Shown here piece by piece: positions 1 through 64,000 of a stretch of 64,000 nt of DNA (its first letter is position 1; every line of letters begins with the position of its first letter). Source of the DNA: Flaccisagitta enflata. Its lineage: Eukaryota. The stretch is taken from NCBI GenBank assembly GCA_965153355.1, contig OZ231126.1:27652001-27716000 (forward strand), read 5' to 3'. The notes below the pieces were generated by a model. The model worked only from the letters and a program-made list of their open reading frames with translations, was not told the origin of the DNA and searched no databases. A program made the translations under genes and the position numbers.

Positions 1-1041
1 GATTCGCTTGTCCGCGACTTAAACGGTACTTGATTTTTTTCTTATTGCCAGGGATCTTACCACATTGGAAATGAGAAAAGTTCATAAGCTAGAGCTTGAA
101 AAAGGTTAGCCCGTAGATCTCAACAGTTCAGCTTTTGCTCTGAAGTCAAATTCAACTGCGTGTAAGATAAAATCACTACGGCCAAACGCTAGCTTCTACA
201 ATCCCGGCAACGGCACCGGCGGATAGAGTGTTAAGTTCTGTTTTGGATTTCAAATGAAAATTAGGAGATAAAAGCACCCACGCTTTTTAATATTAAATCA
301 ATTGACACAATGTTTCATACAATATTCTGTTCATGCGCTCAGAGTTAAAGTCCGGGGATGTAAAGGTCAACTTAAGCACAGACAGTCATATTTTTTTTTA
401 ATCTATAGTATTTCATATGTATTATGGTCAATCTTTTTTTCATCGATGTTACTCATAAGGTTTGGCAGATATTTCACTTTTCTTACTAGACCTACTTCCC
501 TACTCGGATGATGACTAAAGTAAAGGGGATTTTTATGAAGCAATTTTCCTTGTCATCATTGCCATCTTATTATGCTGTAGTGAGAGACGCACTAACATTA
601 ACTCACTACGGAAACATTTTTTTTGAGGCGCCAAATGGCGTTTTGCAGATAACTGCATGCAGTCGGATTCACCTTTGGTGTTCTGATGCAATTTATACAT
701 ATCAGCGTATCTCTTTGTCTATTTATTCGTTGGTTTTAGCCAGTCTGTCTTTCTTTCTCAACGCGTAATGATACATTGGAAAGTTAACTCTGACTTGGAA
801 AAAATGTCGGTGGAGATGAGTTTTAGAAAGAAGTCGTAGGATAAGTGTTACCTTTTTTTCCGTCTTTTTATAATAAAAATGTTTAAACAACATCAAAACG
901 AGTAATGCTGAAGACATATGATTTCCACAGTTGTATTCAGCGCCCTCACTTTAGTCAAATTGCTAAAAATGATTTTCGAGCGAGCTTTTTTACCCCCGCT
1001 GATATCGCCGCCTACATAAGCTGATCAAAATAGGATTCGTG

Positions 1042-1185
1042 ATTGGCGGATTTAGGTCAAAGGTGGGATTGAATTTAACATGTTAACTAGTTAATATTAC
1101 GCATAATAACATTCCATCTCCGCTTTTTGTTTTTCCCTTCCCTCTCTTCTACTCCACTCTTCGCTCCGCATTTTTGTAGGTAAGT
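1042..1185 (+). promoter_or_regulatory. Possible promoter and short non-coding first exon
   Basis: Reverse CCAAT box (ATTGG 1042-1046) in a CpG-containing stretch, a pyrimidine-rich tract at ~1110-1170, then a consensus donor AG|GTAAGT at 1180. No linked coding exon identified. Confidence 0.25.
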
Positions 1186-3029
1186 AACTAGTCCTGAAAA
1201 TATTCTTAGATTTGTATTGCGATCAGCTTGACTCAAAGATATTGTCATGTTACGGGGTAGTTTTATTTCCTATTTATCTTGAGTTTGGTCTTTGAAATGA
1301 TATATCCACCCGAAAGATATAAATGGAGAATGAAATAATATATCTGCATGATTACAAGCCATCTGTTTCGGATTTTGATTTTTCGCATGACTTGAAAATA
1401 TATTTCTTTCACGCGTTGGGAGTTAGTGGGTGGTCGCTGCCTGCTCGGGGGAAACATATTTTCTGATAAATTCGTGTGATCCTCTCTTGTTTGTATTTCC
1501 TCTCGAATCGGTTGACGCATTAATGACTACCCCATTTGTTATCAAATCTCGAGTGTTAGATTCCTTTTTCGAGAATTTAAAGCGAGTTTGGACCAAATGA
1601 CGTCTTTTACGACTCGTTGATGGAACACTCCAACAGAGTGCTGGAAGGGTTTTATTATTTGCGGAATTTCCCTGGAAGGAAGCTGGTTTATAGTGAGTTG
1701 TTTCTTCTTGGGGCTAGGTGGGGGTATTATATTTTCGTCCAACAGACGGTAACCGGAATAACATAAGTACTTTTTTTGGACATTGTTTATCTAATGTCTA
1801 TGATTTTTTCTCAGGACATATGCTTATTCTTAGAGATAGAATGTTGGTTGTCAATCTCTTTTAGAAAAATATTTGCAGGTGACACCGCTCAGTTAGCGTT
1901 GTACTGGCTGTTAGTAAATATGTAAGGGTCGGGACGTGATACATGGGTGCTTCACTTAGTAAAAGTTGGTTATTTCTTTTCACCCTCTTTACTTAATATA
2001 TGTAAAGAGTGGTTGATTTTAAGACTTTTATTATTTTTCTTTACTCAAAAATTATTTGTTTCATTTTGGTTGAATTTACATTTTAAGGACCTTATTTGCA
2101 TAATACAGTGGGATGAATCAATAGGGTGACAATTTTTGAAGTATTATTTTTTTCTCTTTATAGAATTGTTTATATACTTTTATAAGTAAGCTGTTTTACA
2201 GTTTATTTGTTCTGATACATTAATCTATTCTCATAAATACCTTTATTTTTAAAACAAATAATTGTCCTTTTAGTGACAAAACTGCACAGGATTTTTGTGG
2301 GAACTTTAAGGCCAAAACAAAAATGGGAGATGAAGGAAATTTAAAAAAAAAATATTTTTCTTGATTTTTGTTCCTCCATATTACTTTAGTAGGGTGAAGG
2401 TACACTCCAAACTTTTGCTATGTGCAGCATCCAAACGTGATGCTTTTGATACGGTTAAGGATATTCGGTATTGAGAGACGGATTTTAACTCGAACTGAGG
2501 CGTCCTCTTGCCCATGATGAGATCTCTTCACTTTTTAAACGGAGATGTTTGAGTTGGCGGAAATCATAATGCTATTAAACTTCATAATGTTTATTCACAC
2601 GGCGATAAGATATGATTAAATGATTTTTTTTTTACTAGTCGGCGTCCAATTATTTTTTCTTGGCAAGGAAATACCCAATTACTCACATAGTAATGACTTT
2701 AACCGCAATCTAAATTATCAGTGAGAGGTTTTCCTAACAGACACTGAGTGATTTATGCTTATCCTTTTATTGTTTTTTTTTTAAAGGATGCCCGAGCGCT
2801 TTAATTGGTAGGGTTTTAACGAGCAATTAAAGATCTTCCACTTAAAGCAACATGATGTTATGTATATAATGCGACCTCTTATAAGAACGCGATGTGAATG
2901 GAAGTAACTACCGTGTTATCCCCTCGAAAGAAGCTTTTTGCTTTGGGCGAAGATGTTTACCCAGATAAAGCTTTTTCATGTGTTACGATGTTATCTCACT
3001 TATCAGAGTCTCACTAAGAGCGAGAGACT

Positions 3030-3032
<3 letters not shown>

Positions 3033-3103
<71 letters not shown>
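3033..3103. repeat. (GA)n microsatellite
   Basis: Pure dinucleotide run. Confidence 0.97.
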
Positions 3104-3107
<4 letters not shown>

Positions 3108-3989
3108 GTTGAGGATAGCAAACATTTTACGCTGTTTGACTAACATTAGAGTCCCCACTTATTTCGCTTTCAATATTCCCTGGCTTAAGTTTTTCCCTCG
3201 CCGTCTTTGATTGGAATATTCATTTTGGTGTTTGGGGCAAAATCAGGAGATTTTGGATCGTGTTTGCAAGTCATTGTTTAAAATGTTTTAATGCGTCGCC
3301 GTTGCTTGGTCCCGCAACAACCTTTTGATTCCATTTTGCGACATCATTGCACTGCGCAGTAGCCAGTGCCCAAACATAGATACTATCTAGAAGAGAGAAT
3401 AGGAGATCATTAAGGAGTAATTTCTGCCCCACTCATCATTTTGTTAACTTTTTGTGGGATTTAAAGATATATACAAATCTGCTCTTATGAAGTCACTTTT
3501 ACAGTTGATCAAATACGAGGCTCCTGGGGCAAATGAATGAGGTCCTCGTAGGACAGCTGTCTAAGCAAAATATCCTTCCTGCCTTCGTACTCTTTTCACA
3601 CAGTTATCATACCGATAAACCACATTATGCAAATGAGATTGTTATCCGACGGAATAGCAGAAGTCAAGACTCTTGATAGATGTCTTTGTCCTTTTGAAAA
3701 GTGGGGACTGTTAAATTTAAACTTGATAATTTACTTAGAAATTCGAATTGCAAAACTTATTTTTAAGAGAGGACCGATGGACTGATGGATAGACTTACGG
3801 ATAGATGGAAAAATCCTCTCATACATAGGATTAGATAGAAAATTACCTCCAAAATTTGCAATTTTTTTTCTCAGGTTATCAAACTTACCAGATTTGGCCC
3901 CTAGCTAACAAAGAAGTCAAAATTCCCATAAATTACGAAATATGTTGTACTATGTTATCCGACACCTCATTTGTTTACTTGAAGGCCCT

Positions 3990-4133
3990 CCCAAGTTACC
4001 AGAAGGATATTCACAATATTTGCTTGAGTAGGTCTTTAGTAGGTCTCAAGTAAGAATTTTTAACTTGAGACTTTCTTCAGACCTACTCAAGCGAGGACAA
4101 TCAATTTCCTCCAGACCTGGTAACCTACTTGGC
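3990..4133. mobile_element. Small palindromic MITE-like element
   Basis: Nested inverted repeats: ccaagttaccag / ctggtaacctacttgg, gcttgagtaggtct / agacctactcaagc, gtctcaagt / acttgagac. Confidence 0.5.
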
Positions 4134-5160
4134 TACGAAGCTCTTTAGTCGTCTTTTCTTTCGGTTTTTGCTTTTCTTCGCGCCAATACCTGCACAATTC
4201 CCGTTGAGAATTTTCCATAAGTGCCTAGCCTCTGCAGGCCCTACATACTCGCACTGCTGCCTTGTATGTATACGAGCACATTCTCACGACAAACAGCCTT
4301 GAACCTTGCTTTGTTCCCGCTTCTGTACATTACTTTCATTGCAAAAGAAGAGCTGCAAGACACGATGTACTGCAACCCGCCGCCACTTGAAACCTACACC
4401 TATCACATCTTAATTACTCCTAACCACCATCAACACGATTCGCAGTTTTGATGGAATGGAAGCACGCTCCTTGGAATTGGACCTATTTCACTGCTCTCGC
4501 TGTTGTCACGGATTCGATCCCTTTCTGGTCTCTTGGTTAACTAGGTTGACTTAAGGATTGTAAAGGGGATTTAACGAGATTTAGTTTTCGAGAATGGTTT
4601 CTTTTTTCCTCGGCATCACCTCGCCTCAATCTCATCGTAAACCACTTTACATAATGTCTCCATTTTCATCTTCACTTTTGCGCCTCGAGGTTGATCGCAT
4701 CCACTCGCTTTTGCCTTACTTAAATTAGTTGATCGGCTCCTTGATTCTTCAAAGCTTAGGAATCTGTCTTGAAAGAACTCGGCCTTTCCGCTGACAAGAA
4801 TTGCACGGAGCGAGTACCAGTTACATGTAGAACATACAGACTGATCAAAACATATGGCTACCTCATTGAAAAGAAAAATTAATGTGCTTCTAAAAGTAAA
4901 AGTTACGAAGTTAGCAAAGCTTGGTCCTGAAATGTGGAATGCCAACAAGTCGTTTCTGGTTTCATTTCAAAATGTAAACATTCTCAAGATTTTGGCCTGT
5001 TCCTATCTCCGACACTCGAGAGAAGGTCGCCCATTCATTTTATCGCCTGATAGCGATACAGTGGGATCCTGGCATTATGTTCATCGTCATGATAGGCTTT
5101 AACAAAAAAATTGATATATATGATGTTGGCAGTCTTTCAACTAAAGGGATTTCAAAATTA

Positions 5161-5735
5161 TTTTTGTCCCCGACGAACAGTTTTCGTCGGTGACTATGAA
5201 GTAGCAGTGATGTGTAGTCTGTCTGTTTGTCTGTCTGTTTGTCTGTTTAAAACCCTTGATATTTTTGGAACCAGACTTCAGAATTTTATGAAACTTTGCT
5301 GGTGTTGTTTATAGGTCAATAGGAGCTTGTGCACCAATTTTCAAAAAAATTCATTAACTTTTACTACCCTTTGCCTATTATTTTTGTAGTAATATTTTAT
5401 TGGACTTAGGCAATTTACATAGGTAGAGGGTAGTAAAAGTTAATGAATTTTTTTATAATTTGGTATACAAGTAGAGGGTAGTAAATAAACAACCCCTGCA
5501 AAATTCGAATTAAATCTGAAGTCAGGTTCATGAGATATTAGCTAATTTATGTAGTAATATGTTACTGGGACTTAGGCAATTTTCATAGGCAAAGGGTAGT
5601 AAAGTTAAGTGAATTTTTTTATTACTTGGTAATCAGGTAAATAATGTCAATTAAACAGCTCCTGCAAAATTCGATTTAAATCTGAAGTCTGGTTTATGAG
5701 ATATAAACTTATTTATGTAGTAATATATTACTGCT
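5161..5735 (+). mobile_element. HINE/DINE-like element 5' part with ~166-bp central repeats
   Basis: T-run, hairpin ccgacgaa-cagtt-ttcgtcgg, (GTCT/GTTT)n microsatellite, then units (ggacttaggcaattt at 5402 and 5568, 166 bp apart) and an inverted partial copy at ~5270-5390. Confidence 0.6.
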
Positions 5736-5974
5736 GTGAGAGTGGGTGAATTGTTCATTGAGGAGATTCGCACTTTTCTCATTTGCATATTGCGGTTGAC
5801 CATTTATTTGTTCAAAGATTTTTGTGTGATGCATTTATTAGGTAAATATTATGCTACATTCACTCATGTTGTTGTTCAGCTTTACAGCAATTTCATTATT
5901 ATGATTTAAATGATAAATAATTACTTATTTAGTTACTTGTAATTCCCAGCGCTGAACAACTTATAGTATTCAGA

Positions 5975-8900
5975 AGATTTGCTCTGGTCAAAGTTCACCT
6001 GCATGGTTTAAACGTATGCACAAAGTTGGGCAACTGGCTCCTGTCTTTTCTCTCTGCTAACAGTGATGTGGTGGCTCTGGCATTACAGGAAACTCATTGT
6101 CAGTGCATGCAGGATTTCTGTCAGGCTTTTCGTGATATTGCTGAACGTTATACTGTGATATGTTCTCCGCCAGATTTGGACGACTCATATGCGGGTGTGG
6201 CCTTGGTGATCTCACGGGAGTATGAGGTTGAGGCGGAGCGGGTCATGCTTGGTGGCAGAGTCCTGGCTGTTAGAGTCAGGAGTCTGGTGTATGGGTCAAT
6301 TTTCGACCTGGTGGTGGTGTATGGCTACCCTGCGGGTCGCCAGGAATGGTTGGGTGAGATGGAAGGGGCCGTGGATAGCATGGTCCCGACGGTAGTTATG
6401 GGGGATTTTAACTTTGTGACGGACCCAAGGGACAGGGACACTGAGCTGATGAATGTATGATGTGAGACAGACAAGGGGCGAAGTTGGGGACGATCATTAG
6501 TGGACTTGAACTTTCTGACCCGTACAGACTCTTACATCCAGATGATAGGGGGTATTCCTTCATGGGCCATGCAAGGAGTAGGATAGATAGGTTTTACGTA
6601 AGTGGTGAGCTAGAGGGGAGGGTTAAAGAGGTGCCAGTACCTGCGAGTACTGGGAGAAGAAGGAGGGCACAGGTTAGGTGAGTTAGAGATCAATGAGCAG
6701 ATAGAGGTAGGGAGGGGATATTGGAAGTTCAATGCAAGCCTGTTGAAAGACTGGTCTTTCGTTGAACTAGTACGGGGTAGAATCAGGGAGGTCAAACAGG
6801 ACAAAGAGTGGCAGGAATGGCAGGACCCAGGACAGTGGTGGGACCACTTCAAGTTCTCCCTAAAAACGGAAGCGGTGCAGTACAGTAAGGAGAAAGAGTC
6901 TAAGAGGAGGTGGTATGTGTCGGCTTTGATGCGTGAAAAGGAGGAGTTGGAGACTAGGGTGATGTACGGCCTAGAGGAGGAGCAGGCGAGGGAGGAATTG
7001 AAGAGGATCTACCACTTGTTAGAAAAGGAGGAGGCAAGGAGGGCCGAGGGGTGCAGGGTAAGGGCAAGGGTGCCGAATTTTGAAGGGAAAGAGCCCGGGA
7101 TTGCGTATATCAGCAGGATGGAGAAATCAGTTTCAGGTAGGAACCTGATATACGCATTGAAAGACAGCCAGGGGAGAGTTAGATATGGCACTGAAGGAGT
7201 ACTAAACATAGCGCACAAATTTTATACGGACCTTTTTACTAGTCAGGGTGACGATGACCAAGCACGCGACGAGGCCTTGGGCTCATTGACAAGGACACTA
7301 TCGGACACCTCCCGTGAACGGTGTGATGCGGTGGTGACTGTGCGAGAGCTCGGGGAGTCTCTCAGAACCCTCCAAAATGGAAAGTCGCCTGGTTCAGACG
7401 GCTTTCCTGCTGAATTTTGGAAGGTGTTCTGGGGTGACGTGTGCGACTTGTTCAAAATGGTGGTGGATCATATCTACAGCAGTGGTCGGCTGACTGAGTC
7501 TATGGCTGGGGCTATTATAAGGTTGCTCTATAAAAAGGGTGACCGGTTGGATGTTCGAAATTACCGGCCCATATCCTTAGTCAATGCCGACTATAAGATT
7601 ATCAGCAAAACTATTGCGAGACGCATGGCAGCCGTTTTGCCTGAGCTGATACATGAGGATCAAACCTGTGTGCCTGGGCGTCACATCGGCGACAACATCC
7701 ACATATTGAGGGATGTTGTCGAGTATTGTGACGGCACTGGCACCGAAGGTGCCGTGCTGTTTCTTGATCAAGAGCAGTGCTTTGACCGGGTGGAACATGG
7801 GTTTATGCTCCGGGTTATGGCTAAGATGGGATATGGGGATGATTTTGTCAAATGGGTTAGGATCTTTTATAGTGGGGTCTACAGCAGGGTCCTGGTTAAT
7901 GGGGAGATGAGTGATTTGGTACAAATTGGGAGGGGAAACCGGCAGGGGGATTCTCCGTCCAGCCACATTTATGTTATGGTGGCCGAGGTTATGGCAAGTC
8001 AGATAAGGAGGAACTCCAACATCAGAGGGATTACAGTTGCAGGGACGGAGAAGAAGGTAGGTGGGTATGCCGATGACACGCAAGTTTTCGTGTCAACGGT
8101 GGGGTCAATGGGTGCCCTCTTGAGCGAGGTACGTCTCTTTGAGCGTGCCTCGGGGTCCAGATTGAATCAGCAGAAGACAGAGGGGTTATGGCTAGGTAGG
8201 TGGAGAGGCAGAGGAGACAAACCTTATGGCTTCACCTGGAAAAGCACTCGCATTAAAGTGCTGGGGGTATGGATTGGGGACCCTACTGCTGCGGCTGCGA
8301 ATTTTGAGGAGCATTATGTCTCCATCTTGGCCAAATTAAGGGCGTGGCGTTGTCGTCCACTGTCCGAGCTTGGCAAGGTCAAGGTGGCGAACATGTTTCT
8401 CTATTCTAGGCTGTGGTATAGGACCGCAATCTTTCCCCCCTTGCCCGATATTGCCGGCGCCATAGGGTACCAGGAGGTAGAAAGACAGGTGGCGGCTTGG
8501 GTCTTTAGAGGTAGACCGGAGGTGTCGGCGGCAAGGCTAAGGGACTCATACGGCTTAGGAGGTGCCCAACTGGCGGACGTTAGGGACAAGGTGAGGGCCC
8601 AGAGAGTAGCATGGCTGGCCAAACTCCTGGCAATGCCATGGGATTCCTTTCCCAGGCTATTGGCAGGAGAATTGATTGGCTGTCATGCTGCTGGCTACCA
8701 TGGGCTAGAGGTCCTCCAGGCAGACTTGGGACAGCTGAAGCTGCGCTCAAGAACTGCAGGGAGTACCATGGCCCCTGGTGGTTTTTACTGGGAGGCAATA
8801 AAAGCTTGGTCCATGCTAACCATTAGGGCACAAGGTGGGTTGGGTAAGCTAGGACATGACCACATCTTTCATAACCACATGATAACCAATGAGGCAGGCC

Positions 8901-9796
8901 TCCCTTTAACACCCAAACCCTGGATGACCCGCAAGGGCATCCTAAGAGTGGGGACAGCGCAAAGTCTTTCAGGCCTGGGACTTAAAAGGGAGCAATGGTT
9001 TGAACTGGTGTACCTCAGACAAAGAATCCCCCCTGTCCCTCTGAGTGACAGACCCCACTACATTCTGTCAGGTCCAGCTGGTGATAAAGATGTGAGGTTG
9101 GCCTCTTATAAAGAGCTCTACCTCAGCTTTAGAGCCAAGGTGGACAATCCTAGACATTTTGAAGAAAAGTGGGAGCAGGCACTAGGAGTGACAGTGACAT
9201 GGATGGATATTTGGAAGAGAGTACACGAGTCAAATTGTTCTTTCAAAGTGAGATCCCAAGTCTGGAGGCAACTTAACCTGAATTTTTGGACTGCATACAT
9301 GGACTATGCCTATATTGCCAGAGGGGATGGGACTTGTTCGTTGTGTGGGCAATGGGCCAGGAGGAGGTGGCACGTGGTCACGGAGTGTGCGATAGTTAAG
9401 GAGTTGTGGAGAAAGCTAGGTGTAGAGATTGAGACGCTGGGAGGAGAGAGAACGGTGGAAGTGGTAGAAATGGCCCTGGGCAGGGAGGGAAGGGATAGGG
9501 GGACTGTCTTACGTAACAGACTGGGTTTTACCCTCCGATCAGCGGTGATGTCCCTTAGAGCTGTGAGAGCAGGAGGCTTTGGAGAAACTGTGGATCGGAT
9601 CTGGTCCCACTTTCTCCATAGTCTCAAGAAGGAGTTGGTGGAAGAGTGGTACACTGCGAGACTCGAGGGAAGTGTGGCATTATTCGAGTCTCGCGTCCTG
9701 GTGGCCGGCTTGCTGGGTCGGTTGGAGGGGGGCACCGTTATATGGTGTGGATTAGCAGAGGGGGTGGGATATCGGTATTGGGATCTCTTTGATTGA
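5975..9796 (+). mobile_element. Tx1/L1-clade non-LTR retrotransposon ORF2 (APE endonuclease + RT + CCHC), 5'-truncated, frameshifted in the endonuclease
   Basis: EN motifs LQETH, GVA, GDFN, SRIDRF, GYWKFNASLL spread over ORFs 6026-6460, 6484-6681 and the frame leading into 6743. RT motifs KSPGSDG, NYRPISLVNADYKIISK, FLDQEQCFDRV, RQGDSPS, YADD (8066). C-terminal CSLC-x8-H-x4-C. No ORF1. Frameshifts near 6455-6480 and ~6635. Confidence 0.95.
6743..9796 (+). CDS. Uninterrupted 1017-codon RT/zinc-knuckle part of the LINE ORF2 (not an independent gene)
   Basis: Long open frame with all RT motifs; its upstream continuation is broken by frameshifts. Confidence 0.9.
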   Translation: MKDWSFVELVRGRIREVKQDKEWQEWQDPGQWWDHFKFSLKTEAVQYSKEKESKRRWYVSALMREKEELETRVMYGLEEEQAREELKRIYHLLEKEEARRAEGCRVRARVPNFEGKEPGIAYISRMEKSVSGRNLIYALKDSQGRVRYGTEGVLNIAHKFYTDLFTSQGDDDQARDEALGSLTRTLSDTSRERCDAVVTVRELGESLRTLQNGKSPGSDGFPAEFWKVFWGDVCDLFKMVVDHIYSSGRLTESMAGAIIRLLYKKGDRLDVRNYRPISLVNADYKIISKTIARRMAAVLPELIHEDQTCVPGRHIGDNIHILRDVVEYCDGTGTEGAVLFLDQEQCFDRVEHGFMLRVMAKMGYGDDFVKWVRIFYSGVYSRVLVNGEMSDLVQIGRGNRQGDSPSSHIYVMVAEVMASQIRRNSNIRGITVAGTEKKVGGYADDTQVFVSTVGSMGALLSEVRLFERASGSRLNQQKTEGLWLGRWRGRGDKPYGFTWKSTRIKVLGVWIGDPTAAAANFEEHYVSILAKLRAWRCRPLSELGKVKVANMFLYSRLWYRTAIFPPLPDIAGAIGYQEVERQVAAWVFRGRPEVSAARLRDSYGLGGAQLADVRDKVRAQRVAWLAKLLAMPWDSFPRLLAGELIGCHAAGYHGLEVLQADLGQLKLRSRTAGSTMAPGGFYWEAIKAWSMLTIRAQGGLGKLGHDHIFHNHMITNEAGLPLTPKPWMTRKGILRVGTAQSLSGLGLKREQWFELVYLRQRIPPVPLSDRPHYILSGPAGDKDVRLASYKELYLSFRAKVDNPRHFEEKWEQALGVTVTWMDIWKRVHESNCSFKVRSQVWRQLNLNFWTAYMDYAYIARGDGTCSLCGQWARRRWHVVTECAIVKELWRKLGVEIETLGGERTVEVVEMALGREGRDRGTVLRNRLGFTLRSAVMSLRAVRAGGFGETVDRIWSHFLHSLKKELVEEWYTARLEGSVALFESRVLVAGLLGRLEGGTVIWCGLAEGVGYRYWDLFD

Positions 9797-9922
9797 TCGC
9801 AATGCCCCCCACCGCCTTTGGTAATCTTCCCCCGCCGGCTGTCCCTGTTGTGATATTGGGCCCTTTGGCCTTCCCCCTGGGCATTTTTGCCCCTTGTGCC
9901 TTTTGGCTTTTTTGCCCTGCCC

Positions 9923-10764
9923 TTTTTGGGCAGCGGCCCCAAAGGGCCGATGTCCTGTAGGACACAGGGGTGAATTTCCTTACGTCCGTCCGTACGTCCG
10001 TCCGTCCGTCCGTACGTCCGTACGTCCCCCTCCGAAGCTTCTTAAGCCTCTCAGGCCTCAAATCCAGCCTCTCAGGCCTCAAATCCGGCCTCTCAAGCCT
10101 CAAATCTGGCCTCTCAGGCCTCAAATCTAGCCTTTCAGGCCTCAAATCCAGCCTCTCAGGCCTCAAATCAGGCCTCTCAGGCCTCAAATCTGGCCTCTCA
10201 GGCCTCAAATCTAGCCTTTCAGGCCTCAAACCCAGCCTCTCAGGCCTCAAATCTGGCCTCTCAGGCCTCAAATCTGGCCTCCCAGGCCTCAAATCTAGCC
10301 TTTCAGGCCTCAAATCCAGCCTCTCAGGCCTCAAATCCAGCCTCTCAGGCCTCAAATCTGGCCTCTCAGGCCTCAAATCTGGCCTCTCAAGCCTCAAATC
10401 CAGCCTTTCAGGCCTCAAATCCAGCCTCACAGGCCTCAAATCCCACCTCTCAAGCCTCAAATCCAGCCTCTTGGGCCTCAAATCCAGCCTCTTGGGCCTC
10501 AAATCCAGCCTCTTAGGCCTCAAATTCCCATTGAATAACATGGCAAATTGAAAAGAAACTAAAAAAAATGCAAAATTCCCAATGAATATCACGGAAAATT
10601 ACCCCAAATATGCCCTCTCAGGACGTATGGAAATTCACCCCTGTGTCCTACAGGACATCGGCCCTTTGGGGCCGCTGCCCTGCTCTCACTCCACTTCTTC
10701 AGTTAATCACTTCAAGCAGGGCATCGGGTACCGCTGACCATGTGCAATCCTTGGATGACTTGTT
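9923..10764 (+). mobile_element. Family-2 (type A) Helentron-like non-autonomous element with long subterminal inverted repeats and a 21-bp minisatellite
   Basis: 5' tttttgggcagcggccccaaagggccgatgtcctgtaggacacaggggtgaatttcc; exact reverse complement at ~10629-10680; (GTCC)-type microsatellite; asymmetric 3' tail ending gacttgtt; inserted in a T-run with no TSD. Confidence 0.85.
10045..10525. repeat. 21-bp minisatellite (ggcctcaaatccagcctctca)n
   Basis: More than 20 near-identical tandem units; source of the spurious RPERLDL and SGLKSSL ORFs. Confidence 0.95.
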
Positions 10765-11633
10765 GGTTCTTTTTTTGTTGTGTTGGGCCCTTTGGGCCCT
10801 TTTTGGGTCCCTCTGGCCCTCCCTGGGCACTTTTGCCCCTTGTGCCTTGTGGTTTTGCTTGTCCTGCCTTTTTTGGCCTTTTTTGTTGTGCTGGGGTTTT
10901 TTGGGCTCTCACTGGGGCCCTTTGGTCCTCCCCTGGGTGTCTTTGCCCCTTTGTGCGTTTTGGCTGTGTGTTCGCTGCTCCCTTTGGGTCTTTTTGTTGG
11001 TTTGGGGCCGTTTGGGCTCTCCCTGGGGCCTCTTGGCCCCCCTCTGGGCATCTCTGCCCCTTGTGCCTTGTGGCTTTGGTTGTTCCGCCCTCCTGGGTCC
11101 TTGTGGTCTTTTTGTGTTGCTGTTGGGTCCTTTTTTTGGGCTCCTTGGCTCTGTGCTCTGCTTTCTCTTGTGCCGTTTGGCTCTGCTTTTTTTTGGCTCT
11201 TTGCCCTTCCGGTTTGTGGCCTCATGGCCGCCTGTTTTTTTGTGCTTGTGATATAGGGGCCCGCCTTTGGGCCTTCTGTGCTTTTGCTCTCTCTTTTCTT
11301 TTTTGCCTCGGTCCGTCCCTGTGCCTGCTCTTGCTTGTTGTCATGAGAGGCCTTTGTATCATAAGGGCCTTGCTGGAGTGTGGACGTGGGGCAAAATGGG
11401 GGCTTGGTCGCCTCCTGGTGTGCTTTGTGCCCCTTCTGGGTTTTTATTATGGCGGGGCCTGTCTGGCAGGGGGCCCTTGGTGTCTCGGACTGGGTCACAA
11501 TGTGGCCCTGCTGCTTTGGCTTCGGGGGCCGTTCTGCCCCCTGTGTTTGGGCTTTTTGGCGCCTGGCTGTTGGGGGTTGACATGACCGCCGCCGTGGCTC
11601 CTTTCTTTACATTATTTGTACTGAATTTTATTA

Positions 11634-11780
11634 AATCTCCACCTCTGTCTACCGACAGAGACACGGGGATGCATATGATATCGATACCTATGGTTACATT
11701 TTTATTTACTGAATCTCCATCTCTGTCTACCGACAAAGATACGGGGATACATATGATCTCGCTACCTATAGTTACGGTCC
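11634..11780. repeat. 78-bp tandem duplication
   Basis: aatctcca(c/t)ctctgtctaccgaca at 11634 and 11712. Confidence 0.85.
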
Positions 11781-11859
11781 AGCATGACTTCTCTCTTGTG
11801 TTGTCTTCTAGATTTTATATCTTACCGGGTTTTTGCCTTCCAGTTGATTAATTATTATC

Positions 11860-12440
11860 GCCTTATTGCCTATTTAAATAACTCACAGACAACGGACTGA
11901 CTTTTCTATTTATTCCCGCATGTTTTTTTCCAGTTTCAAGAGCCTGGACCCATTATGGTTGATTGCTTAAGTGGACGAATTTAGACTAGATATTTATTTT
12001 CGGTTTGCGTTCTGTTTAAATGACCCAGTACCAACTGACTGACCTTACTATTTATTTACTCCCGGACTAATGGTTGATTCCTTAACTGGACGAATTTAGA
12101 ATAGCTATTTATTCTCGCTTCGTTGATATATAAATGACTCCCTACTGACTGACTGACCATACTATTTATTTCTGCGTCTGTTTCAACTTCTAGTCATCTT
12201 ATTATTGCCTCCACCAGAATTTAGATTAACTATTTATTCTCGCATCGTTGATTTTTTAAATGACTCACTACTTACTGACTGATGATACTATTTATTTCCG
12301 CGTCTTTTTTAACTTCTAGTCATTTGATTGCTGCCTCCACCAGAAATTAGAATAGCTATTTATTCTCGTTTCATTGAGTTTTTTAAATAACCCACTACTG
12401 ACTGACTGACAACACTATTCATTTCCGTCCTATTCTTGAT
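11860..12440. repeat. Diverged ~115-126-bp tandem repeat (4-5 units)
   Basis: gaa(t/a)ttaga..ta..tatttatt at ~11977, 12092, 12217 and 12343, each followed by aaatgac...ctgactga...actattt. Confidence 0.8.
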
Positions 12441-12817
12441 TTCTCGTCATTGAAACGTTTACCTCAAAAAAACTTTTGGTGCTAAATGCGTCTCCAACAC
12501 AAGAGAGAAGGGAAACTTCAATACTTTTCTAGATAGCTCTCGACCTCACTGAGACTCTTTTGCGGAGGGTTGCCACACATTCCAATGGGAGCTCAGAAGT
12601 CAGGGAACATAAAACCTAACATGGCAAGGAATATAATTTTTTTCTTTTAGACAACCTTTTGGTAAAACTAAGTCTTATCTATTGTCAGTAGTTTATAGAA
12701 ATTTGATTCTCAAGAGAAAAAAAACATTGATACTAATTTCAAAATATTTACACATGTCATTCTTCTTCCTTTTCATATAAAAAAAAAAAAAATTAAAAAA
12801 AATCTATTTTAAATTAA

Positions 12818-12859
<42 letters not shown>

Positions 12860-13412
12860 ACTTCCAATCAACCCTATCGGTCTCTACATTAGACTTTTAC
12901 TTCCCTACATTTGCCCAGTTTTGTTCCTTTTTGGGCAGCGGCCTCAAAGGGCCGATGTCCTGTAGGACACAGGGGGGAATTTCTAACCGTCCGTCCGTCC
13001 TTCTGTCCGTCTCCCCTCCCCTGTTGACCATCGGGGCCTCAAATCAGCATTCTCAGGCCTAATTTAGGGCCTATAAGCCCTTAAATCAGCCCTCCAGGCC
13101 ACAAATCAGCTCTTCATTGCGCCCATATTCCTCCGAGTGGCGGTGCTACCCGCTACGCCATTAAGAGTACGCCTACCAATTAATTTCAAATGGTTGTCAT
13201 ATCTTAATTGCAAAAAATTTCCTACTCTTGATTTCATATTCTCTATTTCTGAAAGACATAATTTCGCTTAAAATCGCTTAAACGTTGTTAAATGAATAAA
13301 AAAAATCTGTTTGAAATACCCTGTCTTCAAGAGCAACAACTAGCAAAAGAATCATTGTGTCAAACTATTTAAGGTATGTTTTGAATTTCGGGTTTGTACT
13401 ACATTACGATGG

Positions 13413-14200
13413 CACGGCGTCCAGGAACAAACCATAGGTCGAAAAAAATGGTCAAGACTCCTGACCTTGGAAAAAGTCTTTTTCGCATTAGCTATCAAAT
13501 TGCTGCAAAATAAAAATCGTGGCTTGGAAATATAAAATTCAAAGCTTAAAGATAGCAAAAATGAAGTATTTTTATATATCTTTCATATCAGAAATTAGGA
13601 TTGTAGCTTCAGGCTGTAAAAAAAAAAGAAAGAAAGAAAGAAAGAGAGGAAGAAAGACAGAGACCAACGAACAAACAAACAACAAGTACCCCGGGGCATG
13701 CGGCTTAGCTTGTAAAGGACATTCTTACTAAAACTAAAACAGAAATCTTCTTCTCTCTTCTTCTTCTTCTCCTCTCTCTCTCTCTCTCTCTCCTAAAATT
13801 CTTGAAGACTATGAAAAGTTGTGTATAAATATTGTTGAGGACACACGCGGAATATAATCCGACTTAGTTTTAAGAAATATTCGATAGATTGGAGCCTAAA
13901 TACAAAAAAAAAATAGACAAAACAATGCTTTTAGCATTTTTTTCGTATTTGGAAAACACTCCCAACACCTATAGTAAACAAGTGCAAAAGTAGCCGAAGA
14001 CATACATTTTTCAAGAAAAGCCTAAGAAACAATTTTTAATCAAAATAAGAAAAAAAATACCTTTTTTGGGGATAAGGAGAAAATCAATTCTAAATTTCTA
14101 ATAGATTTTTTTTAAAAGAACCACACTCACTAACGATCAAAGAGGTTTCCAGGTGGAGTCTTGACCATTTTTTTGACCTCGGGTTTGTTCCTGGACCGTG
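13413..14200. mobile_element. CAC...GTG MITE with 4-bp TSD (Chapaev/CMC-like)
   Basis: TIR cacgg(cg)tccaggaacaaacc..aggtc.aaaaaaatggtcaagactcc / ggagtcttgaccattttttt.gacct..ggtttgttcctggaccgtg; ATGG directly on both flanks (13409-13412, 14201-14204). Confidence 0.8.
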
Positions 14201-14769
14201 ATGGGAGCAAAGACGGACCTGAGAGAGGGATAGATTTTAGGTATCTTAATTTTATTTGAGTAAAAAACTTTAAGGATCTATACTGTAAAGGTTACTCTTC
14301 TATTGCTGAATAATTGGAGTCTCATTCTTCAACTGTGCTTGACTTTGTCAGGAGTTTATTTTTCAATGTTCTAACCTGGAATCAGATTGGGCAGAAAATT
14401 TTATATGGGCCTATAGGCAGACGTTATCGGACGACTGCTCGACCGTTTCATTGCTGTCTCTAAGTTTGCTGCGTCGCCTATATGCGTATCTCTGTTTGTC
14501 CGTTGATTTGTCAGTCCGTCACTCATAATGGCAGAGATAAGATTTCTTCTCTAATTTCCACGGAAATCACTCGAGGTTTTGAGCAAATAACTGTAACAAT
14601 ATCTTCATCTTTGGGGCCCCGTCCTCACCCGGTAACCCAGTCGACAAAACCTGACTAACTAATAAGCCTGAGGGTGTCGTAGGTATCAAGTACCGCCAAA
14701 TCCACTCATTCCTTTGGCAGTGTTGCTCCTCACCCACTTCATGTACAGCAGTTTTTCTCCGTTTTGACT

Positions 14770-15063
14770 TTTTAAGTGCGTCCTCGCACTTCTATAAGAG
14801 GTCATGTCCGTCGGTCGGTCGGTTGGTTGGTTGGTCTGTAACGCACGCGTTTAAAACGCTCAAACCGGCCAATTCTGTCGTCTTTCTTCATTCCTATCAC
14901 CTCTCATGCCTCACCACACTCATTTTTATTCTGTTTTTCATTCATTCATTCATTCATTCATTCATTCATTCATTCATTCATTCATTCATTCATTCACTCA
15001 TTCACTCATTCATAAATTCCTAATCAAGCGAGGAGCACTTGTTGGCCATAACTTGGCCTTGTT
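14770..15063 (+). mobile_element. Short family-1-like HINE
   Basis: 5' hairpin aagtgcg-tcct-cgcactt, (GTCG/GGTT)n, (ATTC)n core, 3' gcgaggagcactt plus palindrome ggcc-ataactt-ggcc and ttgtt end. Confidence 0.7.
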
Positions 15064-15195
15064 ATGATGAAATCGGATTTTCTCTGGTTCCATTTTAAAC
15101 CCTTCTTTACCGTCTTTTGCTATTATTCTTTTTATGCCTACTAAAATACTTTCGATGAAAAGGTAGACGTAGAGAGAAGATAGAACAGAGATAGA

Positions 15196-15304
<109 letters not shown>

Positions 15305-16000
15305 AATACAAGGACAGTATGTTACAGACGGAGATAAGCTGCTGACGCACCACCTTTTCTTTTCATTTTTTGTTGACGTGGAAAGGGCGCCCTTTTTCTT
15401 GGCCAAGACGGTTTCATGCTGTTGTACAAGATGGGGGAGGGGGGGTATTTTCTTTTGGATGGGCATATTAGGGAGATGGGAGATAAGATTCTGGGACAAA
15501 TTCGAAAAAAAAGAAAAGACAAGGCAGGGGGAAAAGGTTGGCTTTAATTCACGCTACCGTGTGCTGCAGAATGATTAGAGTACACGTTGGGAAGCAGCGG
15601 CGACTGCGGCGTATAAGACGGTTCCTCAAGGACTGCAGGAGTCCCGTGTTTGGATACAAATACAAAAAAGAATGTTATTGAAACTTTGATAACTTGAAAA
15701 ATATTCTGTAGAAATTGTCAATATTATTACCAGAAAAATTTTTTCTGACAAAAGTTAAATGAAGCTTACTTTTATTTCGCTCTAGAGACATAAATCGTTG
15801 TTAGTGATTAAGCTACGGTTATCGAAAAATTTGATCATCCTGTCAAAATTGGAACACATGCAACAAATAGGAAAAAACTTTACGTTCAGGCCTGCAATCC
15901 CAAATTTTTCGTTGGGAAAACTTAAGTTCTTGTATGGCAGATCATAAAGGTAGTAAAGCTTTATTAAATTGGGATGTCCAACAGAGCAAAAAGTTAAAAG

Positions 16001-16252
16001 AAGAACAAGAACAAGAACAAGAACAAGAACAAGAAAAAGAAGAACAAGAACAAGAAGGAGAAAAAGAAGTAGAAGAAGAAGAAGAAGAAGAAGAAGAAGA
16101 AGAAGAAGAAGAAGAAGAAGAAGAAGAAGAAGAAGAAGAAGAAGAAGAAGAAGAAGAAGAAGAAGAAGAAGAAGAAGAAGAAGAAGAAGAAGAAGAAGAA
16201 GAAGAAGAAGAAGAAGAAGAAGAAGAAGAAGAAGAAGAAGAAGAAGAAGAAG
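16001..16252. repeat. (GAACAA)n/(GAA)n microsatellite
   Basis: Directly visible. Confidence 0.95.
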
Positions 16253-18161
<1,909 letters not shown>

Positions 18162-18487
18162 AGAAGAAGAAGAAGAAGAAGGAGAAGAAGAAGAAGAAGA
18201 AGAAGAAGAAGAAGAAGAAGAAGAAGAAGAAGAAGAAGAAGAAGAAGAAGAAGAAGAAGAAGAAGAAGAAGAAGAAGAAGAAGAAGAAGAAGAAGAAGAA
18301 GAAGAAGAAGAAGAAGAAGAAGAAGAAGAAGAAGAAGAAGAAGAAGAAGAAGAAGAAGAAGAAGAAGAAGAAGAAGAAGAAGAAGAAGAAGAAGAAGAAG
18401 AAGAAGAAGAAGAAGAAGAAGAAGAAGAAGAAGAAGAAGAAGAAGAAGAAGAAGAAGAAGAAGAAGAAGAAGAAGAAGAAGAAGAAG

Positions 18488-18563
<76 letters not shown>

Positions 18564-18565
18564 GC

Positions 18566-18596
<31 letters not shown>

Positions 18597-18636
18597 GATA
18601 AAACAATAACAACAGATAAAACAACAACAACAGATA

Positions 18637-18723
<87 letters not shown>
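18162..18723. repeat. Compound (GAA)n-(CAA)n microsatellite
   Basis: (GAA)n to ~18488, then (CAA)n. Confidence 0.97.
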
Positions 18724-19044
18724 CCTAGACGAAACCCCCATTATGCAGCGAATATGAACAGGACTTGTAAGAAGAAGAATGAAGAGCTGACAACGCCGAG
18801 AGGGCTTTTGGGACAGTCAATAATAAGAATGAATAAGAAAGGGACGAGTGCAAAGCTGAGGCAGTAAAGTACTCTAGGTTCAGAAGAAACCAGTAACGCT
18901 CGCCATAACATGTGAAGTGTTTGAGATTCATAACCATACATTGGCATACATGGCTTTTTGGATCATGTTTCAATAACCATATCAAAAGGGTCAAAGTGCT
19001 CAAATTTGGTTCTGTGTGCATATGTAATGGAAGCTTATGATATA

Positions 19045-19628
19045 ACACCCCTGACATAACTAGGCGAACTGGGAACATATGCCATAAAGAGTGAAATATT
19101 GGCCCAAGCCCTACCAGATTTGACATAGAAATAACAAAAATATCATACTTTGACATAGTAGAGCAACAGAGATGAATTATTTGCCGGTAGAAGGTTGAGA
19201 AGGCAACCAGTCAGAAATGGCAAATTGGAGTTTAACCTATTTCCCCCACAATATGTCTATATGAAGATGGCATATATTTACAGCTGTTTTTCGTGACATA
19301 TACCCAAGCCATTTGTCTTCGATAGCTGGATAGTTATTCTTTTAATGGTTTTTAGGACAAGAGGGCCAAGAAATAAACAGGGGCAGCTCCTGAAACTGAC
19401 AAAATTGTACACTAAGTAAACTAGTAGCAATAGACATAGTGGAACTGTCTCCTATCAGAAAACGGCGATTTAGGGACTTGAATAGGCTTTAAACCTAGTT
19501 TTTTAATGGAATTTGAACGAAATTTACCCCAGATAGTAAATAGATATCCCAAAGTGACATTCAAACCACTTTGCTATGCTCGAACAGATGATATACAACC
19601 TCAGTTCGCCTAATTTTGTCAGGGGTGT
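19045..19628. mobile_element. MITE with TA TSD
   Basis: TA|acacccctgacataactaggcgaactg ... cagttcgcctaattttgtcaggggtgt|TA. Confidence 0.75.
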
Positions 19629-20421
19629 TACAATAACAAGTCACTTTTGAATTTTGTTAGTCTTTTTCCTACTTTTCATAAATCTATCATCGATTATTAG
19701 TTTAATCACTACAAAATGTTGCGCATTTCATTTACAAAGAGGAACAAAGCGATAAAAAAATGGGGAATGAGAAAAAAGGGGAGAACAACAAAACTGGCTA
19801 CAAAGATCGAATAGCAAGATGAGATACAAGAGAGGGGGAAGAATAAGATGAGTAACAAGAAAGAGGGGAATAATAACAAAGACATCAGGTTATATAGGGA
19901 CATAAGCAAGGCAGAATAACAGGGTTTAGGGAGGGAAGAAAAACAAAATAACTTACTATTAGGAAGGAAGAATAAAGAAGAAATTAAAATGGGTATGAGG
20001 AAGAAGTAGGGATCAGGAAGTGATCAATTTTTATGCTGCTTCTACCGATTTAATTTTGTAGTTCAAATACTAGTAGCTGTCACAACCACCAAAACGGAAG
20101 CAGTCAATCACTTCCATATCCCTGGAAAGAAGGGAAGAACAATAACAATCTACTACAGAGCGGGCAAAACGAAGCAGAAAGACAAAATACGGTATGAGAA
20201 AGCTAAGAACAAAAATGATTTGCTGTATATGAGGAGAATAATGGAAAAACAATATGAGACTTTGAACACAAGAAAGAAACAAAGTCATGTTACGGTGAAT
20301 TGCTTAACGCAGCAAACAAAGAAAGAGGAAGACCAGACAAAAAAAGGAAAGTCCGCCTTTGAGGTCAGCGCCTAATCTCCCGCGGCAAAAAGTGACTTGG
20401 AACGTTCTTTTGAAGTCGTGG

Positions 20422-20605
20422 CTGGAAGAGGGTGGACCTGCCTTAGGAAGTAAAGGGTCGTCAAAGGGGGGGGGGGAGAGACTGGAAGAGGGTGGACCTG
20501 CCTTAGGAAGTAAAGGGCTGTCAAAGGGGGGGGTGAGATGTGACTAGAAGAGGGTGGACCTACCTTAAGATAGGAAGTGGGGGTAGTCAAGAGGGGGGGG
20601 GGGAA
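20422..20605. repeat. ~60-bp G-rich tandem repeat (3 units)
   Basis: ct(g/a)gaagagggtggacct at 20422, 20482 and 20544, each unit with a long G-run. Confidence 0.85.
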
Positions 20606-21273
20606 GAAGTGAGGTCTGAGGTTAGGCAATGTTAGGCTCGACGGGATAAAATCTTGGGCAAGACCAGATATACAAGGCTAGGGTTATGTTGTGATTTTGA
20701 GGGGTGCCCGTAGTGGTAATTATGGTCGTATTAGAGGTGATATGGTGGTTGGTGGGTCAAATTTTCCTCTGGTTTGTTAAAACCAAGCTTCCTGCCTTAA
20801 TCGCGAGTGGCTGGGCAGGAGCAGTGATGCTGGAGGCTACTGAGGCTTTTTGTAAGGATGCGTGTGTTGTTGACACTTATAGTCCCGTGCACTGTGTCTG
20901 TTGGTCGGTCTGTCAATCTGTCAGCGAATCCATGGCATTTTCGCATTAGTCCAGGGCTCGACAAAATATTTGTGATTATTCCATTTACTATCGTATAAAA
21001 AATCTAAATAAAGATACAAACTTTTAATTCTTTTTAGGCAGAAGCAATGTTTTATTATGCAAATCGTTTCAGTTTTTTTTTTAAGATTAAATTCTTCTTC
21101 ACTCTGCATGCGTTCAATATGAGTTTGATGCCTACAAGCAACGCTTGCGTGCTTGGGCACTTTGTCGTATCCTGCGCATTACTGTCTTTGCCCCATACAT
21201 GGTTTGCCTCAACTATCACTGCCTCTGCCTACCCGCACACGACTTTGGCACAAGGTAGCCGTGTATCCGGCCA

Positions 21274-23135
21274 TTTTTAGTCGCGTGCACGCGACTCTAC
21301 AACCCGCTCTGTCCGTCGGTCGGTCCGTCGGTCGGTCGGTAACACTTTGCTTTTTTGTGTCGTTTTTGCTCATTTTTGATTGCTATTAGTCATTTTTGGT
21401 CATTTTTGGTCATTTTTGGTTGCTTTTAGTCATTTTTGGTCATTTTTGGTCATTTTGGTCATTTTGGTCATTTTGGTCATTTTGGTCATTTTGGTCATTT
21501 TTGGTCATTTTTGGTCATTTGTGATCATTCATAATCATTTTTAATCATTTCTAATCATTTTTTATCATTTTTGGTCATTTTGGCCATTTTGGTCATTTTG
21601 GTCATTTTTGGTCATTTTTGATCATTTTTTATCATTTTTGATCATTTTGGGTCATTTCTGGTTATTTTTGATCATTTTTTTGTCATTTTTGGTGATTTTT
21701 GGTCATTTTGGTCATTTTGGTCATATTGGTCATTTTGATCATTTTTGATCAATTTTGGTCATATTTGATCATTTTTGGTCATTTTTGGTCATTTTGGGTC
21801 ATTTTGTGTCATTTTTGGACATTTCTGGCTATTTTTGATCATTTTTTGTCATTTTTGGTCTTTTTTGATCATTTTTGGGCATTTTGGGCATTTTGGTCAT
21901 TTTGGTCATTTTTGATCAATTTCGGTCATTTTTGATCATTTTTGGTCATTTTTGGACATTTTGAGTCATCTTGGGTCATTTTGGGTCATTTTGTGTCATA
22001 TTTGGTCATTATTGGTCATTTTTGGTCATTTATGGTCTTTTCAGGTCATTTGAGGTCATTTTAGGTCATTTTAGGTCACTTTGATCATTCTTGGTCATTT
22101 TTGGTCTTTTTTTGTCGTTTTTGTTCATTTTGGTCATTTTTGGTCATTTTTGGTCATTTTTGGTTATTTTTGGTTATTTTTAGTTATTTTTGGTCATTTT
22201 TGGACATTTTGGGTCATTTTGGTCATTTTGGTCATTTTTGGTCATTTCTAGTCATTTTTAGTCATTTTTGGTCATTTTGGTCATTTTTGGTCATTTTTGG
22301 TCATCTTTGGTCATTTTGGTCATTTTGGTCATTTTTGGTCATTTTTGGTCATTTTTGTTAAAGTCTGCTGGTTAAAGTCTGCTGGTTAAAGTCTGCTGGT
22401 TGAAGTCTGCTGGTTTAAATCTAATGGTTTAAGTCTGCAGGTCTAATGGTTTAAGTCTGCTGGTTTAAGTCTGCTGGTTAAAATGATATTGAAGATAAGT
22501 ATGGTTAATCTGGTTTAAGTCTGGTTTAAGTCTGGTTTAAGACTGGTTCATGTCTGATTTATGTCTGGTTTAGGTCTGGGTTAGGTCTGGTGTATGTCTG
22601 GTTAGTGTCTGGTTTTTGTTTGATTTAGGTCTGATTTAGGTCTGGTTTTGGTCTGGTTTTGGTCTGGTTTTGGTCTGGTTTTGGTCTGGTTTTGGTCTGG
22701 TTTAATTCTTGTTAGAGTCTGGTTTGAGTCTGGTTTGAGTCTGGTTTTATTCTAGTTTGAGCTTGGTTTGAGCCTGGTTTGAGCCTGGTTTCGGTCTGGT
22801 TTAAGTCTGGTTTGAATCTGGTTTGAGTCTGGTTTGAGTCTGGTTTGAGTCTGGTTTGAGTCTGGTTTGAGTCTGGTTTGAGTTTGGTTTGAGTCTGGCT
22901 TAAATCTGGTTTATGTCTGGTTTATGTCTGATTTAGGTCTGGTTTTGGTCTGGTTTAATTCCGGTTTGAGTCTGGTTTGAGTCTGGTTTGAGTCTGGTTT
23001 GAGTCTGGTTTGGGTCTGGTTTGGGTCTGTTTTGGGTTGCATTTAAGTCTGATTTTCGATAAAAAGTTACAATAAGGAGTCAGGTCAGTTCAGTTATTTT
23101 TGTCCTGCACGCGACTTATAGGTGTTGGCCTTGTT
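21274..23135 (+). mobile_element. Family-1 HINE with ~1.7-kb composite central satellite
   Basis: 5' tttttAGTCGCGTGCACGCGACT hairpin, (GTCG)n, arrays of tt(t)ttggtca, then aagtctgctggtt(a/t), then gagtctggttt; 3' subTIR gcacgcgact and ggtgttggcc ttgtt end. Confidence 0.85.
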
Positions 23136-23539
23136 GAAGAATGACTGACCAACAGATTGACAGATGGACGGACAAACGAACGGACGGACGAAACTACCAA
23201 GAAGAGGCCTTTGAAGTCACGTGCATGCGACCAAGTAGGAAGAGAGATCGAAGGAAAGATGGACGAATGGCAGATGGGACAAGTTCTTTGAGCTCTACTC
23301 GATTCGTCCTATACAATGAATGAAAAAAGTGGGAAAATTGTATTTCTGATAAATGACACCAGCTTGGTCTGAAAATGAACGTCATCAATCAGCTCTGTGT
23401 CCCTGTCTCTGTCTTAAACTTTCTGTATGTGTCTTAGACTGTCTTAGACTGTCTGTGAGTGTCTGTGACTTTCTGTGATTGTCTGTATTTTACTTTCTGT
23501 TCCGATTAGTTGGAATTCCAGAATGCCATTCATCTATTA

Positions 23540-23733
<194 letters not shown>

Positions 23734-23764
23734 GCTTGTCAGTAAACCCTGGCGACCTTTCCTA

Positions 23765-24353
23765 CAGTGGGGTTCGTGGAATAACAGCCTAAACTGGAGG
23801 AAGGTATTTAAGTGTCTTAATTTCATTTGACAAATTTGATATTTGAAATATAAGTTGTTCACTTGATGCTTTTGTCCCTGAGTTTTTCGGTTGCTATGGA
23901 AACCAAAATTATTTTTTTGAACATTTATAACAACTAAAATATCAATATTTTGACAATTTATTATCAGGGAACATTGCTCAGGATTAAATTTGCTACAACT
24001 TTCCCACAGTATGTCCTGTAAGAATATTGCTCGTTTAGCCGTTGCTAGGGAGCATCATTTAGCGGTTGCTAGGTGTGATGCCCCCTAGCAACGGCCAAAC
24101 GAGCAATATTCTTACAGAACATACTGTGGGAAAGTTGTAGCAAATTTAATTTTAAGCAATATTTCTCAAAATATTGAGATTTTAGTGGTTATAAATGATT
24201 AAAAAAATGATTTGGTCTCCATAGCAACCAAAAAACTCAGGGACAAAAGCATCAAATGATCAACTTATATTTTGAATATCAAGTATGTCAAATAAAATTA
24301 AGACACTTAAATACCTTCCTCCAGTTTAGGCTGTTATTCCACGAACCCCACTG
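23765..24353. mobile_element. Almost fully palindromic Tc1/mariner-type MITE
   Basis: TA|cagtggggttcgtggaataacagcctaaactggagg ... cctccagtttaggctgttattccacgaaccccactg|TA; arms pair almost to the centre (~24075). Confidence 0.92.
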
Positions 24354-24946
24354 TACGTTCTGAGTAATCTGCCCAACTAGATGCCAAAACATGCGCCTTC
24401 AAACTTCCAAGACGTTGAATTTGACAACCTTTCAAAAGTTCAAATTTGCTCAAATTTGTTCTTCGGTTCGAACCGAAAATCACCCGGGACCATAAATGGC
24501 TCTGACGGCTCGGTTTAGTCTTTACCTTTTTCTTTTTAGATGCGTCCGTCAGGAACGTATCTCTATAAGAGGGTCTGTCTGTCCGTCCGTCCGTCCGTTC
24601 GTCTGTCCGTCCGTCCGTCCGTTACGCCTTTGCAAAAGCCGCGTTTCTTGGCTGTTCTTTGGCCACGGTGAGATCCTATACTGAAACAAATGATCAACCA
24701 ACATGTTTTGAGAGTCTTTTCACCCGTCTGTTCGTCCATCTGTCTCTCCATATACGTCACATGTTCAATACACGCCAAGACACAGTCCGGTCGGGCTTGT
24801 TTTCCTGATTTCTGATTCTACTAACTCGCCATCCTTCTTCCTTTCCTTTTTGTTGTTTGCTCTTTCTGGGTCGCAGCCCCAAAGGGCTCACCCCCTACCT
24901 CAAGACAGCGATTGAGTAGGGCAACGGGTACCGCTTACCCTATTCG

Positions 24947-25345
<399 letters not shown>

Positions 25346-25362
25346 TTTTCTTGCTTTCTTGC

Positions 25363-25870
25363 TTTTTGGGCAGCGGCCCCGAAGGGGACAGAGTCCTGTA
25401 GAACACAGGGGGACTTTCATTAGTTCATTTGTTTATCCGTCCCCCCCCACCAGCCTGTCAGGCCTCAAATTTGGCCTCTCAGGACTCAAATCCAGCCTCA
25501 AAAGCCTCAAATCCGGCCCATCAAGCCTAAAATTGTGCCTCTCAGGTTGCAAATCGGCCTTCTAAGCCTCAAATTAGCGCTTCCTGGCTTAAGATCAGTC
25601 CTCCATGGCCTTTCAAGCCTTAATTCAGCTCTCTCAAGCCTCAAATCAGCTTTTCCAGGCCTCTAATTAGCTTCCTCAGGCCTAGCATCAGCCCTCTTAG
25701 ACCCTTATTTGGCCAAAATGAACTAACGGACGAACGAAAGTCCCCCTGTGTTCTACAGGACTTCGTCCCCTTCGGGGCCGCTGCCCTGCTTCCTCTCACT
25801 CAAATACACAATCATGCAAAGCAGGGCAACGGGTATCGCTGACCACATATTGCCCTTGGGCGACCTGTTT
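25363..25870 (+). mobile_element. Family-2 element (type A variant)
   Basis: gggcagcggccccgaagggg...ctgtagaacacagggggacttt and its inverse at ~25737-25786; degenerate 21-bp array; 3' tail ending gacctgttt. Confidence 0.85.
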
Positions 25871-25872
25871 CC

Positions 25873-27564
25873 TTTTGGGCAGCGGCCCCGAAGGGGCCGA
25901 TGACCTATGCTTTCACACATAACTATAGCAAAAAAAAAAAAAAACGGGACAACTTATTTTGCTGATTTTTGCTGAACTGAAAACTTAAACCATAAAAAAT
26001 CCATGACCGTTTGAGAGCTCTGCGAAAGATCTTTCAAATGCGACATTGCTGGTCATTCTAGCTTTATTCGTTTAGAAATGGCGCAAGAATAAAGGAAAAC
26101 ATTGTCATATTCATTTTTGCGATCCAATTGAATTTTAAAGGTTTTGAAAAGAAGTAGTTCACTTTGACGAGCTCTAACTTCTTAACGGTTTGAGATACAG
26201 ACCTGGGATTGGTCTAGAATGAAAGAAAATTTGAAAATCTTTAGAATCATCTTGGAAAAAAAGGCAAATATTTTTTTTTATATCTTTTTTTATAAACTAA
26301 CAATAACGATCAACTTTTTCAACTTTACTTTTACACTCATGACCATCTATTCTTTATTCTTAAGTCATTTCTAAACGAATAAAGCTAAGACAACCAGCAT
26401 GGTCTCGTTTTGAAGATCTTTTGCAGAGCTTTCAAATGGTCAAGGATTTTCCTATGGAGTTGGACAACATTACTTTATAACAAAAAATCTAGAATAAGGA
26501 CAAGAGCCTTGGGAGCTCTAACTGGTGTTTCATCCGGACCCCTCACAGCTATCCTTAGAAATATCAAAATCCACTTCAAACCTTACCACAAAGCAGCTCA
26601 ACAGATACAAATCAACAGAAAGAAAAATCTATAATTGTCAGCTATTTGTGAGATGTGCAAGTGACAAGAAAGAGTACCAGATAAGTATGCTGAACGCCCC
26701 ATGCTCCTCACAGCCATCTGATCTTCCCATTGTAAAATGCTCATAACACACATAACCTTAAATCAAGATCCTTCCCACTAATTGAGACAAATCCATCAAG
26801 TTACTCTGAGTCAACCCCAAACTCTAAAACTTATCAAAGGCATTATCCAATTTAAGCAAAACAAATTACCAAAGGATAAGTGAATTATCAAAAGATAATG
26901 TAGTTACCAAAGGCAATGTTGTGAAGAAACCATACCCTTAGAGGTAAGAACCGTTTTTCCTATTTCACGAATATCAAACACTAAAAAACATTTTGTCCCA
27001 TTTTTATTTTTGCTATAGTTAGGGGAAATTTTTCCTTCTTCTCCTTCTTCTTCTCCTCCTTCTCCTCCGTCCACCCCCTTCGAAGCTCATATCCTGGCCT
27101 TGGGGCCCAAATTGCCTCATGGCCCAAATCCTAGCCTTGAGGCTCAATACCCAACCTTTTAGGCTCAAATCCCAACCTTGAGGCTCAATTCCCAACCTTG
27201 AGGCTCTAATCCCAGTCTAGAGGCCCATATCCCAGCCTCAAGGCTCACATCCCGGCCTCAAGGCTTAAATCCCAGCCAAATGCCTCAAAGCCCAGCCTCA
27301 AGCCTAAAATCCCGGCTTTGAGGCTCTATCAAAGCCTCTTGGCTCAAATCACAGCCTTTAGGCTCAAATCACAGCCTCAAGGATCAAATTGCAGCCTCGA
27401 GGCTCAAATCACAGCCTCATGGCTCAAATCACAGCATTGAGGCTCAAATCCGATAATTGATGCTCAAATTCAATCCCAGAGCACAAAGCATAGGTCATCG
27501 GTCCCTTTGGGGCCGCTGCCCCTCTCACCATCACACACCTGCATATACTCACAAAGGGGCAACG

Positions 27565-27566
<2 letters not shown>
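25873..27566 (+). mobile_element. Family-2 element (type B, 20-bp gaggctcaaatcccagcctt array) interrupted by a MITE
   Basis: 5' gggcagcggccccgaaggggccgatgacctatgct; inverse agcataggtcatcgg...ggggccgctgccc at ~27488-27521. Confidence 0.8.
25922..27019. mobile_element. MITE with TA TSD nested in a family-2 element
   Basis: TA|actatagcaaaa...gggacaa ... ttgtccc...tttttgctatagt|TA; extra internal inverted repeat ~26005-26080 / 26367-26441; the host reads cacacata|ggggaa across the site. Confidence 0.8.
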
Positions 27567-27648
<82 letters not shown>

Positions 27649-27882
27649 TCTGGCTCTCTTTCTCTCTCTCTCTCCTTCTGGCTCTCTTTCTCTCTGTCTC
27701 TATCTCTCACCACATCGGAAATGATGGATGTTGACAATCGTCACGTGTCAGTTTGCGTTCTTTTTTCATCATGTTTTGATCGTATTTTTTTATCGCGTCT
27801 TTCTTTTTTATTGTCTGGTAAAAGATGTTATCCATAATTGAATGATTTAGTGTTTGACCGTTAAACTTAAAGAAGGCTCGGT

Positions 27883-29110
27883 GGGGCATCCTCTGAATCA
27901 CGAAATTCGTGCTTAAGTTAGAATTATTTCCACTGAAGCACACCCTGGTGCTTCAGTGGAATGAGAAATAACTAGTGCTTTTTGCAATTCGAGCTTCAGT
28001 GGAATTGAACACAACTGATTTTAGTTACAGTAAAAGAGATAATAGTAATCTTTTTTTATCTGAAGAAATCAAGAAATCCACTGTTTTCTTTTCACCTCCC
28101 TCTATTTCTCTTTACTTAAGAACACTTACAAAGTGTATGTTAATATCAGAAAAAAATACATATTTCAAAAACAACTTGGTTTTCATCCCTTAAAAACAAA
28201 AATGCAGGTAAGAATTTTTTTTCCTTCAGTGACACAAAAAATGAAATGATATGAAAAAGATTTACAATAAAAACAAGATTCATGAATAAAAAAAAGATTG
28301 CAGATAAAAAAAGTTTTTTCCTTCAGAGACACAAAAATTGACATCATAGGAAACAAGGCCAACATCTATAAGTTGCGTGCGAGACTTACAGATTGACTTA
28401 GAATGACTTAGAATGACTCAGTATACTCCTAAATGACTCTAAATGACTTAAAGAAATAAAATTGATAAAAAAGTAAAAGTGTTACAGACCGACAGACCGA
28501 CCGACCAACCAACCGACTGACGGACTGATGGACAAAGCGGGGTGTAGAGTCGCGTGCACGTGACTCAAAATATTTACAATAAAAACAAGATTCATAAAGA
28601 ACAAGGACAACCCTTTACAGTCGCTTGCGGTTGTTAAGACTATTAGACCAAAAGGCACACACACACACCAAAAGACTAAGAGACTAAATGAAAATTGACT
28701 TAAATTAATTTAGAATAACTTAAAATGACTTAAAATGGCTTAAAATGATGTCAAACGGCTAAAAAAAGCTAAGTGGGACGGACGGACGGACGGACGGACG
28801 GACCGACAGACGGACAGAGTGGGTCATAGAGTCGCGTACACGCGACTAAAAATAATTTGGAGATATTGAAAGATGATGGTTTAGAAAGAAAAAAAAACCT
28901 TTCTTGTTTCAATTGAAAGAAATCAAATCAAATAAATTTCTTATTTCACTGAAATATTTGCACTCAATCATTGCAGTATGAAAAGAGGTCAAGTGTCAAT
29001 TCACTAAAGCACAAATTCTAATTCCACCGAAGTACGAAGTAGTGCTTCAGTGGAATGGGCCTTGACTGGCCTTTTTTCCAGGTCAGAGTTCGTGATTCAG
29101 TGAATAGGCC
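27883..29110. mobile_element. GG...CC TIR element with 8-bp TSD (Merlin- or Mutator-like), containing nested HINEs
   Basis: TIR core ctgaatcacgaa / ttcgtgattcag; flanks ggctcggt (27875-27882) and gactcggt (29111-29118), 7/8 identical; repeated subterminal ttccactgaagcac / gtgcttcagtggaa. Confidence 0.65.
28353..28570 (-). mobile_element. Short family-1 HINE with a seed 10-bp array
   Basis: Reverse complement carries the same 5' hairpin and 3' end as 53545-54942, with only a few taagtcattc units. Confidence 0.75.
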
Positions 29111-30780
29111 GACTCGGTTTGTCATGAGGATTCATTTTCTACCTTACCTTACCTTACCTTACCTTACCTTTTAACACAATCACATCCACGGAAAGAAATC
29201 AGAAAAAAATGAAAACATGAAGGGGAATTTTCTCCTTCTCCATCTTCTTCTTCTTCGTCTCTCCCCCCCCCCCCCCCGCAACCCCAGCTCCAAATCCAGC
29301 CTCGAGGCCCCAAATCTAGCCTCAAGGTCCCAATGCTAGCTTTGAAGCTCCAATCCCAGTCTCAAGGCTCCAATTTAAGCATTAAGGCACCAATCCCAGC
29401 TTTGAAGCTCTTATCCAAGCCTTGAGGCTCCAATCTCAGCCTCCAGGCTCCAATTCCAGCCTAGCGGCTGGAGCCCCAGCCCTGAGTCTATAACCCCGGC
29501 CAAGAGGCTCCAATCAAAGCCTGATGGCTCCACTCCTGCCTCGTGGCTCAAATCCCAGCCTCAATGCTCAAATCATAGCCCAGCATAGGTCATCGGCTCT
29601 TTTGGAGCAGCTGCCCCTCTCACCTTCATATCTAACATACACAAACATGGGGGCAACGGGTACCGCTGACCATCCGACGCATTTGCGAGTATTACATGAA
29701 TGAGACCACATTTTTGCGTCTTTCTCTGCGAAATCGTGATGGCCGACCCCATCACAAATTGCCTCAGGCGGAGGTTACGGCGATTTACGCTCAGATAATG
29801 GTATTACTGTTTTCCGTTGGGCATATCCTCACAGTCTGAGATCAATCTTTCACAAACATTTTACGCGTAGGACGTTGTTGTCAATTCTTTTATGTATATG
29901 AACAGAAACATGTTCTGCAAGTTACTTTTTCACCGTGATTGGTTGCGAACTTGACCTTTGCCAAGACTTAGCTGAAGCAAAGACTATTTGAACGTTTTAG
30001 CGGCATTGCTCGATTCAATGAACTACTGTTCAGTTGACCGATGTACCGACGGACCGACTAGCGAATGGACACAATCTTTTTACTGATTGTTAGCCTCACC
30101 AACACTGAACATCAAATCACCCTTTGGAGCTCCGCAACTCGAAGCTCCCATATTAAGCCCTATCACGATGTCAAAAGGCTGCTATGGTGCAAAGGGGTAT
30201 TCCATCATGATCAATGGCCATATCATCCGTTAAGACTTTGCAAGCTTTGTTGATCCTCCTTCTTGTTCCCCCTGCGGTGGTATTATGCTTCTGTCTTCTG
30301 TTAACTAAGTAATTAAAGCGCGCTTTGTTTGATTTTTTTCTAAATGCGGTCGTTTTAATCTAGTATTGATTTCAAAAAAAAAAGGGAGAAGTTTCAAGAC
30401 GCATGCTCACGAACAACTTACCTTCAGGTGGTATTTCGACGGATAAGCATCTGTAATAAGCATTGATCATTTTGGAAAACTTCACAGTCTAAACCAAAAT
30501 AATTTGTTCACATTTTGTCTCTCCTGGTTTAGCTTCAAATGTTGCTTAGATTTTTTCATGGAAGATACAATGAGGCTAAATTAGCACAACCCTTAAGAAA
30601 AAAAAACCGTGCTTTATATCCTCTTTTGAAATAATTCTTTTAAAACTTCAGGATCAGTATCGCATAAAGTTTGTCCTCGATTCTATCCTTCAAGGGTACG
30701 TTTTCCTAACAATGTTACCCTCGGGTGATTTGTTGAATCTTGAATAAACAGGTAACAATCATTTGCCCTTGGCTTATCTA

Positions 30781-31110
30781 TTTTTGGTAAGCATAAGTGT
30801 TTTGGGTTAGACTCAGAATGAATGTTTGCTCAGTAGGTTTTGCTAGATGGAAAACTAGGTGTGATGGATGTAGTCACTAATCAGTGAGGGCTCACATAGC
30901 CCTCTTCGATTTTTCTCAGATTGGGTACAGTGAGGGATATCTATTTATGGTAAGCGCCATTATTTTGGGTTAGACTCAGAGTGAATGTTTGCTCAGTAGG
31001 TTTTGCTAAATGGAAAACTAGGAGTGATGCGCGTAGTAACTAGTCAGTGATGGGCCCTCACTGAGGGCTCACAAGGCCCTCTTTCATATATCTCAGATTG
31101 GGTTTAGTGT
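30781..31110. repeat. ~163-bp tandem duplication
   Basis: gggttagactcaga.tgaatgtttgctcagtaggttttgcta at 30804 and 30967. Confidence 0.85.
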
Positions 31111-33397
31111 TGTTCCACTTGTCATAGCTTAGATGAAGTAAAATTCCTTTCCAGAGATCAGAAGCTTTCTGCAATGGATAGTGAGAAGTATTGCATAAAA
31201 AGAGGCCTGAAAAACAAACACCGTTGTGCACGAAAAGAACATGATTTACGCGGTTTGCTAATTCTTTAAAGCCATATATGGATATCCTTGTTTTCTGCAG
31301 GGGGTTAGCTTTCCTCAACACAGTGCAAATAATCGTGTAGGGGAAACTGGAGAAATATGACGATACGCTAACAGTTCTCACTGACTGCTTTCATTGAATG
31401 AGATAGATATTAGATGGTCAAAAGAGTAACACAAAGAAACAAGACAATGAGTCTCTGAGCATCTCTCCACTTTGAGAGTGTCCATTGACTGCTTCCATTG
31501 GACACTGAAAGTCGAAGTAGTGACTCAGAAGATGGCCAAAGAAGGGAGGGAGATGGGCCTTACCTGTTTCTACAATCTACACGCAGACAACCTTGTTTTT
31601 GAACGCGTCATGCGGTTGCTTGCTACGTTTATTTCCTCGCCTGCTCCGCGGCGCTCTGCTATGCTTCGCCCGCTCTACTCGCTCGCTCTGTTAACGGGCT
31701 CATGCACTCACTCTGCTCATTCCCTTGTTAAAGTTCAAGAAGATGTGTTCACGCTGTAACCGCGATTAACGGAAACAATCGCAATTATTGTCGTCACTAG
31801 AAACACGCCCTTAGAGGAAGAAAAACAAGAGGACGTGATGGGACTGAGGCAGAGATCATTGACTCCTCCCTCGAGGGACTCCATAAATCTTCACCACGAA
31901 AAAAAAGAGCTTGAAATAACCCGCTTTAGAACCCGTTTTAGACTGAGCTCAATGGCGATAAACTACTTTAAAACCTACTCTAGACAGAGTTTAATGGCTT
32001 GAAACTTGTTTCGAAATTTTCTTTAGACGGAACTTAATCACCTCAAAGAATCTTAACCACACTCACATGGTCAACTCACGGAGGGAGAGAAAGAGAAACA
32101 AAAACAGCAATTCGCCCTTTACTAAGATAAACGATTATTATTGTTAATAATTACAATAACAACAAAGAAAGGCAAGGTCATCTCTTTTAGTCAAGTTTAT
32201 ATCGAAGGCAACTCTCAAACAATTCAATATTCGAACGAGATTATGAGTGAGAATGTGGCAAAAACGTTTTTAAGTAGCGGACACACGACTCTACACTTTT
32301 CTGTGTTGGTCGGTGTGTCCGTCCGTCCATCCGTCCCTCGTATTCTCGAATTGCGATCGGTTTTTGCAATGCAAAATTGATGCACAAGTCATTTTGATTT
32401 ATTGTTAATATGAAATATTTGTACAGGTCAAATTAGTCATGAAAGCATGCTTAGAAAACTGACTGTTGACGTAGTTCAACATCGAAAAATATTTCGACTG
32501 ACAAAAAAACAATACATAATAGGCAAGTCATGTAATTTTCTGTCGCTACTGATACTATCTACCACTTCACGTACATTCCCCACTGATAGACTTTTGCTAA
32601 TCACACACTCGTATAGCTTGACGGGTCAGCGAGAATGTAACAACCGAGAAGGAAGTAAAATGAGAGAAAACAAGAAGCCAGAAGAAGAAAGAAACGCGGG
32701 GTTACAATATCGTCGAAGACGGGTGGGCAGGGACCTACAACCCCTCTTCACACTCCCTTTCCATACCCATACACATAGATAGGGCGGATATGCGTGTTTC
32801 AACGCTATTCAACTTCATCATTATGGATGGACGGACGGACAGACTGACGGACTGATGGACTGACAGACGGTTGGGCGAACTGACAGACAAAGTCTCTTAT
32901 AGATTCATGAGAAAGAACGGAAAAGTGAGAAAACTAATAATGACGAAAAGGCAAGACAGGTAGCCTTTAAAGAGAAGGAAGTATTGTGGTTGTCCTACTT
33001 CTGTCGCCGAGTTGACATTTTTTTCCAGAGGTGATAATGTCTTTTCTCTCTTTATTTGTTTTGCCATAAAAACAAACCGTCTATAAAAGGATTTGAGAGC
33101 AACATCCGCGTGGGACGAAGGTATGGACGACAGTTGAATGTGGAAAAATGGACTGCTACATAGAATAATTCGAAGTCAAGAGGTTGCAATAAACAGTTAA
33201 CAGACTTCAACGAGAAGCTACTATGTACAGTTATTCGAAATAGTTATCACATGGAGGATCTGTGGCTGAAAGCAAGCCAAGTACTGTGATTACCAGTAAT
33301 GGCGACTTACGCCGTAATGGAAAGAGTTGTAAGTATTTGCCATTTTTCAGTCTTCTGTCATTAGACACTGCAAATTTTTTTATCTATTAGATTATAG

Positions 33398-33482
33398 GGG
33401 TTGTCGCATTGGGCGTCTTATCTAGATATCATCGAGATATTCCCTATGTAATATCTCGAAAATGTTCCCAATGCGACAACCC
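33398..33482. mobile_element. ~85-bp mini-MITE / hairpin
   Basis: gggttgtcgcattggg ... cccaatgcgacaaccc, with inner tcgagatatt / aatatctcga. Confidence 0.6.
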
Positions 33483-33616
33483 TTTATATCATGAGCAATT
33501 GAATACATTGATTGCCCTTAAAATCAGAGAAAAATACCAATAAGGGCGGCTAATCGCCGTAGGAAAAAAGTCGTAAATGCTGCTCGAGAAAATGAGAGAG
33601 GAAAAGAGAGTGAGAG

Positions 33617-33729
<113 letters not shown>

Positions 33730-34798
33730 CAGAGGGGGAGAGAGAGGGAGAGAGAAACAGAGAGAGAAACAGAGAAAAACATGTAACACAGGGTTACAAT
33801 ATTGTTGCAGACAGGTGGACAGAGGCATCCAACCCCCATCCACACACCAACCCGAACCCCCACACACAAGCATCTAGACAGCTTGTTTTTCTACTTTTCC
33901 ACTTGGACGGACAGACAGACCAACAGACCAATGGATGGACTGACGGACAAAGCCTCTCATAGAGTCGGGAGTTGAAATGAGAGAGAGACTGTGCTGCCAG
34001 GATGCACAGTCATCACCTGGGACATTTCAAAGTTCAAATAGACTTCAACTAACTCGATTCCTGGTTCTAGGGGAAAATGAGAAAAATGAGAAAAAATAAA
34101 AAAAGATTCAAAAAATCATAGCTCCAAAATTATCAATCGCACAGAATTCTGCTTGGCGTCATCTGAAAGAGGAGATTTAGCTCTTTCTTAGCTATTAATT
34201 TCATGCGTAGCACCATTCAGCCCCCAAAACTTACCAACTTGCCCAAACGCTTCATGAGAAAAAGGGAAATCCAACAAACTCTGCAGGACTCAAAAAGACC
34301 GAAGGGACTTCGTCTCTTCGACTTTTTTCCAAATGACGGAGCCAAATGAGCTAGATAAGCTAAAGTACTCATAATCATTCTCACAGATGAACAGCTATGC
34401 TCAGTCATATACTTTCTTTTATTTGCATGCTAAGACATGCATCATGATTTTTTTTATTGATTGCAGTTAAAAAAAAGACTAGGCTACATAAGCTAAATGA
34501 GCTAGAATACTAGCCCTCAAACGGATATCACGGAACCAACATGTTTTATCTATTTTAGGCAAGAATTCTGTTATAACCAACAAAGGAAGTTAAAGAAAAC
34601 AAGTTGAAAACAACATAGAATTTGACCCATACATTTCCGTTCTATCTCTATCTAGTTATGTCAGACTCTCACTGCAGTCAGTGTATTTACCATAACGCAT
34701 GGGAAACACATTCAGGATTCAGGGCCCCATGACAAACAAATCAAATGAGAAATGACTTTGAACTGGTAAATACAAAATAAAGGTCAACGTCATGTCAA

Positions 34799-34893
<95 letters not shown>

Positions 34894-35010
34894 TAAGAAC
34901 GGAAGGGAGATTCCTGCACGTACTGCGAACATAATTTCTTGATTGTAGTTGTACAAAAACTGTCGGGCACTCATCTATCTTCGTAGTTCGCACACGAACC
35001 AAACACACGC

Positions 35011-35920
35011 GGGTGGAAGGTGGTTGTTATGGGTGGATATAGTTGAGATAGGCCTAGGAGCTTGATAGGTGGCCAATTAGGGCCAGTATGAGGGTGGAAA
35101 GTGGTGGTTATGGGTGGATGTAGTTGAGATAGGCCTAGGAGCTTGATAGGTGGCCAATTAGGGTCAGTGTGAGGGTGGAAGGTGGTGGTTATGGGTAGAT
35201 ATAGTTGAGATAGGCCTAGGAGCAGCAGGGTCAGTAGGGTGAAAGGTGGTGGTTATGGGTGGATATAGTTGAGATACAGGGTCATCCACCTGAGTTGTCG
35301 GATTCTGTTAAGCTTTTACTCTCTGATGCTAAGAGATATGGATTTGAAATTGATCAAGTCCTAAAGAGTATAGATTGACATTTTTTGTATAAAAATTTTA
35401 GCCATTTTGGTCAGGTAGTTTGTCTCTAACATGGATTTTAACGTAAAGCTTTCATTTCAAGACTGAGCAGATTTTCTAGGAATTGTACAAATTAACACCC
35501 CAATTAGTTTTTGAATTTTTTTAGTAATCAATCCAAAACAGGCCTGAATCAGTGATGATACTAAAGTATTTCAATATGTTTGTCAGTTTATCATCTATTT
35601 GAGATTAATTTTCTCTCTATGGCGTGAATAGTAGAAAAAAAGAAAATAAATACGAATGCAAGCAGAATTCTGAATTTCTGATAGACAAGCTGTAAAATGG
35701 TTAAATACTTGTGTTACTTCAAATTTATGTAAAAGACAAACTACTTAACCAAAATGGCTGAAATTTTTACACAAATAATGTCAATCTATACTCTTTAAGA
35801 CGTGATCAATTTCAAATCCATGTCTCTTGGCATCTGAGAGTAAAAGCTTAACAGAATCTGACTACTCAGGTGGATGACCCTGTAGGCCATGGAGCTTGAT
35901 AGGTGGCCAATTAGGGCCAG
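35011..35920. repeat. 81-bp minisatellite whose last unit is split by a MITE
   Basis: Units start at 35011, 35092, 35173 and 35237; the unit resumes at 35883 (taggcc..ggagcttgataggtggccaattagggccag). Confidence 0.88.
35277..35882. mobile_element. Tc1/mariner-type MITE
   Basis: TA|cagggtcatccacctgagt ... actcaggtggatgaccctg|TA, with TIRs of ~145 bp. Confidence 0.92.
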
Positions 35921-35934
35921 TTTGACACGTCACC

Positions 35935-35937
<3 letters not shown>

Positions 35938-36023
<86 letters not shown>
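35938..36023. repeat. (CA)n microsatellite
   Basis: Pure run. Confidence 0.95.
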
Positions 36024-36029
<6 letters not shown>

Positions 36030-36663
36030 AGCATGCGTGGGCGACCATATTTATGTTTAAGTCATTCGTTCACACCGAGGAGGCTCTTGTCCCGTATATA
36101 CCCTTGAATGATTCGTTAATCGAGTTAATATATTTACCGAATATTGACGGTGAAAAGTGACCCTGCTTGGTTCATGACCAGTTGACCTAGCTTTAATAAT
36201 TGTCGTAGAAAACAAAGTAAATGCTAATCATTGTCAAATACATGCTACTCCATAGCCTTGCTAATCACTCTTAACATGCTTCTCCATGGCCTTGCCCCGT
36301 TACTAACTTCCAGACATCAAATGTGAATATCATTGGACACAACTCAAGAGTCGATATACTCTGATATCAACAAGCCAGTCACACTTCGATATGGTTCACT
36401 GTGAAGGCCTTGTCTCTAGCATTACCTTTCATCCATCTTGGGTCTTAGGAGAAATGCAGGATTGCAATTTATTTCTAAATTCTGGCCATTTCTTTGCTCT
36501 CTCTCTCTCTCTCTCTCTCTCTCCCCGTATCTGCATTCCTGTCACTCTATTTCATTTTCTGTTTTTTCCCATCTGGCCATTTTAGTCGGTCTGTTACAAA
36601 GTTGGAAAATCGTTCGGTCTATCTGCCATTTTTCATTCTGTTACTGTGCACTTTGCTTGTATG

Positions 36664-36915
<252 letters not shown>

Positions 36916-39900
36916 AGAGACATGACCTATGGCTAGTGTCAGCGGTTCATCACTCGTCCCTCACTTGGCAAGGTGAGGTTAGGGTTCATCTCAAAGGTAG
37001 AATAGATTTGTGGAATTCGAATAAACAGGCATGTTCACGCTAACGTTGTTGTTTACCATCTCAAGCCACTTTCATAATCAACTGGCATGTTTTCGCCTAC
37101 ATGGATGTCTAAAGTTTAAACCAATGTTCATAATACAGGCATTTTCATGCTAATGTGGTTGCTCTGCATTAAAATAAGAAACAGGCGCGATCACTCTTAC
37201 GTGATTGTTTAGCATTTAAAGCCACTTAACAAGCCTTGGCCTAGTAGAGATATTTGAGAGCATGGAAAGCCCATTTAGAGGCACAAGTGGCGCGGGGTCA
37301 CAATATTGTTGCGGACGGGTGGGCAGGGGCATACAACCCTCATCTACACCCCAACCCCTATTCCACACACAATATACACAAAAAGTATCTAGAATGCTTG
37401 TTTTTCCATTTTTCAAACTCGATGACCCCGGACGGACCAATGGACCGAAGGACGAATAAAGCCTCTTAGAGAGGTGCGTGTCCGATACATGACTTTCTAA
37501 ATGAGTTTACTTATTGTGCTATATCTGAAGTAGCACGGCAGTTTCAGTTACAGTTTCCTCTAGATGTTCCGTGTGATGGTAGGTGGCAGAGGTAGCAGAG
37601 GTAGCGCGGAGTAGAGGCGCCAAGTCCCGGTTTGATCTATTGTCATCATTATCAAACGTGATAAGTCAGCGTTTGTAGTTTCCCAACAATGTTGACAAAG
37701 ATCAATTTCCTCGTAAAAACGCAAACACAAATGTATCAGGAAGGCAAATATGTAAACATTGTGGTAATGCAGAAGGTATTACCAACGTGGTTGAAGATCT
37801 AAAGAGAGATAAAACAAGTGACGCGGTATCTCAATACAGTCGCGGACGGGTGGGTTAACGTTCGCACTGGTGCATTTGGTGTAAGTCTGTTTAGTCGCGT
37901 GCTAGGCGACTCCATGAACCGCTATGTCTGTCTGTCGGTCGGTCGGTCTGTCGATCGATCGGTCTGTCGGTCGGTCGGTCGGTCTCCGTTAGCTTTTTTC
38001 AGCGTTTTTGGGCGTTTTTTGCATTACTGCTCCTGCTTTTAGTTGCTTTGTCTTTTGGTCTTTAGATCTTTTAGTCTTTTAGTCTTCAAGACCGCACGCG
38101 ACTTGTAACACGTTGGTCTTGTTATTTTTACGTTAACGACAGTTAAGAAAATCAAAATGAACAATTGTCTTGGAGTAAATTTTCAGTAAGGATTTTGGTG
38201 AATGAGCCATTTCCCTACTCAATGCCACCCTTCTACTTCTAGCCTTAAAACGATGTATTTCATGACCTGCTGCTCTGGGTGGTTACGGGGTGGTTGGTTG
38301 GTCTCTGTTCTGCATCGAGGATGGATTTGGTCCATAGTGTGAGGACGGACATAGCCTCTCAAAGAGTTGCGTATCAGTAACTGAAAACGAAAGAATCACA
38401 GTGTTGATCTAAAGTGATGTGAATGGCCTCATACATTACTCCATGGAGTCATAATTCCATATCAAAACGCGCGAGGCCAGCCGCAAACATCTGGCTTCAA
38501 TTAACGTCACAACTTCGTGCAAAAGAAAGAAAAATTGAAAAGAAACTGCCATTGCATTGATTTTTTTACTCTAAGCAGCTAATAAGATAAGATCTAGTTT
38601 TGTATGCAATTGGTCTCTTGATAGTGGCAGTGAGCAGCTTTTTCATAAAACCCAAGAGATGAATTTTCCAATGTAAAATTTCATCAAATTTATCGCATTT
38701 TCATAAGTCCACTTTGCAACCGTTGGATATTTGTTTTGGAATGAAAACTTGGTGTCTAGATGTGGAGAAATTGATAATGAATAATTGATAATAATTGATA
38801 ATGTGAAAAGATTGTGATTATTTTGGTCATCATATGAAACGTTTTTTGGAATAGAGGTAAATTTATTCGTGTTTAATGTTTGATATATATATATTTCAAA
38901 ACGATAATAGAGAATGGCAGTTCTTTCTCTGAATTTCCAAGGTCGTGACGTAAATTTGAAGCCAGGTGTCAAATAGATATCGGAGAACATGGAAAGCTAG
39001 TGGACAATTACGTTCACTTAATCAATTGATTCAATATGCTCGTAGATCAAAGTTTCTTTTTTCTAAAAGTTCTTTTTTCTCGCATATTATGTCTCAAAAT
39101 GAGGGAACAAAATGGCAGCGTATAAGATCGAAATAAATACAAAAGAATTAGCAGGAAAGATTATATATGGTATCCAATTACGTGAATAAAACATTTGGTA
39201 AAAAAATGATTTCATATTGAAATAATCTCTCATTCTCAACAAAAAACGAAAATAATGAGTAAACAAAGAATCCTCATTCTCTTCCTCCTTCTCCTCCTCA
39301 CAATTGGCTTCTAAAAATATTTTCTCGGTTATTATAATCAATTGGAGTTTGAAATTGTCCTCTCCTATGGAAAAACACTCTGCGATGAAATTTTTTTAAT
39401 TGGTATCAGAGCGTAAGTGTGAGGCGCGAAAATTCGAAAGGCTGTTGGCAACAGTGCTTCAGGTTGACAATTCCAACCGAGCTTCAAGTCCGAGAGAGTG
39501 TCCAACTTATTGAGTCCTCTTCCACAACCATTTTCAATTTTTCATACCTGAGAATATCGGCCTATTTTTAGTCGCGTACTCTTTTCGACATTTATGGGTG
39601 GTTTTTGCATTACTGCTCCTGCCCAAGTGCTTGATAAGACTTTTTGGGCAGCGGCCCCAAGGCTAAGGGCCGATATCCTGTAGGACACAGGGGTGAATTT
39701 CCATACGTCCGTCCGTCCGTCCCCGCAAAAAAATTTCTCAAGCTTCAAAATCCCATTGATTAACAAATTGACAAATATCAAACTTCCAATTGAATAACCT
39801 GTCTCTTTTTTGTCCATCAATCATTCCATATGGACACATACCTGCAAAGCACATTCAACCATTGTTTTAAGTCATACCTAAAGCATATACGGTTCCGGTC

Positions 39901-40102
39901 ATATACGTCTCAAAGTGCGTCTAACTCTGGCTTTGGCTTGGGAACTCTTAAATTATTCGCGGAAGCCAATATCAAAAACCCAAAGAACCCAAACCAAGGA
40001 TATAAATCGGAGGATCTTGACTGCCATAAAAGGCCACTGCTTATATAAACAGTTGGCAGGGCTTAAAGAGATGAGATTCTAGTTGATTTGCGCTTATGGC
40101 AT

Positions 40103-40103
<1 letters not shown>

Positions 40104-40150
<47 letters not shown>

Positions 40151-40157
40151 TTGATGT

Positions 40158-40218
<61 letters not shown>
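40104..40218. repeat. (GAT)n microsatellite
   Basis: Directly visible. Confidence 0.95.
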
Positions 40219-40455
40219 CATGAAGTTGATGATACACACTCCTGATGAGATGATTATCTGGGATTAGAAGAAGAATGAGAAAAACTAATGGAAAATCGCT
40301 CCGTTCATGTCTTATTCATGATATCTGTCTTTCCTTCCGATCCTTAAGCCTCCATTCGCCAGTTCATCTCTGTCTTTCTTTCTGTCTGTCTGTCAGTTAG
40401 TCTGCCTGTCTGTCTGCCTGTCTGTCTGCCTGTCTGTCTATCTTTTAACTCTCAC

Positions 40456-40687
<232 letters not shown>

Positions 40688-42419
40688 CCGTGTGTTTACG
40701 CCCACGTTTCCCAAGTGTCTTACCATGAACGTCATTGTCAGTTGTTTCTCCAGTTTTGTGGCAAAAATGATTAAAATGGTTACTCGTGGGAAATCTTACC
40801 GCGTTAACCGCGTTAAGTTTACTTCTCATGAAATCTCCCAAAAATTGTGCTATTTACTTGATTATAGTTACATAGACCGGTAATGAACTTTGGTAGATAA
40901 ATAAGAGATTCAAATTTTCTAGATCACATAAACTAATAAACAATTTAAACCTTTTCATTCCGTCACGAGTTTGTCAAAGGGTATCGCTACCTTCTCATTG
41001 AATGGACAATTCAGGCAGAATCTTCATTAACTGGGGCACTGTAAATAACAGTCTGGAGCACTGTTTGTAACAGTTTGTCAAAGCGTACCCACTATCATAG
41101 ATTACCCGCCTATGACGCATTAAAACTGGATTCCTAACAAAGGTTTTGAGTTATTTGTTGTTTGTAGAACGTCTGAAAGAATTCATGTCTGTACGTCTAT
41201 CTGTCTGTTTGTCGGTCACGCTTGGAAATCCATCAAGTGCACATGTTGGCCTGTTGGCCTTGCAATATTGATCATAAGATAGTTTCAAATTCAATGCATG
41301 ATTTTGTCCAGTACCTTGACATACGATCGTGTGAAGCTCATTTTTGATTTATTGGACATCGGTAATTGGGTAAGAACACAACAGATGTATACTGTCTAGC
41401 TCATGAATATGTCAACATCTGGAGAGAATCATCACATTTGAAACAATGTTACTCTTGAAAAAAAAAAACTACAACAACTAGGTTGGTCCCAATTTGAGGA
41501 GTTGTTAAGACTCTCACAAATGCGACTTTTCTCAGGTGTATAGCTCAATTTGTTTAGGAGCAGTACTCTTCCAAAGTCGATCCTTCCTTCAAGATGTTGA
41601 TATATTCATGAGCTAGATAGTATTTGAATAGTGCCACCCCACCCGGACCGACTTACCTAGCAAATAGAACGACACCGGATCGGCCAGTTCTTCATAATCC
41701 ATTCTTTTCTTCTTTCGGTTGTTGTTTTGTTGTTGTGTTCCCGCTTTACGGCGTTGTCTTGTTTCTTTCTTTCATTCTTTTATTTTCCTCTTCAAGCCGT
41801 TTTGTTGATTTCTTCCCGCGTCACGGAGTAGTTTTTTTTTTTGGTTCATATTCAGATTTTTTTTCTCTCCTTGTGCGCTTTTACAAATATTGGCTGTAAG
41901 ATATGATGGCGTAGGTTAGATTCTTAGTGGGATAGCTCTACAAGAGATATAAAGTGATCACTGCAAATCCGGACCAAAGTGTGAATTTTTTTTTACAACA
42001 CCCTCATGAGGTAAATAGATGATCCAGAAGGGGTGCCATGAAATTCTGGCCCATTCGGGGTACCCAGGGGCCCCTAAATTGGCCAATTCAGAAAATATTT
42101 TTTCAAAAAGTGTCTTCAAAAGGGGGGTCAAATCGACTAGAAATGACCTAATTTGCCTAGATCCAAAATCCTGTAACAATTTTTTTTTTCTCGAAAAACT
42201 GAAAATTTTTGCGTCGACGCCTCGAAACATTGACCAAAAAAAATTTCCAAAAAAATTTCTGCAAAAGGGGGGTCAACTCAACTAAGAATGACCTAATTTG
42301 CCTAGATCCAAAATCCTGTAGTAAATTTTTTTTTCAAAAAACTTTGAAAATTTTTGGGTCGACGCCTCTAGAAATTGACTAAAAATTTTTTCCGAAGTTC
42401 CTAGTTCTTTAGTCTGGTA

Positions 42420-42917
42420 CAGTAGATGTCGTCTAGACTTGGAAATACAGGGGATCTCATAACCTGAGCATCAGTACAATAAGGGGACTGATATTTTCCT
42501 GGTGTAATGTATAGACCCTAAGGGGTTGACAATGGGGTATGGAATTACCTTACAACAAAAAACTTTTAGTATAAAACATTAGGATCAATCACTTTTATAG
42601 CAGAATTTCAGCTTCATCTATTTGCTTTAATTGCAAAACCAGCCTAGGATTCGAACCTGGAACCTTCAAAGAAACAAACTGATCATGATAAATCTGCAGT
42701 GAAATGAGTTAACCGCTAGACCAATTCCGACAACTGTCTTTAGGGAGCTAATATGATTTAGTATATTCAAAATAATTTTCTATCCACAGAGCTGCCATAC
42801 CCCATTGTCAACCCCATAAGACATAAGCATTATACTCACACATTTTTATTTCATTGGCACAAATAGTAGTTATGATATGAGGGCCCCCGTATTTCCAAGT
42901 AAAGACGACATCTACTG
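42420..42917. mobile_element. TA-flanked MITE carrying a tRNA-like cassette (mirror copy 44144-44654)
   Basis: TA|cagtagatgtcgtct.gacttggaaatac ... gtatttccaagt.aagacgacatctactg|TA; inner inverted repeat ggggttgacaatggggtatgg / ccataccccattgtcaacccc. Confidence 0.85.
42635..42731 (-). pseudogene. tRNA-like sequence (Cys-GCA-like) with A and B boxes
   Basis: Minus strand: A-box TGGTCTAGCGG, anticodon-arm-like ttca-CTGCAGA...tgaa with ~24 extra nt, B-box GGTTCGAATCC, then TTTT. Acceptor stem pairs poorly. Confidence 0.45.
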
Positions 42918-44329
42918 TATATATAAAGAAGGCCAAGTAGGCCAATAGGTGAGACATGTGGATAGTGAAATGAATGCGTTACCAACCAACCAACCAACCA
43001 ACAGACACGGCCAGTTATATTTTCTCATGGTTTGTAGTTGCATGCTACGCAACTTTACAACCCGCTATGTCGGTACGGTTCTTTTTTTTGAAGATATACT
43101 TAAAGCTTGTGTGTTTGCTTTGGATTTCACTTAAAACAATTTTTGCATGAAACTTCGAGAAACTGGCCTAACACATATAAATTAAATGGTTTATGCTTGC
43201 AGTGGATTTTCTGTAATTCATGATTACATCTATATGTCAATTTTTATGGCAAAATTTACTCTTTTTAGTCGCGGACACGCAACTCTACACCTTGCTGTTT
43301 TGGTCGGTAGTGCAATTATCTTTTTAGTCGCAGACTCATGACTCTAGGACCCGCCCTGTTGGTTGGTTGGTCGCTCCATTTGTTACAAAAACAAAATCCA
43401 AGCTTTTTTTTGCTTTTCCACTCCTCCCCACCCGTCCGCGACTTAGGATGAGTGTATACATCAAGGTGCACACAAAAGGGCAATTTCCATGGTCAAATGA
43501 TATTCTATAAAAAATTAAAATGACTTATTTACAATTTTTTGAAAGAAATAATATTCTCAGTATATGGCTTATTGATTTATTTGCATTGAAAATCATTTAT
43601 GTGTACAAAATCAGTTTGAAAAATTGAGAAAAAAAAATTAACTCCCGCTTTTTGATTGGTCTTGTGTGAAATTTTTTATCTTTCTCTGAATGCAAAAATT
43701 TGCATTTCTTAAAACATGGCCCTATTCTAAAGACATATAAGAAAAAGGCCATGTTCTTAGAAATACAAATTTCCGCATTCCAAGAGAGATTAAGAATTTC
43801 ATGCAAAATGATTTCCCAAATTTGCTGTTTGAGTGCACCGCGACATACAGCCTTGTTTCAAGTTAAAATCACAAAAATTGTAATTAGTATCATAAACAAT
43901 TTTTTTCGAGCAGTTTAGGGTTTGACTTATAGTTTGAAATAAATGGAATGAAAGGATAACCCTATCTCTATCCCCTTTTCTGGGAAATTCTGGGTAAGAA
44001 AATGTTCTCCTCTTTCTTTTAAGTGCGACAAAGCACCTCTAACTGGCCGTGTCTGTTGGTTGGTTGGTTGGTTGGTTGGTAACGCATTCATTTCACTATC
44101 CACATGTCTCACCTATTGGCCTACTTGGCCTTCTTTATATATAAAGTAGATGTCGTCTATACTTGGAAATACGGAGGCCCTCATATCATAACTACCATTT
44201 GTGCCGATGAAATAAAAATGTGTGAGTATAATGCTTATGTCCTATGGGGTTGACAATGGGGTATGGCAGCTCTGTGGATAGAAAATTATTTTTGATATAC
44301 TAAATCATATTAGCTCCCTAAAGACAGTT

Positions 44330-44426
44330 GTCGGAATTGGTCTAGCGGTTAACTCAGTTCACTGCAGATTTATCATGATCAGTTTGTTTTTTTGAAGGTT
44401 CCAGGTTCGAATCCCAGGCTGGTTTT
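44330..44426 (+). pseudogene. tRNA-like sequence (mirror copy)
   Basis: A-box 44338-44348, GCA 44364-44366, B-box 44404-44414; internal T7 run at ~44387-44393. Confidence 0.45.
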
Positions 44427-45638
44427 GCAATTAAAGCAAATAGATGAAGCTGAAATTCTGCTATAAAAGTGATTGATCCTAATGTTTTATACTAAAAGTT
44501 TTTTTGTTGTAAGGTAAGCCGTAGGGGGATTCCATACCCCATTGTCAACCCCTTAGGGTCTATACATTACACCAGGAAAATATCAGTCCCCTTATTGTAC
44601 TGATGCTCAGGTTATGAGATCCCCTGTATTTCCAAGTCTAGACGACATCTACTGTACCAGACTAAAGAACTAGGAACTTCGGAAAAAATTTTTAGTCAAT
44701 TTCTAGAGGCATCGACCCAAAAATTTTCAAAGTTTTTTGAAAAAAAAATTTACTACAGAATTTTGGATCTAGGCAAATTAGGTCATTCTTTGTTGAGTTG
44801 ACCCCCCTTTTGAAGAAATTTTTTTGGAAAATTTTTTTGGTCAATGTTTCGAGGCGTCGACGCAAAAATTTTCAGTTTTTCGAGAAAAAAAAAATTGTAA
44901 CAGGATTTTGGATCTAGGCAAATTAGGTCATTTCTAGTCGATTTGACCCCCCTTTTGAAGACACTTTTTGAAAAAATATTTTCTGAATCGGCCAATTTAG
45001 GGGCCCCTGGGGACCCCGAATGGGCCCGAATTTTGTGGCACCCCTTCTGGATCATCTATTTACCTCATGAGGGTGTTGTAAAAAGAAATTCACACTTTGG
45101 TCCGGATTTGCAGAGGCCAACTGCTCTCCAATTCCACTAAAAGGGCACTTTTAGCCTCGTGGCATTTGGCATACAGTGCAGTGCGTGCTCGATGGTGTAA
45201 ATGGCCAAAATAAAAAATGATTGGGCAGAGGTTGTGCGACTTAGTCATTACTGGAAAAATACATTGTCGGGACCCCATGATCATAATTAATTGTTAAAAT
45301 TTAAACTTCACCGTGCTCAATGACGTCATCATTTGCTGTTTAAATAAATTTGAATGTGCTTAATGACGTCATTATGATTTTATGTGCGACGAAATGATCA
45401 TTGAAAAAAAAAGGATCGTTGACAAACGTCATCAATCTCATTTGAGGTTTGTTTTCAAATTTTCTTTTCCATTTTTTTTCTGAGCAAACACTACAGAAAC
45501 AACATCAATTATTTGTTCTCTCTCTCTAATGTTACCATTTTTAGTCGCGTTTTTTCTAATTGCTAGCAGTTTTCGTATTACAGCCCCCGCTCAACCACGA
45601 CTGTCTTGCCGTGTATCCGGCCTTTTTTTTTCTACATG

Positions 45639-45815
45639 CTGAGTAGCCGGGTCAGACTGAGTAGCCGGTCCAGACTGAGTAGCCGGGTCAGACTGAGTCT
45701 AGCCGAGTCGGGCCTAGTAGCGGGTCAGGGCAGTGGCGGGGTCAGGCTGAGTAGCCGGGTCAGACTGAGTAGCCAGGTCAGACTGAGTAGCTGGGTCAGA
45801 CTGAGTAGCCGGGTC
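45639..45815. repeat. 18-bp minisatellite (ctgagtagccgggtcaga)n
   Basis: Several tandem units with a degenerate middle. Confidence 0.88.
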
Positions 45816-47249
45816 GGACACCGATGAACTACAGTCGAGGACTGTTGTTTTTTAAGCTTTTTTTCAATATTCTAACCTAGTTCATCAGATCGGGCAACAA
45901 ATTATAAAAAATCAGCTCAATCGGATCAGTTTTATAAACTTTATGCCTGTTTCAAGCTTCACCTAGTTGTAAATTTGCGTAACATATGGATCGAAGGCTA
46001 ATGGTTTTGACCGACCTAATCGATTGCTTACCGTATTCAACTAGTCTTTTTTTATAAACAGACTCATGCCAAACACCTTTTTGGGCCTTTACGACAAGTT
46101 ATCGCTACTTTTTTCTTCCTTTCAGTCAATCCTAACGGTCATTGTCCTTATCAGCCTTAATTCGAATGCCAGGGATGTTGAAAATAATTTTTACTGTTTA
46201 TATTCTTATCTTGTGACATCTTCATCGTGGACGGCATTATGCAAATTAGCATCAGCACCAAAGACGCGTGACGCTCAGATATGGGGTGATTACACATTCT
46301 TATCAGTCTTATGATGTACTATTTGGAATACTGAATATATGTGCCCCACATCAAAGGCCTAAAATTTGGTTGAATGAAATCAATACAAACAATATTCTCT
46401 TTTTTTTCATCGAAAAAGAGACAATGAGCATCAGCATCAGCATCAGCATCAGCATTCGAATCAAAGAGCGCGTTGAACGCTTATCAGTCTATCGCAATAT
46501 CAAAAAAAAAGAATCAATCATATAAATGCAGAAGCGATGGTGATGACATGACAGCTGCTGAGCTCTTCTTTCTCGATGTCTTGATAAAGTTCTATTGATA
46601 CGTTTGTCTGCTTCACTCCGGGTTGTCTGAGTACGCCAGATCTAGTAAAGGAAAATTGGTCGCTGAGCCTCAAAGAGAGCATTTGCCCGCGCTTCTCGAT
46701 TTCGCGCCCAAAACGCGCTTTCCCCCTATAATGTCTTGGAGGCTGTTGGTAATCTGCAGATCCTTTGCTGCTACGTCTGACTCCAACGCAACAATCTGAT
46801 TAGACAGAGCTTTGTTTCTCTGTTCACAAATGCGCGCTTTTCGACTTTCCTTTTCCTTTGCTTTTATTGCATTGTCCTTTTCTTCCGTAACTTGCTTCAA
46901 CTCCCGCTCCATAGTTTGTAAATCACGCTGAAGGTCCCCAATGTGAGTGCGCATTTCAAAGTCATGGTCGATGATGACGCTTTCCGGGTCGGCCGCAAAT
47001 TCATTAGGGAAAATGTTCAAGCGGAAGATTTCATGGCGGTTTTTCTCCCAGTGTCGTTTCTTTCGAATTCTTCGACGCATATTAGCATAGCGGTTGCGAA
47101 GTGGTTTGTCCATGTTGAGTAGAAGATGCCTAATTTGGAAATATGAACTGTGCACATCATCGTCAAATCATCATGATTCATGATCAACATCATCCTTTTG
47201 TCATCATCACCCTCGTCATAAAGAGTCATCATATTTCATCTTATATATT

Positions 47250-47293
<44 letters not shown>

Positions 47294-47446
47294 GCTTTCT
47301 TTCTTTCTTTATTTTAATTTCTCTTTGTTTCTTCATTTTTTTTTGCTTTTTTTCTCTGTTTCCCATCTTTGATCCCACCTTTCTTTCCATCTTCCTTCCT
47401 TTCTTCCTTCTTTCTTTCTTCCTTTCTGCATTCCTTACTTCCTTCC

Positions 47447-50400
47447 TTTTGGGCAGCGGCCCCGAAGGGGCCAATGACCTATGCTTTCACACAGGGGGAA
47501 TTTCTCCTCCTTCTCCTTTTTGGGCAGCGGCCCCAAAGGGCCGATGTCCTGTAGGACACAGGGGTGAATTTCCTTACGTCCGTCCGTACGTCCATCCGTC
47601 CGTACGTCCCTCCCCCCCGAAGCGTCTCAGATTTTAAATTTCCATTGAATAACATGGGAAAATGACAAGATACAAACTTCCCATTGAATAACATGGAAAA
47701 GTGACAACTTTAAAACTTCCCATTGAATAAATGGAAAATTTACAAACAATAGAAAAATGGAGATTTTCCATCGGATAACATGGAAAATTAACAAAAAAAA
47801 AAAAAAAAACAAAAACAAAATAGCAATTGGATAATATGGAGAATTGACAAAAAAGATGAAATTCTCATCGAATAACATGGAAATTTGACAAAAAATTGTA
47901 GAAAATACATAAGTCCCATTGAATATCATGGAAAATTCCCCAAAAGGCCTGAAATATGCCTTCTCAGGACGTAAGGAAATTCACCCCTGTGTCCTACAGG
48001 ACATTGGCCCTTTAAGGCCGCTGCCCTGCTCTCACTCCACCTCTTCAGCTGATCACTCCAAGCAGGGCATCGGGTACCGCTGACCATGTGCAATCCTTGG
48101 ATGACTTGTTCTCCATCCACTCCCCTTCGAAGCTCAAATTCTAGCCTCGAGGCCCAATTTCGAGCCTCGAGACCCAAATTCCAGCTTCAAGGCCCAAATA
48201 CCAGCCTCAAGGCCCAAATTTCAGCCTCAAGACCCAAATTCCAGCCTCGAGCCCCAAATTCTAGCCTTGAGGCCCAAGTTCTAGCCTGGAGGCCCAAGTT
48301 CTAGCCTGGAGGCCCAAAATCTAGCCTCAAGGCCCAAATTCTAGCCTCGTGGCCCAAGTTCTAGCCTTGAGGCCCAAATTCTAGCCTTGAGGCCTAAATT
48401 CTAGTCTCAAGACCCAAATTTTAGTCTCAAGGCTCAAATTCTTGTCTGGAGGCCCAAATTCTAGTCTGGAAGCCCAAATTCCGGCCTTGCGGCCCACATT
48501 CTAGCCTCAAGGCCCAAATTCTAGCCTTCAGGCCTTAATTCTAACCTCTAAGCTCAAATTCCAACCTTTAGGCTCAAATTCCAACCTCTAGGTTTAAATT
48601 CCAACCTTGAGGCTGACATCCTAGTCTTGAGGCTCACATCCAAGCCTCGACGTTCAAATCCCAGCCTTGAGGCTTAGGTAAAAGCTTTGAGGCCTTGTGG
48701 CTCAAATCACATCCTTTAGGCTCAAATCAAAGCCTTACGTTGCTAATTACAGTTGAGGCTCAAATCACAACTCGAGGCTCAAATCACAGCTTCAAGGCTC
48801 AAACCTAAGCATAGGTCATCAGCCCCTTTGGCGCCCCTGCCCCCCTTCACTATCACACATCTATATATACTCCTATAGGGGCAATGGGTACCGCTGACCA
48901 TCAAACGCTTTTTTTGGGCAGCGACCTGTAGAACACAGGGGGACTTTCGTTTTTCCATCCGTCCGTCGGTCCGTCCGTCTGTCATTCCGTTTGTCCCCCC
49001 ATTAGGCCTCTCAGACCTGAAATTTGCCCTCTCAGACCTGAAATCTGGCCTCTCGGGCCTGAAATCTGTCCTCTCAGGCCTGAAATCTGCCCTCTCAGGC
49101 TTGAAATCTGCCCTCTCAGGCCTGAAATCTGCCTTCTCAGGCCTGAAATATGCCATCTCATGCCTGAAATATGCCCTCTCAGGCCTGAAATCTGCCATCT
49201 CAGGCCCAAAATCTGTCCTCTCAGGCCTGAAATCAGCCCTATCAGACCTGAAATTAACCTCTCAGGCCTGGAACTGGCCCACTCAGGCCTGAAGTTGGCC
49301 CCCTCAGACCTGAAATCTACCCTCTTAAGCTTCTCAGGTATCAACTCAGCCTTCAGGCCTTAAATCTGCTATCTCAGGCCTCAAATTAGCCATTTCAGGC
49401 CACCAATCTACCCTCACAGGCCAATAGCCATCTCAGGACGAACAAAAGTCCCCCTGTGTTCTACAGGACTTCGTCCCCTTTGGGGCCACTGCCCTGCTTC
49501 CCCTCACTGCAATTCACAATCATGCAAAGCAGGGCAACGGGTATCGCTGACCACATATTGCCCTTGGGCGACCTGTTTTATTTTGCGACTATTTTTTTTC
49601 TCCGCCTCTTTCTTTTTGGGCAGCGGCCCCAAAGAGCCAATGTCCTGTAGGACACAGGGGGGTATTTCGAGATGTCCGTCAGTCCTCCCCTCCAACGTCC
49701 GTCCGTCCTTCCATCCGTGCGTCTGTCCTTCCATCCATCCGTCCTTCCGCCCCCCCTCTTGGCCATCAAAGCTTCAGTTTCAGGCCTAATTTTGGCCTCA
49801 AATTAGCCCTTTCAGAGCTCAAATCAGGTCTCCTGCCCTCAAGACCTCAAATCAGCCCTCCAGACCTCAAATCCACCCTCCAGGCCTCAAATCAACTCTT
49901 CAGGCCTCAAATTTGTCCTCTAGGCCTCAAGCCTGCCCCCCAAGCCTCAAATCTACTCTTTTGGATTAAATTCTGCCATCCCGACTTCAAATCCACCTCA
50001 GGATGTCTCAAAATTCACCCCTGTGTCCTACAGGTCATCGGCCCTTTGGGGCCGCTGCCCTGCTCTCACTCCATTACTTCACTCAATAACTCCAAGCAGG
50101 GCATTGGGTACCGCTGACCATGTGCGATCCTTTTATGACTAGTATTTTTTCTTTCCTTTTTTTGGGCAGTGGCCCCAAAGGAAACGATGTCCGGTAGAAC
50201 ACAGGGGGACTTTTGTTTGTGCGTTTGTTTATCCGTCCCCCCCTTGCCTTGAGGCTCAAATTCCAGCCTCAAGGCTCAAATCCCAGCCTCAAGACTCAAA
50301 TCCCAGCCTCAAGGCTTAAATCCCAGTCTCGGGGCTCAAATTTCAGCCCCCAGGCTCAAATCCCAGCCTTGGGGCTCAAATCCCAGCCTTGAGGCTCAAA

Positions 50401-50737
50401 TTCCAGCCTAAAGGCTTACATTCCAGCCTCGTGACTCAAATTCCAGCCTCATGGCACAAATCCCAGCCTCGAAGCTCCAATTTCAGCCCCAAGCTCCAAA
50501 CCTAGCCTCGAGGCTCAATTCCCAGCTTGGAAGCTCTAATCCCAGCCTGGAGGCTCAAACTGCACACTCAGATGGACAAACAGACGGATGGATGGACGAA
50601 CGAAAGAATAAAAGTCCCCTTGTGTTCTACAGGACATTGTCCCCTTTGAGGCCGCTGCCCTGCTACCCATCACCTACAATAACTAACATTCATATCAGGG
50701 AAACGGGTATCGCATATTGCCTTTGGGCGACTGGTTT
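47447..50737 (+). mobile_element. Cluster of five co-oriented family-2 elements (47447-48905 with nested 47517-48110; 48909-49578; 49613-50141; 50157-50737)
   Basis: Each starts tttt-gggcag(c/t)g and ends with the gggca..gggta(c/t)cgc tail; central 20/21-bp arrays. Confidence 0.85.
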
Positions 50738-51072
50738 CATCATCTGATTATGTCAGCCCAAACTGTCTCTCTTACTTGGTCTCATTGACACCATCCAATC
50801 CTTTCTCTATCCAAAATTCTCCCGACGCCGCAATTGAGAAAGCTGCATGTTTCGTATTGATTGATCGTGAAACAATCTGAGGAACCCCCAACTCCTGATA
50901 CATAAAACAAAAAGCAAGCTTTGTCAGAACAAGTAATGCAGGTTACAATATCGTCACAGAAGGATGGGCGGGGGTGTACAACCCCCACCCTTCATACATT
51001 CATACACACACAAACACACACATGCACACACACACACGCACACTTACATACACACGAGCACACACACACACA

Positions 51073-51169
<97 letters not shown>

Positions 51170-51574
51170 AGGCTAAAATACACATTCTTACACATTCTTA
51201 CACATTTCAACTCCTGCTCGCACACCTTTCCGATTCTTTATTGAGGCCCAACATCCACCTCTTCTACTTCTTCGTCTTCCCCATTTTCTGGTAATATCTC
51301 CACGTTGTCTTCATCGATGACCTTCATGCCACGCGTCGTCAGGGATGTAGTGTTTCGGGGACCGTTGCATTCGTCCGCAGAAAGTTCGATCATCTCCTCC
51401 TCCGAATCATATTCCGAATCGCAATCGGCGGCGGCGTTGTCAATTCGGAATAGAAAACGAACATCCTGCTTGTCCATTTCGTCACTGAACGGCTTCGTGA
51501 AGTCTGGTTTCCATACAAGATACAAGAGAATTTTCAACTCTGTCGTCATTTGCTTTCCATCTTCTTTTTTCATT

Positions 51575-51852
51575 CTTTAGTCGCGTACTACGCGACTCTA
51601 CACCCCGCTTTGATAGTTCATCAGTCCATCCTTCCGTCCGTCTGTCCATAACACTTTACTTTTTTTGGTTTTTGCGGTGTTTGGCCTCACTGCTCCTGCC
51701 CAAATGATCAAGTGACCTTAAAAAGGGCTCCTGCCCACCCGCACACGACTGGGGTTGCCGTGTATACGGCCTTGCCTTGTTTTTCTTTTTTTCTTCTTCT
51801 TCTCCTCCTCCTTCTCCTTCTCCTCCCTTTTCCTTTTTCTTTTTCTTTTTCT

Positions 51853-51887
<35 letters not shown>

Positions 51888-52380
51888 TTCTTCTATTTTC
51901 TCCTCCTTTGTCTTTTAAGTTGCGGACACGCAACTCTATGTGAGGCTTTGTCCGTCCGTTGGTCCGTTGGTCCGTTGGTCCGTTGGTCCCTTGGTCCATC
52001 CGTCCAGGGCTATCGAGTTGAAACGTGGGAAAATGAGCATTTTTGATACACGTTTAATTGCTGGGGGTGGGTTTGGGTGTGGATAGGGGTTGGATGCCCT
52101 TGCCCACCCGTCCGCAACGATATTGTGACCCCGCGTCACATGTTCTTTTTCTTTTTTAATCTCTTAAGTCGCGGACACGCAACTCTAAAAGAGGCTTTGT
52201 CCGTCCGTTGGTCCATCCCTTGGTCCGTCTGTAGAGGTGATCGAGTCAAAAAGTGGAAAAATGAGCGTTTTGGAACTTTTTCGGTATGTTTGTTTATGGA
52301 GTGGGGTTTGAGGTGTGGATGGGGGTTGGATGCCCCTGCATACCCGTCCGCAACAATATTGTGACCCCACGTCACTTGTT
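51575..52380 (+). mobile_element. Three short family-1-like HINEs in series (~51575-51781, ~51915-52144, ~52164-52380)
   Basis: 5' agtcgcg/agttgcg hairpins, (GTCC/GTTG) microsatellites, 3' cccgtccgcaac...gtgaccccgcgtcac or gccgtgtatacggc palindromes. Confidence 0.7.
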
Positions 52381-52480
52381 CTCCTGTTTCTTCAGTGAAG
52401 CTTAGTGACAAAGCCTTCGTATACAAATTTTCAACCAAGCGACACACAGACACACAGACACACACAGATACACACACACA

Positions 52481-52550
<70 letters not shown>

Positions 52551-53544
52551 TACACACACACACACACACACATGCGTGTGCGCGTGCACAGATATCAAAA
52601 TATAAGTACGCCAAACCGTGGCTGGTGTAAGCCTTTACAGGTGCTGTCTGAGGCATTGAGGGCAGGTTAAGCGGCGGCGTTGTCCACGGTTCTACAGATG
52701 ACGGAAAAGATTTCTGCGACGCCGACGTTGCTGGAAGATGAAGTGGCAATGTCATCGAGGGGGTTGTGGACGAGGAAAGCGGCAAGTTCTTATCTGAGGA
52801 TGAAGACGGCGGAGGCAGCCGATTTGACGTCTGTGAGGTTAGAGAAAGCGGACGATGCATCTGTCTCCTTGAAGCCTGAGGAAGCGGTGTTGTTGTCTGC
52901 GGCATTGAAGATGGAAGAAGAGGCGCGGTTGTCCGTAGCGTTGGGGATCGAAAAAGAGGTGTCGTTGCCTGTTGAATTGAGGATGGAGGAAAAGGCGTTG
53001 TTGCACCTGGCATTGCGGACAGAGGACGGGGGAGGCATCATTGTGCGTAGCATCGAGGATGGAGGAAGAAACGTTGGTGTACGTAGCGTTGAGGATGGGG
53101 CCAGAAGCGTTTTCATGTTTGGATTTGAAGACGGCGGAAGCGCCAATTTTGTCGCTAGTGTTGGCGGTTGAGGAAGTGACGGAGTGGTCGGTGGTTTTGA
53201 TAATGGAGTTAGTTCCAGATTTGTCACCAGCTTTGAATGAGGAAGGAGCGAAGTCTTTCGCGGCAGCGTAGAAAGCGGTGGCACCTTTCCGGGCAATGGT
53301 AGCAAATTTGTCCACAAACTTGATGACGGAGGACGACGGGGAGGAAGAGGCATCTTCGGAGAAAACCGCGGTTGCGTCACTGATTTTGTAGATGGCAGAG
53401 ACGCGGAACAAAGCGCGGAATTACCACTTGAATTTTCCTTCTAAGAAATGTATCAGTTATGCCGTATTTCTCCTTTTGGGCACCCCGCACTTCCCCCGAA
53501 TACGTTATTGATGAATGGTGTCAGTCAATTTCTCTCTCTCTCTC

Positions 53545-54939
53545 TTTTTAGTCGCGTGCACGCGACTCTACAACCCGCTTTGTCCGTCGGTCGGTCGGTC
53601 GGTCTGTCGGTTGGTCGGTCGGCTGGTCACACTTTACTTTTTTTATCAATTTTATTTCTTTAAGTCATTTTTAGTCATTTTAAGTCATTCTAAGTCATTC
53701 TAAGTCATTCTAAGTCATTCTAAGTCATTCTAAGTCATTCTAAGTCATTCTAAGTCATTCTAAGTCATTCTAAGTCATTCTAAGTCATTCTAAGTCATTT
53801 TAAGTCATTTAGAGTAATTATTGTCATTTTAGTCAACATAGTCCTTTTCATCATTTTAAGTCATTCTAAGTTATTTTAAGTTATTTTAGGTCATTTTAAG
53901 TGATTTTAAGTCATTTTAAGTGATTTTAAGGCATTTAAAGGCATCCCAAGTTATTTTGAGTCATTATTGTCATTTTAGTCAATATAATCCTTTTCATCAT
54001 CTTTAGTCATTTTAAGTCATTTTGTGTCATTATGAGTCATTATAAGTCATTATACGTCATTTTAAGTCATTTCTAGTCATTCTAAGTCATTCTAAGTCAT
54101 TCTCAGTCATTTTAGTCATTTCAGTCAATACAGTCATTTCACTTTTTATTTACATAATTATAGGTAATTTTAGGTTATTATGCAATTTTTGGTAATCAAA
54201 GGTAATTATAGGTCATTATAGATCATTATGCAATTGTAGGTAATCATAGGTCATTATAGGTAATCATAGGTCATTATTCAATTATAGGTAATTATAGCTA
54301 ATCATCAGTAATTATAGGTAATCATAGGTTGTTATAGGTCATTATGTTATTAAAGGTAGTTATGGGTAATTATGGGTAATCATAGGTCGTTATTGGTAAT
54401 TATTGGTCCATATGTAGATATAGGTAATCATAGGTCTTTATAGGTAATCATAGGTCATTATAGGTAATTATAGGACATTATGTTATTATAGCTAATTGTG
54501 GGTAATTATGGGCAATCATACGTCATTAAAGGTAATTATTGGTCCATATGTAATTATAGGTAATCATAGGTCTTTATAGGTACTTATAGGTCATTATTTG
54601 ATTATGGGTAATTATAGGTAATTATAGGTAGTCATAGGTCATTATAGGTTTTCATAGGACATTATGTTATTATAGGTAATTGTGGGTAATTATGGGTAAT
54701 CATATGTCATTAAAGGTAATTATTGGTCCATATGTAATTATAGGTAATCATAGGTCTTTATAGGAACTTATAGGTCATTATTAGACTATGGGTAATTAAA
54801 GGTAATTACAGGTAATTATAGGCAATTATAGGTCAATAGGTAATTATAGTCATTATCGTCATTACAGGAAATAACATACTTATATAATTTGGCGATTATG
54901 CAAGTAAGTCTCGCACGCGACTTATAGGCGTTGGCCTTG

Positions 54940-54942
<3 letters not shown>
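53545..54942 (+). mobile_element. Family-1 HINE with ~1.2-kb central 10-bp satellite
   Basis: Same termini as 21274-23135; (taagtcattc)n grading into (taggtaatta)n; inserted in a (CT)n tract. Confidence 0.88.
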
Positions 54943-55164
<222 letters not shown>

Positions 55165-56765
55165 ACGCGTTTCTACATTTAAAAGTTCTACATACACACC
55201 CTCCATGTGTGATTTTATTGCGTGGTCTATTCACGTATTAGTGAGCACTTAAAATGTTGCTTGTACACAACAAAAATTAATAAAAGATTTTCGGCATGAA
55301 AAAATACTCCGTTTCGACATCATGGCGTTTGGCAGTTAAAGAATTACCTATCATTTTCTGCTTGGATCCATAAAGAGCTTATAAATGTCGTTATGCCCAG
55401 CGATGCCGTTGCATTTTTCAAGCTTTCCAAACGACTCCACGAAAAAATGAATATTTTTCACCACAGAAATTTACCGCTCGGCGGCTTACCCTTTCCATTC
55501 TAACATCAGTACACAGCTATAGAAGGGTGGGAAGGAATGCGGCTTCTTGAGCGATATGTTGTTCTGATTGAAAAATAACTGTAAAACCTGTAAAAAAAAT
55601 CTGATTGATTTTTTTTGAATTACGTAAAATTTTAGTCCGATCCAATATGTAGGCTAGATTAGAATATTGAAAAGTGAGTTCTGATGATATTAAATCACAA
55701 GTTGAAGAATAAGAAAAACTAATATATTTAAGCAATAAAACAATTAGCATAAATTTTGATCTTGATTTATAATCAAATAAAATTAAAATATTTAAGATCT
55801 ATCCTCCGGTCTAGGTCATCTTTAGTCCCATCATACTGTAACATCTGAAGAGAAAAAAAGACTCGATATTTCGTTGAATCTTAGAAAGTGTTGACCGGAC
55901 TTGAATGTCATTCACTTTTATCCAACAGCTGTTTAGCTGCTAGTTATGTACTGGTCATATCGTTTTTCAATACAAAAGTTGAGAAGTGAAATTTCACACA
56001 CAATTTGATATAATAGCATTTGAGACGAATCGGAAGATCTCCTCTGTATAACAAGGTCCAGCATGTCAACGAGATGTCCTAACATGAAGAATATCCTGAT
56101 TTGTTTCAACTATAAAATGATTGGCTTTGATATTGAATTGATATGCAAAGAAAGATCAATCTTTGGATCTGGTTGGCATTTTTATCGATGAGGTATCAAA
56201 TTTTTCTGATTTCAGTATATGCAATCTAAACCAACAGGCCAATTTTTGGACGAATTTGGTTTCCTATGAAGATGCGAGGTCGCATCTAAAATGCTCAGAT
56301 TTTTCTGTTTTCGCCTCTGACACGAGTTTGCCCGCGTCTGATTTGTTCCCGAGGCACAAAGTCGGACGAATGAGGCCGACTCGGAGGTGGCATCCCGTCG
56401 CGCTGACATCCATTTAACTGGTGCAAAACAGTCTTTTGTCTGGTCTTTAAGTCTCATCCTTTTAAAGTGGATTAGGTTTCTGGTTGAATCAACTTAATTT
56501 CGGAGATTCAAACTCAGAAAAAACCTTCGACAATAATTACTTGTTTTTGTAAGACTGGTTATTTTCATCGTTTTTTATGTTCAATCAAAAGAAGCCATAT
56601 CAAAAGGTCTTCTAAATTCTCAATAAAAGATTTTAAGGCCGGCTATCCAAGTCGCGTTTGATGTGAAAGAGGCGAATAAAGTTGAGCATTCCGCTCCCTG
56701 TGGCCGGGGGGGGGGGGGGATTTTTATAAGGGGTTCCGATGAAAAAAATCAAGGCTTGAAAAGAG

Positions 56766-57296
56766 AACCTGTCGCTCAAGGGCAATATGTGGTCAGCGAT
56801 ACTCGCTGCCCTGTTTTGTGTGGTAGTGATCATAAGTTAGCAGGGCAGCAACCCTGAAGGGGACGATGTTCTGTAGAACACTGGGACTTTTGCTCAATTG
56901 AGATTGTGAGGCAAAAATTTGAGCCTTTAGCGCGTTAGGTTGTGATTTGAGCCTTGAAGCTGTGATCTGAGCCTTGACGCTGTGCTTTGAGCCTTGAAGC
57001 TGTGCTTTGAGCCTTGAGGCTGGAATTTGACCTTGAGGCTGGAATTAGGCTTTAAAATTGGGATTTGAATCTCCAGGCTTGCATTTGAGCCTCCAGGTTG
57101 GGACTTGAGCCTTGAGGTTGGGAATTTAGCTTTAAGGCTTGGATCTGAGCTTTGAGGCTGAAATTTAATCCTCAGGTGGGGGGAATGAATGGATAAACAC
57201 ACGAATGAATGGATAAACGTATGAATGAACGGATAAACATATGAACAAAAATCCCCTTTACAGGACATCGTTCCATTCGGGCCACTGCCAAAAAAG
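56766..57296 (-). mobile_element. Family-2 element, minus orientation
   Basis: Reverse complement of the 3' tail (caagggcaatatgtggtcagcgata), 20-bp array, degenerate subTIRs. Confidence 0.75.
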
Positions 57297-57397
57297 AGCG
57301 ATTTTTCGAAGGTTTTTCCATTTTTGGTAACAACAATATAGTGCTATACTATTTTGACTCTTATCGGCAATATTTCTTTATCAAGTTGCTATATTTG

Positions 57398-57806
57398 TGC
57401 AGACGGGGCCCTAATAAGAGCGGAAGAGGGACCCAATTGTTACATGCCCCCCTACAGCTTACATAGTTCATTCAATTTCCTCACTTGCAGTGGCGGTTGA
57501 CTTTAGGTAGATACAATTGGCGCCACCGTGGCGATTTTTCAATTACCACCTTTAACCCCCCCCCCCCAACAGGCCAACTTTATATCAAAATTTGAAAAAA
57601 TAAATTATTCGATGTTTTGGGCTTCAAGGGTGGTTCGGAGGGGTTCAGGGTGGAAATTGAAAAATCGCCTTGGTAGCGCCATTTCTATGGACCTAAGGTG
57701 TCCACCGTCACTGCAAGTGTGAAAAATTGATTGAACCATGTGAGCTGTATGGGGGGCATGCAGTACTTAGGGTCCCTCCTCCGCTCTTATTTGGGTCCCC
57801 TCTGTG
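57398..57806. mobile_element. Palindromic MITE
   Basis: aataagagcgga.gagggg.accc / gggtccctcctccgctcttatt, catgcccccc / ggggggcatg, cacttgcagtg / cactgcaagtg, ggcgatttttcaatt / aattgaaaaatcgcc. TSD not resolved. Confidence 0.8.
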
Positions 57807-58702
57807 CTCTGGGTAGAAAATTAAGAACTCTTTGACCAGCCGGGGAAGGAAATCAAAGATTGGGGGGGGGGAGAATTATCAACATGCTGTGTGACACATC
57901 CATCCATCTTTTGGTTGGTCTTAGTAGTTTAAGATGGCTTCAGAGTAGTCAAATGACCTACCGTAGTTCTGCTCCAGAAAAATTTCTGCTTCCTGTGGAT
58001 ATGTTTGGTTTCTTCTGTCAAAGAAAACAATTTGTAGTGCTGATTTTATTTAAACAAGGCCGGATACACGGCTATCCCAGTCGCTTGCGGGTAGCAGGGG
58101 CCATATTTGAGGTCAATGGAGCATTTGGGCAGCAGCAGTACAGTAAAGTGTGACGGACCGACGGACCGACAAAGCGGGGTGTAGAGTCGCGTAGCACGCG
58201 ACTGAAAACGTCCCGACTTATTCCTTCAATAATGATGAACGAATAGCTCTCCGCCCTTTCGTGTTGACTGTTCGTGTTGACTGATAGTGCATTCATGCGT
58301 TGTAACAGCTGGGAGGTGTCGAATCTGCCGGGTCGACGAATTCCTTTCGTTGAAATTGACTTATTTCGGTTTGTTTTTCTTACGTCCAAGTGTAAACTTA
58401 GCAAGTCTGAATATCGGTAAAATTCATTGATAACGAGAATAAAAAGAAGAAAGATATATTTTTTTTTCTTTTTTTCGATGGGATCTTTGTTCTTGGAAAC
58501 GCGCGAAAAACGCATTCACGTCAAAATAGTTGTCTAGCAACTTAGGAATGACTTTATATCCCTTAGTCCGTATCTTAGTCTGCTGGAAATTGTTTTGGGA
58601 GCTTCTTATTTGAAGCACTGAAAGACCTTTTCCTTTTCCAGGAAATTTTCTTTGATCATTAAACTTCAATTTTCCTCTGACCATTCAATTTTTTCTCCAC
58701 AG

Positions 58703-58905
58703 CAAATCCGATAAGTTGGCCTCGTACCATCACATGATGGACAGCAACCGGGCGTCGGAGGTAAACGGCGGCGGCGTGGACGGGGCGCCAAAGCATCGCG
58801 AGGGAGTCAAACAGCTCGACGGCTATGTCGGATTCGCCAATCTGCCCAATCAAGTCTACAGGAAAAGCGTCAAGAGAGGCTTCGAATTCACGCTCATGGT
58901 TGTCG
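58703..58905 (+). CDS. SEPT7: Septin-7-like coding exon (N-terminus, polybasic region, start of the G1 P-loop); the rest of the gene lies beyond the window
   Basis: Translation ...[29 protein letters not shown] is the SEPT7/Peanut-group signature; acceptor ttttctccacAG at 58702; phase-1 donor G|GTGAGT at 58906; candidate start ATG at 58734. Confidence 0.92.
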
Positions 58906-58941
58906 GTGAGTAAAAGTAAACAAATGACGTTAATAATTGTC

Positions 58942-61900
58942 CACACTGTCCCCGTTAGCCCTATAAAGTCAGACATTAATGTCCCCTCATCAGACCATGT
59001 TTCCAGTGTTTTATGATGTGTTGGGACTTGAAATAGCTTGCTGGCAAATTTTTTCTCACGCGGAGATTTTTTTAATCAGGAAAAAAGTCAGTCTTTGACT
59101 TTTTGACATATTCAAGAAAAACAGGGCTTTTATTTTCTAATGAGGAAGTTGGGGAACTCGTAGGGCTGATTGCACCCTCGGACAAAATCGATAGGGTAAG
59201 TAAATTTGATAATTCTCTTTCATTTGGCGCCAAGCAGAATGCTCTACAGCAAATATTTTTTGCGTTATGAATTTTTGAATATTTATTTACGAAAAATTCA
59301 AATTGAATTTTTTTCCGATTTTTCATGATTTTGAAATGGATCAATAAAAGAGTGTATTTGAGTTTGTTTGAGCACGCAAATACATGAAAACATGTTTACG
59401 AGCATAGCTGCTCATCTCTGAGGGTGTTTTGGAGCATTTTAGCTCATTTAGCTCATTTAGCTCAGTTTTTTTTCTTGATTTTAAATGCAAATATGAATAA
59501 ATATTTTGGAACACATTTCAGCAGGCAGCTACAAGAGAGCATGTCAACGAGCAGACCAGCATTTTAGCTCATTTAGCTCATTTAGCTTACTGTTTAGTTG
59601 CGGACACGCAACTTTAAAAGAGCCTTTGTCCGTCCTTCTTTCGGTCCATTGATCCATCCCTCTGTTGCTCCATGAGCACGAGTTGAAAAATGTGAAAACA
59701 CACATTTTCGCCCCTGCCCACCCGTCCGCAACTGGTATTGGCCATGTATCCGGCCTTGTTTTCCTAACTTTTAATAGGATGAATAAATGTTTTAATTGAG
59801 CATGCAAATACAAGAAAGCATTTCAGTGAGCATAGCTTGATATCTGGTTGAGTGATTTTGTGTATTTAAACTTATCTAGCTGATTTGGCTCAGTTTTATT
59901 TTTCTCTGATTTTCAGTGCAATCAATACATAAAATTGCTCTTAATTTGATCTAACAAATTAAAAAATGCAGGGACTGAAAATAAAAGCTTAGTGAGAAGT
60001 GACCAATGCTTACAATTTTTTTCCTCACGGCAACAGCGACATCTTGTATCTTAAATCTGACCTTTCAGGCCCCAAATGAACTTTTTGGATCCCTTTTTGA
60101 GCGGGGGCCTCAAAGGAAATAAAGTCTTGTGGAACACAGGGCAATTTTTGTTTGTCTGTTTATTTGTTTATTCATCCATCCCTTTGTCCCCCAGGCCTCC
60201 TCAGGCCTGGAATCTGCTCTCTCACGCCTGAAATATGCCAGTTCAGGCCCAAAATCTGCCCTCTCAGGCCTTGAATCTGCCCTCTCAGGCCTAGATTCTG
60301 CCCTCCCAGGCCTTGAATCTGCCCTCCCAGGCCTAAAGGCCCTCTAGAGGCTAGAGGCCCAAATCCTAGTCTCAAGGCACGAATCCTAGCCTAGAGGCCA
60401 AAATCCTAGCCTCGAGGCCCAAATCCTAGCCTCGAGGCTCAAATCCTAAGCTTGAGACTCAAATCCCAGCCTCGAGGCTCAAATCCCAGCCATGAGGCTC
60501 AAATACCAGTCTCAAGGCTCAAATCCTAGCCACGAGGCTCATATCCCAGTCTCCAGGCCCTAATTCCAGCCTTGAAGTTCAAATAAAAACAGCATAGGTC
60601 ATCGGCCCCTTTAGGGCCCCTGCCCCTCTAACCACCACACCCACATACACTCATAGGGGCAACGGGTACTGCTGTCCATCTGACGCTTTTGCGACTATTT
60701 TTATTAGTCTGTCAGTCTACTTGTCAGTCTTTTTGTTAGTCTGTCAGTCTGTCCATCCCCTCCCTTGGTCAAGACTCTTAGGCCTCAAATCAGGCTTCTG
60801 TTGTCAAATCAAGCCTCTTATGCCTCAAATCAGGCCCCTCAGACCTCCAATCAGGCTTTTCAGGCCTCTAATTAGGCCTCTCAGGCCTCTAACCAGCTAA
60901 GTTATTTCAGGCTTCAAAGCAGTTCTTTATAGCCTTTCAGGCCTCTATTCAAGCCTCTTAGGCCTCAAGTAGACCTTTCAAGCTTCAAATCAGCACTCTC
61001 AAGCATGAAACTGGCCCTCTTAAGCCTCACATCAGCCTTCACAGACCTTGAATCAGCCTCCTTAGGCATCAAACCCTTCAGGCCTCAAATCAACCCTCAC
61101 AGGCTTCAAATCAGCCTACAAACAGGCTCTACAAACAGCCTTAATCCTTCAGGCTGTTTAAGCCTTCAATCAGCCATCTGCAGCATTTCTAATTAGGGAT
61201 CCTAGGAGCGTGAAAACATTTCAAGTGGGAGACTGGGCCACAATTATAATGCTATTTCAAAAATAATTAGAAAGAATTGAAGATTTTCAATTTTTTGGGC
61301 TGCAATTACAGTGCTATTTGAGGAATAATTAGAAAAAATTGAAAATCTTCAATTTTTTTCAATTTTGATATTGAATGTTTTCACCCTTTTGCCTCCCATT
61401 TCTAAACAATTTTAGCTACAAACGCTAAATTGCACTTATCTTATAATTTTTTTGATGTAGATTAATTTTTTTTCAAAGTTTACTAGCTATTCTTTAAGCT
61501 GACCCTAAGCATTGTTTTTGAACTACAACCACCCATTCATTCTCAAACGCTAATATGTCATACCAGTAACGGCGGCTTTCACCGTGAAGAAAAAAGTTGC
61601 AAGCATTGGTTACTTTTCACCAAGCTTTTATTTTCAGTCCCTCCATTTTTTAATCTGTTAGATCAACTTAAGAGCAGTTTTATGTGTTGATTGCACGGAA
61701 AATCAAAGAAAAATAGAACTGAGCCAAATGAGCTAGATGAGCAAAAATACTCAACATCACTCAACCAGATAACCAGCTATGCTCACTGAAATGCTTTCTG
61801 GTATTTGCATGCTTAATTAAAACATTTATTCATCCTACTAAAAGTTAGAACAAAAAATAAACTAAATGAGCTAAATGCTAAAATGCTGGTCTACTCACTG

Positions 61901-62506
61901 ATATGCATTCTTGTAGCTGCTTGCTTAAACATGTTTCAAAATATTTATTCATTTGTTGCATTTAAAATCAAAAAAAAAAAAACTAAGCTAAATGAGCTAA
62001 ATGAGCTAAAATGCTACAAAACACCCTCATTGATGAGCAGCTATGCTTGTAAACATGTTTTCATATATTTGCATGCTCAAAAAAACTCAAATACACTCCT
62101 TTATTGATTCTATTCAAAATCATGAAAAATTGAAAGAAAATTCAATATGAATTTTTCGTAAATAAATCTTTAAAAATTCATAACGCAAAAAATATTTGCT
62201 GTAGAGCATTCTGCTTGGCGCCAAATGAAAGAGAATTATCACATTTACTTACCCTATCAATTTCATTCGAGGGTGCAATCAGCCCTATGAGTTCCCCAAC
62301 TTCCTCATCAGAAAATAAAAGCCCTGTTTCTCTTGAATATGTCAAAAAGTTGAAGACTGACTTTTTTCATGATTAAAAAAATCTCAGCGTGAGAAAAAAT
62401 TTGCCAGCAAGCTATTTCAAGTCCCAACACATCATAAAACACTAAAAACATGGCCTGATGAGGGGACATTGATGCCTGACTTTATAGGGCTAACGGGGAC
62501 AGTGTG
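58942..62506. mobile_element. 3.56-kb non-autonomous foldback element, ~0.9-kb TIRs, CAC...GTG termini, 4-bp TSD (Chapaev/CMC-like)
   Basis: TGTC|cacactgtccccgttagccctataaagtcag ... ctgactttatagggctaacggggacagtgtg|TGTC; arms ~58942-60045 and ~61560-62506; HINE (~59593-59760) in the left arm only; family-2 elements in the middle. Confidence 0.92.
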
Positions 62507-63164
62507 TGTCACCACGAACAGAAAATTTATTATTTCCCTTACTGACTTAGATGTAGCAGGTGAACAGCGCGATTGTAGCGTAAATAAGAGAAATGCGGTT
62601 TTTACAGTGTGATGATTTTATTTTGGTCGTAGAAATAAATTGTCGTGAAGAAAGCGAAGGAAATGAAAGGTTTAAAAACGTTAGAGACGCGATAGAAAGC
62701 TCGAAACAAAAGTACTAATGTAAGAAAGCAAATGTCTACATAAATGTCAAGTCTTGAATGTAACTTGTAGCCCTTTTGCGTGGTTCAAGCTTGACGATAA
62801 ACAACATCACAGATATTGAATAGCGAAAAATGAACGCCTACAGCTAAAAAAAAAATTTAAAGAGAAAAAAAAGACTAGAAAAAAAATCAGATGGGGCAAG
62901 ATATATCTGTGTAATATTCGGCTAATAACAATACGGTTCCAGAGTTGATCAAGTGGCATGCGACGAGTGTCACAAATCAGCCTTTGATAACGTAACAAAC
63001 TCGTTCACGCACGAATAAGAAGATTCTTCGGTTCGAGAGATTATGGCACGGTTATCTTTGGTTTCTTTGAATGAAATAAAAACAACTGCGTAATCCGAGC
63101 GTTTCGACAGGCTTTTAAAGCTCACACATGCGTGTAACGAAGCAAAACAAATGAAGCGCGAGCT

Positions 63165-63986
63165 TCATCCTTGAGCGCACATTCCTTCCCAAAGCATCGA
63201 GTCTTGAAAATGAACGAATTTGCCCTTTCTCGCGTCCATTGCGGCCTTTTCTAGACATTTCAAAGTCTTGACGTTCGTGTCCCAGAATGTGGCGGAGTGG
63301 TATGTCCGACCGTACTTGCCGCAGAAAGCCTCCACTCGCTCCCTCAGATCGCGCAAGCGATGGCGCGGCACGCGAGGGAATATGTGATGAGCTGGATACA
63401 AAGGAACAGATGAAAACGATTGATGAAATAGGCTTAAGGGAAACTTGGAGTGTTGTAATATGGCAGGTCGCAGGTGCATATCAAGATGTACGCTAGAATT
63501 ACAAATGTATTGGCATTATTCCCCAACCTGTTTGGAACTGAAGTCCGCCGTGAAACCAATCCATCCAGCGAGGACAATCGATATCGATGCAAGTTCGGAG
63601 CTGGTGGAGGAAATTATTGAAAAAATATAAGATTATTAAATCACTATCTCCGGTGAGGTTATCCTAAAAAAATCACTCACTTCGTTTCCATTCCATGTTT
63701 CATACCTGCGTGTCGAAAAATTGTTCATCGTCGTTTTTGTAAGTGATGTCCTCGAAAATCTCCATGGAAAAGTGGGAAAGGCAAATCTGCAAGAAGAATG
63801 ACAGAATCGGTGATTGGAGATCTTGCGCTTGTCGTATGTCGAAACCATTCTGACTTAACGTACCTGGACATGGAGAATACCAGCGATGGCGTGAGACAAG
63901 AGAAGGCATGAGATCAGCAATTTCCAAGTGAGACAGTGACTAAGCATCCACGAGACCCAACTCCAGTAGATGATGACACCGGCGAT
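63165..63986 (-). CDS. Front-end desaturase, Delta8-sphingolipid desaturase (SLD1)-like; last four exons 63986-63864, 63786-63706, 63600-63528, 63391-63165
   Basis: GT-AG introns of 77, 105 and 136 nt join in frame to give IAGVIIYWSWVSWMLSHCLTWKLLISCLLLSHAIAGILHVQ/ICLSHFSMEIFEDITYKNDDEQFFDTQ/LRTCIDIDCPRWMDWFHGGLQFQT/AHHIFPRVPRHRLRDLRERVEAFCGKYGRTYHSATFWDTNVKTLKCLEKAAMDARKGKFVHFQDSMLWEGMCAQG*; third His box is QxxHH. Confidence 0.9.
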
Positions 63987-64000
63987 CTACAAAGAGTGAA

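Follow-up and report, generated by a model that had tools for sequence, protein, structure and literature searches.

An expressed, intron-containing gene from marine plankton predicted to encode a cytochrome b5-fused front-end desaturase

Described desaturases and how the locus compares with them

Cytochrome b5-fused front-end desaturases work through a common chain of electron transfer: from NAD(P)H, via a reductase, to the haem of an N-terminal cytochrome b5 domain (marked by the motif HPGG), and from there to a di-iron centre in three histidine boxes, with O2 being used and two hydrogens being removed from the lipid chain. The following groups come closest to the gene described here: (i) plant and green-algal sphingolipid desaturases (SLD, SLD8), whose genes are not known to carry introns in plants; (ii) fungal sphingolipid 8-(E)-desaturases; (iii) SLD-like proteins predicted from animal genomes; and (iv) the vertebrate FADS1, FADS2 and FADS3, which have the same fusion to cytochrome b5, a QxxHH third box and the same electron path in the ER.

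In the gene's product, as predicted, several features of the plant and green-algal SLD/SLD8 proteins (date palm P0197/P0337, Klebsormidium, Chara, Mantoniella) can be recognised: (i) Cyt-b5 plus FA_desaturase domains with HPGG and three histidine boxes; (ii) the blocks HVQxCLxHFS and D(I/V)xCPxW(M/L)DWFHGGLQFQxxHHxFPRxPR; and (iii) a C-terminal end of the form ...WE(G/A)xxxxG. But while their third box reads QVEHH or QVIHH, that of the gene reads QTAHH; furthermore, the gene has at least four introns and belongs to a separate, strongly supported clade. The fungal enzymes (Cadophora P0260 and the JGI-labelled P0254) have the same fusion and boxes and rank among the best 150 representatives, with 291-297 bits and an identity of 38-42% in the stretches that match; nevertheless, they are longer, match in two stretches and form a clade of their own far from the gene. 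As for the animal SLD-like predictions (Trichoplax sp. H2, Watersipora subatra, Nematostella vectensis, Desmophyllum pertusum and Acropora muricata), they have the same architecture and are 41-44% identical to P0003, a member of the gene's clade, none being closer than 45%; W. subatra falls in an 18-row clade together with the gene, whereas the cnidarians and Trichoplax branch elsewhere. The motif around the third box of FADS differs from that of the gene, and vertebrate FADS1, FADS2 and FADS3 are absent from the named proteins among the best 120 of 3074 matches of P0003.

Delta8-unsaturated sphingoid bases, including 4,8,10-trienes, are described from starfish and squid by Pruett et al. (2008; PMC2444003). 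SLD and Delta6 fatty-acid desaturases are interleaved in trees, according to PMC6010785 and the Ostreococcus SLD8 preprint (10.1101/2023.05.16.541044) and, due to this phylogenetic intermixing, names transfer poorly. Possible metazoan sphingolipid desaturases among actiniarian Fads are discussed by Surm et al. (2018), according to whom these "have yet to be identified in metazoan taxa" (PMC6010785). Among the transfer candidates in Table 1 of Bhattacharya et al. (2016; PMC4878875) is a coral "fatty acid or sphingolipid desaturase", and one table of a 2019 review has Delta8-desaturase phenotypes as "Not reported" in three pre-plant columns, presumably animal. The preliminary description of this DNA had presented an animal SLD-like gene as something new, which was overstated: predictions are already deposited for Placozoa, Cnidaria and Bryozoa, and the question is already in print in PMC6010785 and PMC4878875. 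A search of the full-text literature (subscription journals and supplements being outside its scope) found no functional characterisation of an animal b5-fusion sphingolipid desaturase and, in consequence, the Delta8-unsaturated sphingoid bases of marine invertebrates are without an assigned gene. The same literature held no tested function for the SLD-like proteins of Trichoplax, Watersipora, Nematostella, Desmophyllum or Acropora.

The spliced gene, its transcripts and its full-length product

The window is the whole stretch of 64,000 nucleotides that was analysed. Its last 836 bases hold, on the minus strand, the 3' part of a spliced desaturase gene with four coding segments and three introns. 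In the order of transcription, its features are:

63987..64000, minus strand: 3' end of an upstream intron, with acceptor AG at 63988-63987; 14 bases are in the window and the 5' part of the gene lies beyond it
63864..63986, minus strand: exon a, 41 codons, phase 0; residues 336-376 of protein P0013, hydrophobic, ending ...ILHVQ; covered by RNA
63787..63863, minus strand: intron of 77 nt, GT..AG; RNA joint 63786/63864 in runs X4, X5 and X7
63706..63786, minus strand: exon b, 27 codons, ICLSHF...FFDTQ
63601..63705, minus strand: intron of 105 nt, GT..AG; RNA joint 63600/63706 in X4, X5 and X7
63528..63600, minus strand: exon c, 24 codons plus 1 nt, LRTCIDIDCPRWMDWFHGGLQFQT; carries the Q of the third histidine box
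63392..63527, minus strand: intron of 136 nt, phase 1, GT..AG; RNA joint 63391/63528 in X4, X5 and X7
63165..63391, minus strand: coding part of exon d, which finishes QTAHH and continues with the C-terminal 75 residues; TGA stop at 63167-63165
62598..63164, minus strand: 3' untranslated region of about 567 nt, its end being approximate; AATAAA at 62622-62617

Each of the three introns begins with GT and ends with a pyrimidine-rich tract and AG. Joined by script, the four segments give an open peptide of 167 residues terminated by TGA. The preliminary description had placed a desaturase gene at 63165-63986, and these coordinates are exact, 63165 being the last base of the TGA and 63986 the first base of the first exon in the window. 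Its further claim, that four exons splice cleanly into the C-terminal half of a desaturase, is borne out by the GT..AG ends and the RNA joints; and all the motifs that it quoted are present in the spliced peptide, with LHVQICLSHF lying over junction 1, QLRTCIDIDCPRWMDWFHGGLQFQTAHHIFPRVPRH over junctions 2 and 3, and LWEGMCAQG at the end. Compared with Pfam on its own, exon d matches FA_desaturase (E 1.1e-6) with 29.0 bits, slightly below the cut-off of 29.7, while exons a, b and c, which are too short for such a comparison, give no match singly.

Four sequencing runs were compared with positions 62900-64000, and the RNA evidence comes from three of them (X4, X5 and X7), which are marine metatranscriptomes of one study. 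In one RNA contig per run, the three introns (136, 105 and 77 nt) are skipped exactly, and the joints show CT..AC ends on the plus strand; in X4, the joint 63786/63864 rests on just 26 letters on its shorter side. The DNA run X1, from the source organism, has no splice joints, and its six pieces span exons and introns alike. The splice junctions that had been proposed as a check are present in RNA contigs for all three introns. At the upstream acceptor, the RNA contigs of X4, X5 and X7 depart from the genome at 63988 (the junction being ambiguous by two letters), and the 30 loose RNA letters past this point encode, on the minus strand, the residues of P0013 that precede exon a. The longest RNA contig (X7, 302 nt past 62900) stops near 62598, about 19 nt after the AATAAA. 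The stretch that carries the gene is present in DNA runs of the source organism as well as in marine metagenome and metatranscriptome runs. The gene is real, spliced and expressed. Furthermore, the position of the 136-nt intron recurs in P0005, predicted from the genomic contig of a relative: there the intron is read through at the same place, so that the exon c sequence, in another frame, is followed by about 30 unrelated codons and then by ...AHHIFP.

The window peptide equals the C-terminus of P0013 and P0014, two independent transcript-derived proteins of 502 residues each, at 166 of its 167 positions. The sole mismatch (K/N, at 63225) falls on a site that varies across the contigs of the sequencing runs, and the source contig of P0013 (2107 nt) has the same size as the RNA contig of X7. 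On the grounds of these three agreements, P0013 is treated here as the probable product of the window gene or of its allele, of which the window encodes residues 336-502 of 502. Its part with HPGG and Cyt-b5 lies beyond the window, to which it is tied by the 166/167 match and by the loose end of the RNA.

Pfam finds both domains of the family in P0013, with Cyt-b5 covering residues 58-128 (E 1.3e-24) and FA_desaturase covering residues 188-460 (E 2.2e-32). Its motifs are HPGG at residue 89, HDAGH at 209, HNVHH (inside WWKDSHNVHH) at 246 and QTAHH at 426, the last of these being encoded in the window over the junction of exons c and d. With an HPGG-bearing b5 domain and the three boxes HxxxH, HxxHH and QxxHH, it belongs to the cytochrome b5-fusion front-end desaturases, as had been claimed from the QxxHH box of the window peptide; the HPGG, HDxGH and HxxHH that had been expected upstream are all in P0013. 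In sequence comparisons with solved structures, P0013 matched cytochrome b5 domains, and no solved structure matching its desaturase domain was found. The product would be a front-end desaturase of the ER membrane, fused to cytochrome b5 and encoded by a spliced nuclear gene of a marine planktonic eukaryote, in which HDAGH, HNVHH and QTAHH would provide the ligands of the di-iron centre.

Relatives, phylogenetic position and predicted activity

With exon d as the query, seven relatives were found on transcript-sized contigs at 76-86% identity, three of them of full length (492-494 residues); the 90% cluster of the best match includes P0013 and P0014. The search with P0003 found 3074 proteins at E <= 1e-10, in which identity is 76-83% within the gene's own clade and then falls to 45% or less. 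Among the best 120 of these 3074 proteins are (i) the animals Trichoplax sp. H2, with a "Delta(8)-fatty-acid desaturase", Watersipora, Nematostella, Desmophyllum and Acropora; (ii) from the green lineage, Chara, Klebsormidium (with a "Sphingobase-D8 Desaturase"), Cymbomonas and Mantoniella; and (iii) Hemiselmis, together with EukProt and MMETSP transcripts. A HMMER search with P0013 over 1.84 billion representatives at 50% identity had 557 of them at E <= 1e-30; the gene's own clade was represented by one (80% identity) and the next stood at 45%. Names were sought for ten of the best 150 representatives, and these gave landmark clusters for date palm, for Cadophora ("fatty acid/sphingolipid desaturase") and under the JGI name "sphingolipid 8-(E)-desaturase". 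P0013 and the date-palm cluster representative P0197 are 37% identical over 460 residues (E 1e-114), and the cluster carries two names, namely "delta(8)-fatty-acid desaturase 2" and "acyl-lipid (9-3)-desaturase-like". In Atlas, which is used here as a lead only, the top three clusters score 0.97-0.98: the first-ranked (0.98) has Chordata as its commonest group and the other two are mainly Streptophyta, one of these being a "Fatty acid/sphingolipid desaturase"; a FADS1 cluster is at rank 17 (0.94). Compared with JGI metagenome contigs, P0013 matched 16 loci in the cytochrome b5 domain only (29-42% identity), and no genomic relative was found among them.

The histidine boxes are conserved in the 17 sequences of the gene's clade that were compared: the first box is HDAGH in 15 and HDSGH in one, and a single fragment lacks it; the same fragment lacks WWKDSHNVHH, which the other 16 have; and the third box reads QTAHH in 16, against QTTHH in the remaining one. 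Such conservation would be the pattern expected under selection for activity. QTAHH is not unique to the clade, as it occurs in 26 proteins, 19 of the gene's clade (fragments included) and seven outside it, and the block around the third box is conserved in nearly all the relatives inspected.

Three trees were built: (i) FastTree, with 123 rows; (ii) a quick IQ-TREE, with 51 rows; and (iii) a careful IQ-TREE, with 40 rows, under LG+C20+F+G4 PMSF with ultrafast bootstrap / SH-aLRT, unrooted. The smaller trees omit fragments, rows nearly identical to members of the gene's clade, three rows on long branches and most of the matches without a name; the SLD landmarks are named homologues instead of the characterised proteins, and no characterised FADS, Delta5, Delta6 or Delta4 enzyme is included. 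All three trees agree on the groupings. The gene's clade is monophyletic (100/100) and groups with two EukProt sequences and one further sequence at 91/78; this group and a nine-row clade, to which Watersipora (a bryozoan) and a cluster that includes an MMETSP sequence belong, make up the 18-row clade at 99/99. A green clade of SLD8 type (Mantoniella, Chara, Klebsormidium and date palm; 99/93) excludes the gene, and a fungal SLD-type pair (100/100), three cnidarians (100/100) and Trichoplax are found elsewhere in the tree, whose deepest split is weak (72/90). To our knowledge, no member of the 18-row clade has been functionally characterised. The preliminary description would have been contradicted by a peptide grouping within FADS or within the acyl-lipid Delta6 clades: FADS clearly do not appear to be the nearest relatives of the gene, going by the named proteins among the best 120 matches, but an acyl-lipid function is still compatible with the results. 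Its assignment of the gene to an SLD-like family on the basis of motifs holds, the closest named relatives being of SLD type and P0197 sharing HVQxCLxHFS and CPxWMDWFHGGLQFQ with it.

The explanation that best covers all of this is an expressed b5-fused front-end desaturase, probably of a zooplankton animal, in which SLD-type activity is likeliest; we give this combined reading slightly better than even chances. As for the activity by itself, the likeliest prediction is that the enzyme desaturates the sphingoid long-chain base of ceramide, at C8 or close to it, and this is about as probable as all the others taken together. It draws on the JGI label of the clade member P0004 ("delta8-fatty-acid desaturase", an automated label and no test of function), on the motifs common to SLD-type relatives, on the 37% match to P0197, on the lack of vertebrate FADS among the named proteins of the best 120 matches, on the Atlas ranking and on the occurrence of Delta8-unsaturated sphingoid bases in starfish and squid; counter to it are the separate 99/99 clade, the exclusion from the SLD8 and fungal clades, and the "(9-3)-desaturase" labels on some neighbours. 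Delta8 activity on sphingoid bases is plausible and, since the gene lies outside the plant/green-algal SLD8 clade, it is put forward here as a prediction. The gene may otherwise encode a PUFA front-end desaturase (Delta6, Delta5, Delta8 or Delta4, acting on acyl-CoA or acyl-lipid) with a role in the synthesis of long-chain PUFA, a possibility that we consider substantial though clearly short of probable. Such enzymes have the same architecture and the same QxxHH box, and the position of the gene outside the SLD8 landmark clade and the intermixing of SLD and Delta6 enzymes in published trees would both suit them, as would the label "acyl-lipid Delta6-acetylenase / acyl-lipid (9-3)-desaturase" that JGI gives to several neighbours (among the best 120 of 3074) and the double naming of the palm cluster. 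Nevertheless, the sole functional label inside the gene's own clade is that of an SLD orthology group, the motif block of the third box is common to charophyte and palm sequences of SLD type, and no characterised PUFA desaturase has been shown to be closer. What is left of the probability goes to lipid substrates other than sphingoid bases or PUFA. It is most improbable that the gene is a decaying or inactive copy: while the 3' half alone can be inspected in the window, the frame stays open across all four exons, correctly spliced RNA shows the gene to be expressed, and the full-length product has all the catalytic boxes, conserved across the clade.

Genomic surroundings, origin and meaning

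The window is rich in repeats, including satellites, very long microsatellites and SINE-like repeats. It contains an intact LINE with an endonuclease (5933-6460) and an ORF2 of 1060 residues (6614-9796) with RVT_1 and zf-RVT domains; ORF2 has 14 matches, the close ones at 34-70% identity (ENA contigs) and the named ones being plant L1-like, at 25-28%. A pair of inverted repeats of about 1 kb (58942-60030 / 61582-62506) ends about 90 nt from the 3' end of the mRNA. The observed/expected ratio of CpG is 0.65 overall and 0.78-0.99 in the less repetitive parts, values that do not point to any taxon. Rfam gave 0 matches on the whole window, and no telomere-type repeats were found in it. Pfam on nine other ORFs of the window found LINE domains and sub-threshold coiled-coil matches only, and an ORF of 165 residues (46670-47167) had low recognition in Atlas, with a best score of 0.86 and no usable lead.

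The preliminary description had also linked the gene to host repeats and to a SEPT7 exon. The first link is supported: the repeat families of the gene's flank (60179-61117) recur across the window, at 10046-10528, 27080-27567, 29292-29693, 48129-49324, 50242-50559 and 56937-57174, which favours a single genome for the gene and the remainder of the window. The second could not be reproduced, as six-frame regular-expression scans of the window for septin GTPase and septin-unique motifs gave no convincing match; since these scans look for motifs and not for profiles, a septin exon that is short or divergent could escape them.

We consider that the gene is probably of animal origin, from the zooplankton, on account of (i) the absence of its clade from MMETSP and EukProt; (ii) its presence in ocean metatranscriptomes; (iii) the style of the genome; and (iv) closely spaced variants in the DNA. 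If the host were instead a large-genome marine protist, or the locus foreign DNA in an animal assembly, there would be no "animal SLD" here. We regard this as unlikely on balance, but by no means negligible. No metazoan marker gene was found in the window (the septin motif scans being negative), the named relatives of the LINE ORF2 are all plants (25-28%), the sister sequences come from EukProt with an MMETSP transcript in the other branch of the 18-row clade, and the cnidarians, Trichoplax and Watersipora are not monophyletic with the gene; in the opposite direction, the gene's clade comprises at least eight distinct sequences without a single member from MMETSP or EukProt, which widely sample cultured protists. 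The LINE, SINE-like repeats, satellite and long microsatellites, polypyrimidine tracts and AATAAA signal also speak for an animal, as do species-labelled DNA runs that hold the locus at 99% with closely spaced variants, none of these being decisive. An animal could, in turn, have acquired the gene long ago by horizontal transfer, with an alga or another protist as the donor and introns gained later, for which we see a rather low probability. Animal SLD-like sequences are scattered among protist ones, over no fewer than four separate parts of the tree; the coral "fatty acid or sphingolipid desaturase" appears in Table 1 of PMC4878875 as a candidate from chlorophyll-c algae; and the clade is isolated, with 80% identity to a single representative and then 45% among the 1.84 billion. 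However, the deep branches of this unrooted tree are weak (midpoint split 72/90), the hosts and donors of most of its rows are unnamed, and an ancestral eukaryotic gene that was patchily lost would explain the data just as well.

In any case, the locus is a well-documented new member of a known desaturase family from a poorly sampled lineage. The gene's clade and its bryozoan-containing sister may even represent the animal enzyme for the C8 (perhaps also the C10) double bond in the sphingoid bases with two or three double bonds that marine invertebrates contain, a suggestion from sequence that we hold to be unlikely as it stands; on this reading, the carrier would be a zooplankton lineage that is abundant but lacks an annotated genome. 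P0013 is a complete expressed frame, from an organism common enough for ocean metatranscriptomes to yield its assembled transcripts, and its activity is therefore open to direct testing in yeast. Were the enzyme to act on PUFA instead, it would have a bearing on the amount of long-chain PUFA that zooplankton produce on their own.

Mobile and repetitive elements

The window contains a non-LTR retrotransposon, an inverted repeat pair located beside the desaturase gene and two classes of tandem repeat:

Mobile and repetitive elements of the window
5933-9796, forward strand: non-LTR retrotransposon, endonuclease ORF followed by ORF2
58942-60030 and 61582-62506: inverted repeat pair, arms of ~1 kb each, ~90% identity
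9738-10598, 48779-49363, 60110-60600, 60769-61117 and others: short-unit satellite arrays
15782-16323, 17891-18816, 24825-25565, 36479-36946 and 40322-40883: very long microsatellites

The retrotransposon is apparently intact. In Pfam, its endonuclease ORF matches Exo_endo_phos (E 1.7e-6), while ORF2, located 3' of it, is open over 1060 aa and matches RVT_1 (E 5.5e-26) and, weakly, zf-RVT. Its nearest relatives are ENA contigs (48-70% identity); the only named relatives found are plant L1-like elements (25-28%).

The arms of the inverted repeat, which may be a foldback-type element, are separated by ~1.5 kb of satellite DNA, and the 3' end of the desaturase mRNA lies ~90 nt from the end of the right arm. 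A short satellite unit is common to far-apart parts of the window (70-82% identity), and the short-unit arrays are often adjoined by a conserved SINE-like segment, several copies of which contain ...CVLQD.GP.GP.P... in translation. The microsatellites are trinucleotide and dinucleotide runs, several hundred bases long, from which most of the long "ORFs" of the window arise.

Other open frames

Two further open frames can be distinguished:

46670-47167, reverse strand: 165-aa frame with a coiled-coil-like part
16565-17200, reverse strand: 211-aa frame carrying a Cys/His-rich motif close to the end

The 165-aa frame, a possible exon of either a host gene or a mobile element, has only sub-threshold Pfam matches (MIP-T3_C, E 0.0018; HAUS-augmin3, E 0.0067), and the Atlas protein-cluster search gave no usable lead for it. 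The Pfam search gave no match for the 211-aa frame, possibly the tail of a further retroelement.

Sequence variation around the desaturase exons

Over 62900-64000, the source organism's DNA run assembled into short pieces, with breaks every ~300 nt, and 62900-62962 was covered by two alternative contigs, each at about half depth. Within 62900-64000, small indels and substitutions are located solely in introns, apart from coding site 63225, which is also variable (K/N). These short pieces, half-depth alternative contigs and variants suggest high heterozygosity or population variation.
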